From an uncultured virus (IMG/VR IMGVR_UViG_3300042257_000362) (lineage: Duplodnaviria; Heunggongvirae; Uroviricota; Caudoviricetes), in the IMG/VR virus record IMGVR_UViG_3300042257_000362, positions 1-64,000 of that record: a stretch of 64,000 nt of DNA. The stretch is one strand, 5' to 3'. Below, piece after piece: positions 1-64,000 of this stretch; position 1 is the first letter of the stretch; the number at the start of each line of letters is the position of its first letter. Under the pieces are notes generated by a model. The model made no database searches, was not told the DNA's origin, and worked only from the letters and a program-made list of their open reading frames with translations. The position numbers and the translations under genes were made by a program.

Positions 1-308
1 TACTCTTTTTTTTCTCTTTTTGAAAGATAAATTCGTCTTTTTCTTAGTTATAGTTGATCTTTATGACCGGTTTCATTCTTTTGATTCTAAACTTTGTTTC
101 TTATTGCGTTTACTTTAGTAAGTAACAAACATAAACCTTAATAAAGCATCGTATTTGTGAGTCACATTACATTTGTAAATAGAGACAATCTACACAATAA
201 CATTTAAACCAGAAATACATTTGAAACAATTTTATTGTCAAAACTAATTGATTAGTTTAAAATATATAAGTGCCCACAAGAATTTATGAAACTTAAAAAA
301 TAAAATTC

Positions 309-337
309 TTGGCTAATATGATATTTAGTTTTATAAT
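309..337 (+). promoter_or_regulatory. sigma-A-like promoter of the tRNA pair
   Basis: TTGGCT-N17-TATAAT about 40 nt upstream of tRNA-Gln. Confidence 0.55.
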
Positions 338-378
338 AAATATGTCAGTTTTTTTGAAAAGCAAAAAGCAATATACTT

Positions 379-453
379 TGGGCCATGGCCAAGTGGTTAA
401 GGCATCGGACTCTGACTCCGAGACCGAAAGTTCGAATCTCTCTGGCCCTGCCA
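379..453 (+). tRNA. tRNA-Gln(CTG)
   Basis: Cloverleaf; anticodon arm TCGGA-CT-CTG-AC-TCCGA, TTCGAAT T-loop, encoded CCA. Confidence 0.93.
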
Positions 454-468
454 GTTTTTATCTTTAAA

Positions 469-559
469 GGAGAAGTACCCAAGTGGCTAAAGGGGCGGGC
501 TTGGAAAGCTCGTAGGTCGGTAAAACGGCGCAGGGGTTCGAATCCCCTTTTCTCCGCCA
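469..559 (+). tRNA. tRNA-Ser(GGA)
   Basis: GGAGAAG/TTTCTCC acceptor stem, anticodon arm CGGGC-TT-GGA-AA-GCTCG, long variable arm, encoded CCA. Confidence 0.95.
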
Positions 560-560
560 T

Positions 561-899
561 ATTGACAAGTTTGTCAAAGAAGATGTTATTATTGGGCCTT
601 ATGGAAACCGCCTGAAGCTCACTGATAGTTTAGCTGATTTTCACTTCAGACCAATATATATGCCGAATTTTATACCATTCGTTGAAGAATTCGGTAAGAT
701 AGTTTATAATCCAAATATGTTTAACGGAGAAATTGTATTGGTTATTACCGGTGTTGCTACAAAAGAAGATTTTCTTAAGGAATCATATGAAGCAACACTT
801 GGACAGCGTGGAACTAAATATCGGGTTGTAAAAGCATCGGTTGCGGGGGATGTCACGGTTATGGATAAAAAATTTTCTGATTTTTTTAGTAAATATTAA
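561..899 (+). pseudogene. 5'-truncated hypothetical protein abutting tRNA-Ser
   Basis: Frame of the 660..899 ORF is open back to the tRNA end (IDKFVKEDVIIGPYGNRLKLTDSLADFHFRPIYM...), with no RBS at 660. Confidence 0.6.
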
Positions 900-905
900 A
901 TAAAT

Positions 906-945
906 AACGACCGACTCTAATTTAATGCGTCGATCGTTTTTTTTT
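906..945. terminator. Terminator between convergent genes
   Basis: AACGACCGAC...GTCGATCGTT stem plus T-run; equivalent hairpin at the same position in the sister element. Confidence 0.6.
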
Positions 946-1144
946 ATTTCATTATATATTCCATAATATCTTTGAAGTCACAACTTAGTGCTTTACAAAT
1001 CTTGCATAAAACATCAGTAGTTACATTCTCGCCCTTTGTGAGCTTTGCTATTGAAGAAGAACTTACACCTGAGAGCTTAATAAGCTCTTTTTTATTTATC
1101 CCTTTATCAATTAGAAGTTTCCATAACTTATTATAACTAACCAT
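944..1144 (-). CDS. Xre/Cro-C1 HTH transcriptional regulator (66 aa)
   Basis: MVSYNKLWKLLIDKGINKKEL...; start re-assigned to 1144 (GGAGG RBS); near-identical to 56963..57163. Confidence 0.88.
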   Translation of the reverse strand: MVSYNKLWKLLIDKGINKKELIKLSGVSSSSIAKLTKGENVTTDVLCKICKALSCDFKDIMEYIMK

Positions 1145-1154
1145 GCTTTCCTCC

Positions 1155-2957
1155 TTAGTTTTTTCTAATACCATTAAGTAGACCGTATCTGCCTCTGTCT
1201 TCATCTTGAGTAAATTCAATCACCTTGACTTTCGAATATGATTCAATATCAGCAGGTAAATCTTTAGGGTTTACATTCTCGATAACTATCATTTGATCAT
1301 TTTCTATACTTTCAATTATATATTTGAAAAATCCTTGTCTTACATCATCTGTTGACTCGATTCCATCTGGCATAGTTAATCCATGTAACGGAGAATCAAT
1401 TAAATAAAAATGCGGGTTGTTAATTGAAAACTCATTAATATACTTTCTCATAGATAGAATTAAAATAGTATTTAATAGAGCTCTATAGCCTTTACCGTGT
1501 GTTTTCTTTGCGTCCCCATTAACTATCACATCAAAATCATTCATATCGAAGACAACTGATTCTAGAGGTGTGAAATTGATTTTTCTTAATATGTCATAAT
1601 AATAATCTGCAATAGAAGAAGCAAAGTCATCAGGAAATAAGTCTTTCGGTTTATACTCGATATGTTTGTCAATAGTGGAATCTAAATTTGATAAGTCACT
1701 TTCAAAACCTGATAGCATTAGATTAGTTGATTCTAGTTCGTGAATAGCTTTTATGTATTCATTGTACTTGCTAATTTTTTCAGCTATAGATTGCCTATGT
1801 GGTTTGAGTTGATTATTCATATCATGATCAATATCTGACTTTTGTCTTTTTAGACCTTCCAACGTTTGCAGAAGAGCATCTTTTTCATTTGAAATATCAT
1901 CAATTGTGGTCGATAGGGCAATACTGCTAGCCAATATTTTTCTTGCTTCAGCTCTTGAAGCTTCTAGATAGGAGGATTCTTGATTTTTTTCAAGACTACC
2001 ATTACAAAACGGGCAGTTAATTGGCGATTTATGATTATGAATAACATCTTCACCTTGTATAATGAATCCAAGCCTATTTATATCTGACACATATTGTGAT
2101 TCTAATATCTTGTATCTGTCTAATTGCATATTAACTCGTCTGATCGAGTTTTCAGTTTCTATAATTTGCCTTCCAATAGTTTTTATATTTGTAATCGATT
2201 CGTCAATGATCTTGTTAGTCTCATCTAGTTCACTCTGCAAATTACTAATCATTTTCTCTAGTGATTCGCTATCTTTTTCAATTCCATTAATATATTTGCT
2301 TAAGGTCTCTCTTCGTCCAATGAGCTTTTCCTTGTTACTTATAATATATTTTTGAACAGCTGCTTTTTTAGCAGCTTTTGTTTTTTTATTTTCATCTGCA
2401 TCAAATTCAGAAAAATCTTGATCGTATAAGATGTAAAGTAAACCTGATAAGAAAGCTGTTCTAGCAGTATAGTTATCAGGTAGTAATATTGATTTTTCTA
2501 ACTCAGTGTCATTTTCATTTACGGTTAGTAATGATTTCAGTGTTCTCAATGAAAATCTTTGAGTTTGGCCATCAGTATTCTTAGGAACTTTTAATCCTAT
2601 TTTAATATCAAGCAACTTTGAAAAGAAATCTCTAATATTATCTTTTTCACCTGAGATTTTGTAGTCAGTTGTTTTATTACCTTCAAGGACGCTGATGGTA
2701 TTTGAACCAATCACTCTAGTTAGGGTTATTGATGATAAATTTTTAATTAACTCCATTCTAATCGTATCGTAGCCTATAGATTTATCAAAAGGTGCACTAT
2801 CATTACTTGCACCTAACATGTAGTAAATTGATTTATAAATATATGATTTACCAGTGTCTGAGGGACCGATGATAATTGTTAGATTCTCTCCGAAATTAAT
2901 CTCTGATACACCTTTTTCACCAGTGTACATAAGTTTGCTAATATATAATCTTCCCAT
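1155..2957 (-). CDS. SMC/Rad50-like ABC ATPase of ABC-three-component (Lamassu LmuB-like) system
   Basis: Walker A GPSDTGKS, long coiled coil with CPFC zinc hook, C-terminal GKGYRALLN and YLIDSP motifs. Confidence 0.85.
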   Translation of the reverse strand: MGRLYISKLMYTGEKGVSEINFGENLTIIIGPSDTGKSYIYKSIYYMLGASNDSAPFDKSIGYDTIRMELIKNLSSITLTRVIGSNTISVLEGNKTTDYKISGEKDNIRDFFSKLLDIKIGLKVPKNTDGQTQRFSLRTLKSLLTVNENDTELEKSILLPDNYTARTAFLSGLLYILYDQDFSEFDADENKKTKAAKKAAVQKYIISNKEKLIGRRETLSKYINGIEKDSESLEKMISNLQSELDETNKIIDESITNIKTIGRQIIETENSIRRVNMQLDRYKILESQYVSDINRLGFIIQGEDVIHNHKSPINCPFCNGSLEKNQESSYLEASRAEARKILASSIALSTTIDDISNEKDALLQTLEGLKRQKSDIDHDMNNQLKPHRQSIAEKISKYNEYIKAIHELESTNLMLSGFESDLSNLDSTIDKHIEYKPKDLFPDDFASSIADYYYDILRKINFTPLESVVFDMNDFDVIVNGDAKKTHGKGYRALLNTILILSMRKYINEFSINNPHFYLIDSPLHGLTMPDGIESTDDVRQGFFKYIIESIENDQMIVIENVNPKDLPADIESYSKVKVIEFTQDEDRGRYGLLNGIRKN

Positions 2958-2963
2958 GTCATT

Positions 2964-3401
2964 TTACCCCTTTCTTACAGCTTTTTTAGTAGCAAGCGTA
3001 ACAATTTGTTTTTCATTCATATTTGAAGTGATATCATTAACTATTTTCACACATTGACTATATTGGTTAAAGTAATCGGTATCCATTTTAGAGCAAATGA
3101 TTCTACCTTCTTCACTAATCTTGTATGTGAATCCATAAGCATTTTGAATAGGGATCACCAAACCTTCAAGAACTAGTGATTTTAATGCATCATTGATTAA
3201 TTTTCTTCTTGAAGTTATTTCACTAAAAGTATAGGTATTATCTCCATGCAAATTGAAATCAATCATATCATACGCTTTTCCATATGTTGCAAATAAATCA
3301 ATAGATGTTACTTCATCTAAAGAGCAGTTTTTATTAATGACATTCAATAAAACAAGAACTCGAAACGAAATCTCATGCTTTGAATTAAATATTTTTATCA
3401 T
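2964..3401 (-). CDS. ABC-3C middle component (LmuC-like)
   Basis: IFNS..EISFR and LHGDN..FSEITSRR motifs; lies between effector and ATPase; start re-assigned to 3401. Confidence 0.8.
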   Translation of the reverse strand: MIKIFNSKHEISFRVLVLLNVINKNCSLDEVTSIDLFATYGKAYDMIDFNLHGDNTYTFSEITSRRKLINDALKSLVLEGLVIPIQNAYGFTYKISEEGRIICSKMDTDYFNQYSQCVKIVNDITSNMNEKQIVTLATKKAVRKG

Positions 3402-4341
3402 AATCAACCACCCATTCAATTCGTCCATCATTGACTAACATGTGAATTATACCTTGTTTTTCTGAATTGCCGATTAAACCGACGTTTTGTCTAGCTAAAT
3501 ACGACCGACCATATGTAATCGTCACTGCATGATTCATTGTCCTATTAACTCTCTCGAAAGCATTATTATATGCTGCAATCATCACAGAGAATATGCCATC
3601 AAAAGTTTCATCTTTCATAATATTGAACTCTTCTTCACCATCTTCATATATGTCTCTTATTTGGTGTAACACACTATCGGCACTAAAGTATGTCTTTCTT
3701 TGAAACTTAAAATGCTCTTCATATTGAGGTTCCAAAGATTTTAAGTCGTCAACGGTCAATGGGCCTAAGCCTGCAGCTTGTGAGTACACTCTCATTAATG
3801 CATCAACATACGGCATTTCTTTTTCTAAGATATTTTCTGTAGGTACGAGTTTTGGATATAGCTTTATCGTTTTCCCACCAATCCTAACTTTGTTATCGCT
3901 AATGAATTCAGAATCTCTAATGCTAGTAGAAGGACTGACATTAACAATGTAATACATAATATCATCCAACGTATCAGTAAGTCCTTGTTCAAAGTCAGTG
4001 GGATTAATTTTGATATTAAAAATCTCGAACTCAGAAATAATATGGTCTATTGCTTCTACTGAAAGATTACTAGAAAAACTTTCAAAGGTTGATGAGTCCA
4101 AATTGCCACGTATAAAAGAAGCGCAATTCTGAGGAAGTGCTTCCGTTCCATTAAAAACTTTTCTTGAAAAATCTGAAGAAAGGTCATCTATAGGGTTTTT
4201 ATCATCATCATTTATTGAAATGAATGCATTAAGATATGTCTTAAGTTTATCTTCTTTTGTTACCCTGCTAGAAGCGGATGAACACATTACTTCATTCCAA
4301 AGATACTGATCAATGATTGAGAGAAATTGATTTAGTTTCAT
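3385..4341 (-). CDS. ABC-3C first component (LmuA-like; conserved C-terminal domain, unknown N-terminus)
   Basis: C-terminal KQGIIHMLVNDGRIEWV motif; first gene of a three-gene overlapping operon. Confidence 0.75.
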   Translation of the reverse strand: MKLNQFLSIIDQYLWNEVMCSSASSRVTKEDKLKTYLNAFISINDDDKNPIDDLSSDFSRKVFNGTEALPQNCASFIRGNLDSSTFESFSSNLSVEAIDHIISEFEIFNIKINPTDFEQGLTDTLDDIMYYIVNVSPSTSIRDSEFISDNKVRIGGKTIKLYPKLVPTENILEKEMPYVDALMRVYSQAAGLGPLTVDDLKSLEPQYEEHFKFQRKTYFSADSVLHQIRDIYEDGEEEFNIMKDETFDGIFSVMIAAYNNAFERVNRTMNHAVTITYGRSYLARQNVGLIGNSEKQGIIHMLVNDGRIEWVVDYDKNI

Positions 4342-4600
4342 TAACTAACACCTCCTGGAAAACGGAGTTAAAAGCTACCTCCGTTCGACTCTCATTTGAG
4401 ATATAAAAAAAATATATAATCATGTTGTCAGAAAGTTAATCGATTTTGCCGACTTAATTATATCAAATTAATCATACATATACAATTGAACGCAAATGAA
4501 AAATTTGAAAAGTCGAACTTTTATTCTGATAACAGGCTTTATATTTCGTTAGTGTCATGAACTAACTCCCAGAAATATAAAGCTTAAAACTTAATATAAT

Positions 4601-4745
4601 GCAGTATGCGTTGGGACGTTGTCTGCAAATTGAAATGGAGTTATTCAGTTAACCCTTCTTTTTGCGACCCCTTTGAACTGCCTACATGACTGAGAAAGAA
4701 TATCTCCATTTTTAGAAAACAAATCTAAACTGGAGGTATTTTTTT
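4601..4745 (+). ncRNA. Putative structured cis-regulatory leader RNA (copy 1)
   Basis: Conserved with 60610-60747, including a compensatory pair; ends in RBS-sequestering hairpin plus T-run. Confidence 0.65.
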
Positions 4746-5330
4746 ATGAGATTGTCTAAAGCAGAAAAGAATCAAAATCCTAAATTATATGGATATGGAA
4801 CCCTCGAACAGCTTCAAAGCGATCCAGAAAACACGCAAACACACTGGATTCTTTATAAGGATGCGGATGGGGATTACAGGTTCATTCCTTGTGACGAGGC
4901 TTATTATCATGCGTATAGAAATGAAGAACGTAATGAAAGACGTTTGCGTGACTTGGAATCAAGGTGTTTAATTCCATCTGAAAAATACGGGTTAGTGAAA
5001 TGTCGAGCTGATTGTAGTCTGTGTCCAAAAGTTAGAGACGGACTTCCTATCTCTATTGATTACATGCGCGAGCATTATGGTTTTGATTTCAAAGATAAGT
5101 CTTATGAAGTAAAGGAAGAAGAATTATATGAACAAGAACAAAAGGATTTTATTTGGAATGTTGTGAGTGAACTTGATCCTGTAGATCAAAAGATACTCAA
5201 ACTCTTTAATGCGGGTAAAAAGGATGCTGAAATCGCTGAAGTATTAAGTAAATCACGAAGCAGAATTCAGGAACGCAGAGTTCAACTGATTGAACTTTTA
5301 AAAGAAAAATTAAAAAAGTTTAACGAATAA
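4746..5330 (+). CDS. Sigma-70 region-4-type (sigma-like) transcription factor
   Basis: C-terminal LDPVDQKILKL...DAEIAEVLSKSRSRIQERR HTH; Cys cluster CRADCSLC. Confidence 0.75.
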   Translation: MRLSKAEKNQNPKLYGYGTLEQLQSDPENTQTHWILYKDADGDYRFIPCDEAYYHAYRNEERNERRLRDLESRCLIPSEKYGLVKCRADCSLCPKVRDGLPISIDYMREHYGFDFKDKSYEVKEEELYEQEQKDFIWNVVSELDPVDQKILKLFNAGKKDAEIAEVLSKSRSRIQERRVQLIELLKEKLKKFNE

Positions 5331-5332
5331 CC

Positions 5333-5371
5333 GGCAAATGATAGGTTACTTTGCCATTTAACTATTGAAGG
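5333..5371 (+). promoter_or_regulatory. Candidate promoter motif A for the element I sigma-like factor
   Basis: GGCAAAT-N13-GCCATTTAACT-NN-TGAAGG, repeated with identical spacing at 35261. Confidence 0.7.
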
Positions 5372-5409
5372 GGAAAAATACCTTTTCAAAAATTAAAGGA
5401 GGTTTAGAA

Positions 5410-5586
5410 ATGCAGAAAGAAAAAAAGCCCAATAAGCCCTATCTGACGGATAAGGATTTAGTTGAAACGCTGCTATTAATCAGTGAGACATCTAAAACAT
5501 TGGCACTTGAAGTAATGTTGCTTCCGGATGAAGCAGAAGGTAATGGAGGTGAGGATGATGTCAAGAAGTCCGACGACCCACAGTAG
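5410..5586 (+). CDS. Small hypothetical phage protein
   Basis: AGGAGG RBS before ATG 5410. Confidence 0.6.
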   Translation: MQKEKKPNKPYLTDKDLVETLLLISETSKTLALEVMLLPDEAEGNGGEDDVKKSDDPQ

Positions 5587-6739
5587 AAAGTATAGCCCTA
5601 GTAAAAGTGGCACATGGTTAAACTGTCCACTCAGTACACTCCTAAATGATGGATCAAGTCAAGAATCAAGTCCTCAAGCAGAGTTTGGTACACAATGTCA
5701 TGAACTGGGTGCAGCCTTAATCAGTAAGTCTCTCCATTTAGTTGATTACGATAATGAGGCCAAATCTGTTGAAGATATCATCAAAGAGCTTGATATGTAT
5801 TCAGAGGATATGCAGGAAATTGCAGATGGGTATGCTGATTTCGTTATTAAGACGATTGAGTATGAAAAGAAAAGGTCGAATAGTGATCCAATCATTGTGA
5901 TTGAACAGCACCTAGACATGGATTTCGATGATGATGCAGGTGGAACATTAGATTGTGGGATTATCTCATCAATGGGTGGCGGAACATTATCAGTGATTGA
6001 TTTAAAGACTGGTCGAACACCTGTTTATGCGTTTGATCATGAAAAAAATGTATTTAATTCTCAACTCGGAATCTATGCACTGTACTTTTACAAGGCATAC
6101 AAAGACTTATACCCAATCAAGAATGTAAGACTTGTCATTTATCAACCTGTTATCTCAAATACAAATGATTATGAGATGCCGATTGAGGAACTATTAAAGT
6201 TTGAAACTGAGATCTTAAAGCCAGCAGTCATGAGAACTAAATCAACTAACTTAGAAGCTGTTCCAGGGAAGTATTGTCGCTATTGTGCAGGAAAAGCAAT
6301 CTGTGCCAAACGTGCAGAAGTTAACCAGGAAGTTATTAAAGAATTGAAAAAACCTATGGCAAGAATGACTGATGATGACATTGAAAATTTACTTCCCTAT
6401 CTTGATGAAGTCATTCAATATGCAAAAGATGTCATGGAGTTTGCAGTAAAGAAAGCCTTAAATGGTCACAGTTGGAAAAACTACAAGCTTGTTCATACCA
6501 AAGGATCTAGGAAAATTACTGATGAAGATGGTGTCATCAAAGCTTGTGAAAATGAAGGTATTGATCCTTACGCTCCAAAGAAGGTCGCTGGGATTACAGA
6601 ATTAACGAAAAGAATAGGCAAGAACAGAGTTGATGCTCTTATTGGTTCATACATCAATATGCAACTAGGTTCATTAGTTTTAGTACCAAAATCAGATCCT
6701 CGTGAAGAGGCAACAATTATCGAAGAAGGAGATAAATAA
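5558..6739 (+). CDS. DUF2800 family PD-(D/E)XK (Cas4-like) nuclease
   Basis: SPS..WLNCP, GTLD...VIDLKTG, QLGIYA and CRYC..KAIC motifs. Confidence 0.85.
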   Translation: MSRSPTTHSRKYSPSKSGTWLNCPLSTLLNDGSSQESSPQAEFGTQCHELGAALISKSLHLVDYDNEAKSVEDIIKELDMYSEDMQEIADGYADFVIKTIEYEKKRSNSDPIIVIEQHLDMDFDDDAGGTLDCGIISSMGGGTLSVIDLKTGRTPVYAFDHEKNVFNSQLGIYALYFYKAYKDLYPIKNVRLVIYQPVISNTNDYEMPIEELLKFETEILKPAVMRTKSTNLEAVPGKYCRYCAGKAICAKRAEVNQEVIKELKKPMARMTDDDIENLLPYLDEVIQYAKDVMEFAVKKALNGHSWKNYKLVHTKGSRKITDEDGVIKACENEGIDPYAPKKVAGITELTKRIGKNRVDALIGSYINMQLGSLVLVPKSDPREEATIIEEGDK

Positions 6740-6741
6740 AC

Positions 6742-7716
6742 ATGTTAAACATTATTGAAGGAAAAGAAAAAAGACCATTAAAGATTGTTATCTATGGTCC
6801 AGAAGGCATTGGTAAATCAACCTTTGCGAGTCAGTTCCCAGATCCACTTTTTATTGATACGGAAGGCGGAACAAGCAATTTAGATATTAGAAGAATTAAA
6901 TGTAACAAATCATGGGATGAATTGATATCAGTTGTCAAAGAAATCAAAGAAAATCCTACGATCTGTAAAACTGTGGTACTCGATACTGCAGACTGGGCTG
7001 AAACATTATGTACCAATGCAGTGTGCGAAAAATATCGAAAGAACAATATTGAAGATTTTGGTTATGGAAAAGGTTATGTTTATTTAGTTGACGAGTTTTC
7101 AAAATTACTTACACTCATGGATCAGCTGATTGAAGTTGGCATCAATGTTGTCATTACTGCTCATGCAAAACCACGTAAATTTGAACTTCCAGAAGAACAA
7201 GGTGCTTTTGATCGCTATGAGATGAAGTTAACCAAACAAGTCGCACCAGTCATCAAAGAGTGGAGTGACGCATTATTCTTTGTCAACTATAAGATTTATG
7301 TCGTTACAACCGAAACCAACTCTAAGAAAGCTCAAGGTGGAAAACGTGTGCTCTATACAACACATAATCCTACGTATGATGCAAAGAACAGATTTGACTT
7401 ACCAGAAGAACTGGAACTGAACTTTAGAAGTATTTCACATCTATTTGAAGAGCAGGATTTTGTAAAACCTGAAGTACCGTTTCCTGATCCTAAAGATATT
7501 ACTACATTTGCACTCGTTGAGAAACTCACACAGATGATCAATGAATCAGATATCACTGAAGAAGAATTAAAGAAAGTCGTCGCAGCTAAAGGGCATTATC
7601 AAGAAACAGAATCAATAAGCAATTATTCAGATGATTTTATTACACGATGGATTATTCCAAATTGGAAAAAAATAGTTGAATCAATAAAAAATAAAAAAGG
7701 AGAACAACAATCATGA
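6742..7716 (+). CDS. AAA_24 (Sak4-like) phage NTP-binding recombination protein
   Basis: IYGPEGIGKST Walker A, DTEGG, AKNR motifs. Confidence 0.88.
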   Translation: MLNIIEGKEKRPLKIVIYGPEGIGKSTFASQFPDPLFIDTEGGTSNLDIRRIKCNKSWDELISVVKEIKENPTICKTVVLDTADWAETLCTNAVCEKYRKNNIEDFGYGKGYVYLVDEFSKLLTLMDQLIEVGINVVITAHAKPRKFELPEEQGAFDRYEMKLTKQVAPVIKEWSDALFFVNYKIYVVTTETNSKKAQGGKRVLYTTHNPTYDAKNRFDLPEELELNFRSISHLFEEQDFVKPEVPFPDPKDITTFALVEKLTQMINESDITEEELKKVVAAKGHYQETESISNYSDDFITRWIIPNWKKIVESIKNKKGEQQS

Positions 7717-8168
7717 TGGATAACAAAAATATGTTGATGGATTGGAACGATGCCATCGAAGAAGACGGTCAGGAGTATGTCTTACTGCCTGAAGGTGATT
7801 ACAATTTTACAGTGACTCATTTTGAGCGAGGAAGATTTCCTGGTGGACCAAAAGTACCTGCATGTAATAAAGCAACGATTACTGTTCAAGTAGATACCAA
7901 AGAAGGTATCGCAACAGTGAAGTTTGATCTGCTTTTATATCGCTCTTTAGAGTGGCGCATTTCATCATTTTTTAGATGCATAGGTCAAAAGAAACATGGT
8001 GAAAAGTTAACAATGGACTGGAATAAAGTGATCGGTTCTAAAGGCAGAGCTCATTTCAAGCAACGTTCATACACCAACAATCAAGGTGAAGAGAAGTTTA
8101 CTAATGATATTGATCGTTTCATCGATTACAACGAAGAGTTCTTTATTCCAGATGATCTTCCATTCTAG
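7713..8168 (+). CDS. DUF669-like single-stranded DNA-binding protein
   Basis: LLPEGDY motif, acidic DDLPF tail, follows Sak4-like gene. Confidence 0.7.
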   Translation: MMDNKNMLMDWNDAIEEDGQEYVLLPEGDYNFTVTHFERGRFPGGPKVPACNKATITVQVDTKEGIATVKFDLLLYRSLEWRISSFFRCIGQKKHGEKLTMDWNKVIGSKGRAHFKQRSYTNNQGEEKFTNDIDRFIDYNEEFFIPDDLPF

Positions 8169-8180
8169 GAGGGTTCAGTT

Positions 8181-9758
8181 ATGGTATTAAGACCTTATCA
8201 AAATGAAGCAGTCAGTGCAATTCGAAACGAATGGAGTCAAGGACATCAAAAAACGCTATTAGTACTTCCAACGGGTACTGGTAAAACAGTCGTGTTTTCA
8301 AAAGTTGTTGAAGAGGAAACTAAGGATGGAAGTAACGCATTAATTCTTGCGCATCGTGGAGAATTGCTCGATCAAGCTTCAGAGAAATTATTAGAAACGA
8401 GTGGATTGGATTCAGCTTTGGAAAAGGCTGAATCTAGTTCCATCGGTTCAAAAAAGCGAGTGACTGTTGCATCCGTTCAAACACTATCTCAAGAAAAAAG
8501 ACTCACAGCATTTGCTAAGAATCATTTTAAGACCATAGTAGTAGATGAAGCACATCATTCCATGAGTGATACCTATCAACGCATACTTACCCATTTCGAT
8601 GGTGCTAATGTGCTCGGAGTCACTGCAACGCCTGATCGCTCTGATCAGAAAAGTTTAGGAAAGTATTTTGACTCAAAAGCATATGAATACTCACTTCATC
8701 AAGCGATTAGAGAAGGTTATCTTTGCCCAGTTAAAGCACAGATGATTCCACTTGAACTCGATATTCACAGTGTCGGAGTGTCAAATGGTGATTACGCAGT
8801 TGGTGAAATTGGATCTGCACTAGAACCTTATCTTAATCAAATTGCACTTGAGATGCTCAAGTACTGTAAAGGTCGAAAAACTCTCGTTTTCTTACCACTT
8901 ATCAAAACATCACAGAAGTTTACTGAACTTTTAAACTTACACGGTATTAGAGCTGCAGAAGTTAATGGAAATAGCGTAGATCGCGATCAAATTTTAGAAG
9001 ACTTCAAGGCTGGAGAATACGATGTCCTTTGTAATTCAATGTTATTAACAGAAGGTTTTGATCTCCCAGCAATTGATTGCATCATCGTATTAAGACCTAC
9101 AAAGATTAGAAGTTTATACCAACAAATGGTAGGACGTGGGATGAGACTCCATCCGGGCAAAGAAGAGTTATTATTACTTGATTTCCTGTGGATGACAGAA
9201 CGCCATGATTTATGTAGACCATCTGCACTGATTTCTAAGGATGCAGAACTTGCTAAACGTATCAATCAAAAGATGATAGATAAAGAAAGTGGTATTGATT
9301 TACTTGTTGCAGAAAAAGAAGCTGAAAATGATGTGATTCAGGAACGTGAAGATGCACTTGCAAGAGAACTTGCTGCAATGCGCAGAAAGAAAACTAAACT
9401 CGTCGATCCAATTCAGTATGCATTTTCTATAGCCGCAGAAGATCTAGCAAATTATGAACCTACATTTATGTGGGAGATGGGACCTGCTACTGAAAGACAA
9501 CTTGATTACTTAGAAAAACATGGTATTTATCCAGAAGCAGTAACTAGCTGTGGCATGGCAAGTATGCTTATTGAAAAACTAAAAAATAGACAAATAGAAG
9601 GCTTAGCGACACCAAAACAAATCCGTTTCTTAGAACGTTATGGGTTCTTACATGTTGGTATGTGGGCATTCGATGCAGCAAGCAAAATGATAACTCGAAT
9701 TGCAGATAATCATTGGATGTTACCAAGAACTGTCAATGCTGCAACATATAGACCGTAG
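8181..9758 (+). CDS. Superfamily 2 DEAD/DEAH helicase
   Basis: LRPYQ, PTGTGKT, DEAHH, TATP, QMVGRG motifs. Confidence 0.92.
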   Translation: MVLRPYQNEAVSAIRNEWSQGHQKTLLVLPTGTGKTVVFSKVVEEETKDGSNALILAHRGELLDQASEKLLETSGLDSALEKAESSSIGSKKRVTVASVQTLSQEKRLTAFAKNHFKTIVVDEAHHSMSDTYQRILTHFDGANVLGVTATPDRSDQKSLGKYFDSKAYEYSLHQAIREGYLCPVKAQMIPLELDIHSVGVSNGDYAVGEIGSALEPYLNQIALEMLKYCKGRKTLVFLPLIKTSQKFTELLNLHGIRAAEVNGNSVDRDQILEDFKAGEYDVLCNSMLLTEGFDLPAIDCIIVLRPTKIRSLYQQMVGRGMRLHPGKEELLLLDFLWMTERHDLCRPSALISKDAELAKRINQKMIDKESGIDLLVAEKEAENDVIQEREDALARELAAMRRKKTKLVDPIQYAFSIAAEDLANYEPTFMWEMGPATERQLDYLEKHGIYPEAVTSCGMASMLIEKLKNRQIEGLATPKQIRFLERYGFLHVGMWAFDAASKMITRIADNHWMLPRTVNAATYRP

Positions 9759-9768
9759 GAGGACGTAA

Positions 9769-11754
9769 ATGGACAGTATATTAGAAGCTTTAAAACAAAT
9801 AGACGCATCAAATACAACATACGAAGAATGGATTCAAATAGGCATGGCTCTAAAAGTCGAAGGATATGACTGTTCAGTATGGGATGACTGGAGCAAGAAT
9901 GACAGCCGTTATAAAGACGGTGAGTGCGATAGGAAATGGGGAACTTTCAAAGGTTCCTCTATTCCCATATCAGGTGGAACAATTATCAAGATGGCAAAAG
10001 ATACAGGTTGGGAACCATATGGTGGAGTCATGGAATGGGACGACACGATTGAATACGATGGTGACGGATTAATTTACGACCCTACAACAGATCTCAAACC
10101 TTCTGAACAAATCATTAAATATCTTGAAACATTATTCAAAGATGATGAGAAAGTTGCTTTTGTAACAAATGATGTATGGCAAGACAGCAAAGGAAAATGG
10201 AAACCAGGAAAAGGATACTATGATCGAACTGCAAAAGAACTAATAGATGAACTAAAAAAACACCCAGATGATATTGGTGCAGTCATTGGTGACTGGAAAG
10301 ATGAATGTGGTGCATGGATTAGATTTAATCCGGTTGATGGAAGTGGTGTTAAGAATGAAAACATTACTAGATTTACCTATGCATTAATTGAATCAGATGA
10401 TATGCCTATTCCAGATCAAGATGCTCTATATAGAAGATTAGAATTACCAATTGCTTGTTTGGTTCATAGTGGTTCAAAAAGCCTACACGCAATCGTTAAA
10501 GTAGATGCTCCAAATTATCAAGAATATCGAAAACGAGTGGAGTACTTGTATGGTTTCTTAGCTAAACATGATTTCAAAGTAGATACTGCAAATCGGAATC
10601 CATCAAGGCTTTCAAGACTACCAGGAGTAACTAGAAACGGTGTAATTCAAACATTAGTAGATACGAACTTAGGTAGACGAAACTGGAACGAATGGATGGA
10701 TTTTGCTGAAGGTGTCAATGATGAAATGCCTAGTCTAAGATACTTAGATGAAGCACTTGCAAATCAACCTAAGTTACCTGATGAACTTATAGAAGGAGTG
10801 GTTCGTGTTGGACATAAAATGCTTATATCTGGTTCATCCAAAGCAGGGAAGAGTTTTCTATTGATGGAACTTGCAATCGCTCTATCAGAAGGAGTTAAAT
10901 GGCTTGGGTTTCAATGTAAAAAATCAAAGGTATTGTATGTTAATTTAGAAATTGATGAACCAAGTGCAATTAATCGATTTGCTGTTATATATAAGGCAAT
11001 GAAGGTAAAACCAAAATACAGTCATGACGTAGTTATCTGGAACCTTAGAGGTCGTGCAATGCCACTTGATAAATTAGTACCGAAACTGATAAGAAAAGTA
11101 GCAAATCAAGGTTTCGATGCAATCATTATTGATCCTATTTACAAGGTAATAACTGGTGATGAAAACAATGCATCCGATATGGGTAAGTTTAGTAATCAGT
11201 TCGACAAGATATGTAATGAAACAGGATGTACTGCTATCTATAGTCATCATCATTCTAAAGGCTCACAAGGATTTAAAAGAGCAATGGATAGGGCTTCGGG
11301 TTCTGGTGTGTTCGCACGAGATCCAGATGCACAACTCGACATGATTCAATTAGAGACAACAGAAGAATTTATGGCACAAAACGCAGATGTAATGACTTCA
11401 ACAGCATGGCGTTTAGAGAGTAGTTTACGAGAGTTTCAGAACTTTAAACCAGTGAACTTTTGGTTTGAATATCCGATACATAGAATCGATGATACAGGTG
11501 TATTAGCTAAGAATTATGCAGACGGTGATCCAAAAGCTAACCTTGAAAAAAGCGGTAAAAGAAATCAAACACCTGAGTCTCGAAAAGAAGGTTTCGACAC
11601 AGCGTTTGACATCAATGTAGACGAAGACGGAGTGTGTGATGTAGATGAACTTGCAGAGTATTTAGGTGTGAAAGAACGGACAGTGAGAGATCGTATTCGG
11701 GAATTTGATGACGACTATAAATACTCAAAAGGTAAAGTTTACCGACGTAAATAA
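9769..11754 (+). CDS. Primase-helicase (PriCT-2, primase, AAA_25, C-terminal HTH)
   Basis: YEEWIQIGMALK (PriCT-2), HSGSKSLHA, GSSKAGKS, IIIDP. Confidence 0.88.
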   Translation: MDSILEALKQIDASNTTYEEWIQIGMALKVEGYDCSVWDDWSKNDSRYKDGECDRKWGTFKGSSIPISGGTIIKMAKDTGWEPYGGVMEWDDTIEYDGDGLIYDPTTDLKPSEQIIKYLETLFKDDEKVAFVTNDVWQDSKGKWKPGKGYYDRTAKELIDELKKHPDDIGAVIGDWKDECGAWIRFNPVDGSGVKNENITRFTYALIESDDMPIPDQDALYRRLELPIACLVHSGSKSLHAIVKVDAPNYQEYRKRVEYLYGFLAKHDFKVDTANRNPSRLSRLPGVTRNGVIQTLVDTNLGRRNWNEWMDFAEGVNDEMPSLRYLDEALANQPKLPDELIEGVVRVGHKMLISGSSKAGKSFLLMELAIALSEGVKWLGFQCKKSKVLYVNLEIDEPSAINRFAVIYKAMKVKPKYSHDVVIWNLRGRAMPLDKLVPKLIRKVANQGFDAIIIDPIYKVITGDENNASDMGKFSNQFDKICNETGCTAIYSHHHSKGSQGFKRAMDRASGSGVFARDPDAQLDMIQLETTEEFMAQNADVMTSTAWRLESSLREFQNFKPVNFWFEYPIHRIDDTGVLAKNYADGDPKANLEKSGKRNQTPESRKEGFDTAFDINVDEDGVCDVDELAEYLGVKERTVRDRIREFDDDYKYSKGKVYRRK

Positions 11755-11942
11755 TACGTACGGAAAGGCAAAAATCACCTATCAGTAAATATTACGCATT
11801 TACGGTGTAAATAGGGTGAAATTACCTATACGTAAATGTTACGGAATGGCCTTATATATGTGTTGTACGTAACACGCTGACGCATGTTTGTAGGATAGGG
11901 CATTAAATGAGCCCTATCCCAAACAAATGCATCATCGTCAGC
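11745..11942. repeat. Short repeats plus long hairpin downstream of primase-helicase (candidate origin)
   Basis: Recurrent (C/A)GTAAAT, ACCTAT and ACGGAA.GGC units; hairpin 11876-11942. Confidence 0.45.
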
Positions 11943-11995
11943 ACTTGCCTATCTTCATCTGAAAATTCTAAAAAATTCTAAAAAAGGAGGAAACT

Positions 11996-12409
11996 ATGAA
12001 AATATTTCTACTACTAGATCCACCTACAATTACTGCTCAACAAAATAAAGTAACACTGGTGAACAACAAACCAGTTTTCTATAAACCTGAAAAATTAAAG
12101 AAAGCAAGACGAACAATTATCAAACATCTCAAACCATTCAAACCGAAGGAACCAATGCAAGGTCCAATCAGGCTTGATGTGATTTGGAGATTTCCTAGAG
12201 GTAAGAGACATAAACATCGGGAGTGGAGAGTAACAAGACCAGATACTGATAATTTGGAAAAGATGCTGAAAGATTGCATGACGGAAGTTGGATTCTGGAA
12301 TGATGATGCACAAGTGGTAGTTGAGCATGTGGAGAAGTTATGGTCCGATGATCCAACTGGGATATCAATCGAAATTAATGTGTTAAGTAAACTGAAGGAG
12401 GAGCTATGA
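11996..12409 (+). CDS. rusA: RusA-family Holliday junction resolvase
   Basis: RPDTDNLEKMLKD...WNDDAQVV catalytic motif. Confidence 0.88.
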   Translation: MKIFLLLDPPTITAQQNKVTLVNNKPVFYKPEKLKKARRTIIKHLKPFKPKEPMQGPIRLDVIWRFPRGKRHKHREWRVTRPDTDNLEKMLKDCMTEVGFWNDDAQVVVEHVEKLWSDDPTGISIEINVLSKLKEEL

Positions 12410-12852
12410 AAGATGTGAATGAATACCTAAGCCGATATCACAATACAAAAGTGAAGATTCAAAAACTACAAGCGTTAGTGGATGAATATATTCGTTTGGC
12501 TAATGAAGTACCAGGAATTCAATTTGATGCAATTCGAGTTGATGGTGGTAAAAATCTAAAAGCTCCATTTGAGAAGTGGATACTAAAAGCGCTGGACTAT
12601 GAATTAGAAATAAAAGATATGGAAAAGAATCTGCCAATCATAAAAGCTGACATCCTAAAAACGATAGAAAAACTCAAGGATTTTGAAATGGAACGTGTGT
12701 TAATTTTGCGATATATTGATTGGCTAACGTGGAATCAAATAGCAGCAAGGATGTATGTATCTATTTCGACACTAAAAAGGTTGCATAAGATAGCGATAGA
12801 TTGTATTTCAACAAATACTAAAGAAACACAAGAATTTAAGTGTGAAACGTGA
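12406..12852 (+). CDS. RinA/ArpU-like late transcription activator
   Basis: VLILRYIDWLTWNQIAARMYVSISTLKRLHKIA HTH; last early gene before the late promoter. Confidence 0.75.
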   Translation: MKDVNEYLSRYHNTKVKIQKLQALVDEYIRLANEVPGIQFDAIRVDGGKNLKAPFEKWILKALDYELEIKDMEKNLPIIKADILKTIEKLKDFEMERVLILRYIDWLTWNQIAARMYVSISTLKRLHKIAIDCISTNTKETQEFKCET

Positions 12853-12984
12853 TAAAATAATAATGGTGTTGAAAGCGCATCAACATCCGGTACAATGCTT
12901 GCTTGTGTTGAAAACTTTAGTGCACTAAGGGGAAGCAATATATGCAAAATCCAAACATTGTATTCCGCAAAAACAGGAGTAATT

Positions 12985-13134
12985 ATGAAAAGAATCTTTA
13001 AAAATCTTGCTATTGCGGCGGTTAATACATTATTATTTTGAGTTAGCATGAATATCGCTGGTCTAAATATTATGTATGCTGCTTTAGCATTCTGTTTTGC
13101 TTGAGAATTTATTAAAAAGCAAAAGCAGCTCTAA
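12985..13134 (+). pseudogene. Small hydrophobic ORF interrupted by two in-frame TGA
   Basis: AGGAG RBS; 49 codons with TGA at 13039 and 13102; followed by terminator. Confidence 0.4.
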
Positions 13135-13139
13135 CTGGG

Positions 13140-13172
13140 GAGTACCATCGTAAGGTGGTACTCAACTTTTTT
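13140..13172 (+). terminator. Intrinsic terminator closing the early region
   Basis: GAGTACCATC-GTAA-GGTGGTACTC then T-run. Confidence 0.75.
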
Positions 13173-13228
13173 ATAATATACAACTATATAAGAGCGTAAA
13201 TACAATCAAATGAATGTTTTTATAATTA

Positions 13229-13300
13229 TGGACTTTAATGGACCATTTTGAACCCCTGTGAACTATTGTGAATTTGTCAAGAGTGTGATAGTATTATAAT
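13229..13300 (+). promoter_or_regulatory. Late promoter with five 10-bp-phased TGRAY repeats
   Basis: TGGAC 13229, TGGAC 13239, TGAAC 13249, TGAAC 13259, TGAAT 13269; TATAAT 13295. Confidence 0.65.
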
Positions 13301-13457
13301 GAGCAAGGTGTAAGAAACATGGAATACTGGCTATGAGACCAGCCTAGAAACGAGAAGAATTCAGTAGAATGGGTTCTTTTTTGTTTTTGCAGAGATACTT
13401 GTAGTATTCCAACTGGTATATAATTACAATTTTTTGATACAGTTGGAGTGATTTTTT

Positions 13458-13985
13458 ATGAAAGGAAAGATGCTTGACACGTATGAGCGTTGGGAGAAAT
13501 CTGGACATTTAGAGAACAAATTAAAAGCCATAGCAGAAATGGTATCTAAAAGAGCTACTCAAAAACAAGTCGCTGAGTATTTGGGTATTACAGAAAAAAC
13601 AGTCATCAAGTTACGCAAAGCACATAAACGATTAGACGATGCGTTTCAGTTTGGTGATGAAGAACTAAAACTGAAGTTAGTTGATGCAATCTATCAACGA
13701 GCGATCGGTTTTGAATATGAAGAAACACAGACCGTAATCGAGGAAACAAAAACAGGTACGAAAAAGCGTATCACAAAATACAAGAAGCAATCGTTACCTG
13801 ATATTCAAGCAATCAAGTATTTGTTGATTACGAAGTTTGGTATTGAATACAACGAAAAGAAAGTAGAAATAGAACTAATGGAGAAACGCCTAGAAAAAGG
13901 TGAGGAGGTTTGGACTAATGAATATAGTGATGAAATCAGTATCAACACTCCAAGAGTACGAAAACAATCCAAGAAACAACGATGA
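13458..13985 (+). CDS. HTH protein resembling terminase small subunits
   Basis: QKQVAEYLGIT HTH; AIGFEYEE...LPDIQAIKYLL; first late gene. Confidence 0.6.
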   Translation: MKGKMLDTYERWEKSGHLENKLKAIAEMVSKRATQKQVAEYLGITEKTVIKLRKAHKRLDDAFQFGDEELKLKLVDAIYQRAIGFEYEETQTVIEETKTGTKKRITKYKKQSLPDIQAIKYLLITKFGIEYNEKKVEIELMEKRLEKGEEVWTNEYSDEISINTPRVRKQSKKQR

Positions 13986-15129
13986 GGCAATCAAAGCAGT
14001 TGCTAATTCAATCAGAGAGTTCGGTTTCAAAGTTCCCATTGTCATTACGAGTGATAACGTCATTATAGCCGGACATACCCGATTAAAAGCCTCTGTGTCG
14101 CTCGGTTTAGAAGAAGTGCCATGTATTATCGCAGATGACTTAAACGACGAACAAATCAAAGCATTTCGCTTAGCCGATAACAAGACAGCTGAACTAGCAA
14201 CTTGGGATTTATCGAAGTTAGAGGATGAACTAGCACACCTAGATATGGATATGCTTCAGTTTGGATTTGAGGAAATGGAAGAGTTGCTACCTGATAATGC
14301 AGCTGATGATGATTTTGATGTTGATGATGAAATCCCTGAAATACCATTCTCACAACCAGGAGACATTTATGAACTTGGACCTCATCGATTAATGTGTGGT
14401 GATTCGACTGATAGTGAACAAGTGAAAACATTGCTTGATGGAAAAGAAGTTGACATGATTTTTACTGATCCTCCGTACAATGTTGATTATGAAGGAACAG
14501 CTGGCAAGATTAAAAACGATAAGATGGAAGACGATACTTTCTATCTTTTTTTATTGGATGCTTTCAAGAATATGTTTGAACATACAAAGCCTGGTGGAGC
14601 GATCTATTGTTGCCATGCAGATACTGAAGGACTCAACTTCAGAAATGCATTCAAGAACGCTGGATACAAACTAGCAGAATGTTTGATTTGGGTTAAGAAT
14701 GCTTTAGTACTTGGTAGACAAGATTATCACTGGAGACACGAACCAATTCTATATGGATGGAAAGAAGGAGCAGCTCATTACTTTGTAGATGATCGTTCTC
14801 AAGACACTATATGGGAATATAACAAACCTAGAAAGAATGAAGAGCATCCAACCATGAAACCATTAGAACTTGTGGGAAAAGCAATCAGTAATTCCTCAAG
14901 ACGTCATGAATCAATATTGGATCTCTTTGGTGGATCTGGTTCAACGATGATTGCAGCTGATCAATTGGATAGAAAGTCATTCTTAATGGAACTTGATGAG
15001 AAGTTTATCGATGTAACAGTAAAACGTTATATAAAACATAAAGGTTCAGAAGAGGATTGCTATTTAATCAGAGATGGAAAAAAGTCTCCACTTAGCGATT
15101 TCGATTACTTTGAAAATAAGTCACTATAG
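13918..15129 (+). CDS. ParB-domain N4/N6 DNA methyltransferase
   Basis: N-terminal ParB-like IIAGHTR; TDPPY, HPTMKP, DLFGGSGST; start re-assigned to 13918. Confidence 0.92.
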   Translation: MNIVMKSVSTLQEYENNPRNNDEAIKAVANSIREFGFKVPIVITSDNVIIAGHTRLKASVSLGLEEVPCIIADDLNDEQIKAFRLADNKTAELATWDLSKLEDELAHLDMDMLQFGFEEMEELLPDNAADDDFDVDDEIPEIPFSQPGDIYELGPHRLMCGDSTDSEQVKTLLDGKEVDMIFTDPPYNVDYEGTAGKIKNDKMEDDTFYLFLLDAFKNMFEHTKPGGAIYCCHADTEGLNFRNAFKNAGYKLAECLIWVKNALVLGRQDYHWRHEPILYGWKEGAAHYFVDDRSQDTIWEYNKPRKNEEHPTMKPLELVGKAISNSSRRHESILDLFGGSGSTMIAADQLDRKSFLMELDEKFIDVTVKRYIKHKGSEEDCYLIRDGKKSPLSDFDYFENKSL

Positions 15130-15140
15130 TGAAAATATAA

Positions 15141-15199
15141 CTTGCTATTTGGTCTCTTTAGAGTGATATATATAGTAACCAAAACAAAGGAGGCTATTT
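15141..15199 (+). promoter_or_regulatory. Shared promoter/leader cassette (copy 1 of 3)
   Basis: CTTGCTA...AGAGTGATATAT...TAACCAAA...GGAGG; also at 34871 and 35822. Confidence 0.6.
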
Positions 15200-15577
15200 A
15201 TGTTTAAGGAATTTAATGCACATCCAAAAGGAATCAAGACGTCAGATTGTGTTGTAAGAGCAATCGCAACAGCAACCGGCACTGATTACCTAGAGTGCCG
15301 TAGAGAATTGAATCGCAAGAAACGAGAACTCGGATATTCAAGTTACAAAGACACGAAGTTCTTATACGATTATTTGAAGGGTTACCCTAGACTGATTTAT
15401 AAGGCAATCAAGGGAGAACCAAGAGTCAAAGGTAGCGACTTTACAGAGATGCATCCAAAAGGTACTTACATCCTTAAGATGGCTGGACACATTACAGCTT
15501 GTGTAGATGGAGTGATACTTGATACTTGGGATTGTTCCTATCGATCTGTTTATACAGCTTGGGAGATAAAGAAATAA
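15200..15577 (+). CDS. Conserved phage hypothetical protein (possible Cys-His-Asp peptidase-like fold)
   Basis: DCVVRAI...GHITACVDG..DTWD; own promoter and terminator. Confidence 0.65.
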   Translation: MFKEFNAHPKGIKTSDCVVRAIATATGTDYLECRRELNRKKRELGYSSYKDTKFLYDYLKGYPRLIYKAIKGEPRVKGSDFTEMHPKGTYILKMAGHITACVDGVILDTWDCSYRSVYTAWEIKK

Positions 15578-15582
15578 CAATT

Positions 15583-15602
15583 GGAGCGAAAGCTCCTTTT
15601 TT
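15583..15602 (+). terminator. Intrinsic terminator
   Basis: GGAGC-GAAA-GCTCC plus T6. Confidence 0.7.
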
Positions 15603-15627
15603 ACTAGTTGATAAAGGAGATGAAGTA

Positions 15628-16758
15628 ATGCAAGTAATAACAAGTGAATCCGTATTTAGTGGACATCCAGATAAGGTTTGTGACCAAATCAGCGATGCCA
15701 TACTAGATGCAATTTTAGAACAAGATAAAAATGCTCGAGTAGCAGTTGAGACAGCAATCAAGGATGATTTAGTATTTGTCTTTGGTGAGGTCACAACAAC
15801 TGCAAAAGTAGACTATGCATATATAGCGAAACAAAAACTCAAAGAGATAGGCTATGAAGATGAATTTGTTGTTATGGAAAAGATATCCAAACAATCACCA
15901 AATATTGCACTTGGTGTGAATTCAACCGAATCACATGAACAAGGTGCTGGTGATCAAGGGATTATGTTTGGTTATGCTTGTAATGAAACACAAGAATTTA
16001 TGCCCTTACCGATTATGTTAGCAAACCAAATTTCAAAAGAAATGGATACAATCCGTAAAGAAAAATATTCACACATCTTTGGCCCTGATGGTAAATGTCA
16101 GGTGTCTGTTGGGTATGAAAATGGAAGACCTAAGAAAGTACAGACTATTGTTGTATCAGCTCAAACCAAAGAGGGTGTAAATCGAGAGTTGTATGAGGAT
16201 ATCATAATCAACGAAGTACTTACTAAAGTATTTGATTTCGATACGATTGTTGATGCTGATGTGTTAATCAATCCTACAGGTGAATTTGTGATTGGTGGTC
16301 CTTATGCAGATTCTGGATTAACTGGTAGAAAGATAATCGTTGATACATATGGTGGTTACGCAAAACATGGCGGAGGTGCCTTTTCAGGCAAGGATGTAAG
16401 CAAGGTTGATCGTAGTGCGGCTTATTATGCCAGATACGTAGCAAAAGCCGTTGTCGGGGCAGGTTTGGCCACACACTGCGAGGTTCATTTGAGTTATGCA
16501 ATTGGAGTAGCTAATCCAGTGAGTGTTTTAGTTAATACCTTTGATACTGGTGTTACATCTGATGAAGAGATACAAGCACTTGTGAATTATGTGTTTGATT
16601 TCAAACCTGAAAGCATAAGAAAAGAACTCAACCTTGATAGTATTAAGTTCCAGCAGTTAGCAAAGTATGGACACTTAGGTAGAGAAGATTTAGATGTTAG
16701 ATGGGAACATGTAGATGATAAAATTACCGAATTGAGAAACCTATATGAGAAAGCCTAA
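15628..16758 (+). CDS. metK: S-adenosylmethionine synthetase (phage-borne)
   Basis: SESV..GHPDKVCDQISD, GAGDQG, GGGAFSGKD signatures; start re-assigned to 15628. Confidence 0.95.
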   Translation: MQVITSESVFSGHPDKVCDQISDAILDAILEQDKNARVAVETAIKDDLVFVFGEVTTTAKVDYAYIAKQKLKEIGYEDEFVVMEKISKQSPNIALGVNSTESHEQGAGDQGIMFGYACNETQEFMPLPIMLANQISKEMDTIRKEKYSHIFGPDGKCQVSVGYENGRPKKVQTIVVSAQTKEGVNRELYEDIIINEVLTKVFDFDTIVDADVLINPTGEFVIGGPYADSGLTGRKIIVDTYGGYAKHGGGAFSGKDVSKVDRSAAYYARYVAKAVVGAGLATHCEVHLSYAIGVANPVSVLVNTFDTGVTSDEEIQALVNYVFDFKPESIRKELNLDSIKFQQLAKYGHLGREDLDVRWEHVDDKITELRNLYEKA

Positions 16759-17029
16759 AGAATTACATCGATTCTACAAATCAGTAGCATGGCAAGTGGC
16801 TAGAGAAATCAAGATACGAGATGTTAATGGGAAGTGTGAAAGATGTGGTGCTTTTGGAGAAGAAGTCCATCACGTCATTAAACTGACAGTACATAACATT
16901 AAGAATCCAGCGATCAGTTTGAATCAAGAGAATCTCGAATTGCTGTGTAAGAAATGTCACAATGCAGAACACAAACGTTTCTCAAAGTCACAGCAATTTG
17001 ATGAAGATGGTAACTTGGTTCCAAGATAA
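16745..17029 (+). CDS. Packaging-associated HNH endonuclease
   Basis: CERC..EVHH...NLELLCKKCHNAEH; upstream of terminase. Confidence 0.88.
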   Translation: MRKPKELHRFYKSVAWQVAREIKIRDVNGKCERCGAFGEEVHHVIKLTVHNIKNPAISLNQENLELLCKKCHNAEHKRFSKSQQFDEDGNLVPR

Positions 17030-17085
17030 ACCTCGTTTTTATAATTCATTTTTGATATAATGTTTATAAAAAGGAGGAGAGTTAG

Positions 17086-17541
17086 ATGGCAAACTTAAAA
17101 TTAAAATGTAAAGTATGTGGGAGCGAATTTCTTTTTACAGACGGGGAACAAAAGTTTTATTCACAAAAGGGATATAATGTTCCTAAGAAGTGTCCGAATT
17201 GTAGGGGTGGCAAAAAATTCGTTTCTGGAAGAACTTGTTTAGATGTGTTAGCAGATTTGCATAAAAATGACCAAATAAGTTATGGAGATCTTATGGATTT
17301 TACAAGGAGTATCCGTTTTGACAATGGAGTTAATGCAAACTTACTGAAGGAGATTGGTAACATGCATAGAAATGATCAAATAAGTTATGGAGATCTAATG
17401 GATTTTATTAGAATAGTGATTGTTAATAAGTATAGTGGGGATATTCCGAGTAAGTTAAGATCATACAGAAATATGCATAGAAATGATCAAATAAGTTATG
17501 GAGATCTAATGGATTTTATTAGAAAGGAACTCCATAAGTAG
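17086..17541 (+). CDS. Zinc-ribbon protein with three HxNDQISYGDLMDF repeats (moron)
   Basis: CKVC..F.FTDGEQKFY..KG..PKKCPNCR ribbon; own TGATATAAT promoter and AGGAGG RBS. Confidence 0.75.
   Translation: MANLKLKCKVCGSEFLFTDGEQKFYSQKGYNVPKKCPNCRGGKKFVSGRTCLDVLADLHKNDQISYGDLMDFTRSIRFDNGVNANLLKEIGNMHRNDQISYGDLMDFIRIVIVNKYSGDIPSKLRSYRNMHRNDQISYGDLMDFIRKELHK
17362..17524 (+). repeat. Exact 52-bp intragenic direct repeat (17362-17413, 17473-17524), degenerate third copy near 17258
   Basis: ATGCATAGAAATGATCAAATAAGTTATGGAGATCTAATGGATTTTATTAGAA twice. Confidence 0.9.
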
Positions 17542-17551
17542 CAAGAATTGA

Positions 17552-18277
17552 GTGATGAACATGAACTTTGATAAGAAGATACAAGAGATTATCTCTGAAG
17601 TATTGTCTGAAATAAACGATAACGAAGAGTTTCATTATGAAAAAATAAACAATGGTAGAAAAATAACTGAAGATCCTAAAATATGTATTAGTATTACGAA
17701 GGAACATTCTATTAATGAAAGGTATATTATTTCAGCGATGTCCAAACCTTCATATAAATTCTATGACAAAATTATTTGGGACGATACTAAAAAGAAAGCA
17801 ATAGTTATAGGATTTAATCCAAGTAAGAGTAGCTTCACAAAACTTGATAAGACAAATCATAACATGTCAACTCTTTTATCTAATCAATATGGTGGATACC
17901 ATTTACTTAATATATATCCAATTGTCTCGCCTAATCCTGATGAAGTAGACGATGATTTGATAAATACATCATTTATACAAAAATTAGCCGAGATTCTAAG
18001 AGAAAATAATTCACTGAAGAAAGATGATAGGTTAAATTTAGTTTTAATGTGGGGTGTGACTTTGAAGGTTCCTAAAGATGGATTATTTAGTGAACTAGAA
18101 AAGGCAAAAAAAGAAGGGATATTATATTGTACAGCTGTTACCAATCAAAATGGAAGTACAACATTCGTTCATGGGAGTGCCAGAGGATATGCACTAGAGG
18201 ACATAAAAATAAGTGAAGTTCAGGAAATTAAACAGGGTAGCAAATATTTAATTGTGACCCCCACCCCAATACCTTAG
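17552..18277 (+). CDS. DUF1643-like protein (moron)
   Basis: VIGFNPS...DKT, LLNIYP and VLMWG motifs. Confidence 0.65.
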   Translation: MMNMNFDKKIQEIISEVLSEINDNEEFHYEKINNGRKITEDPKICISITKEHSINERYIISAMSKPSYKFYDKIIWDDTKKKAIVIGFNPSKSSFTKLDKTNHNMSTLLSNQYGGYHLLNIYPIVSPNPDEVDDDLINTSFIQKLAEILRENNSLKKDDRLNLVLMWGVTLKVPKDGLFSELEKAKKEGILYCTAVTNQNGSTTFVHGSARGYALEDIKISEVQEIKQGSKYLIVTPTPIP

Positions 18278-18340
18278 ATATGTTGCGAAGGGTACCGCGT
18301 AAGGGGGCGCTTAAGAAACACGAGGCAAATATTTTGAAAA
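18257..18340. other. Candidate cos/packaging-initiation region
   Basis: GC-rich island CCCCCACCCC...GGGTACCGCGTAAGGGGGCGC...AAACACG between HNH and terminase genes. Confidence 0.5.
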
Positions 18341-18378
18341 TATGAACATTAGTTTGTATGAACAAGAAGGAGTTAACT

Positions 18379-19206
18379 ATGATTAGACAATATGTAGATG
18401 AGTATTTAGAAGATGTTGTTGAACTTATAAATGAAAAAAATATAGGTGAAACATCAGTTAGATATTATCCATCAGATAGACAAAATATTATAAGTAAAAT
18501 AAAGAAAAGAAGATTACAACCTGACGTATTACAACTCATTAATATAGAGAACTCCAAACTTGTAAGTTATGTAGAATTGTTAGAAGATAAATCAGAAAAA
18601 TATCTACAGTTATTAGCACACTTTTCACATGTAAAATACAATAAAAGTTTACATGATTATTTCTGTTTTATTTTAGAAAAATATAAAGGTTATAGCTTAC
18701 ATTATGTTTTAAGTGATTTTAATACCAATACAATAAAGTTTATGAAGTCAATAGGGGCAACAGATGATGGATATGAAAAGATGATGCATATAGCAATTGG
18801 CAATTTTAAATATGTGAAGAGCGAAACTATTTATCCAATTGATGAAAAACATAAGGAACAGTTTTGCAAACTTCATAATCAGCTTTTTAAGGAAGCATAT
18901 TGGACTGGAGAACTATTACTTAATGAAGGTAGGTTTGATATTCTTGTTTCATTAGAAGAAGACAAAATAAATGGATATGTAGTTATTTCATGCTTTGGTA
19001 ATGAGGAAGAGGAAATTTACTTTATTTATGCAGATAACATTAATACAAAAATTAATCTCTATAGAGAAGCTTTGAATAAAGGTTTTAGAACTGCACAAAG
19101 AGTCCAAGTTTTGCTTAGTCATGATGAGGAATATGAGCTACCACAATTAGAGTCTTTAGGATTTACATTGAAGGAATCAATTATTACATTTTTTCTAAAG
19201 ATTTGA
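18379..19206 (+). CDS. Hypothetical protein, possible tandem GNAT-like fold (moron)
   Basis: AT-rich ORF; FMKSIGA and LESLGF..KE half-ends resemble GNAT domains; start re-assigned using AAGGAG. Confidence 0.5.
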   Translation: MIRQYVDEYLEDVVELINEKNIGETSVRYYPSDRQNIISKIKKRRLQPDVLQLINIENSKLVSYVELLEDKSEKYLQLLAHFSHVKYNKSLHDYFCFILEKYKGYSLHYVLSDFNTNTIKFMKSIGATDDGYEKMMHIAIGNFKYVKSETIYPIDEKHKEQFCKLHNQLFKEAYWTGELLLNEGRFDILVSLEEDKINGYVVISCFGNEEEEIYFIYADNINTKINLYREALNKGFRTAQRVQVLLSHDEEYELPQLESLGFTLKESIITFFLKI

Positions 19207-19207
19207 G

Positions 19208-19537
19208 ATGATATCTATGATTAATATTGAATACAAGCGATTAAAGTCGCTTTTTTCTTTGGTCGATGAATCAAAGACAGAGTTAGTAGACAACTTAATT
19301 TATCAAGCTGCATTTATGAAAGTGGAACTTGATAAGTTACAAGATCAAATTAGAAAGTATGGAGCAATTCAGACTTCAAATAGAGGAGCACAAAGACAGA
19401 CTGAAGCAGCGAAGTATTATACGAAGCTTGTGAACTCATATGGGACAGTGATTAAAACATTGAATAGTATTCTTGGGACTCAAGTTGATGATGGAGATGA
19501 TGCGTTTGATGAATTTCTTAAAAGAGCAAGCGAATGA
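19208..19537 (+). CDS. terS: Terminase small subunit (P27-like)
   Basis: Size, overlap with terL, AAFM...YG motif and acidic DAFDEFL tail. Confidence 0.8.
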   Translation: MISMINIEYKRLKSLFSLVDESKTELVDNLIYQAAFMKVELDKLQDQIRKYGAIQTSNRGAQRQTEAAKYYTKLVNSYGTVIKTLNSILGTQVDDGDDAFDEFLKRASE

Positions 19538-21177
19538 ACTATTTAGTAGAATATTACAATGAAATCGAAAATGGAAACATCATCGTAGGTGAAGAGCTAA
19601 AGACAGAACTAGATCAGCTAATAGATGACCTAGAAAATCCACTGTATTACTTTGATGAGAAACCAGGACAACTTAGAATTGATTTCATTGAAACGTTTTG
19701 TAAGCATACCAAGTCACCATTCAATGGTATGCCATTCATCTTAGAACTTTGGGAGAAAGCAATCCTTCAAACAGCATATGGATTTAAGATGGCAGACTCA
19801 GGGCTACGTAGATTTAATGAAGTTATATTACTCATAGCACGCAAGAACGGAAAGACTACATTTGTTGCAGGTATAGATTTAGCTGAATTCTTTCTATCAA
19901 GAGGTGGAGTTGATATTGTATGTGCCTCTAATACCACAGAACAAGCCAACATCTTATTTGAAGAAATTAACAACATGCGAGAACAATCACCTGCCCTATC
20001 AAAGGAAACAAGAAGTAAGAAAAACATTTATCACATCTATTCACCAAAGACTAAGAACAAGATTAAAAAGTTATCTGCTCAATCAAGAAATAAAGATGGA
20101 TACAATATAGAAGTTGGTTGTATTGATGAAGTTCATGAAATGACAGACTCAAAAGTCTATGACGCAATCAAACAATCACAATCGACAAAGAAAGAACCAC
20201 TAATATTTATCATAACCACTGAAGGTACTACAGTCGGTGGCTTTTTAGATAGCAAGTTAGATTATGTTAGGAAGATGCTGAAAGGTGAAATCAATGATAA
20301 TAGAGTGCTACCCTGGCTCTACACACAAGACTCCACCAAAGAGATATACGAGGATCAAACCACATGGCAAAAGTCGAATCCTAGTATTGGGGTTGTTAAG
20401 TTAAACAATTACCTAGAAGATGTTATGAACAAATCGAAACATGACTTATCCACAAGGGTTACGATGCTATGTAAAGACTTTAATATTAAACAAGCAGATT
20501 CAGGTTCCTGGTTATCGTTTGATGATTTAAACAATGAAGACAGATATTCAATTGAAGATCTAAGAGATAGTTATGCAATTGGTGGTGTGGATTTATCTTC
20601 AACCACTGACTTAACTGCTGCAGTCTTGGTTATTCAAACACGAGATAGCAACAAGAAGTATGTTATTCCTCATTTCTTTATGCCAAGTGAAGTAGTTGAA
20701 AAAAGAATTAAAGAAGATAATGTTCCATATGATATTTGGATAAAAAAAGGATACATTACTCTTACTGAAGGAAATCAGAATGACTTTAGTTTAGTTACTC
20801 AATGGTTTATGAAGATGATTCAAACATATGGGATTAGACCTCTATGGGTTGGATATGACCCCTGGAATTCTCAGTACTGGATAAAAGAAATGGAAGACTT
20901 AGGGTTCAACATGGAGAAGGTAAGACAAGGAATCTATTCTCTTTCAGAACCAATGAAAATCCTTGAAGCTGATTTAAAGAACAACTTAGTAAACTATAAT
21001 AACAATCCTATTCTTAAATGGTGTTTAGCTAATACACAAGCTAAGGTTGATTTGAATGGGAACATTCAACCATCAAAACTGAATTCTAAATACAAACGTA
21101 TTGATGGAACAGTAGCTTTAATTATTGCTTATGTTGTTTTAAATAGGTATAAGACAGATTATGAAAATATGATATAG
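19534..21177 (+). CDS. terL: Terminase large subunit
   Basis: ARKNGKT, IDEVHE, GVDLS, YDPW, RIDG motifs. Confidence 0.95.
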   Translation: MNYLVEYYNEIENGNIIVGEELKTELDQLIDDLENPLYYFDEKPGQLRIDFIETFCKHTKSPFNGMPFILELWEKAILQTAYGFKMADSGLRRFNEVILLIARKNGKTTFVAGIDLAEFFLSRGGVDIVCASNTTEQANILFEEINNMREQSPALSKETRSKKNIYHIYSPKTKNKIKKLSAQSRNKDGYNIEVGCIDEVHEMTDSKVYDAIKQSQSTKKEPLIFIITTEGTTVGGFLDSKLDYVRKMLKGEINDNRVLPWLYTQDSTKEIYEDQTTWQKSNPSIGVVKLNNYLEDVMNKSKHDLSTRVTMLCKDFNIKQADSGSWLSFDDLNNEDRYSIEDLRDSYAIGGVDLSSTTDLTAAVLVIQTRDSNKKYVIPHFFMPSEVVEKRIKEDNVPYDIWIKKGYITLTEGNQNDFSLVTQWFMKMIQTYGIRPLWVGYDPWNSQYWIKEMEDLGFNMEKVRQGIYSLSEPMKILEADLKNNLVNYNNNPILKWCLANTQAKVDLNGNIQPSKLNSKYKRIDGTVALIIAYVVLNRYKTDYENMI

Positions 21178-21186
21178 GAGGTGCAC

Positions 21187-22404
21187 ATGGCCTTATTTAA
21201 GAGAAGAAAAAAGACTGGATCATTTGATGCACTCCAGTTAATCAGTAATTTGAATACATTTTACACACCATTTGGTACTAATATATCAAAGAGTGACGTG
21301 GTTAAAATATGTATTGATCGAGTGGCAAGCCAATGTGCGAAACTCAAACCTAGATTTATTAAAACCGAAAACGATAAGACAGTAACCGAGAAAAAAGGTA
21401 GGCTGTCTTTTTTATTGAAGTATAAACCAAATGAGATCATGACACCTTATGATTTCATATACAAGACAATCACATTACTTTTGCTTAATGATAATGCGTT
21501 TGTTTATCCGAAGTTTGATAAGGACACAGGTGAACTTAAAGGAATCTATCCATTACGTCCAGTTACTGTAGAAATGATAGTAGATACCTCAGATACTTAT
21601 TTCATTAAGTTCTTATTTGATAATGGAGAATCATATATTTTGCCATACGATAACATTATTCATCTAAGACGTCATTACGGACAAAATGATATCTTTGGTG
21701 GTACTGGATCCACAGGGGATCATGAAGCAATCCTTAAAACCATATCAATCAATGATAGTTTACTTCAAGGAATTGATAATGCTGTAAAATCGTCCATGCA
21801 AATCAAAGGTATCTTGAAAATGAACGGTATGCTATCAGATACAGATAAGAAGAAACAACGTGATCTATTTGATGCAGCACTTTCTGAATCGGTGAGTCTC
21901 AAAGGTAGTTCAATTATACCGATTGACTTGAAATCAGAATACATTCCTTTGACAGTTGATCCGAAACTGATTGATAAAGACACACTCGAATTCTTACAAG
22001 CAAAGATCCTGGACTACTTTGGTGTGTCAGTGCCAATCTTTACAAACAAGTACACTGAAGATGAATATAACTCATTCTATGAGTCAACGATAGAGCCTTT
22101 TGCTATTCAACTTAGCGAGGCTTTTTCTTTAGGCTTACTTACAGACAATCAACTAGAACGTGGAGAAGAAATCATCTTTTATAGTGAAAGACTTCAATAT
22201 GCTTCATGGAACACAAAAGTAGCTGCGATTGAGAAACTCATGAGTCTTGGAATCATGTCACTTAATGAATCAAGAGCACTACTCGGATTAGAACCTATCG
22301 AAGGTGGAAATAAACGACTTCAATCATTAAACTTTGTTGATGCGGATAAAGCGAATCAATATCAAGTAGGAACGGAGGAACCTAAAGATGAAAATAACAG
22401 TTAA
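21187..22404 (+). CDS. HK97-family portal protein
   Basis: KPNEIMT, NAFVY, IIHLR, MSLNESRALLGL motifs. Confidence 0.92.
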   Translation: MALFKRRKKTGSFDALQLISNLNTFYTPFGTNISKSDVVKICIDRVASQCAKLKPRFIKTENDKTVTEKKGRLSFLLKYKPNEIMTPYDFIYKTITLLLLNDNAFVYPKFDKDTGELKGIYPLRPVTVEMIVDTSDTYFIKFLFDNGESYILPYDNIIHLRRHYGQNDIFGGTGSTGDHEAILKTISINDSLLQGIDNAVKSSMQIKGILKMNGMLSDTDKKKQRDLFDAALSESVSLKGSSIIPIDLKSEYIPLTVDPKLIDKDTLEFLQAKILDYFGVSVPIFTNKYTEDEYNSFYESTIEPFAIQLSEAFSLGLLTDNQLERGEEIIFYSERLQYASWNTKVAAIEKLMSLGIMSLNESRALLGLEPIEGGNKRLQSLNFVDADKANQYQVGTEEPKDENNS

Positions 22405-22603
22405 TGGAAAGATATCAGAAGATGCACTTAAGGTCATCTTAGAAACACAAAAGAAAAAGACGATCATCATCGATGATTATTGTAAAAAGGAAAAACTCGA
22501 GTCTCTTTTCTATAAAGACTCTGAGCTTGAATATGAATACCAAAAACAAGTAGCACCAAAACCAAAGAAAGTAGAGACTCGTAAAAATGATAAAGGAAAC
22601 TAG
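22388..22603 (+). CDS. Small hypothetical head-region protein
   Basis: Overlaps both neighbours; GGAGG upstream. Confidence 0.55.
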   Translation: MKITVNGKISEDALKVILETQKKKTIIIDDYCKKEKLESLFYKDSELEYEYQKQVAPKPKKVETRKNDKGN

Positions 22604-23177
22604 ACTCGCTGATGTCACGCTTCATGAAGAAGATGACAAGATGATATTAGAAGGCTATGCGTTAGTCTTTAATAATGAAACATTAATAGGTGATGAAGAA
22701 TATGGTTTCTTAGAAGAAATTGATTCAAGAGCTTTATCAGAAACGAAGATGAAGGATGTCCCGATGAAATACAATCATATGGACTCCTTTTTAATTATCG
22801 CTAGAACTAAGAATCAATCACTATCACTTACTGTAGATAGCATCGGTTTGAAAGTGCGTGCTGAACTTTTAGACACAAACACCAATCAAGATATCTACAA
22901 AATGGTAAGAAGTGGATTGTTGGATAAGATGAGTTTTGCTTTTACGGTTGATGAACAAGTATGGAATCGTGAAGGTAGAATTCCAAAGAGAACTATTACA
23001 AAGATAGAACGTTTGTATGATGTGTCAGTTGTGGATACTCCGGCATATGATGCAACTAGTATATACGCTCGTTCTTTAGAATCTATGGAGTTAGAACTAA
23101 AGGCTATGGAGTTAGCAGAGCAAGAAGAACAATCAAGAATTATCAAAAAACGTATTAAAATCAAATCACAAATTTAA
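22587..23177 (+). CDS. HK97-family prohead protease
   Basis: GYALVFN, YNH, MSFAF, DVSVVDTPAY. Confidence 0.92.
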   Translation: MIKETRLADVTLHEEDDKMILEGYALVFNNETLIGDEEYGFLEEIDSRALSETKMKDVPMKYNHMDSFLIIARTKNQSLSLTVDSIGLKVRAELLDTNTNQDIYKMVRSGLLDKMSFAFTVDEQVWNREGRIPKRTITKIERLYDVSVVDTPAYDATSIYARSLESMELELKAMELAEQEEQSRIIKKRIKIKSQI

Positions 23178-23191
23178 AAGGAGAAAAAATC

Positions 23192-24325
23192 ATGAACTTA
23201 GAATTAAGACGAAAAGAAATCGAGTCAAGACTGACTGAGATCAGAGGTCTTGTCGATAATGAAACAGATATTGCTAAACTTGAAGCATTGGAAACTGAAA
23301 CCACTGAACTTCAAGAAGAACGAAGTGTTATTGATAAGAAAATGTCGATTGCAAGTAAAGCAGAAATCAAACCAATTGTCATCGACAACCGCACTAAAGT
23401 TGATAAAGAGAAACTTGAACAACGTGCAGCTAGTTTACGTGAAAGTCGTGTTATCCAAGTATCAAGTGAAGAGATCTTGTTACCAGATCACACTGCTTCA
23501 GGATTAGCACCAGTACCATTTGCACAAGTATCAACGCTTGTTGATCGTGTCAATGTCATCAACCTAAATGGTGGAGAAACGTACAAGAAATCATTTGTGA
23601 AATCAAACGGTATCGCTGGTACAACACTTGAAGGACAGCCTTATAGTGAAACAGAACCTGCATTTGGTTATTTGACAATTTCCAAAGTGAAGATTACTGC
23701 GTATACAGAAATTACAGAGGAACTTGAAAAACTACCTGCTATTCCTTATCAAGCAGAAGTGTTGCGTAACATCAACATCTCACTGAAAAAGAAAATCAGC
23801 GAACAAATCTTACGTGGTGCAGGAACGACTAACACATTCACAGGTATCTTCAGTGATGCTGCAGTAGCTCTTGCGGATACAACTCCACTTGAAATTGAAG
23901 CAATCACTGATTCAACATTAGACGATATTGTTTTTGCTTACGGTGGAGATGAAGAAGTCGAAGGTGGAGCAGTTCTTATCTTGAATAAGAATGACTTACG
24001 TGCATTTGCTGGCCTTAAAACCCCAGAAGGTAGAAAAGTCCATTCAATCGATTATGTCAACAAAACAATCGATGGTATTCCTTATATCATCAACTCCAAC
24101 TGTAAAGCAATCTCAGATAGTAACACAGTAGCTGGAGAATATGGTATTGCTTATGGTGCACTTAAAAACTATGAAGTACCAGTGTTCTCACCAGTTGAAA
24201 TCGGTAAATCTACTGATTACAAATTCAAAGATGGAATCATCAGCTATAAAGCATCTGTATTCACAGGTGGTAACGTAGTCGGATACAACGGATTCCTTCG
24301 CATTAAAAAGAAAGCGGCAGCTTAA
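23192..24325 (+). CDS. HK97-family major capsid protein
   Basis: N-terminal coiled-coil delta domain; position after protease. Confidence 0.9.
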   Translation: MNLELRRKEIESRLTEIRGLVDNETDIAKLEALETETTELQEERSVIDKKMSIASKAEIKPIVIDNRTKVDKEKLEQRAASLRESRVIQVSSEEILLPDHTASGLAPVPFAQVSTLVDRVNVINLNGGETYKKSFVKSNGIAGTTLEGQPYSETEPAFGYLTISKVKITAYTEITEELEKLPAIPYQAEVLRNINISLKKKISEQILRGAGTTNTFTGIFSDAAVALADTTPLEIEAITDSTLDDIVFAYGGDEEVEGGAVLILNKNDLRAFAGLKTPEGRKVHSIDYVNKTIDGIPYIINSNCKAISDSNTVAGEYGIAYGALKNYEVPVFSPVEIGKSTDYKFKDGIISYKASVFTGGNVVGYNGFLRIKKKAAA

Positions 24326-24365
24326 TAACTAACCCTTGATAACAAAGTAAGAAAGGATTGATCTC

Positions 24366-24662
24366 ATGGCTATACTTGATATCGTAAAAAAAGCATTACT
24401 TATCCCCCAATCAGAATCATTTGCTGATGAAGAATTGAACACTCACATTAGTAGTTGTAAAGCATACCTTCAAAGCTGTGGGATCGATCCGACTTACATC
24501 AATGATGAATCTAATCCAATGATTAGCACAGTGATTATCATTTATGTGAAGACATTCTTTGGTTTTAAGAATGATGGGAGTGCAAAGGAGCTACCGAAGA
24601 CATTTGATATGTTGGTAGGACAGATAGCATTAACTAAGGGAGCAGAAGAAAATGTATCCTAA
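24366..24662 (+). CDS. Head-tail connector (gp6-like)
   Basis: LDIVKKAL...DEEL motif and position. Confidence 0.8.
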   Translation: MAILDIVKKALLIPQSESFADEELNTHISSCKAYLQSCGIDPTYINDESNPMISTVIIIYVKTFFGFKNDGSAKELPKTFDMLVGQIALTKGAEENVS

Positions 24663-24987
24663 TTCACCAAATATATCACTAAAATTATTAACCATTGATT
24701 TGGTTCAAAATAGTATTGGTTCTTCAACATACCAACTTATTAACTCAAAAGAAGTAATAGGTATCAATTTCAGTATTACCTCAAATGAATACTATGAAAG
24801 TAAACGATCAGACATTAGGATTGATATAGCACTCAAGATTCAAAGCTTCTTATACGATGGAAGTAAATACGCTGATATTGCAGGTAACATCTACAAAATT
24901 GAGCGCACGTATCAAATAGGACAGTTCATTGAACTTTACTTGAGCAAATCTAAGATCAGAAAGAGTGATATCATTGGTTACGCTTGA
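24652..24987 (+). CDS. Head closure/adaptor protein
   Basis: Position, size, YKIERTY...IELYL. Confidence 0.72.
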   Translation: MYPNSPNISLKLLTIDLVQNSIGSSTYQLINSKEVIGINFSITSNEYYESKRSDIRIDIALKIQSFLYDGSKYADIAGNIYKIERTYQIGQFIELYLSKSKIRKSDIIGYA

Positions 24988-25357
24988 TGAACTAGGTGTT
25001 GCCATTTCAAATATGGTAGAAGAATATGCTGAAGATATTATTGGAAAACTTGAAAAGAGGCTAGATGAAACTGCTCAGGAAATTGTGAAGTATATCAGTA
25101 CTCACGCACCTAGAAGTGGTGGTACGAAACCATTTGCTGATTCATTTGTTGCTGAACCAATAGGAAGTGGAATCAGTAAGACAATAGTTATCTTTTCTAA
25201 TGAGAAGGGAAAGCTAACACACTTACTTGAATTCGGTTTTACACATCGAAGTGGTAAATATGTAGGACCTAGACCTTTCATGCGTCCAGCCTATGATTTG
25301 CTTACACCAAAGATGCTAGAAGATATCAAAACGATTATTGAAAAGGGTGATAGTTAA
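24965..25357 (+). CDS. HK97 gp10-like tail completion protein
   Basis: THLLEFG...PRPFMRPA motif; start uncertain. Confidence 0.82.
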   Translation: MISLVTLDELGVAISNMVEEYAEDIIGKLEKRLDETAQEIVKYISTHAPRSGGTKPFADSFVAEPIGSGISKTIVIFSNEKGKLTHLLEFGFTHRSGKYVGPRPFMRPAYDLLTPKMLEDIKTIIEKGDS

Positions 25358-25692
25358 TGCAAGAAAAACTGGAAGCATTATATGATACTTTGAACTCCGT
25401 TTTACCTGGAAAGGTATCTTATGGAACCAGAGTAGGTTTAGAAGATGATCCAAACTATATCATCTATCAAGAATTAAGCAATCGATCAATTGTCTATGCT
25501 GATGATAGAGTAGTTGCAAAGGTAGCTACATTTCAAGTCAGTTTAATTACTGAAAAGAAGAACTTAGGACTAGAAGAACAACTAGAAACATCCCTTTATT
25601 TTATGGGATACGAATTTGAATTATTATCTGAATTTGTCAATGAAGACAGTTCAGTTAACAGAGTATATGAAATCAAACAGGAGGTATTTTAA
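25357..25692 (+). CDS. Tail terminator-like protein
   Basis: PNYIIYQ...YADD motif; precedes major tail gene. Confidence 0.7.
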   Translation: MQEKLEALYDTLNSVLPGKVSYGTRVGLEDDPNYIIYQELSNRSIVYADDRVVAKVATFQVSLITEKKNLGLEEQLETSLYFMGYEFELLSEFVNEDSSVNRVYEIKQEVF

Positions 25693-26259
25693 ATGAGTAA
25701 TAAAGTTACATTTGGTTTAACTAACGTACACTATGCACTTGCTACTCAAGCTGAAGATGGTAGCTGGACTTTTGCTACACCTAAACGTTTAGAAGGCGCA
25801 CAAGAAATTACAACTGAAGCCATCGGTGGTAGCACACAAGTATATGCAGATGATAAAGTGATTGCCACATTAGTATCCAATTCAGGATCTAACGTCACAC
25901 TTAAATTTACGGAGATTGATGATGTGTTCAAAAAAGACATCTTTGGTGTTCTAGAAGATACAAATGGTAATCTTGTAGAGGTTGTAAATGGCGAAACAAA
26001 AACATTTGCTTTAGGATATGAGATTCAAGGTGATATTAAAGCGAGACGTATTTGGTATTTCTTATGTACGGCTACTCCATCAGGAGATGCGAGTAAATCT
26101 AAAGCTGATTCAATTGAAGCAAACTCCATCACACTAAACATTACAGCTAGACCAATCGAATCTGGAGACAATCTTATTCTCAGAGTAATTGCAGGTGTTG
26201 GCGATACAAACTATGCATCATTCCTAACTACTGCACCAGCATTACCTACATTTATTTAA
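25693..26259 (+). CDS. Major tail protein (phi13-like)
   Basis: NKVTFGLTNVHYA...YADD. Confidence 0.88.
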   Translation: MSNKVTFGLTNVHYALATQAEDGSWTFATPKRLEGAQEITTEAIGGSTQVYADDKVIATLVSNSGSNVTLKFTEIDDVFKKDIFGVLEDTNGNLVEVVNGETKTFALGYEIQGDIKARRIWYFLCTATPSGDASKSKADSIEANSITLNITARPIESGDNLILRVIAGVGDTNYASFLTTAPALPTFI

Positions 26260-26273
26260 GGAGATAATCACAT

Positions 26274-26627
26274 ATGGAAAAGACACTTAAACTGGGTGAC
26301 AAGGATTATCGCCTTCATTCATCACTATATACGATTATTGACTATCGTAATGTATTCTCAACCGAGTTATTTAATGATATCAAGAAGTTAGAAAAAACGA
26401 ACATTAAAAAAGAAGATGATATATCGACTGTGATTGACACCATTTTCCGAATTATCTATGTTCTTCATAGGCCTTTCAGCAAACAATCCTACAACGACTT
26501 CTTAATGTCATTGGACTTCTCTGTATTAAGTAATCAGAGTGAGTTGGAAAATCTGACGAATACGATAGGTGAAATGCTGGGTACGTTTCAAAACGGATCC
26601 ACACCCAAACCACCCACAAAGAAATGA
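26274..26627 (+). CDS. Tail assembly chaperone
   Basis: Position between major tail and tape measure genes. Confidence 0.72.
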   Translation: MEKTLKLGDKDYRLHSSLYTIIDYRNVFSTELFNDIKKLEKTNIKKEDDISTVIDTIFRIIYVLHRPFSKQSYNDFLMSLDFSVLSNQSELENLTNTIGEMLGTFQNGSTPKPPTKK

Positions 26628-26811
26628 TGATGTAAACATAACAGCGAACATCATATTCAATCTTGCTCATTTAGGAATCTCTATTGAAGATACAAAGAAC
26701 TTTGATATAAATACCTATTTTGAGATTGTAGAACTTGAAATGAATGTTATTACAGGGAAACAGTCTTCAAAAAGAGCGACACAGAATGATATTGATAAAT
26801 TCCTGTTATAG
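26587..26811 (+). CDS. Tail assembly chaperone C-terminal extension (probable +1 frameshift product)
   Basis: Overlapping +1 frame without RBS; ends ATQNDIDKF. Confidence 0.55.
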   Translation, partial: FKTDPHPNHPQRNDDVNITANIIFNLAHLGISIEDTKNFDINTYFEIVELEMNVITGKQSSKRATQNDIDKFLL

Positions 26812-26824
26812 GAGGTGAATATTA

Positions 26825-28834
26825 ATGGCAGAAACAGTCAAAGGACTAAATATCAAACTGACCCTTGATGGTAAGGATTTAGAAAACGAATTAAACGGCA
26901 TCAAGAAAGAACTCAAGGAACAAAACAAAGACTTAAGAGCGATTAATACCAACCTTCGATACGATAGTACTAATCTTGATTTATGGAAACAAAAACAGTC
27001 AAAACTAAATGATATCTTAGTCCAAACAAAGAAGAAACTTGAAACTCAAAACCAGGAACTTGATCGTGCGAAAAAAGCTGTCCAAGTCGGTGATATGAGT
27101 CAAGAAGAGTTTAATAAGCTCAAACGAAACGTCATATACACCGAAGCTGAAATAGCTAAGATGAATGGACAGTTGGAAAAAACATCAGATAAGATTAAAC
27201 AACTAAGTAATGCTAATTTCGAGAAGATTGGTAAACTTGGTTCGACATTAACGAAAAGTGTAACGGTACCTATATTGGGTGCCGTTTCTGCTTTAACTGC
27301 CTTTTCAGTAAAAGCTGCATATACTGCAGATGAAATTGGAGACACAGCTGAGAAGATCGGATTATCTGCTGAAGCATTTCAAGAGTGGAATCATACTGCG
27401 ACCATTTTAGGTGTATCAACCGAAAGAATGGAACGAGCATTTGTAAAAGTTAATGGGATTCTTGGAGATATCGCTACAGGTAATGGAGACAAGTATGCTG
27501 AAAGTTTGGCATTGATTGGGTTATCACTTGATGATTTAGAAGGAAAAAATACAGATGAAGCATTCAATCTAATCCGTGATGCTTTAAGTGAAGTAGAAAA
27601 TGAAGCGATTCGACTTGGTGTGGCTAATGACTTGCTGAGTGAGAGAGTAGCAGCTGACATCATTCCAGTATTAACTCAAGAAGCATCTACAATAAATGAT
27701 TTAAGAAATGAAGCTCAAGAGTTAGGTGTTGTTACAAATGAACAGGCTGCTCAAGCAGGAGAATTCACTGATGCACTTGATCGTACCAAACAAGCGGTAT
27801 CTAGTTTGGGTATTGATCTAGCAAGTACATTGTTACCAGTTATCCAGGAACTTATCATCAAAGTCAGAGACAATGTAATCCCTACATTAAAAGACTGGAT
27901 TGACAAATGGAACAACATGGATTCAGGAACCAAGAAAATCATTGCAACTCTTATTGGATTAGTTGCAGCAATAGGGCCAGTACTTTCTGTTGTTGGCAAA
28001 GTAGGTCCTCTTTTAAATGCTGGATCGATGGCACTTAAAGCAGTAGGAACATCAGGTATATTTGCTGGAGTAGGAATCAATGCTGCTACTTTAGGTATTG
28101 GTGCTCTCATTGCAATATTAGCAGTAGCCTTGTTCCAAAGTGAAGAGTTCAAAGCATTATTAGGAAGACTTATGGAAACATTCATGCAGTTACTTCCACC
28201 TATTTTAGCGATTGTTGATAGTTTGATGACGGCTCTTCAACCTATCCTAGATGTGATTATTGATTTAGTTGTTATGTTAGTTGATCTATTAGTTCCAATT
28301 CTAGATGTTATCCTTACGCCACTCATCACACAAATTCAAATGTTTGCTGAGATACTAGGATTATTAGCACCACTGATTACCGTTGTAGGTGAAGTGTTGA
28401 ATGCAATACTAGTTCCAGCGATTAATGTACTCAAGACAGTACTTGAACCAGTACTTAATGTTGTTCAGAAGATTGTTGAATTTATCCAGAAAATATTCGA
28501 GTGGATTGGAGATCTACCTTCAAAGATTGGTGATTTTGGTGGTAAAGTAAAAGATACATTTTCAAACGTGACTGAAGGCATCTCGAACATTGCGAATAAA
28601 GTAACGGATGGGATTAGTGACTTTGCTTCAAATGCAGCAGATAAAGTCAGTGGATTTTTTGGAGGTATTGGAGATTTCTTTTCTGATACATTTAACTTAA
28701 AAGGATCGAGTACAGTTAACAATTCAAACTCTAGTTCATCAACAAGCAATACAAACAATATCACTATAAATACAACATCACCAACCTTTGATGTGGATTC
28801 CATCAATAAGGCATTAGGAGGTAGTGTGATATGA
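26825..28834 (+). CDS. Tape measure protein
   Basis: N-terminal coiled coil, hydrophobic Pro-periodic repeats. Confidence 0.9.
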   Translation: MAETVKGLNIKLTLDGKDLENELNGIKKELKEQNKDLRAINTNLRYDSTNLDLWKQKQSKLNDILVQTKKKLETQNQELDRAKKAVQVGDMSQEEFNKLKRNVIYTEAEIAKMNGQLEKTSDKIKQLSNANFEKIGKLGSTLTKSVTVPILGAVSALTAFSVKAAYTADEIGDTAEKIGLSAEAFQEWNHTATILGVSTERMERAFVKVNGILGDIATGNGDKYAESLALIGLSLDDLEGKNTDEAFNLIRDALSEVENEAIRLGVANDLLSERVAADIIPVLTQEASTINDLRNEAQELGVVTNEQAAQAGEFTDALDRTKQAVSSLGIDLASTLLPVIQELIIKVRDNVIPTLKDWIDKWNNMDSGTKKIIATLIGLVAAIGPVLSVVGKVGPLLNAGSMALKAVGTSGIFAGVGINAATLGIGALIAILAVALFQSEEFKALLGRLMETFMQLLPPILAIVDSLMTALQPILDVIIDLVVMLVDLLVPILDVILTPLITQIQMFAEILGLLAPLITVVGEVLNAILVPAINVLKTVLEPVLNVVQKIVEFIQKIFEWIGDLPSKIGDFGGKVKDTFSNVTEGISNIANKVTDGISDFASNAADKVSGFFGGIGDFFSDTFNLKGSSTVNNSNSSSSTSNTNNITINTTSPTFDVDSINKALGGSVI

Positions 28835-29661
28835 TCAGACAATTTTATCTAGAAAACGAGTATGGCGATATATATTATTTCAATCATAAGAATCAGACTC
28901 TAATTGCTCAAGTGAGTGGTCTTGGTTTTTCTTTGGATATGAAGTATTTAGAATATAGTCGTTTTTATTCTCGATCAGAATATAACATTCCTTTGTCAGA
29001 GATTTCTGAAACATTAATCTTTCTAAAGGGATATCAGGGATATAAGTCCTTCGTGGATTTTATTAGTAAAAGCAATAAAGAATATAAACTGCATTATCAA
29101 AACGATGCATTCAGCGCGTACTGTTATGTTGATATTGCTAGTTTATCGAAAGCTGAGTTGATCGCAGGTACCATTCAAAGTAACATCGTGTTTAAAAAAT
29201 TGTCACTTTGGTTAAAAGAAAAATCATATGAAATTATCGCAAATGGATCTTCAAGTGGTAAGGTTTATCCATATTCTTATCCATATTACTATTCAAGTTC
29301 ATATGAAGGTAAGGTATTTATTAGAAATGAAGGGTTAAATGATGCACCAACTGTCATAGAAATGATAGGAAGTGTTATTGATCCAGAAGTGCTAATCAAG
29401 AAGAATGGAGAAGTGGTATCTGTATTACGTTTATATTTAACTGCAGAAGATATAACTATTACCGTCAACTCTATTCCAAGTAAACAAGAAATGGTGATGG
29501 ATGAATCAGGTGTTGTTACTGACATTTATGGATTGCAGGACTTTGAAGAAGACAACTTTATTTTCCTAGAACATGGAGATTATGAAATTGAATTCAAACC
29601 AGGCGTAGCTACAGAATCGATTTGCAGGGTGACAGTCCTAGAAGGCTATTTAGGCATATAG
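28831..29661 (+). CDS. Distal tail (Dit-like) protein
   Basis: Follows tape measure; YPYSYPYYY...IRNEG..DAP. Confidence 0.75.
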   Translation: MIRQFYLENEYGDIYYFNHKNQTLIAQVSGLGFSLDMKYLEYSRFYSRSEYNIPLSEISETLIFLKGYQGYKSFVDFISKSNKEYKLHYQNDAFSAYCYVDIASLSKAELIAGTIQSNIVFKKLSLWLKEKSYEIIANGSSSGKVYPYSYPYYYSSSYEGKVFIRNEGLNDAPTVIEMIGSVIDPEVLIKKNGEVVSVLRLYLTAEDITITVNSIPSKQEMVMDESGVVTDIYGLQDFEEDNFIFLEHGDYEIEFKPGVATESICRVTVLEGYLGI

Positions 29662-29664
29662 GAT

Positions 29665-30783
29665 ATGAAACTACTATTTCTTGATCGTAGCACTTTGCAG
29701 TACAAGGACAATGCATACGTCAGTAATCAGTTTGAACTCGTTCTTGATATGGTGCTCATAAAGAGATCAACATTCAAAGTAAACAAGACCAACATTAACT
29801 GCACCATTGGTGATATTGTTGTTCTTAAGAATGATGTCTATTCATATATAGGAATCTTAGAAAGCATCGAGCTAAATGATGATTACACAACGAACATAAA
29901 GTCTCTCGATTTCAGGGAGATTTTTAATTTAGATATACCTGCTATAAGTTTTACTGGTGACCTTGCTGATTACCTTTATCAAATTATCACTGACTATTTC
30001 AAGAACAATTCAGATCAAAAACAGAACCTGCCCTATTTGACTGTAATTAGAGAAACAAGCATATCAGGAAGTCTTAGCTTTGAAACAGATAACATCATCA
30101 ATATGTCAAAAATATTTGAACTTGTTTCAAAGGGATACGGTATCAGCTTTAGAACCGATGTTACTTATTTAAGAGGTCGCATTACAGGTATCATATTTAG
30201 GATTGTTAGTGTGAATCAAGGTATGGTAATCAAGAGTGATTTTTCATCTATCTTGAATGTAGAAACCAATGATTCCACCAGCCAACTTGTGAATAAGGTC
30301 GTCTATTATCCAAGAAGTGATAATCAGATCTATCAAACAATCAAGACATTCTATTTGCTTACAACTGGAGAAATCACGGAAGATGGGACATCAGATGATA
30401 GATATACAAGTGTTATGGCCAAGAGTTATATTTATACGGATAACGATTATGAAACACTAGAAACTAAAGCAAAAAGTGAAATGGTAACATCCAAACTAGA
30501 TCACAATATAACATTTACAATTGACATGAAAAACAAGGTGTTTGTTCCATTTGAGAATATCTATCTTGGTGATTATGTCTCTTTTATTCATAAAGAGAAA
30601 ACATATGAATCAGTGATAACAGGCATCACATTCAAAGATTCATTTAACTATGCAGCGATTACATTAGGAGAGTATCGAGTGAAGCTAACAGAAAAAATAC
30701 AGCTACTTAGTAAAAATACAAGTAGTGGGCAGGCAAGCAATATTACAATTACCAATACAGACATCGATGGAGGTGAGTTCTGA
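29665..30783 (+). CDS. Baseplate hub/Tal-like minor tail protein
   Basis: Position after Dit; YLGDYV...ITLG C-terminal motif. Confidence 0.7.
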   Translation: MKLLFLDRSTLQYKDNAYVSNQFELVLDMVLIKRSTFKVNKTNINCTIGDIVVLKNDVYSYIGILESIELNDDYTTNIKSLDFREIFNLDIPAISFTGDLADYLYQIITDYFKNNSDQKQNLPYLTVIRETSISGSLSFETDNIINMSKIFELVSKGYGISFRTDVTYLRGRITGIIFRIVSVNQGMVIKSDFSSILNVETNDSTSQLVNKVVYYPRSDNQIYQTIKTFYLLTTGEITEDGTSDDRYTSVMAKSYIYTDNDYETLETKAKSEMVTSKLDHNITFTIDMKNKVFVPFENIYLGDYVSFIHKEKTYESVITGITFKDSFNYAAITLGEYRVKLTEKIQLLSKNTSSGQASNITITNTDIDGGEF

Positions 30784-31556
30784 TGGGATTACAAAAAATC
30801 ACTTTTGAAGGTGGTAATGTCACATCAAAGATCGATTCCGATTTATATCATTTTCTATTTTCAAGTGATGTAGGAATCTTAAAAGGATTAAAAAATGAAT
30901 GCGGTTATACGTTAGCCAATAATACCATTACATTCAGCGATGGTTACGTTTCGGTTTATGGAAGAATCATCTATGTTGAAAATCAGACAACGATTGGTGT
31001 AACACCAGATTCAAGTAAGTATGGATATGTTGTTTTAGGAGTAAATACGTCTGATAACACAGTCATCTTATATTTGAAAGAGCAGACCGGTAGCTATCCA
31101 TCTTTAATAGTTACTAATCTTCTGACAACTGATGGACTTTATGAACTGGCATTGTGTGCTTATACGAAAACAACGACATCAGTAACACTGACAAGTTATT
31201 CTAGAAAGTTGATAACTAACGATAAAACCAGAGTGGATGATTTAGATGATGAAATATTAAGCAAATATCTGCCAAAGCGAAGAACATTAACGCAAGTAAC
31301 TGCTGGTAAATATCGTTTTTCTGGTACTAGTTCAGTTGAACTTAGAGATTCAATCATCTATGTGACTATCAACAATCATACAGTCGTGACTTTCCCAGGA
31401 GAGCAAATGTTTTTGTTTGTTGGATCTAACACATCCGTATCTTATCGATATGCTTCAGGAGATTACTCATTAAGTGTTGTATATGAAGATGGCATCGTCA
31501 CATTAACAACTGGTAACACAACACACAACATCACAAGTGTGTTTACAAAAAAATAG
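30783..31556 (+). CDS. Minor tail/baseplate protein
   Basis: Thr/Ser-rich beta composition; YELAL motif. Confidence 0.65.
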   Translation: MGLQKITFEGGNVTSKIDSDLYHFLFSSDVGILKGLKNECGYTLANNTITFSDGYVSVYGRIIYVENQTTIGVTPDSSKYGYVVLGVNTSDNTVILYLKEQTGSYPSLIVTNLLTTDGLYELALCAYTKTTTSVTLTSYSRKLITNDKTRVDDLDDEILSKYLPKRRTLTQVTAGKYRFSGTSSVELRDSIIYVTINNHTVVTFPGEQMFLFVGSNTSVSYRYASGDYSLSVVYEDGIVTLTTGNTTHNITSVFTKK

Positions 31557-31567
31557 GAGGAATTTAA

Positions 31568-32419
31568 ATGGCTACAATTCAAATAAAAAGAAGAACCACA
31601 GCAGGAACAGGACCACTTACAGGGACAACTGGAACTGTTAAAGCTGGAGAACCACAAGTTGATTTTAATGGTGAACATTTATACATTGCAAAAGCAGATA
31701 AAGTGGCGAGTGTTTCTGTACCGCTTGCTGAATCAGATTACTTGAAAATACCTGGTGTAGATAAAGTTGACGATCAGATTGATACAAAGATTACTGCATT
31801 AAATTTAGGAACTGCAGCAACAAAGAATACAGGAACTGGCAGTGGAAACATTCCAATTCTTAATTCAAGTGGGAAATTAGCAGATAGTGTTGTACCTAAG
31901 ATTGCGATGACAAATACATATGTTGTTGCAAGTCAAACAGCGATGCTTACCTTATCAAGCGCACAGGAAGGCGACGTTGCCGTAAGAACCGACTTAAATA
32001 AGTCTTTTATCCTAAAGGCATCACCTTATTCAACGCTTGCTAACTGGCAAGAACTTTTAACACCTACCGATGCTGTAACGAGTGTCAATGGGTCTACTGG
32101 TGCAGTAACGATTTCACTAGCTGGACTTGGTGGTGTTGCAGCATCAACTTACAATACTCACGTTGCATCTAACCTTCATTTAACATCTGACCAAAGAACT
32201 ATACTTAATAATGTAAAAGATGTTCAAATTTTTGATACCGATGGTATAAGCCTGGCGTCATCAGTAACAGACTATGCAAATTCGGTAATTGTTGATGGAT
32301 TAATATATTACCCAATTGTCGACTCAAACTACACACCAACTAGAATTACATATAAGTTGGGTATTGATGAAACCAAAGTTCTACAACCATCCTCAATTAT
32401 TGATGGTGGTACATATTAA
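31568..32419 (+). CDS. Tail fibre-like protein
   Basis: IQIKRR...AGEP N-terminus; AQEGDVAVRTD; VTSVNGSTGAVT; IDGGTY end. Confidence 0.7.
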   Translation: MATIQIKRRTTAGTGPLTGTTGTVKAGEPQVDFNGEHLYIAKADKVASVSVPLAESDYLKIPGVDKVDDQIDTKITALNLGTAATKNTGTGSGNIPILNSSGKLADSVVPKIAMTNTYVVASQTAMLTLSSAQEGDVAVRTDLNKSFILKASPYSTLANWQELLTPTDAVTSVNGSTGAVTISLAGLGGVAASTYNTHVASNLHLTSDQRTILNNVKDVQIFDTDGISLASSVTDYANSVIVDGLIYYPIVDSNYTPTRITYKLGIDETKVLQPSSIIDGGTY

Positions 32420-33099
32420 TGGCTATTATCAGAGTCAAACGTGGTACTACAACTCCAACAACATCTAACCTATCATACTTAGGTGAGCTTGCATTTGACT
32501 ATTCAAACGAAGCATTATACGCAAGAGGAACATCATCTGTAGTAAAAATAGGCGGTGCTTTAGAACAAGTATATTTTTATCAAGGATACTCCTATTATCA
32601 CAGTTTGACATATCCATTTGATCCGGACTACATTTATAAAGTTCATGTAATTGCATCAACTCAAGGAACATCAGTCGATACTTCTGATACGTACATTTAC
32701 TATCGAACATCTAGTAACTCAAGTTTATATGGGGCATATATCAATCATCACTTAAATACCGAAGATACTGTTCATGATAAAAGATCTAGCACTAATACGA
32801 CCGCAAAATACATCGAGGATAGTTATGCAACCGGTCCAACAATTACGAGTGGAATTACGAAAGTCATTGATTTTGAGATTTCACCGACATTTAAAGCGAA
32901 CTATGTTGATACACAAGTCTGGGTAGCATATGGAAAAAGTATGACGACACTTTCTGGACAAGGTAATGGATCGATTAAGATGGTCGATTTTGTACATACA
33001 GCATATGGAGATTTAGGTGCTTTGTATATCAATCCAGGTATGTCTGTGGGCTCACCTGATAGTATTTCAGTAACAATTTATAGAATGAAAAGAAAGTAG
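32419..33099 (+). CDS. Tail fibre/receptor-binding-like protein
   Basis: IRVKRG...LGELAFD N-terminus, beta-rich C-terminus. Confidence 0.65.
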   Translation: MAIIRVKRGTTTPTTSNLSYLGELAFDYSNEALYARGTSSVVKIGGALEQVYFYQGYSYYHSLTYPFDPDYIYKVHVIASTQGTSVDTSDTYIYYRTSSNSSLYGAYINHHLNTEDTVHDKRSSTNTTAKYIEDSYATGPTITSGITKVIDFEISPTFKANYVDTQVWVAYGKSMTTLSGQGNGSIKMVDFVHTAYGDLGALYINPGMSVGSPDSISVTIYRMKRK

Positions 33100-33107
33100 G
33101 AGTCATT

Positions 33108-33443
33108 ATGGCAATTATTAAAGAACTAAATACGAAGTTTGGAGTTGGTGCATCATATCACCGAATTACAGCATTCAACATCAGTTACTCCAATAAGAAA
33201 ATCACCATTTGCGTAGCCTCATACTTAACAAAAGAAGCAAGAGCGGGTAAGAGTGAGCCAATAGAAGAAGTTGATATATCAATTCCAATCGCTGATTTTA
33301 AGTTATTTTTGGGAGTGAATCCGATTGAAGCAGGATATGGTTGGCTCAAACAAAATGTCATTGGATTTGAAGAGGCGGTCGATGATTATGATGCTGTTGA
33401 ACCATCTCTACCTGAACCAATCGAGGAGGCACCAAATGAATGA
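33108..33443 (+). CDS. Hypothetical protein (possible fibre assembly chaperone)
   Basis: ASYHRI...ASY...YGWLK pattern; follows fibre genes. Confidence 0.55.
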   Translation: MAIIKELNTKFGVGASYHRITAFNISYSNKKITICVASYLTKEARAGKSEPIEEVDISIPIADFKLFLGVNPIEAGYGWLKQNVIGFEEAVDDYDAVEPSLPEPIEEAPNE

Positions 33444-34074
33444 TATTTATAATCTCATAAAAGAAACATTTCCAAACACTGAAATTCTACTTATTTATTA
33501 TGGGGGTTCTAAAGCATATGGATTAGATGAAAACACTAGTGATATTGATGTTACTGTAGTTCTAGAAGGTTTCAAAGGAATCCTCCATTTATTTATTGGT
33601 AAATATGACCTGTTTGTTTTCTCAAAAGAGGATTTTATTAAGAGACAACAATTTGATGATTCAATCATCGCTTATCATAGACAAGCTGCAGATAATATTC
33701 TAGGTATTAAAACAAATGAATATTATTTAAATCCTGTGTTTTCTGATGAATTAGAAATTATGATTTCTAATGTTGACAATTCATTTATTTGCAACTTAAT
33801 AGATGCTTTATTAATCTATTCAAAAAGCGTGTTTGAAGTTAATCAAAAATCGAAAGCATTTTATCATCTATATAGACTAAGAGGTATGATAGAACATTAT
33901 ATGCAAACAGGTGTATTCGATTTAATCGTTGATGAACCTTGGAAAAGTAAAATGATTGAGTATAAAGCAAACTATAAAACCAACCCAGAGGCAAATTATG
34001 AAGAAGAAATAGTATTCTTGTTTGAATACTTAGAAAATTACCGAAATGAGATGATTGAACGTGGACTGGGATAA
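33436..34074 (+). CDS. Pol-beta-superfamily nucleotidyltransferase
   Basis: GGSKAYGL...SDID motif and later YDLF; start re-assigned to 33436. Confidence 0.8.
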   Translation: MNDIYNLIKETFPNTEILLIYYGGSKAYGLDENTSDIDVTVVLEGFKGILHLFIGKYDLFVFSKEDFIKRQQFDDSIIAYHRQAADNILGIKTNEYYLNPVFSDELEIMISNVDNSFICNLIDALLIYSKSVFEVNQKSKAFYHLYRLRGMIEHYMQTGVFDLIVDEPWKSKMIEYKANYKTNPEANYEEEIVFLFEYLENYRNEMIERGLG

Positions 34075-34387
34075 TCTTTTACATTTATTTAGAATGGAAA
34101 ACTTAATATATTGGATTGTAACAATGGTAGTCGTTATCCTTACCACAATAAAACAATTCAACAGACAAGAAAAGAACAACAAAACAAAGAACGATCAAAT
34201 CATGGTAAACCTACAAAAAATAGAAAAGCAGAACGTGAAGATGATAGGCTTATTGGAACTGCATTCAAAGGACATTAAAACATTGAAAAAGGATGTAAAT
34301 GTACTAGAACACAGAGTTTCAAGACTAGAAGATTCACAAGTTAACATTTATAGACACATAGGAGGAAAAGATAATGACAACACTTGA
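34061..34387 (+). CDS. Single-TM coiled-coil protein, holin-like
   Basis: TM LIYWIVTMVVVILTTI followed by heptads; lysis-module position. Confidence 0.55.
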   Translation: MDWDNLLHLFRMENLIYWIVTMVVVILTTIKQFNRQEKNNKTKNDQIMVNLQKIEKQNVKMIGLLELHSKDIKTLKKDVNVLEHRVSRLEDSQVNIYRHIGGKDNDNT

Positions 34388-34868
34388 GATAATTTTATTG
34401 GTAATATCACTATTGTTGCTTGCGCTTTATGTAACATCAAAGCTGGGTAAAGATCAGTCATTAAATGAAGTGATTAAGGAAGTCAAAGAAGATCTAAAAA
34501 ACACTGCAGAGAATGTATATGATCTTGTCAACAAAGCAACGGATATTGTTTTTGATGAATCGGTACAAAAAACAATCAAAGAATTTATTATGATTGTAGA
34601 AGAAAAGAATCAAATTGCTAAACAAAAGGGTGAAGCTTTCCTTGCAGGTGACGAGAAGAAACTCGCAGTTATTTCACGCTTTAGTGAATGGGTGAGCAAT
34701 GTTACAGGGTCAACTGAAAAGGCTGTAGAGTTTGTTGAATCAAATCAGTCTAGAATTGAATCGATCATTGATGATTACGTATCTTTTACGAATAAAATGC
34801 AAGGTAAAGAATCATTATCTGAAGCAGAGAAAATCATAGCAGAAAAGTTACGTCAGAAAGACGAGTAA
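34374..34868 (+). CDS. N-terminal-TM holin-like protein (LL-H-like)
   Basis: TM helix; GDEKKLAV...IESII pattern. Confidence 0.55.
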   Translation: MTTLEIILLVISLLLLALYVTSKLGKDQSLNEVIKEVKEDLKNTAENVYDLVNKATDIVFDESVQKTIKEFIMIVEEKNQIAKQKGEAFLAGDEKKLAVISRFSEWVSNVTGSTEKAVEFVESNQSRIESIIDDYVSFTNKMQGKESLSEAEKIIAEKLRQKDE

Positions 34869-34870
34869 TA

Positions 34871-34929
34871 CTTGCTATAGTGCCTTTATTTAGGTAATAT
34901 GTGACATAACCAAATCAAGGAGGAAAAGA
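34871..34929 (+). promoter_or_regulatory. Shared promoter/leader cassette (copy 2 of 3)
   Basis: CTTGCTA...GGTAATATGT...TAACCAAA..AAGGAGG. Confidence 0.55.
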
Positions 34930-35187
34930 ATGTTAAATCAAGTGATTTTAGTAGGACGAGTAAAGAAACTCGATAAGTTAGCAGGTATTGTTTCAATCGA
35001 TATCAAGAGACCAAATGAAAAGGATTCAGATTTGATTCCTGTCAACCTAAGTGAAGGCATTATGGACAATGTCATGGAGCACTTATCAGAAAACTCTACG
35101 ATTGGAGTGAAGGCATCACTTCATATTGATGACAACATCTTAAGGATTGTCGGAGAAAAAGTAACATTCATTAACGCAAAAGAATAA
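34930..35187 (+). CDS. Short SSB-like OB-fold protein lacking acidic tail
   Basis: MLNQVILVGR...EKVTF. Confidence 0.72.
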   Translation: MLNQVILVGRVKKLDKLAGIVSIDIKRPNEKDSDLIPVNLSEGIMDNVMEHLSENSTIGVKASLHIDDNILRIVGEKVTFINAKE

Positions 35188-35204
35188 GCAGAGATTTAGA
35201 AACT

Positions 35205-35235
35205 GGCCGTACTGATAAAAAGGTACGGCTTTTTT
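35205..35235 (+). terminator. Intrinsic terminator
   Basis: GGCCGTAC...GTACGGCT plus T-run. Confidence 0.75.
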
Positions 35236-35260
35236 ATTTGCGCTTTTTTACGTATTTATT

Positions 35261-35299
35261 GGCAAATCGTGTCATACCTCGCCATTTAACTGATGAAGG
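35261..35299 (+). promoter_or_regulatory. Promoter motif A upstream of recombinase operon
   Basis: GGCAAAT-N13-GCCATTTAACT-NN-TGAAGG, as at 5333. Confidence 0.7.
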
Positions 35300-35358
35300 A
35301 GGTAATTGATATGAAAATGAACAATAAAAATAATACAATTTGGATTTTTTCTACAAAT

Positions 35359-35398
35359 AACCCGAACTTTTACACGAATTCTGCGGACTATGATTTAG
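35359..35398 (+). promoter_or_regulatory. Promoter motif B upstream of recombinase operon
   Basis: AACCCGAACTTTT-N10-TGCGGACTA-N-GATTTAG, as at 61361. Confidence 0.7.
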
Positions 35399-35410
35399 GA
35401 GGTAGTTCGT

Positions 35411-35677
35411 ATGAATAATGACACATTAATTAAAGAGTTAAGAGACAAAGGATATGGTTACAAAAAGATTGCTAATGAGCTGGAACTAAAAGTTGATACT
35501 GTTCGTTATGCTTGTTTGAGAATGGAAGAGGAAAGCCTTGTTGGTTATTGCAAACACTGTGGTCTTGAGATGAAGTCAGTAAAAGGGAAAAAGAAAAAGA
35601 TATTCTGTTCGGATAGATGCAGGTGGCAATGGTGGAATGTGCAAAGAAAAGGATCAAGTCACAATGAATCGATCTAA
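35411..35677 (+). CDS. HTH plus zinc-finger protein (candidate recombination accessory factor)
   Basis: GYGYKKIANEL HTH; CKHC...FCSDRCR. Confidence 0.75.
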   Translation: MNNDTLIKELRDKGYGYKKIANELELKVDTVRYACLRMEEESLVGYCKHCGLEMKSVKGKKKKIFCSDRCRWQWWNVQRKGSSHNESI

Positions 35678-35936
35678 TTTAGAAATGTATTACCTATCCA
35701 TCGCACCCATTAAATCAATGTTTGATGAGGGGATTTTAAGTAAATCTGAATATCTTAAAGCAGAAGCATTTTTAGCAGAAAAGTATTGTATCAATAAAGG
35801 TAACATTCATCGTCTTAACAACTTGACTAAACCCCCTAAAAGAGTGATATATGGTGTAACCAAAGAGGAGGTAAAAGATGAAGGAAAAGAAGATAACCAA
35901 AATCGAAGCATTATCCAAATTACCAAAGAAAACTAG
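35664..35936 (+). CDS. SHOCT-like small protein
   Basis: MFDEGILSKSEY...AEKY; precedes recombinases. Confidence 0.65.
   Translation: MNRSNLEMYYLSIAPIKSMFDEGILSKSEYLKAEAFLAEKYCINKGNIHRLNNLTKPPKRVIYGVTKEEVKDEGKEDNQNRSIIQITKEN
35822..35877 (+). promoter_or_regulatory. Shared promoter/leader cassette (copy 3 of 3), inside the SHOCT gene
   Basis: CTTGACTA...AGAGTGATATAT...TAACCAAA-GAGGAGG. Confidence 0.6.
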
Positions 35937-37191
35937 AGTTGCTGCTTATGCTAGGGTATCTAATGGTAAAGATGCAATGCTACATTCCTTATCTGCTCAA
36001 ATCAATTATTACAAGAAAGTGATTCAAGATAATAAAGATTGGCAGTTTGTAGGAGTGTATGCAGATGAAGCTCTCACTGGAACCAAAGACTCGAGACAAG
36101 AGTTTCAGCAGCTTTTAGAAGATTCCAAAGCTGGTAAAATTGATATGATTATTACAAAGTCTATATCAAGGTTTGCAAGAAATACAATGACACTTCTTGA
36201 GACTGTAAGAGAACTTGATAAACTAAATGTTGATGTATTTTTTGAAGAACAGAATATTCACTCAATAAGCAGCGAAGGAGAAATGGTACTTACGTTATTG
36301 GCATCTGTAGCACAGGAAGAATCAAGAAGTGTTTCAGAAAATATGAAATGGCGCATTAAGAAGGAATTTCAGCAAGGTGAGATTTGGGGAGGACGATCGC
36401 CTCTTGGGTATAACTTAAAGAATAAGACGTTTCGTGTGATTCCTAAAGAAGCTGAATTGGTGCAGCTCATCTATAAACTATATGTTGATGGTAATGGTGC
36501 TGAAGCAATTTGTCAGATATTAGATGAAAAAGGTATAAAACCTAAGGAATCTAAAAAGTGGGGTCCATCATCGATTATTAAGATTCTGTCAAATCGAAAT
36601 TATACAGGTGACTTGCTATTGCAAAAGACATACTTGAACAATCATTTATCAAAGAAACAGGTTATCAATAAAGGAGAACTTGATCGATATTTGGTTAAAG
36701 GAAATCATGAGGCAATCATAAGCAAAGAATTATTCGATAAAGTACAGAGAATTAAACAAGAGCGAGCCATTAAAAACAAATCAATTCTACCAAAGAAAAA
36801 AACGTTTCTTCATGGCTTAATACAATGTGGTAATTGTGGTTCAACTTATACACCTAAGAAGATGAGGCAGAAGGACATTTGGATTTGCTCGAAATCAGCA
36901 AGTAAAGGTCAAGATGTTTGTGATTCTAAACTTGTCCCACATAATATAATCATTGAAGCGTCTAAGCGTGTTTTGGATATGGACCAATATAGTGAGACAA
37001 TATTTAATTCGAAGGTTACTAAGATAATCGTTCAAGCGAATAAACAACTAGATTTTCATATGAGAGACGGAGCGGTTGTCAGCTATCGTTGGCAACATAA
37101 ATCAAGAAGTAAGAGTTGGACACCTGAAATGAAGGAACAAGCACGATTGAGAGCACTAGAACAACATCATGGAGGTGGAGAAAATGCCTAA
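35878..37191 (+). CDS. Large serine recombinase 1
   Basis: YARVS, KSISRFARN, recombinase domain, CGNC zinc ribbon. Confidence 0.93.
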   Translation: MKEKKITKIEALSKLPKKTRVAAYARVSNGKDAMLHSLSAQINYYKKVIQDNKDWQFVGVYADEALTGTKDSRQEFQQLLEDSKAGKIDMIITKSISRFARNTMTLLETVRELDKLNVDVFFEEQNIHSISSEGEMVLTLLASVAQEESRSVSENMKWRIKKEFQQGEIWGGRSPLGYNLKNKTFRVIPKEAELVQLIYKLYVDGNGAEAICQILDEKGIKPKESKKWGPSSIIKILSNRNYTGDLLLQKTYLNNHLSKKQVINKGELDRYLVKGNHEAIISKELFDKVQRIKQERAIKNKSILPKKKTFLHGLIQCGNCGSTYTPKKMRQKDIWICSKSASKGQDVCDSKLVPHNIIIEASKRVLDMDQYSETIFNSKVTKIIVQANKQLDFHMRDGAVVSYRWQHKSRSKSWTPEMKEQARLRALEQHHGGGENA

Positions 37192-38764
37192 GGTCACAGT
37201 AATACCATCAACAATTAATCCCATTACCCAAATGCCACTAAATGCGAATCAAGTTAAGAAAGTAGCAGCATATGCAAGGGTTTCAACAAATAGCGATGAA
37301 CAGTACACAAGCTATGAGGCACAAGTGAATTTCTACAAAAAATACATCCAAGAAAAACCTGACTGGGAATATACCGAAGTATACGCTGATGAAGGGCTTT
37401 CAGGAACAACAACTAAGAAACGAGCTGAGTTTAATCGAATGATTAAGGATGCATTAACTGGTAAGATCAATCTTATCATTACAAAGTCAATATCAAGGTT
37501 TGCGAGAAACACACTAGACACGATCTCTTATGTTAGAAAGTTAAAAGATCATGGTGTTGAAGTATTCTTTGAAAAAGAGAACTTGTGGACACTTGATCCA
37601 AAAAGTGAACTCATTTTAACCATTATGGCATCTATCGCACAAGAAGAATCACGCTCCATTAGCCAAAACGTGACGTGGGGTAAGAGGGTCGGTTTCCAGC
37701 AAGGTAAAGTTTCATTTGCCTACAAATCTTTTCTAGGCTATAAGAAAGAAGATGATAAGATTGTCATTGATGAAGATCAAGCAGTCATTGTTAGAATGAT
37801 TTATCGTATGTTTTTAATTGAAGGTAAGACTGCAACTGGCATAGCAAACTATTTAAAGTCACAACATATCAAAACGCCAAGAGGCAAAGCGAATTGGACT
37901 AAGAATAACGTGAATTCAATTCTTACCAATGAGAAGTATAAAGGTGATGCACTTCTTCAAAAGACCTATACCGAAAACTATCTTGATCATAAAATGGTTA
38001 AGAATAACGGACAAATTCCTCAGTACTATGTAGAAAATAGTCATCCAGCGATTATTGACAGAGATATGTGGGAACAGGTTCAAATTGAACTTAAACGAAG
38101 AGAACGAATTGGTGCTAAATACTCATCGTCTGATATATTTGCATCGAAACTGATATGTGAGGACTGTGGAGGATTCTATGGCAAAAAGAAATGGCATTCC
38201 AATAGCAAGTATTCTAGATTTGTGTATCAATGTAACAATAAGTTTCATAAGCATAAAGACAAATGCCAAACGCCTAATTTAGCAGAGGAGGACATTAAAC
38301 TTAAATTCATTAAAGCTTATAATCTTTCAATGGAAGATAAAGTAAGAATCATAGAAGATACATACAAAGTCATAGAACTGCTGACCGATACAGAAAAACT
38401 CGATGATGTTATTTCTGAACTTGAGGACGAGATCATGGTAACTTCAGAAATAGTGAGTAGACTTGTCAATGAAAATTCAAAAACAGACATAGCTTTAGAA
38501 GATTACAATAAAAAGTATGAAGAGTTATCCAATCGATATGACAAGCTTAAAAACAAACAAACAGACTTGTTAAACGAAAGAAATGAAAAGCAAGGACAAG
38601 CACTTAGAATGAAAGCTTTTATTGCAAGCCTATCTGAATCTGAAGATAAGCTTGATGAATGGAATGAGCGTATTTGGATGTTATTAGTTGATGGAGCAAC
38701 AGTTCACAGAGATTCGAGCATTACATTCAAGTTATACAATGGCATTGATATAAAAACAAAATAA
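37184..38764 (+). CDS. Large serine recombinase 2
   Basis: YARVST, KSISRFARN, CEDC zinc ribbon, coiled coil. Confidence 0.94.
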   Translation: MPKVTVIPSTINPITQMPLNANQVKKVAAYARVSTNSDEQYTSYEAQVNFYKKYIQEKPDWEYTEVYADEGLSGTTTKKRAEFNRMIKDALTGKINLIITKSISRFARNTLDTISYVRKLKDHGVEVFFEKENLWTLDPKSELILTIMASIAQEESRSISQNVTWGKRVGFQQGKVSFAYKSFLGYKKEDDKIVIDEDQAVIVRMIYRMFLIEGKTATGIANYLKSQHIKTPRGKANWTKNNVNSILTNEKYKGDALLQKTYTENYLDHKMVKNNGQIPQYYVENSHPAIIDRDMWEQVQIELKRRERIGAKYSSSDIFASKLICEDCGGFYGKKKWHSNSKYSRFVYQCNNKFHKHKDKCQTPNLAEEDIKLKFIKAYNLSMEDKVRIIEDTYKVIELLTDTEKLDDVISELEDEIMVTSEIVSRLVNENSKTDIALEDYNKKYEELSNRYDKLKNKQTDLLNERNEKQGQALRMKAFIASLSESEDKLDEWNERIWMLLVDGATVHRDSSITFKLYNGIDIKTK

Positions 38765-38769
38765 AGAGA

Positions 38770-38802
38770 GGTCTACCGGTTGAGAAACAGGTAGGCTTTT
38801 TA
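38770..38802 (+). terminator. Terminator after recombinases
   Basis: GTCTACC...GGTAGGC plus T-rich tail. Confidence 0.65.
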
Positions 38803-38873
38803 GTTTTTGTCATTTTTATAATTAAGAAGGTATGATATAATTTATTTAAGAGGATATCTAAGGGGAGAACATC

Positions 38874-39003
38874 ATGGATAATTACGAAGTAGCGGTTAGA
38901 GGTACGAATTTAGCTGCACAAATTTTAGGTATGAAAGCTCTTGAAGTTCTGTTTTTTTTATAATCAAAATCATTCTAAAAGGGGTATTAATCCCATATTT
39001 CTA
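38874..39003 (+). pseudogene. Decayed 5' fragment of the HExxH protein gene seen intact at 45190
   Basis: MDNYEVAVRGTNLAAQILGM vs MDNYEVAINGTTLAAQILGI; frame breaks in a T-run; upstream promoter also matches. Confidence 0.85.
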
Positions 39004-39055
39004 TATTCAAAATAAATGTGGTAGAATTACTGTGTTAAAGAAAAAGGTGAGAGAT

Positions 39056-42000
39056 ATGAGTTACCTAAAGAAACTAGTTATTGCATTATTGTTAGTAATT
39101 GTCATAACAATACCGGTAGTATCCGTTAATGTGAAAGCAGATGCGAGTGAAGAAAGAACTATTTATTTAAGTGCAACAGAATTTGATTACCCACCTTTTT
39201 CAGTCACAGATAGTGGTGAAGCAGACGGTTTTTCTGTGGAGCTACTAAAAGCAGTTGCTGAAGAAATGGGCATAGTTGTCACATTTAAAATTGATCAATG
39301 GAACGTTTTAAAAGAAGAACTTAAAAATGGAGAATTAGATATTCTTCCTTTAGTTGGATATACAGAAGAACGGGACGAAATCTATGATTTTACTGTGCCT
39401 TATATCGTCATGCGAGGAAATATTTTCGTTAGAAAAGGTGAAAATGGCATTCAATCTCAAGAGGACTTATTTGGAAAAGAAATCCTTGTGCTTGATGGCG
39501 ATAACTCACAAGAATGGGCTTGGTCTATCGGCTTAGACTCTGAGTTGACTGCGACTGCAACTTATTTAGAAGCATTTGAGCTTTTAGCGAGTGGTGTGTA
39601 TGATGCCGTATTAGCCCAAGGTTTAGTTGGTGAAAAATTAATTAGCGATCATGGATTGGATAATATCACACCGGTCTATGTTTATGATGATAATGGTATT
39701 AATCGATATAAATTGAATTTAGAAGGATATGAACAAAAATTTTGTTTTGCAGTTGTTGAGGGAGATAGTGAATTACTATCTATTTTAAATGAAGGTCTTT
39801 CAATCGTATCAACAAATGGCACCTATGATGAACTTTATCAAAAATGGTTTCCTTTTTTATTAGAATATGAAGGCGTTTCAACAGCTGAGGTTCTTAAATA
39901 TGTTGGTTATGTACTGATTCCTATATTGGTACTATTAATCACCGCTTACTTTATTACAACGAGAAAAACAATAAAAAATAAAACAGAAGAAATTGTAAAA
40001 GAAAAAAATATTGCTGAAAAATATTTGCATGATTTAATCCTATCTGGAAAAATATTTGAAACGAGTATTGAACATGCACCAATCCCGATTATGATTCATG
40101 CAGATGACGGTCAAGTGATAAATATTAGTAAAACTTGGACAAAACTAACAGGTTATCAAAAAGAAGACATACCTACCATCTATGAATGGACAGAAAAGGC
40201 TTTTGGGACTAAGAAAGAAGATGTGCAAAGATTTATATCAGGACTTTATATTTTAACGGAAACTCAACATGACGGAGAATTTGAAGTTAATACTAAAGAT
40301 GACAAAAAATTAATATGGGATTTTTATTCAATCGGTATTGGCCAGTTAACAGACGGAAGAAAAGCTGCAATGAGTGTTGCGACGGATATTACAGAACGTG
40401 TTGAAATCAGTCAACTGCTCAAGGAAAGTGAAGAAAGATTTAAAGCATTGCACAATGCTTCTTTTGGTGGTATTTCCATTCATGATAAGGGATTAATCCT
40501 TGATTGTAATCAAGGACTTGCTGATATGACAGGTTATTCCCAAAACGAACTCATTGGTAGTGATGGGGTAATGTTAATCGCACCTGATTATAGGGATTTT
40601 GTAATGAATAAAATCACTTCTAGTTATGAAAAGCCTTATGAAGCCTATGGACTTAGAAAAAACGGGGATATATATCCACTAAGATTAGAAGCGAGAAAAA
40701 TCCCTTATAAAGGAAAACAGGTTCGAGTTGTTGAATTTAGAGATATCACTGAACAAAAAAAAGTTGAAGAAGAACTATTAGTTAAACAAAAAGAATTACA
40801 ACACTCGAAATATTTAATGAATTATATCATTGAACATAATAATGCAGGTGTTGCAGTTCATGACAAAGAGTTGAATTATGTTTATGTGAGCAATAAATAC
40901 TTAGATCAATACGATATTCATGATGATATCATTGGAAAGCATCATCATGATGTTTTTCCAGATTTGCCTGACAAGTGGCGTGAAATTCATCAGAAAACAT
41001 TACAGGGCATGGTTTTTAAAAACGATAAGGATCTCTTTGTGAGAAATGATGGAATCTTACTATGGACAAGATGGGAATGTCGACCTTGGTATGATGCCAA
41101 TGATGAAATTGCTGGAATTATTATATACACCGAAGTTATTAATGAATTAGTTAAAGCGGAGCAAGAAAAAGAATATCTATTAACACACGATCAACTAACT
41201 GGCTTGAATACTCGTATATATTTTGATGAGCAAATAAAGCAAATCGATAAAGATGAGAACCTTCCAATCTCACTCATTAATTTCGATATTAATGGTCTAA
41301 TTATAATCAACGAAGCATTTGGACATGAATATGGCGATGAATTTATCAAGTTTATTGCACAGACGCTTAAGGACGTTTTTAATGATGAAAGCGTTATTTC
41401 AAGAGTAGGTGGCGATCAGTTTACAGTGCTTTTAAAAAACACATCAAACAAAACTGCAGAAAATTTAGCAAAAGAAGTTGCTGCTCGAGTCAAGAATCAG
41501 GATATTAAGGGCACCCAAATATCGATTGCACATGGTATTGCAACAAAAAACAAAGATGAAGAAATTAGTAAGTTGTTTACAATCTCTGAGAATAATATGT
41601 ATTCTAACAAGATTTTCGAATCTCAATCATATCGAAATAATTCAATTAAATCCATGATAAAAGCATATCATGAAAAAAATCCAAGAGAAGAAGAACATTC
41701 AAAACGTGTATCGATATTATGCGAAAAATTTGCTGAAGTTTTAGAAATGAACTATGAGGATATTAACAAACTAAAGGCAATAAGTCATCTCCATGACATC
41801 GGTAAAATTGCCATTGATGAAGCTATCTTAAATAAACCGGGGAAACTAAACGATGTAGAGTGGGAAACTATTAAAAAGCATCCTGAAATTGGTGCACGCA
41901 TAATTTCAACTTCACATGAGTACTCAGTCATTGCAGATGACATATTATCGCATCACGAAAGATATGATGGTAATGGTTATCCAAGAGGAATAGCGGGTAA

Positions 42001-42205
42001 AGATATTCCAATAAGAGCACGCATGATTGCCATTATTGATTCTTATGATGCCATGACATCTGATAGACCATACCGAAAAGCAATGGCAAAGCAAGAAGCA
42101 ATTGATGAAATCGTTAGATGTTCAGGTACACAATTTGATCCAGATTTAGTAGAGGTTTTCATCAAGAAAGTCATTATAAATGATGACGCTGATATAACAT
42201 CATAA
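39056..42205 (+). CDS. Solute-binding domain + TM + PAS domains + degenerate GGDEF + HD-GYP phosphodiesterase
   Basis: DYPPFS..GFSVEL; PAS/PAC RDITE motifs; GGDQF; HDIGK and HHERYDGNGYP. Confidence 0.9.
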   Translation: MSYLKKLVIALLLVIVITIPVVSVNVKADASEERTIYLSATEFDYPPFSVTDSGEADGFSVELLKAVAEEMGIVVTFKIDQWNVLKEELKNGELDILPLVGYTEERDEIYDFTVPYIVMRGNIFVRKGENGIQSQEDLFGKEILVLDGDNSQEWAWSIGLDSELTATATYLEAFELLASGVYDAVLAQGLVGEKLISDHGLDNITPVYVYDDNGINRYKLNLEGYEQKFCFAVVEGDSELLSILNEGLSIVSTNGTYDELYQKWFPFLLEYEGVSTAEVLKYVGYVLIPILVLLITAYFITTRKTIKNKTEEIVKEKNIAEKYLHDLILSGKIFETSIEHAPIPIMIHADDGQVINISKTWTKLTGYQKEDIPTIYEWTEKAFGTKKEDVQRFISGLYILTETQHDGEFEVNTKDDKKLIWDFYSIGIGQLTDGRKAAMSVATDITERVEISQLLKESEERFKALHNASFGGISIHDKGLILDCNQGLADMTGYSQNELIGSDGVMLIAPDYRDFVMNKITSSYEKPYEAYGLRKNGDIYPLRLEARKIPYKGKQVRVVEFRDITEQKKVEEELLVKQKELQHSKYLMNYIIEHNNAGVAVHDKELNYVYVSNKYLDQYDIHDDIIGKHHHDVFPDLPDKWREIHQKTLQGMVFKNDKDLFVRNDGILLWTRWECRPWYDANDEIAGIIIYTEVINELVKAEQEKEYLLTHDQLTGLNTRIYFDEQIKQIDKDENLPISLINFDINGLIIINEAFGHEYGDEFIKFIAQTLKDVFNDESVISRVGGDQFTVLLKNTSNKTAENLAKEVAARVKNQDIKGTQISIAHGIATKNKDEEISKLFTISENNMYSNKIFESQSYRNNSIKSMIKAYHEKNPREEEHSKRVSILCEKFAEVLEMNYEDINKLKAISHLHDIGKIAIDEAILNKPGKLNDVEWETIKKHPEIGARIISTSHEYSVIADDILSHHERYDGNGYPRGIAGKDIPIRARMIAIIDSYDAMTSDRPYRKAMAKQEAIDEIVRCSGTQFDPDLVEVFIKKVIINDDADITS

Positions 42206-42221
42206 ACGGAGGATAAATATA

Positions 42222-43121
42222 ATGAATATTAACTATAATGATAACCTTATTCCTTATCTATATGAGGGTGTATATGTTGTAGATCAAAAAAGAAAAATTA
42301 TTTTTTGGAATGAAGGAAGTAAGCGTATTACAGGATACTCTGCAGAAGAAGTCATGAATAGTTTTTGTTATCATAATATCTTGCAACATGTCGATTCAGA
42401 AGGAAAAAAATTGTGTTTTGATGGATGCCCATTACACAAAACGTTAGATAATGGAATGATTAATGAAGCGCATGTTTTTTTAAAACATAAAGAGGGTTAC
42501 CGAATACCAGTGATGGTAAAAACACTCCCAATTTATGACGAAAAACAAAATATTGTAGCAGCTATAGAAGTGTTTACCGATGAAAGATTTCAAAAACATA
42601 TCTATCATGAGAATCTTGAACTTAAGAATAAACTTCGTATTGATCCATTAACAAAAATAGCAAACAGACATTTTTTTGATTTTCAACTTTCTAAAAAGAT
42701 AGAAGAGACTAAAGTATTTTCAAGCTTGTTTGGAATTTTAATGATTGATATTGATCATTTCAAATCAGTCAATGATACTTATGGTCATTTGGTTGGAGAT
42801 GAAATCTTGAAAATAGTTGCCAATTCATTATCTTCAAATGTCGAAAAAACAGGTCTTGTCAGTCGTTGGGGAGGCGAAGAGTTTATTGCAATTATTGATG
42901 TTGATAATCAAGATGACTTGCTAAAAGTTGCTGAAAAACTTAGAAATGTTGTGTTAACATCAGGTTATCAATTGGATAGTGGCAAAACAATATCTGTATC
43001 TATATCCATTGGTGGAACACTTGTCAATAGTGATGATGATACTAAGTCACTAATTAATAGAGCAGATGAAAATATGTATTATGCAAAACAAAATGGAAGA
43101 AACCAATCCAAAATTGAATAA
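42222..43121 (+). CDS. PAS-GGDEF diguanylate cyclase
   Basis: DPLT..ANR, DIDHFKSVNDTYGH, RWGGEEF. Confidence 0.93.
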   Translation: MNINYNDNLIPYLYEGVYVVDQKRKIIFWNEGSKRITGYSAEEVMNSFCYHNILQHVDSEGKKLCFDGCPLHKTLDNGMINEAHVFLKHKEGYRIPVMVKTLPIYDEKQNIVAAIEVFTDERFQKHIYHENLELKNKLRIDPLTKIANRHFFDFQLSKKIEETKVFSSLFGILMIDIDHFKSVNDTYGHLVGDEILKIVANSLSSNVEKTGLVSRWGGEEFIAIIDVDNQDDLLKVAEKLRNVVLTSGYQLDSGKTISVSISIGGTLVNSDDDTKSLINRADENMYYAKQNGRNQSKIE

Positions 43122-43170
43122 TGGATTATGTTGGTTTTTTGGATATTATTTTTGACATTTACCTTTGTTA

Positions 43171-43242
43171 AGCCACTTTTCTGGGGTGGCGTAAAAATAT
43201 GGCAGAGGTGCGCAATTGTATTAAAATAGGTTACATATTCCA
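43171..43242. other. attR-like right end of element I
   Basis: GGGGTG...GAGGTG then AATTGTATTAAAATAGG; CCA starts 26 nt after AATTGTA, same as at 52083/52109. Confidence 0.7.
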
Positions 43243-43449
43243 CATTAAGAAAAGTTATAGAAAAATTCTAGTATAATTTTTAAGGCATAAATAAATATGA
43301 TGATCTTTATATCAAATATTTTAATAATTAATTGTTAATGAAAAACTAAACGGAGTGTTCTAGTTATATTTGACTTTTAATGAAAGAATAACAGTAATTT
43401 TATAAAAAAGATGGATTATATACAACTATAAAATAAATTCCAAGATAAA

Positions 43450-44355
43450 ATGAGGTATATAAATATGTATAAAATCAGTAAAAAATTTGTTACATTAATC
43501 AATCAAGAAAAAATAGCATACATTGATCAGGGGAAAAGTGAAAAAGTGCTTCTGTTAATTCACGGGAATATGGCATCTTCAGCAACAATGATTACATTAA
43601 TTGAAGCCTTAAAAGATGATTATCGTGTGATTGCACCAGATATGCGTGGTTTTGGTGACTCGTCATTTAATAAAAATTTTACAACATTGAAAGAACTTGC
43701 ATTTGATATGTTTTTATTTTGTAAGGCATTAAATGTCAAAAAAGCACACGTCGTTGGTTGGTCAACAGGATTTGGTGTTGCAATGGAACTCGCTTTATTG
43801 GCACCAGAAATGGTTCAATCATTATTTAGTATTGAAGGAATGAGCGTTAAAGGATATTATTCTAGAAGGAAAGATAAAGACGGACATATTTTAAAACACA
43901 AAATTTTCAATAGTTTCAATGAAATGACAGCGGATGAAAGCATGCAATTAGTTCCTGAAGCACTAAAAAGAAAAGATAGAGCGTTTGTTAAAAGCATATG
44001 GATGAACTTGCTCCTTCATGTGAAACCAGAAAAAAACGAAAATTTACTTAATTTATATATTGATGAAACTTTAAAAGAAAGATGTCAAATGAATATTAAT
44101 TGGTGCTGGGTTAATTATAATATTTCAAATGAATCAAATTTATATACAAATGGTCATAATAGAGTTAATGAATTGAAATGCCCAGTTTATTTAACATTGG
44201 CTGACAAAGACAATGTTGTTTATGAAGATATGATTATGGAAAATGTGAAATTTATTAAACAAGCTAAACTTATCCACTTTAATGAAGCAGGACATTGCCT
44301 TCATATTGATCAACTTGATGCTGTTGTTAAAGCAATGAAAAAATATTTAAAGTAA
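43450..44355 (+). CDS. Alpha/beta hydrolase
   Basis: LLIHGN, DMRGFGDS, GWSTG nucleophile, AGH. Confidence 0.9.
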   Translation: MRYINMYKISKKFVTLINQEKIAYIDQGKSEKVLLLIHGNMASSATMITLIEALKDDYRVIAPDMRGFGDSSFNKNFTTLKELAFDMFLFCKALNVKKAHVVGWSTGFGVAMELALLAPEMVQSLFSIEGMSVKGYYSRRKDKDGHILKHKIFNSFNEMTADESMQLVPEALKRKDRAFVKSIWMNLLLHVKPEKNENLLNLYIDETLKERCQMNINWCWVNYNISNESNLYTNGHNRVNELKCPVYLTLADKDNVVYEDMIMENVKFIKQAKLIHFNEAGHCLHIDQLDAVVKAMKKYLK

Positions 44356-44479
44356 ATGTGCGAATAATTATGAAATGAAATTACAATATTTTGTAAATAA
44401 AAACTGTTAGTCATATTAATTTACCCAATATCAAAGTCTCTTTTTTATAGGGTAGAGTATATAAAAACTAACTGTTTTT

Positions 44480-44944
44480 TTATCTTACTTTTTTCATAAA
44501 TGCTTCAAGTTGCTTAGTTTTAGGATTTTCCAAAATGTCTGGTTCACCATGTTCGATAATATGTCCGTCATCTAGAAAGACAACATAATCAGCAAAATCT
44601 TTTACAAAACTTATAACATGGGTGACAAAAATAAAATCTTTTCCTAACCCCTTTAATTCTTCAATAGCTGTTAAAACCTCATCAGTTAAAATAGGATCAA
44701 GAGAAGATGTTGGTTCATCTAAAAAGACAATATCAGGATTCATAGCAAGTGCTCTTGCAATTGATGCTCTTTGTGCCTGTCCTCCAGAAACATTTCTCGG
44801 TAGTTTATAGTGTTGATCTCTAAGATGTAGAAGATCTAGATACTTGTCAGCAATTTGTGATGCTTTTTCTTCATCAACTTTTCTTGTTTTTTCTAAAACC
44901 AATGTAATATTTTTCTTAAGTGTTAAATGAGGAAAAAGATTATG
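44480..44944 (-). pseudogene. 5'-truncated polar amino-acid ABC ATPase (GlnQ-like)
   Basis: HNLFPHL, VSGGQAQR, FLDEPTSSLDP, FVTH present; Walker A half absent. Confidence 0.85.
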
Positions 44945-45097
44945 GAAACATTCATAACCAATCTAAAAAAATCAGAAAATGAACTATCTGATTGGAATGT
45001 ACGAATATGGATGCTTATGGTGGAAAGTGCAACTGTCCATAGGAATTCGAGTATAACGTTTAGGTTTCGCAATGGAGTCTCTATAAAAATTAACTGA
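44942..45097 (+). pseudogene. 3' remnant of large serine recombinase 2 homologue
   Basis: METFITNLKKSENELSDWNVRIWMLMVESATVHRNSSITFRFRNG matches MKAFIASLSESEDKLDEWNERIWMLLVDGATVHRDSSITFKLYNG. Confidence 0.92.
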
Positions 45098-45124
45098 GTC
45101 GCTTGAAAAATAGCGACTTTTTTT
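45097..45124 (+). terminator. Intrinsic terminator
   Basis: AGTCGCT...AGCGACT plus T-run. Confidence 0.75.
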
Positions 45125-45189
45125 GTATTTTTATAATTAAGAAAATATGTTATAATTTTAGTTAAGAGAATATCTTGGAGGACCACATC

Positions 45190-45651
45190 ATGGATAACTA
45201 CGAAGTTGCAATCAATGGGACTACTTTAGCTGCACAGATTCTAGGTATAGAAACTCCTGATGTGCAGTTTTTTTATAACCAAGATTTAACGGAAAAAGGG
45301 ATCAACTCCATTTTTCTAAAGGATAAATATATCATAGCATTTAATGAAGAGTGGATAGAGCAAGCAAATCAAGTGGAAATTCTAATCACTTGTTTCCATG
45401 AGAGTAGACATGCACTCCAATGGAAAGTTATAACTGGTGAGTACACCGGAACTGAAGTAATAGATCCAATGACGATTCATAAATGGAAAGATGAAATGAG
45501 CAATTACAATTCACCTACAAAAAAAGACATTCCAGAAGAAGAATATCTAAAGCAGGCGATTGAGATTGATGCTATAGCATTTGCACATAAGATGATGTTA
45601 GAACATTTTGGGGTAAGAACTTATGTACCAAATATGATTGAAAATAAATAA
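45190..45651 (+). CDS. HExxH zincin-like metallopeptidase
   Basis: CFHESRH and EIDAIAFA; start re-assigned to 45190. Confidence 0.75.
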   Translation: MDNYEVAINGTTLAAQILGIETPDVQFFYNQDLTEKGINSIFLKDKYIIAFNEEWIEQANQVEILITCFHESRHALQWKVITGEYTGTEVIDPMTIHKWKDEMSNYNSPTKKDIPEEEYLKQAIEIDAIAFAHKMMLEHFGVRTYVPNMIENK

Positions 45652-45681
45652 AAAATATATTTAGAAATGAGGGGATAAATC

Positions 45682-46014
45682 ATGAAAAAAACTAATAGTA
45701 ACAAAGGAATCTTATATTTAATTCTAATTGTAAACGGTCTATATTTAGCCATTTCATTCATTGCTTATTTGATAAAAATGAGTACTTATCCTATCAGTGC
45801 GAATATTATAGATTTTCTATACTTAATACCATATTTAGCAATTGGAATAATTATAAGTGTGGGACTCTCATTGTATTTCTATAAAAAGTATGAACGACAA
45901 AACATTGATATCATCGAAAAATCAAAAGTTTTCCTATTGGTTAATTTACCTAGTTTTATTATGTTTGATTTAACCATCTTTATTATATTGGCTATGGTGA
46001 TTCAAGTAGATTAA
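45682..46014 (+). CDS. Small membrane protein (about 3 TM)
   Basis: Hydrophobic segments; GAGGGG RBS. Confidence 0.65.
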   Translation: MKKTNSNKGILYLILIVNGLYLAISFIAYLIKMSTYPISANIIDFLYLIPYLAIGIIISVGLSLYFYKKYERQNIDIIEKSKVFLLVNLPSFIMFDLTIFIILAMVIQVD

Positions 46015-46046
46015 CTTCAAATAACATCATGTGAAGAGGTGGTTTA

Positions 46047-47573
46047 ATGAGATTTGAAATATGGGATGCCATTAGGATAGAAAATTTAACCAGTAAAGAA
46101 AAACTGCTATGGTTTGATACACTAAACTATGGCTTAGAGGAAGACAGAGGATACAAATTAAATGATCCTAATATTCAAACAATACAAGAGTCGATTAGAG
46201 AAGATTATATAACTTATTTGGAAGAGTGTCATAAAAGCAAGTTATTTCATTCGTATTTTGTGTTGTATGATAATTCTGTTATTGTGTCATTGTGTCGAGT
46301 GATTTTGAATGAACAAGGACAATATTTAGTTGAAGGATTAGAAACACACAGAAGCTATAGAAAACGAGGTTATGCAAAAGCCCTAGAGAATCGCGTTTTT
46401 GAAGTTCTCAATAAGAGTAATGTAAAAACAGTATTTGCAAAAGTGTCAAAACATAATGAAGAATCACTTGCATTTCATTCAAAAATGGGCTATGAAGTTT
46501 ATTCTGAAACAGATAGTGAATACTTGCTGCAATATAAAATACCAAGTGAAGAAGATAATATGCTAAGAATTAAGTTGATTAATCTAGTTCTTAATTCTTT
46601 TGAATTTGATTATAAACTTGTTGATTTTCAAACATATTATAACTATATCAATTTTGAATCTGATCCTATCCAAGTCAAGATTATTGCTAAAGTAACTCTA
46701 AGTAATCAACGAGAGTATGTTATTAGAATTTTAAGAGAAAATCATATTACATTCGATGAAATAGTAAAACAAAATGAGTTATCTGAGATTTTTAGAGCAA
46801 ATGGTATTAATACACCGAAGAAGTATAATTTTGAGGGAAAACTTGTGAAAAAAATCTATCATAATAACTATATGATGTATGCTACTATTGAAGATTACGT
46901 AGGCGATCACATAAAAAAGCTGAACAAGAACACTTTATATGAATGTGGTAAATTACTTGCGAAAACTCACAAAGTTTCTGAAGAATTAACTCTCTCCATA
47001 GAATCAGATGGATATGTATATAATTTTGCAGGGAAAAACGAAGTAGTCTTAATTGACAAACTTGTTGATTTATCCATTAAATTCAATTTTGAAACAGATA
47101 AAATTAAGAAAATACATCAACTATATCTTCTAAAACATAAAAGAATCGTTAAAGCGTTAAATAACTTAAAGCGCTATGCTGTACAAGGAGATTTGAACAC
47201 AAATAATATTAGCCTATATAACAATGAGTTATGGTTATATGACTATAACATTGCCTGTAATGAATATTTTGTTGTTATGTTAGCAATAGATGCATTAATG
47301 ATGATTTACGAGGAAGAATTCGAGGAGTACTTATCAAAAGAGGATAAATTTAGGACTTTTATTTCAGGATATAAATCAGTTAGAACTATGAATGAATCTG
47401 AAGAGTTATTGTTACCACAAATATTTGAATTAGCTGATACATTGTGGTTTTCAAAAATTCATATCAGGAAGACATCACTTGAAAGACTACTTGATAAAAA
47501 TGAAATAGACAAAGCAAAAACTTTAGTTGATGAAATTTATATAAATTTAAGTGCTGCAGTAGACTATATATAG
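46047..47573 (+). CDS. GNAT acetyltransferase / APH-like kinase fusion
   Basis: YRKRGYAK and NEESLAFHSKMGY (GNAT); QGDLNTNN and LYDYN (kinase). Confidence 0.75.
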   Translation: MRFEIWDAIRIENLTSKEKLLWFDTLNYGLEEDRGYKLNDPNIQTIQESIREDYITYLEECHKSKLFHSYFVLYDNSVIVSLCRVILNEQGQYLVEGLETHRSYRKRGYAKALENRVFEVLNKSNVKTVFAKVSKHNEESLAFHSKMGYEVYSETDSEYLLQYKIPSEEDNMLRIKLINLVLNSFEFDYKLVDFQTYYNYINFESDPIQVKIIAKVTLSNQREYVIRILRENHITFDEIVKQNELSEIFRANGINTPKKYNFEGKLVKKIYHNNYMMYATIEDYVGDHIKKLNKNTLYECGKLLAKTHKVSEELTLSIESDGYVYNFAGKNEVVLIDKLVDLSIKFNFETDKIKKIHQLYLLKHKRIVKALNNLKRYAVQGDLNTNNISLYNNELWLYDYNIACNEYFVVMLAIDALMMIYEEEFEEYLSKEDKFRTFISGYKSVRTMNESEELLLPQIFELADTLWFSKIHIRKTSLERLLDKNEIDKAKTLVDEIYINLSAAVDYI

Positions 47574-47592
47574 TATTTGAAGGAGGTTCATT

Positions 47593-48249
47593 ATGGCAGA
47601 TTTATATGGAAGAACTTATGAATATGTAACTAGAGCAGAATTGTCGCCAGCAAGAGAGCAAATAGAAAAAATTATTGGATCTCTGCATACAAAATTAAGA
47701 AAAGAAGGCGTAACATTTGAACACAAACTTATTGGTAGTGTTGGAAAGAATCTAGTGACAAAAGTAGTCGGTGGAAACAAAGGATTTGACTTTGACTATA
47801 ACTTTGTTATTCAAAAAGATAATGACTTAGAGGCAAAAGAATTACGTCAATTATTCGTTCGTAAACTTGAGGAAATTGTTGCTAAAACCAATTATAAGAC
47901 TGTTTCAGATGGAGAACAATCATTTACAATTAAAGTGGTTGATAAAAAGAAAAGCCAAATCAAATATGGATGTGATTTCGCTATAGTGAACGAGTATATA
48001 GATAATCAAAACAACTTCAGACAGCAAATACTTGTCAAGCATTCAAACAACAACTACGGTTGGGAAGATAAGCCTATTGCAAAGAATTATTCTACCAAAG
48101 TTTCAAATCTAAAGGCTAACGGTTTATGGAATGAAGTTCGAGATGAATATTTGAAAGTAAAAAATAACAATAGAGATGGAAACAAGAAATCATATACAAT
48201 GTATTATGAGGCTGTAAATAATGTGTACGGTAGATATCGCTGGGTCTAG
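47593..48249 (+). CDS. Nucleotidyltransferase, cGAS/DncV-like catalytic core
   Basis: LIGSVG, DFDYN, third Asp in CDFAI. Confidence 0.72.
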   Translation: MADLYGRTYEYVTRAELSPAREQIEKIIGSLHTKLRKEGVTFEHKLIGSVGKNLVTKVVGGNKGFDFDYNFVIQKDNDLEAKELRQLFVRKLEEIVAKTNYKTVSDGEQSFTIKVVDKKKSQIKYGCDFAIVNEYIDNQNNFRQQILVKHSNNNYGWEDKPIAKNYSTKVSNLKANGLWNEVRDEYLKVKNNNRDGNKKSYTMYYEAVNNVYGRYRWV

Positions 48250-48973
48250 CCCTTTGGTAACTAAACTCTCACTTGATATTTCAAAGGACGATTTCGTTTC
48301 AAGGATGGAGTTTGAAAATGAAAAGGAACGAGATCGGTGTTTGCAGTATCTTGACCTAAAGGGAGTAGCATACCATACAGTATTAGTCAATTATATAGGA
48401 CTTAATAAAGATGGAAAGATCCAATATAAAAGAGTTCAGAACTTATACATTTATGACAAAAGGGTAAGAAATATACTCTATCGATTTTTGTCTGCTCTAG
48501 AAGAGGGAATTAGAGGTTTCATTGCAAATAAATATTGTGGAAAATTAGATAACATTAAGAAACTTTCTAAATCAATTCATAAGTCGATTACTGAGGGTAG
48601 CAGTCTCTCGAAAGAATTAGAAGATCTTGATTTTAATAAACTGATGAATCTTACAAAAAAGCTTACTGTTAAAGAGAAAAGGTCCTTGTTTGGTAGAACA
48701 GATAGACTTGAAGAGAATTTGCTTGCAGTTAAGCAGCTAAGAAATGCAGTAAGCCATCATAGAATGTTATTTGTCTATGAAGACTTATATGAATGCTATT
48801 TTGAGGATGGAACAATAGGTGATTCGCTTATGGATAATATTGTGAATCTCAGACAACTATTGAATCCATATTATATAGATTTCTTTACTAAGGCAATCAA
48901 CAACAGTTCAGTTGATGAAAAAGATTTAACTTTTGTAACCACATTGCCTGATAAAGCAATTTTACATTTTTGA
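48221..48973 (+). CDS. Abi-family (AbiD/F-like) HEPN ribonuclease
   Basis: LYIYDKRVRNIL...LEEGIR and RNAVSHH (RxxxxH); start uncertain. Confidence 0.8.
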   Translation: MCTVDIAGSSPLVTKLSLDISKDDFVSRMEFENEKERDRCLQYLDLKGVAYHTVLVNYIGLNKDGKIQYKRVQNLYIYDKRVRNILYRFLSALEEGIRGFIANKYCGKLDNIKKLSKSIHKSITEGSSLSKELEDLDFNKLMNLTKKLTVKEKRSLFGRTDRLEENLLAVKQLRNAVSHHRMLFVYEDLYECYFEDGTIGDSLMDNIVNLRQLLNPYYIDFFTKAINNSSVDEKDLTFVTTLPDKAILHF

Positions 48974-49011
48974 GATAGCCTTTATATGATATAGTTTTGG
49001 GAGGAAAAGAT

Positions 49012-49530
49012 ATGAGTTGGGAGTATAATGAATATACAAAACCGTGTCCTTGTGGTAAAGGATTAATAAGAGTTGTAGATGGTTCAAATGACTGGGGACA
49101 AACATCTCATGATGAAACCATTTTATGTCCTGAATGCAAAGAAAAAGCAAAAGTAGCAAGAGCTCAAAAAGAAGAGAGATTCAGAGTTGCTAATAACAAG
49201 ATCTCACTAGCAGTTTCTTATTTTAGAGATAACTACTCTCATTTATTAGAGAGTAAATTTGAGAATACAAAAAGTAAAAAAGCTATTTGGCAGGTTGCCT
49301 ATGATTTAGGTATAGAAACTCAAAGCCTTGCAACTTTTTATAAACATTTTATTTCAAAAGAAAAATACATTCACGGTCTGATTTCTTGGTATAGAATACA
49401 CTCGATTATTCTTGCTCTTGAAATAAAGGATCAGAGACTTGAAGAGTTATATAAAGATGCTAAAGCTCATATTAAAGAGTTTGATGATGAACGTGCTGCA
49501 GCTGCCTACATGTATTATAAAGGTAGGTAA
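49012..49530 (+). CDS. Zinc-ribbon hypothetical protein
   Basis: CPCGKG...NDWG...CPEC; own promoter and GGAGG RBS. Confidence 0.7.
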   Translation: MSWEYNEYTKPCPCGKGLIRVVDGSNDWGQTSHDETILCPECKEKAKVARAQKEERFRVANNKISLAVSYFRDNYSHLLESKFENTKSKKAIWQVAYDLGIETQSLATFYKHFISKEKYIHGLISWYRIHSIILALEIKDQRLEELYKDAKAHIKEFDDERAAAAYMYYKGR

Positions 49531-49567
49531 ATGACGATAATAAAAGGTATTATAGGGGGTTGGTTAC

Positions 49568-50857
49568 ATGAAGTATATGAGTTTTAATCGATCGTGTTCA
49601 TATACATGTTTGGCTTATATGATAGGGGATTATGGTTTGAATTATACGGATAAAGATATAGCACTTGAAATGAAACTGGCATATCTTTTATATAATGACT
49701 CAAAGAATAATGAATATCTATCAGGTGCAATGTTACAAGGGAAGAGATGGTTTGATTTATTCTTGAATCGTCATTCTTTTGAGTTTATTGAAGACGAATA
49801 TAAGAAAAATGTTGCGTTATCTGTCATTAAGAATTCTAATAGAAAATTAATGGTGGGGATAAATTTAAAAACCGGTAAACACGCTATGGTTTATTGTCCA
49901 TCAGAAACACAACTGTTTAGATTCTTTAATCCTCATTATGAGAATGATGGTGTTGCTGACTTTTTTGTCTATTCAGAACAAGAATTACTTGATCTTCTAG
50001 ATGATGAGGTGACTATTGGCTACATTAATCATAATCCGAGAATTACTGTTCCTGAGCTTGAACTATATGGTCATTCATGTGGTTATCTAGATAAATATGT
50101 GGTAGACATAATTGAATTTTGTTCGATTGAACATACACTTGATGAGATAGGAGAAGTAAAAGAATCATTGTTTGCTGGACTATTACTTTCACCAATACCA
50201 TTGTTAGAATTCGAGGGAGAGAACGAACTTGTTGATTGCCTTAAAAAACTACAAACAGACTTTATTCGTGCCCTTCGACAAACAAAAACTAGTATTAGAC
50301 TATTAGATTATTTTAATCCTTTAGAGCTTAATGCATGTGTTAGGAAGTATAAGGAATCAATTAAAAGGAAAGCAATGCTGGACAGTTTAATTATCAGAAA
50401 AGCTACAGATGAAGATGCAGAAGGAAAAGGATATGTTCATTATCAAAGTTGGATTGAAACATATACTGGTCTTTTTCCTGATGAAGTTATGGCAAGATTA
50501 TCTTTAGAAAAGAATATACAATTAGCAAAAGACTATCCAGAGAACACATATGTTGCCATTGTAGATAATAAGATTATTGGATTCTGTTGCTATCTTGAAT
50601 CAAGAGATGATGATTTAGAAGATACTGGCGAAATTGTGGCAATATACATATTAAAGGAATATCAAGGTCTCGGTATTGGAAAGCAATTGATGGAAGTATG
50701 CTATAAAGAATTAAGTAAATATTCAAAACTATCACTATTGGTACTTGGAAGTAATAAGAAATCAGTAGGTTTTTATGAGAAACAAGGGTTTATTGCTGAT
50801 GGTAAAACAAAGATACTTCATGGAAAAGAAGTTATTAGAATGATTAAGAGTTTGTGA
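49568..50857 (+). CDS. C39-peptidase-like domain fused to GNAT
   Basis: SCSYTC...HAMV...FFNP; C-terminal YQGLGIGK...FYEKQGF. Confidence 0.65.
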   Translation: MKYMSFNRSCSYTCLAYMIGDYGLNYTDKDIALEMKLAYLLYNDSKNNEYLSGAMLQGKRWFDLFLNRHSFEFIEDEYKKNVALSVIKNSNRKLMVGINLKTGKHAMVYCPSETQLFRFFNPHYENDGVADFFVYSEQELLDLLDDEVTIGYINHNPRITVPELELYGHSCGYLDKYVVDIIEFCSIEHTLDEIGEVKESLFAGLLLSPIPLLEFEGENELVDCLKKLQTDFIRALRQTKTSIRLLDYFNPLELNACVRKYKESIKRKAMLDSLIIRKATDEDAEGKGYVHYQSWIETYTGLFPDEVMARLSLEKNIQLAKDYPENTYVAIVDNKIIGFCCYLESRDDDLEDTGEIVAIYILKEYQGLGIGKQLMEVCYKELSKYSKLSLLVLGSNKKSVGFYEKQGFIADGKTKILHGKEVIRMIKSL

Positions 50858-50866
50858 GGTGATGAC

Positions 50867-51331
50867 ATGTTTTCATTCTTCGAGTTTGATGATCTAACTG
50901 ATGGTGAAATTAGATTAGTAGTTGATGAGTTGATTCCAGAAGACAAAGAAAAAGGTTTTGTTCCAGCATATAAGTTTAACATTGTAGAAGAAAAATCAGA
51001 TCTGAAAGTTGGTTTTATTGATGTCAGAATTGGACATAATAAAGGTTTGTATTATGGTGGCAATATTGGATATACAGTATATGAAAAACATAGAGGACAT
51101 AATTACGCTTTAAAAGCATGTAAATTAATAAAGAATGTTGCTATCAAACATAACATGGAATATCTATATGTTACTTGTAATCCTGATAACATAGCTTCAA
51201 GAAGAACATGCGAAAAGTTAGGGTTACCTTTGCTAGAAATTGTTGAATTACCAGAAGATAATGATATGTATAAAGAAGGTGAAAGGCAAAAGTGTATATA
51301 TTATTGGAGACTTTTGCCTAGATTGAGCTAA
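50867..51331 (+). CDS. GNAT acetyltransferase
   Basis: GGNIGY, HRGHNYA, NIASRRTCEKLG. Confidence 0.88.
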   Translation: MFSFFEFDDLTDGEIRLVVDELIPEDKEKGFVPAYKFNIVEEKSDLKVGFIDVRIGHNKGLYYGGNIGYTVYEKHRGHNYALKACKLIKNVAIKHNMEYLYVTCNPDNIASRRTCEKLGLPLLEIVELPEDNDMYKEGERQKCIYYWRLLPRLS

Positions 51332-51375
51332 AACTACGAAATATTGTAGTAATTTGTTAAGAGAGAAGTGATTAT

Positions 51376-51876
51376 GTGAAAGAAATATCAAACTGTAAAT
51401 ATTGTGGAGGTTCATTATCAACTTAAAGTATCAAAGGAGAGGGAAATATACCATATTGTATGGATTGTGATGAATTGTTCTTTCCAACATCCGATATTGC
51501 AATTTTAGGAATAATCGTAAATGATTCAAATCAAGTTCTTATGTTGAAACAACAAGTAGTTAACGAGTATTATGTTCTCGTTGCAGGATATTACAAAAAA
51601 GGCGAACAATTAGAAGATACACTCAAAAGAGAAGTTTTTGAAGAAACAGGTATTGATATCACAAATATTCAATATCATGGTAATAAATACTACGAGAAGA
51701 AAAATATCTTAATGTTTGTTTACTCTGCAAAGGCTATAACAACCGTTATAAGGATAAACGAATCAGAAGTTGATTCTGCAATTTGGGTTAATTTAGATAA
51801 AGCGATAAAATTAATGAGACCAGGATCAATTGGTGATATAGTTTTAAAAGAATATATTAATCATATTTCTAACTGA
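51376..51876 (+). pseudogene. NudC-like Nudix hydrolase with premature stop
   Basis: GTG start, CKYC...CMDC zinc finger split by TAA at 51424; Nudix box GYYKKGEQLEDTLKREVFEETG. Confidence 0.78.
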
Positions 51877-52031
51877 GATTTTTTCATCAAATCATAAAGA
51901 GTTTCATTATTCAAAAATTATAGAGTTCGATACCCAGCATTAAACAGATAGTTGAATAACCTATTTTGATACAAAGAAATTAATACTAAAAAAATGCAAA
52001 AAATAAAACCTCTAAACTAAGCCATAATTTA

Positions 52032-52080
52032 GGGGTGCAATTTTTTCGGGTGGGGGTGCAAAAATTTTGACTAGGGGTGT
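52032..52080 (+). repeat. Three GGGGTGY repeats, 21-bp period
   Basis: At 52032, 52053 and 52074. Confidence 0.8.
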
Positions 52081-52082
52081 AA

Positions 52083-52138
52083 AATTGTAGCAAAATAGGT
52101 CATACAACCCATATAAGAAGCATAGGTTTGATACAATT
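52083..52138. other. attP-like site of large serine recombinase
   Basis: Inverted repeat AATTGTAGCAAA/TTTGATACAATT, 56 bp, centred on CA at 52110-52111. Confidence 0.75.
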
Positions 52139-52155
52139 GTATCAGGCCTTTTTTT
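52124..52155 (+). terminator. Terminator-like hairpin built on the att arm
   Basis: AGGTT-TGATACAATTGTATCA-GGCCT plus T-run. Confidence 0.6.
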
Positions 52156-52249
52156 ACGCTATATAGGGCCGTTTCACGATTTGCCTCAATTTATCAAGCC
52201 TGAAAAGAGTATCGCTTTTACTAGATTTTGGACATTTCAATAGAATTTC

Positions 52250-52298
52250 TACACGATTATATTTCAAAATACACGATTTAAAATGGATTTACACGATT
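52250..52298 (+). repeat. Three TACACGATT repeats, 20-bp period
   Basis: At 52250, 52270 and 52290; partial CACGATT at 52175. Confidence 0.85.
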
Positions 52299-52426
52299 TC
52301 AGTAATCAAGCCATTTAACAGGTATGCTTGATTTTTTAGTAGGCTACACTATGATTTTATCCATTCAACACCTATCATCAAAATATATAATATGATATAA
52401 TAACGTTGATTATATGAGGTGATTTT

Positions 52427-53392
52427 ATGAAATATATAGCAAAAGAAAAAATTTACATAGACCCTAAACATTTGCTTACATACTATCAAATGACTACAAT
52501 AGACAACATTGAAGGAGCACTAAAGGATTCATTTCTTAACATCCTAGCTGACAATGCTGGATTAATTATGCGAACTGCAGATCTAAAAAATAAATATTTG
52601 GAAAGTCTAAAACAATATGAAAATATTGATATTGAAAGTTTAGAACATAAGTATTCCAATAAAAACTATGTTCAAATTTTTAAGAATTTAACAGGATCCA
52701 ATGTAAAGAATACCACAAACCTCTTGCGAGATAAAAATGTTAACTGGTATTATGGAAAAGGTGAATATGGTAATATTTCCCTTATTGAAGCCAAGTGTAT
52801 AGGATCTACTCAATTGCCACTTGGCTTTGACGAGATAAGAGCACATGGCAATAACTATTTTATATTCTTTAATAATGATGTTTCAAACGATCACCAGCTA
52901 CATGATGAGATAACCACTCTAACTTCTTTGAAGGATTCAATTTCTGATGATACCAAATTAACACAAGAAATTATCACAAAAAGTAGAAATATGAAACTTC
53001 AAAAAATATTTCGTAATAGCTGTTTAACAAAGGATAACTTTAAATGCGCTGTAGATGGTTGTGAAGTTTCTGATGAGCATTTATTGATTGCTTCACACAT
53101 AATTCCAGTTAGTGCAATTATAAAAGATAAAAATATGAGCATAAGTCAAAAAATATTATATATAACTAGTGATTCAAATGGTTTGACATTATGTCCGAAT
53201 CATGATGCTCTTTTAGACAAAAATTATATAACTTTTTCATCAGATAATTCAATTATTTTTCATAAAAAAATTAATAATGATAACAGGAAATCTTTAAACG
53301 TTTCAGGAGTAACAAAGTTAAAGAAACACCGTAGTGATGATGAGAAAATGAAACAGAACTTCGAGATGCTTAGAAAAGTGTTTTTGTCATAA
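52427..53392 (+). CDS. HNH endonuclease (restriction-associated type)
   Basis: CAVDGC, LIASHIIP, NGLTLCPNHDALLD. Confidence 0.85.
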   Translation: MKYIAKEKIYIDPKHLLTYYQMTTIDNIEGALKDSFLNILADNAGLIMRTADLKNKYLESLKQYENIDIESLEHKYSNKNYVQIFKNLTGSNVKNTTNLLRDKNVNWYYGKGEYGNISLIEAKCIGSTQLPLGFDEIRAHGNNYFIFFNNDVSNDHQLHDEITTLTSLKDSISDDTKLTQEIITKSRNMKLQKIFRNSCLTKDNFKCAVDGCEVSDEHLLIASHIIPVSAIIKDKNMSISQKILYITSDSNGLTLCPNHDALLDKNYITFSSDNSIIFHKKINNDNRKSLNVSGVTKLKKHRSDDEKMKQNFEMLRKVFLS

Positions 53393-53455
53393 ACTAATAG
53401 TGAGTGGATTACTGTAATTTAATATGCTATAATCAATACAATGGAGGAGATTAGA

Positions 53456-54559
53456 ATGAGAGAAAACAACAAGTTTTTACAGGATCAAATTATTACTTAT
53501 TTGGGTAATAAAAGAAGCTTGAATCCATATATTGAAAACGAAATAAAGAAAATTAAGAAGTCTCTTAATAAAGACAAGTTGGTTACACTAGATTTATTTT
53601 CTGGATCTGGAATCGTAGCTAGAATGCTAAAAAAGCATTCTGAGAAACTTATTGCGAACGACTTAGAAGAGTATTCTCAAATCATAAATGAATGTTATTT
53701 AAGTAATCATTCAGATTTTGATAGAAAGAAGTACGACTTATATAAAGAAAAACTAGATGATTTATTATCCAATAAAGTATATAAAAAAGGAATCATCACT
53801 TCAAACTATGCTCCTAAAAATGATTTGCATATTAAAAAAGGAGAAAGATGTTTTTATACAACAGAAAATGCACAGATTATTGATACAATAAGAGACTTCG
53901 TTGATACCATTGAAGAACCTATGAAAAAATATTTTTTAGCACCTTTACTATATCAAGCATCTGTTAATACAAATACAGCTGGGATATTTAAGGGGTTCTA
54001 TAAAGATTCATCAACTGGAATTGGAAAATACGGTGGAAACGGTGAGTTTGCTTTAAAAAGAATAAAAGGTAAAATACAAATACTGGAACCAATATTTAGT
54101 AACTTTGAAACTGATGTTTTAGTCACTAGAGAAGATGCTAATAACCTTGTTAAAAGAGAAAAAAACTTTGATGTTGTTTACATTGATCCGCCTTATAACC
54201 AACACCCTTATGGATCAAACTACTTTATGTTAAACTTGATTTTAAGTAATAAAATGCCAGATAATATAAGTAAAGTTTCTGGAATACCAAAAAATTGGAA
54301 CAGGTCAGATTATAATTATAAAGCTAAAGCCCTAAATGCCTTTGATGATTTAATTAAGAATATTGATAGTAAATTTATTATCATATCGTATAACTCTGAA
54401 GGAATAATATCATATGATGAAATGATAAAACTGCTAAAACCATATGGTGAATTAACTATTAAGGAAATCGTTTATAATACTTTTAGAGGTAGTAGAAACC
54501 TTAGTGAACGAAGTTTGTATGTTCAAGAGTATTTGTTTGTTTTAAAGAGGGGGGATTAA
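53456..54559 (+). CDS. Type II N6-adenine DNA methyltransferase (Dam/D12 class)
   Basis: YLGNKRSL, DLFSGSG, YIDPPYN, ISYN. Confidence 0.92.
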   Translation: MRENNKFLQDQIITYLGNKRSLNPYIENEIKKIKKSLNKDKLVTLDLFSGSGIVARMLKKHSEKLIANDLEEYSQIINECYLSNHSDFDRKKYDLYKEKLDDLLSNKVYKKGIITSNYAPKNDLHIKKGERCFYTTENAQIIDTIRDFVDTIEEPMKKYFLAPLLYQASVNTNTAGIFKGFYKDSSTGIGKYGGNGEFALKRIKGKIQILEPIFSNFETDVLVTREDANNLVKREKNFDVVYIDPPYNQHPYGSNYFMLNLILSNKMPDNISKVSGIPKNWNRSDYNYKAKALNAFDDLIKNIDSKFIIISYNSEGIISYDEMIKLLKPYGELTIKEIVYNTFRGSRNLSERSLYVQEYLFVLKRGD

Positions 54560-54560
54560 A

Positions 54561-55271
54561 TTGAGTCAAAGAGAATCGTTGAGAGAAAGATACGAGCAAC
54601 ACAAACCTAAAAACACTAGATCTAAAAAGACAGATAAGGCTATTTATTCATCAATGGAAGCTGTTATTGAATATTTACATCATAGATTTAAAGGGATGTT
54701 GGATGATTATGAAATCACATTCGAGAAAAATATCAAAATAGATTATATGATAAAATTCATAAAGCAAAAAGGTATCAGACTAGAGTTTGATTATGACTTT
54801 GAAGATCGTAAAATCATCCCTGATGGAGGAGTGCTGTTCTTAAATAAAAAGTCTTCAGAAGAGTTGAAAAAACCGTTACTTATTTCTGAAATCAAAGTAC
54901 AAGGAACTAATAAAAAAAGACTTAAAGAGGGGAAAACGAAACAAGCTACAGGTAATGCCATTGAACGTTTAGGTAAGAACTTAACTGGAATTAAAGCAAT
55001 GATGAATCACGAGAAGATTACTCCATTTGTTTGTTTTGGACAAGGATGTGATTTTGCTCCAGAAGTGAAGACAGTTTTAGCTAAAGTTCACATTTTAAAC
55101 GAATTTTATGATTTGAATAGAACACATGTTTTCAAAAAGGATGGTAATTCAGATAACAATTACTATAGTCCTGTCTCTATGTATTTTAGGGAAGAAGACT
55201 GGTCAGAAGAAGAAATGTTTGATATAATGAAGGAAATCGCAGAAACTGCCTTAAGATATTATATCTTTTAA
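54561..55271 (+). CDS. EcoRI-family type II restriction endonuclease
   Basis: PDGG...SEIKVQG and ATGNAIER motifs as in EcoRI. Confidence 0.85.
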   Translation: MSQRESLRERYEQHKPKNTRSKKTDKAIYSSMEAVIEYLHHRFKGMLDDYEITFEKNIKIDYMIKFIKQKGIRLEFDYDFEDRKIIPDGGVLFLNKKSSEELKKPLLISEIKVQGTNKKRLKEGKTKQATGNAIERLGKNLTGIKAMMNHEKITPFVCFGQGCDFAPEVKTVLAKVHILNEFYDLNRTHVFKKDGNSDNNYYSPVSMYFREEDWSEEEMFDIMKEIAETALRYYIF

Positions 55272-55411
55272 TATCATTGAGATCTAAATTCTTTTGAATT
55301 TTGGTCTCTTTTTAGTTATGCTCCATGATGCCATTATCAAATATGTACAAGAATACCTTTTGATGATACAATATAATTGTTAATACGGACAAGGATAAGG
55401 TGGTATTACAT

Positions 55412-56257
55412 ATGATATTAGCCAAAACAATAGAAATTTATTTACCTACAGGAGATGCAAGTAAAGTAAGCCAAGCACGTATAACAACTGAGGCAATTAG
55501 GATTGTATATGTTGCAAAATCGGAAATTGAAAATAGAAAAATTGACCTAGATAATATTGGTTGCTATATTTTAGTTGGTGTCGATTCGGCAGGGGACAAG
55601 ATGGTTTATATAGGTGAATCAGAAAACATTTATACGAGACTACAGGACCACAAAAAGAAAAAAGACTTCTGGGATGGAGTCTATACTATTCAAAATCTTA
55701 GTGGCACATTTGATAAAGCTCATTTGACATATTTAGAACAACTAATGATACAAAAAGCACTTGAGACAGATCGCTTCAAAGTTGAAAATGGTAATGGAGG
55801 GAAATATACATCAATTCCTGAATCAAAGATGAATGAGTGCTTAGTTTATTTTGAGACCATTAAAACACTTGTAAAGGCATTAGGATTCAATGTGTTTGTA
55901 CCTGAAATTGAAAAGGAGCAATTAACTGATGAGACGTACTTCTATTTCAAAAGCAAAGACGACTTGTGGGATGCTCAAGGTGTATATGTTGATGAGAAGT
56001 TTATCGTTCTAAAAGGTTCCATTGCACGATCAGAACCGACAAAACACAAACGAGCTTCTAATGAACTAAAGTTTAGAGATAAATTAATCGATGAAGGTAT
56101 TATTGAAGAACGAAATGGTAGCCTTACTTTCGTTAAGGACTATGGATTTAACTCTCCAAGTACAGCTGCAGATATTGTTTCGTTAGGAAGTAATAGTGGT
56201 TGGAAAGTTTGGAAAACTAAAGATGGGAAAGCACTAGAGGAAGTCTATCCGAGATAG
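55412..56257 (+). CDS. GIY-YIG nuclease with DUF4357-like C-terminal domain
   Basis: GCYIL...VYIGESEN..RL; FNSPSTAA...SGWKVWK. Confidence 0.85.
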   Translation: MILAKTIEIYLPTGDASKVSQARITTEAIRIVYVAKSEIENRKIDLDNIGCYILVGVDSAGDKMVYIGESENIYTRLQDHKKKKDFWDGVYTIQNLSGTFDKAHLTYLEQLMIQKALETDRFKVENGNGGKYTSIPESKMNECLVYFETIKTLVKALGFNVFVPEIEKEQLTDETYFYFKSKDDLWDAQGVYVDEKFIVLKGSIARSEPTKHKRASNELKFRDKLIDEGIIEERNGSLTFVKDYGFNSPSTAADIVSLGSNSGWKVWKTKDGKALEEVYPR

Positions 56258-56285
56258 AAAGTGTTTAATGTGTATGGGAGGAAAT

Positions 56286-56915
56286 ATGAAATCAAAAAAC
56301 TATAAAGAATTAAAGTTCACTGGGATAACATTCACAAGACGTATTTACATGGATGAAGACATGACTCACTATTTTGGATTTGATGAAGATGGTGAAATCA
56401 TAAAAGAAGCAACTGAACCAACTATGATGTTTTCACTCGGTGGGACTAAAGAAGAGTTTGAAAACTTCATTTCAAGGGCAATAGAAGACATAAATATTCT
56501 TAGTTGGAAAGATGAATATAGACCTACTGAAACTGTATTAGATGGTGAAGAATGGAAGATTACCATTCACATAGAAAATGATGACGACATTGAAATATTT
56601 GGAATAAATGCTTATCCAGATAATTTTGTAGATTTCATAGTTCTGTGTACTGAGTTCAACTTCGGACCATATGAGTTGGTTGATGATGAAACTTCATATG
56701 ATTTAGGTGTTGAAGAATGGTATGATGATTTTCTAGAGGAAATTGAGGAATTAGAATCCAAACTTATATGTCCTAAGTGTTCAAGTGATTACATGGTTCA
56801 CACAGATCCAATGGGATATACATTTCTTTGTGGGGATTGTGGAAATGTGTATGAATACGAAGATGGTAAGTTTAAAGCACATTTTGAATTTGAGAAGAAA
56901 GCAAATGAAGAATAG
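56286..56915 (+). CDS. Acidic hypothetical protein with C-terminal zinc ribbon
   Basis: LDGEEW...GINAYP; CPKC...CGDC. Confidence 0.65.
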   Translation: MKSKNYKELKFTGITFTRRIYMDEDMTHYFGFDEDGEIIKEATEPTMMFSLGGTKEEFENFISRAIEDINILSWKDEYRPTETVLDGEEWKITIHIENDDDIEIFGINAYPDNFVDFIVLCTEFNFGPYELVDDETSYDLGVEEWYDDFLEEIEELESKLICPKCSSDYMVHTDPMGYTFLCGDCGNVYEYEDGKFKAHFEFEKKANEE

Positions 56916-56925
56916 ATAAATGAAT

Positions 56926-56963
56926 AGCGACCCAGCTCTTAATTGAGTTGAGTCGCTTTTTTT
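56926..56963. terminator. Terminator between convergent genes
   Basis: AGCGACCCAGCTC...GAGTTGAGTCGCT plus T-run. Confidence 0.72.
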
Positions 56964-57163
56964 TATTTGTCTATATATTCCATGATGTCCTTAAAATCGC
57001 ACTTTAAAGCTTTGCAGATTTTACATAGAACGTCTGTTGTAACATTCTGACCTTTTGTCATTTTTGCTATGGAAGATGAACTTACTCCAGAGAGCTTAAT
57101 GAGCTCTTTTTTATTTAGCCCCTTATCGATTAGTAGTTTCCATAATTTATTATAACTAACCAT
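56963..57163 (-). CDS. Xre/Cro-C1 HTH transcriptional regulator
   Basis: Near-identical to 944..1144. Confidence 0.88.
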   Translation of the reverse strand: MVSYNKLWKLLIDKGLNKKELIKLSGVSSSSIAKMTKGQNVTTDVLCKICKALKCDFKDIMEYIDK

Positions 57164-57174
57164 TAGATTTCCTC

Positions 57175-58977
57175 CTAATTTTTTCTAATGCCTTTTAGTA
57201 ATCCATATCGGCCTTTGTTCTCACTTTTTGTAAATTCTATAATACTAATATTTGGATCGGTGTTAATATCTTTTGAAAGATCACCAGGAACAATGTTTTC
57301 CATAATAATAATTTGATCATCTCCATAATTATTAATAACGTAGTTAAAAAACCCTTTTCTAACGTTTTCATCTTGTTGAACTCCTTCTGGCATCTGTATA
57401 CCATGCAAAGGAGAATCTAATAAATAGAAGTGAGGGTTCTTGATAGCAACTTCATTGATGTATTCACGCATAGAGAGAATCATTATTGAATTGAGTAATG
57501 CTCTTACACCTTTTCCATGTGTCTTTTTTTCATCTCCATTAACAATTATATCGAGTTTAGATAAATCAAATTCCGCTGAATTTGCTGGAGTATATTTACA
57601 TCTCTTTAGTATTGATAGGTATGTCTTATTTATAGTAGAGATAAAATCATCTGCAAATAACTCTTTTGGTTTATATGCACGTTTTTCACTTACCGTAGAG
57701 TCAAGATGGGATAAATCATTCTCAAAGTTATCAAGCAAAGAATTGATTAATTCTAAATCATTCGATGCTTTTACATAGGCTGAGTATTGACTAATTTTTT
57801 GAGTAATAGATACTTTTTGCGGTTTTAATTCGGTGCTTAGCAGATTGTCGATAGATTTCTTTTTCTTTTTCAAATCTTTAAGCTCATCTAAATAACTAGA
57901 AACTTCAAAATCTATATCTATTAGTGTTTGAGATAAAGACATACTGTTATTTAGTATTTTAACAACTTCAGCTCTCGAAGATTCCAAATAAGAAGCTTCT
58001 TGTTCCTTTTCTAATTCCCCATTGCAGAACGGGCAGTTATGTGGTGATTCATGCTTGTGGATTATATCCTCACCTTGAATGATGAAACCTAACCTCTCAA
58101 TGTCAGCAATATATTGAGATTCGAGTGCTTTGTATCTGTTTTGAGTTATCTTTCTTGTTCTAATTAATTCTTCTTTCTTGGTTATCTCGGAGCTTACATT
58201 TCTCATATCATTTATTGTTGATGAAATGAGTGAATTTGTCTTGTCAAGCTCGGTTTGGAGATCTTCAATTAAATTCTCAAGATATGTATTATCTCCATTT
58301 TTCTCAGACAAGAATTTTTCAAGTGAGTCTTTTTGCTGCAAAAACTTTTCTTTATTACTAATGATATACTTTTGAACAGCAGCTCTTTTAGCAGCTTTGG
58401 TTTTTTTATTTTCTTCTGCATCAAACTCTGAATAATCTTGTTCATATAAAATATACAATAAGCATGATAAGAATGAAGTTGTGTTTTGAACAATGTCAGG
58501 AGTCAATATAGGTTTTTCTAACTCAGTATTATCCTCATGTACAAATAGTAGTGGTTTTAGACTTCGAAATGAAAAAGCCTCAGTTTGACCATCTTCATTT
58601 TTAGGTACTTGTAGCGATACAGGTATATCTAATATCTCAGAAAAGACTTCTCTAATGTTATCTTTTTTTCCACTAACTTTATAAATCTTATTCTTTATAC
58701 CATCATTAACGAGAATTTTATTTTCACCGATTTTTCTAGTTAATGTAATATGCGAATTGTCCTTCCTTACTTCCATAGAAATAGTATCATATCCAATTGA
58801 AGTATCAAAAGGTGCGTTCTTATTGCTAGAGCCTAAAAGATAATAAATTGACTTAAACACATATGTTTTACCGGTATCAGAAGGGCCAAAAATCAACGTT
58901 AGGTTTTCACCAAATGTGATTTCTGAGATTCCTTTAGTTCCAGTAAAAGTTAGTTTATTTATGTGAAATTTTCCCAT
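57175..58977 (-). CDS. SMC/Rad50-like ABC ATPase of ABC-3C system, copy 2
   Basis: GPSDTGKT, CPFC hook, YLLDSP. Confidence 0.85.
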   Translation of the reverse strand: MGKFHINKLTFTGTKGISEITFGENLTLIFGPSDTGKTYVFKSIYYLLGSSNKNAPFDTSIGYDTISMEVRKDNSHITLTRKIGENKILVNDGIKNKIYKVSGKKDNIREVFSEILDIPVSLQVPKNEDGQTEAFSFRSLKPLLFVHEDNTELEKPILTPDIVQNTTSFLSCLLYILYEQDYSEFDAEENKKTKAAKRAAVQKYIISNKEKFLQQKDSLEKFLSEKNGDNTYLENLIEDLQTELDKTNSLISSTINDMRNVSSEITKKEELIRTRKITQNRYKALESQYIADIERLGFIIQGEDIIHKHESPHNCPFCNGELEKEQEASYLESSRAEVVKILNNSMSLSQTLIDIDFEVSSYLDELKDLKKKKKSIDNLLSTELKPQKVSITQKISQYSAYVKASNDLELINSLLDNFENDLSHLDSTVSEKRAYKPKELFADDFISTINKTYLSILKRCKYTPANSAEFDLSKLDIIVNGDEKKTHGKGVRALLNSIMILSMREYINEVAIKNPHFYLLDSPLHGIQMPEGVQQDENVRKGFFNYVINNYGDDQIIIMENIVPGDLSKDINTDPNISIIEFTKSENKGRYGLLKGIRKN

Positions 58978-58982
58978 ATAAG

Positions 58983-59420
58983 TTATTCCCTCCTAACAGA
59001 TTCTTTTGTAGCATAATTGATTAATTTTTCATCGGTCCAATTTTGCGTTTTTTGAATAATCAATCTGACACTATCAATATACTTTTTAAAATAATCAGTT
59101 TCCATTTTTTCACAAACCTTACGACCATCCTCACTGATAATATATGTAAATCCATAAGCGTTTTGAAGTGGCATTAGTAATCCGGATAAAACGAGAGTGT
59201 TTATTGATTGGGAAACCTGATATCTTCGTGATGCAATTTCGCTAAAGCTATATGAACTGTCTCCGTGAAGATTAAATTCCAAAAAACCATAGTTTTTTCC
59301 ATAACTTGAAAACAAATCAATAGTTGTAATATGATCAACTGATATTGGAGCTCTCATCACATTTGTTATAACGAGAACTCTTAATGATATTTCAAGTTCA
59401 GAATTAAATATCTGTGTCAT
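58983..59420 (-). CDS. ABC-3C middle component, copy 2
   Basis: IFNSELEISLR; LHGD..SFSEIASRR. Confidence 0.8.
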   Translation of the reverse strand: MTQIFNSELEISLRVLVITNVMRAPISVDHITTIDLFSSYGKNYGFLEFNLHGDSSYSFSEIASRRYQVSQSINTLVLSGLLMPLQNAYGFTYIISEDGRKVCEKMETDYFKKYIDSVRLIIQKTQNWTDEKLINYATKESVRRE

Positions 59421-60357
59421 AATCAACCACCCACTCAATCTTCCCTTCATTAACTAGCATATGAACCATTCCTTGTTTTTCAGGGTTTCCAATAATGCCA
59501 TTATTGTCTCTAGTTAAAATGTTTTTGCTAAAGGTAATATCAACAACTTTTTGCATTGTACTATCAACTCTTTCGAGAGCATTCTTATACTCTTTCATGA
59601 TAGTAATTTCAATACCAGAAAGTAAATCTGCTTTCGCTTCGTTAAACTCGTATTCTCCATCTGGAAATACATCTCTAATTTGATGAAGAACACTCTCGGC
59701 GTTAAAATAATTTTCTCTTTGTAATTTAAAATGTTTTTCATATCTTGGATGCATTGATTTTAGATCAGTTAATGATATTGATCCGAATTTTTCTGATTGT
59801 GCATAGACACGTAGTAAGGCATCAACATACCGTATTTCATTTTTTATTATAGCTTCTGTAGGGACAAGCTTATCTAATAAATTTACTGTCTTACCTCCGA
59901 TTTTAACTTGGTTGTGACCGATAAAAACTGCATCACGTATTGAAGCTGAAGGCTTCACGTTTATAACGTAATAGAGTATGGTATCTAAGACCTTAGTAAT
60001 ATCTTTTTCAAAATTATCAAAAGTTATGGTGAAATTATAAGTCGCAAACTGTGAAATCATTCCATTTCTAGCATCCTCAGAGAGATCTTCTGAAAATATT
60101 TCAAATGTATAATAATCCAAATTTTCTTTTATATAAGAGGCGCAATCTACAGGTAAAGATTCTACTCCATTGAAAACCTTAAGTAAAAACCCATCTTTTC
60201 TCTTCTCGATTGGATTAGCTGAATCCACTGCGGATACAAATGCATTCAAATAAGTCTTTAATTTGTCTGCTTTTGTAACCCTACCAGATTTAGAACCGCT
60301 TAAGACTTTATGACTAAAATATTGTTCCATTATTGATAAAAAATCATTTAGTTTCAT
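59404..60357 (-). CDS. ABC-3C first component, copy 2
   Basis: Homologous to 3385..4341; KQGMVHMLVNEGKIEWV. Confidence 0.75.
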   Translation of the reverse strand: MKLNDFLSIMEQYFSHKVLSGSKSGRVTKADKLKTYLNAFVSAVDSANPIEKRKDGFLLKVFNGVESLPVDCASYIKENLDYYTFEIFSEDLSEDARNGMISQFATYNFTITFDNFEKDITKVLDTILYYVINVKPSASIRDAVFIGHNQVKIGGKTVNLLDKLVPTEAIIKNEIRYVDALLRVYAQSEKFGSISLTDLKSMHPRYEKHFKLQRENYFNAESVLHQIRDVFPDGEYEFNEAKADLLSGIEITIMKEYKNALERVDSTMQKVVDITFSKNILTRDNNGIIGNPEKQGMVHMLVNEGKIEWVVDYDTDI

Positions 60358-60609
60358 AGAATTTATCCTCCCTAATGAAATCGGAGCCAGAAATACACTC
60401 CACCTAGCTCTTAAGTCAAAATTCTAGTTGGTGTAATATAATGTCGTAATGAAAATTGACTGATAGTAATTTTCTTTATTATATCAAAAAACGGATGCAT
60501 CTACAATCTTATTACAAATTATTGCTTTGCAATAGTGATATTAAAGTTTGATAACGCATGCTTATCCATTACTAGTGTGGATTTCGCAAAAGCATGTAGA
60601 AATAATTAA

Positions 60610-60747
60610 GCAGAACTAACCATTGCGAGGAAAGTCTGCAAAATAAATGGATATACTCATATACCATTCTTTTTGCTGACGCCTATAAACTGCCTACATA
60701 CTACGAAAAGAGTATCTCCATTAATTCAAAAATGGAGGTATTTTTTT
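60610..60747 (+). ncRNA. Putative structured cis-regulatory leader RNA (copy 2)
   Basis: Conserved blocks and pairings with 4601-4745. Confidence 0.65.
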
Positions 60748-61380
60748 ATGAAATTACGTAAAACACCAATCTCGAAAAGAATGACATACACCTATTTTTT
60801 TGCTAACGGAGATAAGGTCATCCTGGAACCAGGAAGATCAACAACGATTTATGCATCCGGTGGTAGAACCATACAAGTTGATGAATCTATCACTGAAATC
60901 ACAATTACCGAACTTCACAGACAAGATGATGCTGAAGTAAGAGCAAACCTTAAATATATCAACTGTGAAAGCAACATAGAGCGACAAGCACGCATAGCTA
61001 ATAAAAAGAAGTGGGCTATGGAACATCCTGAAGAAGTTAATCCATATGACAAACCACCAAGAATCATGAATCTCGATGCATTTAATGATGATGAAAACTC
61101 ACAAGACGATAAAAGCAGTCTGTTATATAAAGCATCTATTTACTCAGAGCAAATCAACTCTGATGATAATTATGAAAAGCTCGAGCTCATCAAAGAGTTT
61201 GTTGCTACATTACCAACTACCATGCAAGAGATGTTTGACCTTATCTATATTCAAGAACTAAAACAATCAGATGTTTGCTCGATTTTAGGTATATCAAAAA
61301 GCACGGTATCAGAACGTGTAAAAACACTTAACAAAAAAATAATTGAACATTTTTCAAACCAACCCGAACTTTTGAGATAA
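60748..61380 (+). CDS. Sigma-70 region-4-type factor (different allele from element I)
   Basis: LPTTMQEMFDLIY..ELKQSDVCSILGISKSTVSERV HTH; start re-assigned to 60748. Confidence 0.75.
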   Translation: MKLRKTPISKRMTYTYFFANGDKVILEPGRSTTIYASGGRTIQVDESITEITITELHRQDDAEVRANLKYINCESNIERQARIANKKKWAMEHPEEVNPYDKPPRIMNLDAFNDDENSQDDKSSLLYKASIYSEQINSDDNYEKLELIKEFVATLPTTMQEMFDLIYIQELKQSDVCSILGISKSTVSERVKTLNKKIIEHFSNQPELLR

Positions 61381-61400
61381 AAATGCGGACTAAGATTTAG
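61361..61400 (+). promoter_or_regulatory. Candidate promoter motif B for the second sigma-like factor
   Basis: AACCCGAACTTTT-N10-TGCGGACTA-N-GATTTAG; duplicated at 35359. Confidence 0.7.
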
Positions 61401-61435
61401 AAGGCAAAAAAGCACTTCTAGAAAAGAGGAAAAAT

Positions 61436-61663
61436 ATGCAATCCAAAAAGCATAGAGTTCGCATTAATTTAGCGGACAAAAGGAGTAGGAATACCAACAT
61501 CATCGAGACTATGGATGAGACACTTCCAAAAAAACTATTCAATAAGTTATTCGGTAAGAAAAAACGAGTCTTGATTATTGCTCCAAGTGATTCGGTAACA
61601 GGCATTGAAATATATGAAGAGGTAGGTGAAAGAAATGTCAAGAAGCCCAACGGTTCACAGTAG
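61436..61663 (+). CDS. Small hypothetical phage protein
   Basis: AGAGG RBS; occupies the slot of 5410..5586 but is unrelated. Confidence 0.65.
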   Translation: MQSKKHRVRINLADKRSRNTNIIETMDETLPKKLFNKLFGKKKRVLIIAPSDSVTGIEIYEEVGERNVKKPNGSQ

Positions 61664-62816
61664 AAAGTATAGCCCAAGTAAAAGTAGTATCTGGCTAAAC
61701 TGTCCACTTAGTACATTCTACAACAACACAAAACATCAAGAAGTAAGTCCACAAGCAGAGTTCGGAACGCAATGTCATGAGTTAGGTGCTGCACTCATTA
61801 GTAAGTCATTAGGATTAATCGATTATGACAGTGAAGTTAAACCAATTGATGAACTAATCAAAGAACTCGATATGTATTCAGATGAAATGCAGGATATAGC
61901 GGATGGGTATGCGAACTTTGTAATTAACACCATTGAGTTTGAAAAGAAACGATCTGATGCAGAACCATTTGTAGTTATCGAACAACACCTGGATATGGAT
62001 TTTGATGAAGACGCAAAAGGGACACTTGACTGCGGAATCATCTCATCTATGAATGGTGGAACACTTACAGTTATTGATTTAAAGACAGGTAGATTACCAG
62101 TGTATGCATTTGACACAGAAGAAGACTCGTTCAACACACAACTTGCCATATATGCACTTTACCTATACAAGGTATACAAAGACTTATATCCAGTTAATAA
62201 AGTAAGGCTTGTAATTTACCAACCTGTTATCAATAACACCAATGAATACGAGATGGATTTAGAAGAGTTATTGAAGTTTGAAACAGAAGTATTATTGCCA
62301 GCAGTCGAAAAAACAAGAACAGGATATCTAGAAGGAAATACGGGTAAACATTGCAGATACTGTTCCGGAAGATTTATGTGTGTAAAAAGAGGAGATGAAT
62401 TTATAAAAATGTCAAAAGAATTAATAAAACCTTTGTCAGTTCACTCTGATGAAAAGATAGAAGAATTTTTACCAAAGCTAGATGACTATATACGTTATGC
62501 AAATGAGCTGAAAGAGTTCGCAATCAATCGAGCAAAAAACGGTCATAAATGGAATGGATTTAAGTTGGTTCATGCTCGAGTTTCAAGAAAAGTAACAGAC
62601 GAAGCTGGGTTGATAAAGGCTTGTGAAGAAGTTGGAATTGATCCATATGGTGCACAAAAAGTCGCAGGAATTACAGAACTGACCAAACGAATCGGTAAAG
62701 ACAAAGTCACTAGCATTATCGGACCCTACATTACGATGCAAACAGGTTCCATGATACTAGTGCCAGAAACAGATCCTCGTGAAGAGGTAACAACAATAGA
62801 AGAAGGAGAAAAATAA
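61635..62816 (+). CDS. DUF2800 family nuclease, copy 2
   Basis: Homologous to 5558..6739. Confidence 0.85.
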   Translation: MSRSPTVHSRKYSPSKSSIWLNCPLSTFYNNTKHQEVSPQAEFGTQCHELGAALISKSLGLIDYDSEVKPIDELIKELDMYSDEMQDIADGYANFVINTIEFEKKRSDAEPFVVIEQHLDMDFDEDAKGTLDCGIISSMNGGTLTVIDLKTGRLPVYAFDTEEDSFNTQLAIYALYLYKVYKDLYPVNKVRLVIYQPVINNTNEYEMDLEELLKFETEVLLPAVEKTRTGYLEGNTGKHCRYCSGRFMCVKRGDEFIKMSKELIKPLSVHSDEKIEEFLPKLDDYIRYANELKEFAINRAKNGHKWNGFKLVHARVSRKVTDEAGLIKACEEVGIDPYGAQKVAGITELTKRIGKDKVTSIIGPYITMQTGSMILVPETDPREEVTTIEEGEK

Positions 62817-62817
62817 A

Positions 62818-63786
62818 ATGTTGAATATTATTGAAGGAAAAGAACAACGCCCAAAGAAAATCGTCATTTATGGACCAGAAGGAATCGGAAAGTCGACATT
62901 CGCGAGTCAATTTCCTGATCCACTATTTATTGATACTGAGGGCGGAACAAGCAATTTAGATGTAAGAAGAATCAAATGTAACAAATCATGGAATGAACTA
63001 ATTGCCATAGTAAAAGAAATCCATGTGAATCCACATATTTGTAAGACTGTCGTATTGGATACAGCTGACTGGTCTGAAACGTTATGTACAAATGCTGTAT
63101 GTGAAAAGTACCGAAAAAACAATATAGAAGATTTTGGATATGGTAAGGGTTATGTCTACTTAGTGGATGAGTTTGCAAGGTTACTTACTCTACTTGACCG
63201 GTTAATCGAAGTAGGTATCAATGTTGTGATTACTGCTCATGCCAAGCCACGTAAATTTGAACTACCAGAAGAACAAGGATCATTTGACAGATACGAGATG
63301 AAACTATCAAGACAAGTAGCTCCTTTAATCAAAGAGTGGAGTGACGCATTATTCTTTGTGAATTACAAGATCTATGTCGTTACAACTGATACCAATAAGA
63401 AAAAAGCTCAAGGTGGGAAACGTGTTTTATATACCACACATAATCCAACTTATGATGCAAAGAACAGATTCGATTTACCAGAAGAACTTGAACTTGATTT
63501 TAAAGCTATCTCACATCTATTTGAAATTTACGATGTCCCAGCAGATGAAGTAATGGACTACGACTCAAAAGATATTACAACGTTAGCTTTTGTTGAAGAA
63601 CTTAGAAAGAAATTGGAACAAGAAGACGTTACCGAAGAACAGTTGCAAAAAGTAGTAGCCGCAAAAGGTCACTATGAATTAGAAACACCAATTAGTGAAT
63701 ATTCAGACGATTTCATTACACGTTGGATTATTCCGAATTGGAAGAAGATTGTAGAAGCAATAAAAAATGAAAAAGGAGAACAATAA
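62818..63786 (+). CDS. AAA_24 (Sak4-like) protein, copy 2
   Basis: Highly similar to 6742..7716. Confidence 0.88.
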   Translation: MLNIIEGKEQRPKKIVIYGPEGIGKSTFASQFPDPLFIDTEGGTSNLDVRRIKCNKSWNELIAIVKEIHVNPHICKTVVLDTADWSETLCTNAVCEKYRKNNIEDFGYGKGYVYLVDEFARLLTLLDRLIEVGINVVITAHAKPRKFELPEEQGSFDRYEMKLSRQVAPLIKEWSDALFFVNYKIYVVTTDTNKKKAQGGKRVLYTTHNPTYDAKNRFDLPEELELDFKAISHLFEIYDVPADEVMDYDSKDITTLAFVEELRKKLEQEDVTEEQLQKVVAAKGHYELETPISEYSDDFITRWIIPNWKKIVEAIKNEKGEQ

Positions 63787-63788
63787 TC

Positions 63789-64000
63789 ATGGAAGAAAAT
63801 AAAAACATGTTGATGGACTGGAATGATTCCATCGAAGAAGACGGACAGGAGTTAGTCATATTACCAGAAGGTGATTACAACTTTATAGTAACTCATTTTG
63901 AACGAGGAAGATTTCCTGGAGGGGCTAAGATTCCTGCATGTAATAAAGCAACGATTACAGTACAAGTAGAATCCGAAGAAGGAAGAGCTATAGTGAAGTT
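63789..64000 (+). CDS. DUF669-like ssDNA-binding protein, copy 2 (partial, runs off window)
   Basis: MEENKNMLMDWNDSIEEDGQELVILPEGDY matches 7713..8168. Confidence 0.85.
   Translation, partial: MEENKNMLMDWNDSIEEDGQELVILPEGDYNFIVTHFERGRFPGGAKIPACNKATITVQVESEEGRAIVK

Follow-up and report, generated by a model that had tools for sequence, protein, structure and literature searches.

A conserved recombination site joining two prophage-like elements of Acholeplasma-like Mollicutes, probably formed by large serine recombinases at the terminal CA of tRNA and tmRNA genes

The use of tRNA genes as integration targets has so far been credited only to tyrosine integrases and is treated as their hallmark. 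Canonical phage serine integrases act on sites of about 50-56 bp with dyad symmetry around a central non-palindromic dinucleotide and are not known to recombine attP with attL or attR; under this attP x attB-only rule, hybrid junctions made of two att half-sites of phage origin are unexpected in chromosomes. In SCCmec, repeated insertion at the same gene end yields composite or tandem elements. Serine recombinases are also found in the ssrA islands of Dehalococcoides, which encode DsiB, a CcrB-like serine recombinase, together with the small DsiA (McMurdie et al. 2011, PMC3146451).

The site analyzed here occupies positions 52083-52138 of a stretch of 64,000 nucleotides from an uncultured virus (the window), which belongs to a 99.7-kb contig. 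Sequence comparison confirms it as a real, conserved recombination site that joins two prophage-like elements of wall-less bacteria (Acholeplasma relatives). With a probability of roughly 0.7, it is the junction of two neighboring prophages or cassettes that integrate by large serine recombinases at the terminal CA of tRNA or tmRNA genes.

In agreement with the initial annotation, which described a 56-bp site centered on the CA of a CCA triplet, 12-nt arms are mirrored around C52110/A52111 (the CA of CCA 52109-52111): direct reading shows 11 reverse-complementary positions out of 12 between AATTGTAGCAAA (52083-52094) and TTTGATACAATT (52127-52138), and a repeat search extends the arms to 15 nt at 87% (52080-52094 and 52127-52141, with 32 nt between them). 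The bare inverted repeat is not beyond chance, with 12 such repeats in the window (12-nt arms, at least 11/12 matching, gap of 20-44) against 8.1 +/- 4.1 in 20 block shuffles, so that the significance of the site comes from its conservation among relatives. Across 44 distinct related sites of the same P/P' type (the slash marks the junction), an average of 8.59 of the 12 mirrored positions match at register 0, a value that drops to 2.6-4.1 of 12 once the right arm is displaced by 1-3 nt. P arms of identical sequence with different right sides begin to diverge right after the CA, and P' arms of identical sequence with different left sides have the CA alone in common. Thus, in silico, the site combines the dyad of a short serine-integrase att site with junctions that break at the CA.

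The left half of the site is the P core arm of a degraded cassette, denoted II (52083-52111, +; AATTGTAGCAAAATAGGTCATACAACCCA), with near-identical arms in the complete chromosome G085; the central CA (52110-52111), at the dyad center, is the putative crossover dinucleotide; and the right half is the P' arm that forms the left end of prophage III (52112-52167, +), with a TATAAGAAGC spacer, a hairpin at 52124-52149 and a T-run from 52149. Because the left half ends cassette II and the right half begins prophage III, the site is a hybrid P/P' junction in a tandem array and not, as initially proposed, the intact attP of one phage. A covariance model of P' (R1) scores 77.4 bits here (E 7.7e-13), its single match in the window besides its own reverse-strand echo. 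A repeat search identifies three direct repeats (52030-52082, +; TAGGGGTGCAA, TGGGGGTGCAA and TAGGGGTGTAA), 21 nt apart, that abut the P core, and most related P arms are preceded by 2 to 4 repeats of this kind. On the other side, inspection of the sequence reveals three TACACGATT repeats downstream of P' (52249-52300, +), and in 13 of 31 related P' sites ACACGAT motifs occur at least twice in the 450 nt downstream and no more than once upstream.

The window comprises, in this order, a tRNA-Ser gene, prophage I, an unexplained segment (43243-44941), cassette II, the P/P' site and prophage III. The tRNA-Ser(GGA) gene (469-559, +; CCA at 557-559; identified with ARAGORN and from the sequence) provides the chromosome-side (B) arm of the left junction of prophage I. 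There are two tRNA genes in the whole contig, and the tRNA-Gln and tRNA-Ser pair of the window is 95% identical to a pair in genome G001, which has an empty site at its tRNA-Ser(GGA). The left end of prophage I (560-899, +) is atypical: it has CA+TATTGA in common with P' (TATTGA being the first 6 nt of the P' consensus) and nothing more, and also contains the palindrome TTGACAAGTTTGTCAA as well as a gene that lacks its 5' part (codons 561-896, stop 897-899). A large protein search matches the 112 amino acids of this gene at 98% to residues 146-257 of a 257-aa protein and identifies 38 longer homologues of 209-259 aa, and there is no relative of the fragment in the related loci collected, five genomes, Pfam or PHROGs. 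A search for a degenerate P' at 558 or 43241 gave no covariance-model score (E up to 10, filters off). The left arm of prophage I, which adjoins the tRNA-Ser CCA, is truncated and has no P' score. The left ends of two close relatives (G009 and G006) yielded no attL for an element of the prophage I type; the provirus boundary in G009 is cut inside a gene and the G006 contig ends exactly at a P'. The 52083 site is the only canonical junction within the window, the tRNA-Ser junction being truncated.

At the right end of prophage I, a P arm (43183-43242, +) is recognized by alignments and by a P-arm HMM match. It contains GGTG-type repeats, AATTGTAT at 43214-43221 and CCA at 43240-43242; its terminal part, ...AATTGTATTAAAATAGGTTACATATTCCA (43214-43242), is homologous to the left half of the 52083 site, the homology ending after the CA. 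Accordingly, the CCA previously reported at this end is present, and, as also reported, the tRNA is not duplicated: there is no copy of a tRNA 3' end beyond the CCA at either 43242 or 52111. The proposed attB, composed of the tRNA-Ser end and the sequence from 43243 onward, is not supported: the latter has no P' score and was not found after any tRNA; in another genome, a near-identical tRNA-Gln/tRNA-Ser pair is followed by a different sequence. When segment 43243-44940 was searched in five related genomes, it gave a match to an ABC-ATPase fragment only (72-73%) and none for its first 1.2 kb, so that synteny neither confirms nor refutes this attB.

Cassette II spans about 44942-52111. Its left limit is a 3' remnant of a recombinase gene of the LSR2 type described below, with the region downstream of it (44942-45318, +; 70% identity to 38637-39003 and 81% to contig positions 97548-97698). 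The cargo (45175-51876, +), as assigned with Pfam, includes GNAT acetyltransferases, an Abi_2-like protein and a NUDIX protein, and a pairing of large and small GNAT genes also precedes nearly identical P arms in the G085 array. The left-end cargo of prophage III (52427-60357; Pfam) consists of an ABC-3C defence system on the minus strand (57175-60357) and restriction-modification genes (HNH_2, D12 methylase, EcoRI-like and GIY-YIG/DUF4357). Colinearity between prophages III and I begins at 56917, and in the parent contig a second P/P' junction lies at the right end of prophage III, with more than 150 nt of homologous flank; the P end of prophage III is at about 15288-15336 of locus L026.

The flanks of homologous elements were surveyed for tRNA CCA ends, as had been suggested. 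Among the 31 P' sites scored for their left neighbor, which come from the 30 best loci of an order-wide scan, 16 follow the CCA of a tRNA (13) or tmRNA (3) and 15 follow a P-type arm ending in CA, namely, 11 P-type arms proper (8 detected by HMM, 3 by eye) and 4 variant arms; insertion at non-tRNA sites, named beforehand as the observation that would speak against the proposal, is thus absent on the P' side (31 of 31). Overall, tRNA-CCA/P' junctions among relatives involve nine tRNA species, in addition to tmRNA. For example, ARAGORN places the 3' ends of tRNA-Leu(GAG) and tRNA-Gly(TCC) exactly against P' in viral contigs, and further abutments involve tRNA-Leu(TAG), tRNA-Gly, tRNA-Ser(CGA) in G001 and tRNA-Ser(GGA) in G002. 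Matches to P' are present in 109 of 151 genomes of the order, with up to 10 per genome. As loose ends, variant arms and a tRNA-Ser-like 3' end (..TCCTCCGCCA) are found fused to P' in other metagenomes.

One locus is represented in both occupied and uninterrupted form. In G161, the left junction reads tRNA-Ser(GCT)..CCGCCA/P' and the right junction P..CCCA/TCAATT/tRNA-Glu, and G052 and G119 have the uninterrupted arrangement ..CCGCCA/TCAAT/tRNA-Glu; tRNA-Ser(GCT) lies a few nucleotides before tRNA-Glu in 15 of 24 loci. Taken together, these sequences are one attL/attR/empty-attB triad. Because the triad shares the letters CCAT, it cannot on its own fix the crossover to the CA. However, the base that precedes the CA in the 44 P arms is A in 26, C in 14, G in 3 and T in 1, i.e., other than C in 30 of 44, so that the identity of P arms with ..CCA is mostly 2 bp; an att identity that usually consists of the CA alone is as expected for serine integrases. 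Junctions of P-CA with sequences other than P' also break directly after the CA, and the right flanks are variable, often having their own hairpin and T-run or the next tRNA. From this pattern we infer that the exchange takes place at the CA and not at a neighboring base. The tRNA T-loop was considered as an outer binding motif of the chromosomal half-site and set aside: the resemblance of AATTGTAT to GTTCRAAT is weak by eye, and tRNA left arms match 3-7 of 12 at the P register.

Two adjacent genes of prophage I encode large serine recombinases, LSR1 (35878-37191, +; 437 aa) and LSR2 (37169-38764, +; 531 aa), the second overlapping the end of the first. In both proteins, the Resolvase (PF00239), Recombinase (PF07508) and Zn_ribbon_recom (PF13408) domains are all found above the respective cut-offs; both match PHROG 95 (integrase) and solved relatives, and in each the AYARVS motif is aligned with its counterpart in 3g13, a solved catalytic domain. 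The serine of this motif is presumably the nucleophile. The small ORFs upstream of LSR1 (35411-35936) gave no informative family match (SHOCT_2 and one sub-threshold NCBIfam hit). An LSR1-like gene lies directly upstream of 101 of the 113 LSR2-like copies, in line with the two-recombinase system proposed at the outset, but the pair is not universal: eight copies lack an LSR1-like gene despite room upstream, in five of these loci (L058, L206, L212, L223 and L226) there is no such gene anywhere in the locus, and some elements with the same kind of site have the LSR2-type gene alone. The pair is, therefore, not strictly required. A P arm is located downstream of 28 LSR2 genes, the nearest at a distance of 210 nt. 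Among named relatives, A. laidlawii 8195 has four P arms, with an LSR2-type gene that is missing its N-terminus and has no neighbor of the LSR1 type, and Liberiplasma polymorphum has three P arms and a full-length gene of the LSR2 type.

These associations are compatible with LSR1 and/or LSR2 being the catalysts of the exchange, but they could also arise if the arms are real element ends exchanged by another enzyme or by homologous recombination, with the serine recombinases merely linked to them. This alternative, which we consider unlikely, gains from the 25 LSR2 copies with at least 3 kb of downstream sequence in which the P-arm HMM detects no P arm, from a variant left arm (..ATGACAAGA/CA) that is joined to the same P', and from the suitability of P/P' repeats as substrates for homologous recombination. 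Furthermore, some arrays are devoid of any LSR gene; in the G085 chromosome, there is none within 36.5 kb of an array of P/P' junctions, so that most cassettes there cannot move themselves. Homologous recombination, however, cannot make tRNA-CCA/P' from an empty site, and no other recombinase came to light: a Pfam scan of 70 window ORFs gave no match to a tyrosine-integrase family, and LSR1 and LSR2 account for all recombinase families among the 47 ORFs of prophage I. The 2-bp overlap, the dyad of about 56 bp and the lack of target duplication fit the pattern familiar from serine integrases. The same features are unlike those of the tyrosine integrases of tDNA islands, as far as these are covered in the relevant part of PMC4383910.

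The right half of the site was examined as a terminator. A hairpin past the CCA had been pointed out earlier and is borne out, starting 13 nt after A52111, with the right arm of the site forming part of it. The arms at 52124-52136 and 52137-52149 effectively make a stem of 11 bp that is closed by a 4-nt loop and followed by T7. The predicted RNA fold has a free energy of -15.5 kcal/mol (z -3.78), and none of 200 shuffled sequences folds as well. Over 31 distinct P' sequences, pairing in the stem is retained in 95.9% of cells, with compensatory changes in 5 of the 11 pairs; none of 500 shuffles reaches the observed level, slid controls give 32-46%, and the T-run columns are invariant in all 31. 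With a stable stem-loop, a U-run and a stem kept by compensatory changes, P' has the features of an intrinsic (Rho-independent) terminator, and these changes fit its predicted role as a replacement tRNA terminator.

Given that the right half resembles a tRNA terminator in both appearance and behavior and that the true right flanks of related P arms often have a hairpin and T-run too, the site could be read as a plain attR, with a phage arm on the left, the native chromosomal flank of a tRNA on the right and nothing attP-like. Such a reading appears very unlikely in view of the distribution of P': among the 30 best loci, the same approximately 45-nt sequence is found, in different genomes, after eight tRNA species and after tmRNA, whereas the native terminator downstream of tRNA-Glu varies between species. 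Moreover, in the window there is no tRNA at the left of the site, P' is followed by the downstream repeats and mobile cargo, and it recurs with its flank at the right end of prophage III. Least probable of all is an assembly chimera at a repeat common to many metagenome elements: in four runs the depth over 52074-52155 increases from about 30 to 160-480, as for a multi-copy repeat, and the site is tiled by short overlapping pieces with no single listed Logan contig spanning it, but in the possible source run 51500-52041, 52012-52103, 52083-52147 and 52126-52700 are tiled with no differences at a depth of about 30-34, and junctions of the same kind are present in chromosome-level assemblies (G085; L189 and L216).

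The junctions, the triad and the hairpin covariation thus lend comparative support to the core of the original proposal, namely, a serine-recombinase att site with crossover at the CA, an unduplicated tRNA and a terminator carried by the element. In the model that we favor, the elements are prophages and prophage-derived cassettes of Acholeplasma-like Mollicutes, and their target would be the final CA dinucleotide of tRNA and tmRNA genes. The attP of each element would consist of a P arm (phased GGGGTGCG repeats, AATTGTAT, about 18 variable nucleotides and CA), the central CA and a P' arm (TAT(T/A)GAA..ATAGGTTTGATACAATTGTATCAGGCC-T7). Exchange at the CA with a tRNA gene, presumably catalyzed by LSR1 and/or LSR2, would create tRNA-CCA/P' on the left and P-CA/native flank on the right; the tRNA sequence would be kept whole, with the P' hairpin and T-run taking over as its terminator. 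Because the tRNA half-site would survive intact, later arrivals could insert at the same tRNA, and such stacked insertion probably accounts for tandem arrays with internal junctions of the type P(n)/P'(n+1). Under the attP x attB-only rule, array formation of this kind needs a departure from textbook behavior. The hybrid site at 52083-52138 may itself still be active. More tentatively, one could envisage a serine-recombinase lineage that uses the universal CA of tRNA and tmRNA genes, with a terminator that doubles as the right binding arm and P/P' junctions that bound an integron-like, tRNA-anchored array of defence and accessory cassettes in the 109 genomes with P' matches.

The literature searched yielded no earlier description of a serine-recombinase site at tRNA CCA ends. 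If the proposed reading is correct, CA-exchanging serine integrases would add a third mode of exploiting tRNA genes as landing pads, one in which the tRNA is untouched, the terminator is brought by the element and no repeat is left. Because tools of the Islander type seek a displaced tRNA fragment, such elements would be missed by design. These recombinases would, furthermore, be small, cofactor-light integrases with natural targets among the most conserved cellular sequences, and their activity would explain the pile-up of accessory and defence genes beside tRNA genes in poorly studied wall-less bacteria.

Among known systems, canonical phage serine integrases (phiC31, Bxb1, A118, TP901-1 and SPbeta SprA) have the same domain order, Resolvase-Recombinase-zinc ribbon, and the present site resembles theirs in its dyad of about 50-56 bp, here with a central CA. 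However, the attB sites of these phages are described within protein-coding genes or elsewhere, not at tRNA ends, and, unlike the elements described here, these phages encode their integrase in a single gene and lack phased repeats next to attP. The Dehalococcoides ssrA islands, as presented in the pertinent sections of PMC3146451, are similar in several respects: they are serine-recombinase elements at the 3' part of the tmRNA gene, the tandem arrays that they build extend downstream of it and include many members devoid of an integration module, and two serine recombinase genes lie side by side. Compared with that account, the present junction falls at the terminal CA and any repeat is limited to 2-3 bp, nine tRNA species are targeted in addition to tmRNA, the second recombinase, at 437 aa, is a complete large serine recombinase rather than a 200-aa PinR-like protein, and the carriers include complete tailed prophages. 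CcrA and CcrB of SCCmec, according to the same sections of PMC3146451, are likewise encoded by two adjacent serine recombinase genes of similar sizes, and the element inserts at the very 3' end of a conserved gene, which is not inactivated. Nevertheless, the best NCBIfam scores among CcrA, CcrB and CcrC are those for CcrB, 162 bits for LSR1 and 118 bits for LSR2 against a cut-off of 900, so that neither protein is an orthologue of Ccr; here, an RNA gene is targeted instead of rlmH, and the elements are phages in Mollicutes hosts. Finally, the islands and prophages that employ tyrosine integrases at tRNA and tmRNA genes, as outlined in the relevant part of PMC4383910, share with the present elements the target class, the retention of a functional tRNA and the formation of tandem arrays. 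They carry a tRNA fragment and leave a displaced fragment at the far end; in contrast, the P arms described here share CA or CCA alone with tRNA ends, and the 70 ORFs scanned gave no tyrosine-integrase match.

The site at 52083–52138 of the window, for which direct reading of the sequence confirms both the coordinates and the letters of the initial annotation, has 12-nt inverted arms (52083–52094 and 52127–52138) that are reverse complements at 11 of 12 positions, with the midpoint between C52110 and A52111, the CA of a CCA. A repeat search extends these arms to 15 nt at 87%. The right arm is part of a stem-loop (52124–52149; RNA fold of -15.5 kcal/mol, z -3.78) followed by T7, and three 11-nt direct repeats (TAGGGGTGCAA and variants), 21 nt apart, occupy 52030–52082 and abut the left arm. 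The bare inverted repeat is not unusual, with 12 of comparable quality in the window vs 8.1 +/- 4.1 in shuffles. The left half, which ends in CA (hereafter P, as opposed to the right half P', with the hairpin and T-run), is homologous, together with the upstream repeats, to the right end of prophage I; there too the last bases are CCA (43240–43242), and the homology ceases after this CA. The best reading of the site is a hybrid junction where two tandem elements meet, not the intact attP of one phage that was originally proposed; the central idea of that annotation, namely that serine recombinases cross over in tRNA CCA ends, is well supported in silico by related junctions.

ARAGORN identifies tRNA-Gln (379–453) and tRNA-Ser(GGA) (469–559, ending in CCA), and no other tRNAs in the 99.7-kb parent contig, of which the window forms the first 64 kb. 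The tailed prophage I (560–43242) encodes an ABC-3C defence system, a replication module, terminase, portal, capsid and tail genes, two GGDEF-domain genes among its cargo, and adjacent genes for two large serine recombinases, LSR1 (35878–37191) and LSR2 (37169–38764). Prophage III, which extends from ~52112 past the window end, is colinear with prophage I at 66–88% identity, with DNA homology starting at 56917 and its own LSR pair at contig positions 94168–97709. Its right end carries the second complete site of the parent contig, and the flank to the right of that site is ~70% identical to 52112–52290 for more than 150 nt; thus, such a site marks either end of prophage III, and beyond the second one another element starts. 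Between the prophages lies cassette II (44942–52111), consisting of the leftover 3' end of an LSR2-type gene (44942–45318), then GNAT, Abi_2-like and NUDIX genes and, finally, the left half of the site. The segment that separates prophage I from this remnant (43243–44941) contains genes for an alpha/beta hydrolase and a truncated ABC ATPase on the opposite strand; given that intact ABC ATPase genes follow LSR2 in prophage III, it may be a rearranged piece of another element. The left ends of both prophages carry, in equivalent positions (1155–4341 and 57175–60357, both on the minus strand), the three genes of an ABC-3C system (AAA_23-like ATPase, MC2, CTD6) with a DNA identity of only 66%, and in prophage III a restriction-modification block (52427–56257) lies between P' and ABC-3C. 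Prophage I also carries a full S-adenosylmethionine synthetase gene (15526–16758) beside a ParB-N/DNA methylase fusion (13900–15129).

A search with LSR2 as the query yields 72 loci from viral contigs and 54 loci from one genome per species, the latter mostly titled Acholeplasma, Acholeplasmataceae, Izemoplasmatales, Mariniplasma, Liberiplasma or 'Tenericutes'. The whole site is found in many of these loci in the same order: 2–4 GGGGTGCG-type repeats; AATTGTAT; about 18 variable nucleotides; CA; TAT(T/A)GAA..ATAGGTTTGATACAATTGTATCAGGCC; and a T-run. When the 12-nt arms are compared in mirrored orientation at the 44 distinct sites whose left side is not a tRNA, a mean of 8.59 of 12 positions match in the register centred on C/A vs 2.6–4.1 with the right arm slid by 1–3 nt. 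The site is genuine and one of a large family; P' matches, as scored with a covariance model, occur in 109 of 151 sampled genomes of the order, with at most 10 per genome.

ARAGORN shows that P' also directly follows tRNA genes, its first base abutting the tRNA 3' end, in viral contigs (tRNA-Leu(GAG) and tRNA-Gly(TCC), twice) as well as in genome-derived loci (tRNA-Leu(TAG) in three loci, tRNA-Gly, tRNA-Ser(CGA) in genome G001 and tRNA-Ser(GGA) in G002). The left neighbours were counted in the 30 top-scoring loci, which are not a random sample and contain 31 sites (32 HMM hits less one reverse-strand echo of the palindrome). A tRNA 3' end (Gly-TCC, Ser-GGA, Ser-CGA, Leu-GAG, Leu-TAG, Leu-CAA, Ala-GGC or Val-GAC) precedes P' at 13 sites and a tmRNA 3' end at three; the HMM calls a P arm at eight sites, a P-like arm is recognizable by eye at three (L259, L272 and the second site of L268), and a variant arm ending in ..ATGACA(A/T)GA before the CA is present at four. 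None of the 31 sites has an unrelated left side. The survey of flanks for tRNA CCA ends that the initial annotation had called for places 16 of 31 P' sites behind a tRNA or tmRNA 3' end and the rest behind P-type or variant arms.

Several additional features recur around these sites. A variant left arm (GTGACAA/GTCACAA-type repeats, ending in ..ATGACAAGA before the CA) is joined to the same P' in L153, L216 (17450), L230 (17490), L252, L254, L261 and L263, which suggests that a second lineage of recombinases has the right-hand arm in common with the first; in L216, only ~480 bp separate two junctions. A recurring sequence (ACGGAGTTAGTGAGATTTAAACTC.. or GTCGAGTAAAGGGGATTTAAACCC..) without an ARAGORN tRNA call follows several P arms (L189, L226, L181, L090) and may be a tRNA-like fragment or the end of another element. 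The phased GGGGTGCG-type repeats, 21 nt apart, lie in 2–4 copies just outside the P core arm in most relatives (52030–52082 and also 43183–43213 in the window). Serine-integrase attP sites are not known to need accessory sites; these repeats could be binding sites for a directionality factor, a regulator or one of the two recombinases. Downstream of P', TACACGATT repeats (52249–52300 in the window; also L087, L233 and L234), at least two within 450 nt in 13 of 31 P' sites and almost none upstream, look operator- or iteron-like, and in L087 they are followed by an open frame beginning MNFKDKLVFARAKLNLSQAELAKELN that looks HTH-like by eye.

Comparison of related junctions bears on where the exchange lies. 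Identical P arms with differing right sides (L079 vs L030 and L082) diverge right after CCCA, whereas L153 and L234 have P' identical over its first 44 nt, from the CA through the T-run, and left sides that share only the CA. The first bases of the right flanks after the CA of P vary, and the base preceding CA in 44 P arms is A in 26, C in 14, G in three and T in one, so that for most elements the identity with the tRNA ..CCA end is 2 bp. Together with the dyad centre, these junctions point to CA as the probable position of exchange; a neighbouring dinucleotide could be the crossover in single cases, including the G161 comparison below with its shared CCAT. An apparent overlap of 2 bp, the ~56-bp dyad and the lack of any duplicated tRNA fragment are in keeping with serine integrases.

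An occupied and an empty version of one target can be compared directly. In genome G161, one contig reads tRNA-Ser(GCT)..CCGCCA followed by TATAAGAAGC.. (P'), and another reads P..CAACCCA followed by TCAATT and tRNA-Glu(TTC). Among the 24 loci fetched from 81 genomes of the family with the tRNA-Glu side as the query, tRNA-Ser(GCT) lies a few nucleotides before tRNA-Glu in 15, with the spacer of G052 and G119 (..CCGCCA followed by TCAAT) nearly identical in letters to G161; seven are a different tRNA-Glu locus, one is G161 itself, and one (L308) has the same upstream letters but no ARAGORN call. Thus, the CCA of tRNA-Ser(GCT) and its native spacer are precisely split in G161 by DNA that has P' at one end and P at the other. 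In G001, the occupied gene is tRNA-Ser(CGA); it lies beyond unrelated sequence that adjoins a tRNA-Gln/tRNA-Ser(GGA) pair 95% identical to that of the window.

The junction of prophage I with tRNA-Ser is not a canonical P': after the CA, only TATTGA agrees with the consensus. It is followed by a start-less open frame (560–899) that aligns at 98% to residues 146–257 of a 257-aa protein, so that the gene abutting the CCA is cut at codon 146; 38 longer homologues have 209–259 aa, and this family matches nothing in Pfam or PHROG. The histidine of the homologue also agrees with the preceding CAT, which places the break at or just before that CA. These observations suggest a deletion from the start of P' into the truncated gene, and prophage I may be unable to excise. 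The attB initially reconstructed from the tRNA-Ser end and the sequence from 43243 onward is unsupported: the covariance model finds no P' at 558 or 43241, and the sequence from 43243 onward is not found after any tRNA in the related genomes searched.

LSR1 and LSR2 each contain Resolvase, Recombinase and zinc-ribbon domains, match PHROG 95 ('integrase') and share the AYARVS motif, aligned to a solved serine-recombinase catalytic domain; no tyrosine-integrase family is matched among the 70 ORFs scanned. The top NCBIfam model for both is CcrB, but with 162 and 118 bits vs a cut-off of 900, which rules out Ccr orthology. The pairing behind the proposed two-recombinase system is usual but not universal: in 126 loci, 101 of 113 LSR2-like copies have an LSR1-like gene directly upstream, four have no room for one and eight have room yet lack it, and five loci (L058, L206, L212, L223 and L226) have no LSR1-like gene at all. 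In L212, tRNA-Gly joined to P' (5834) and P joined to P' (12088) flank a 6.2-kb element whose only LSR gene is of the LSR2 type. A P arm lies downstream of 28 LSR2 genes at 210 nt to 9.8 kb (median 4.5 kb), and the HMM detects none for 25 copies whose downstream sequence extends to 3 kb or more; for 48 copies, the downstream sequence is too short to judge. One LSR2 relative (78% identity) is encoded in L193 (CP017949.1), a 93-kb record titled plasmid of 'Tenericutes bacterium MO-XQ', which might be a phage-plasmid or an excised array.

The P' hairpin is conserved as a structure. When 31 distinct P' sequences are aligned, 95.9% of the cells of the 11-bp stem are paired, five of the 11 pairs are changed on both sides and the T-run is invariant; none of 500 shuffles reaches the observed values on any of five measures, and a slid partner gives 32–46% pairing. 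Because the 5' half of the stem carries the mirrored recombinase-arm motif TTGATACAAT, invariant in sequence, the right arm seems to double as a predicted binding site and a predicted terminator. To the right of P arms, the true flanks frequently contain an unrelated hairpin and T-run of their own, or the next tRNA gene, as native tRNA flanks do.

In four public runs containing parts of 51500–52700, the summed contig depth rises from ~30 to 160–480 over 52074–52155, as expected for a multi-copy repeat. In the possible source run, overlapping pieces without differences tile the junction, with no single spanning piece among those listed. Loose ends in other runs join P' to variant arms and to ..GTTCAAATCCCCTATCCTCCGCCA, the 3' end of a tRNA that is tRNA-Ser-like by eye.

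Junctions of P with P' are also present in chromosome-level assemblies (L189, L216). In the complete chromosome G085, P' follows a tRNA-Glu/Arg/Pro/Gly(TCC) cluster, with further such junctions at 3.9, 5.2 and 16.3 kb and a P arm at 10.5 kb; a 36.5-kb stretch here contains no LSR homologue, and the cassettes carry SatD, methyltransferase, HTH and GNAT genes. Given that these cassettes share with the DNA preceding the window's site the pairing of a large and a small GNAT gene, and that their P arms are nearly identical to 52057–52111, cassette II is, by this comparison, one of the widespread recombinase-less cassettes that keep their cargo and a P arm. Under the simplest reading, integration would leave the tRNA half-site intact, so that the target persists and new elements would insert between the tRNA and older elements. 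In L090, a single P' is preceded by three P arms packed into ~250 nt and ending at 627, 503 and 427 on the minus strand, an arrangement that could have arisen through the loss of entire cassettes between one junction and the next.

No earlier description of serine integrases exchanging at the tRNA CCA end was found in the open literature searched, although one may exist. According to the Islander paper, only tyrosine-family integrases are known to target tRNA and tmRNA genes (PMC4383910); a review of mobilizable elements places serine-recombinase sites inside genes (PMC5704250); a preprint on Prochlorococcus tycheposons and cryptic elements gives a large serine recombinase in 27 of 937 (10.1101/2020.12.28.424599); and a 2026 provirus-border survey assigns the preference for RNA targets to tyrosine integrases (PMC13626063). 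Tandem arrays associated with serine recombinases at a tmRNA gene have been published before for the ssrA islands of Dehalococcoides, many members of which lack the integration module (PMC3146451).
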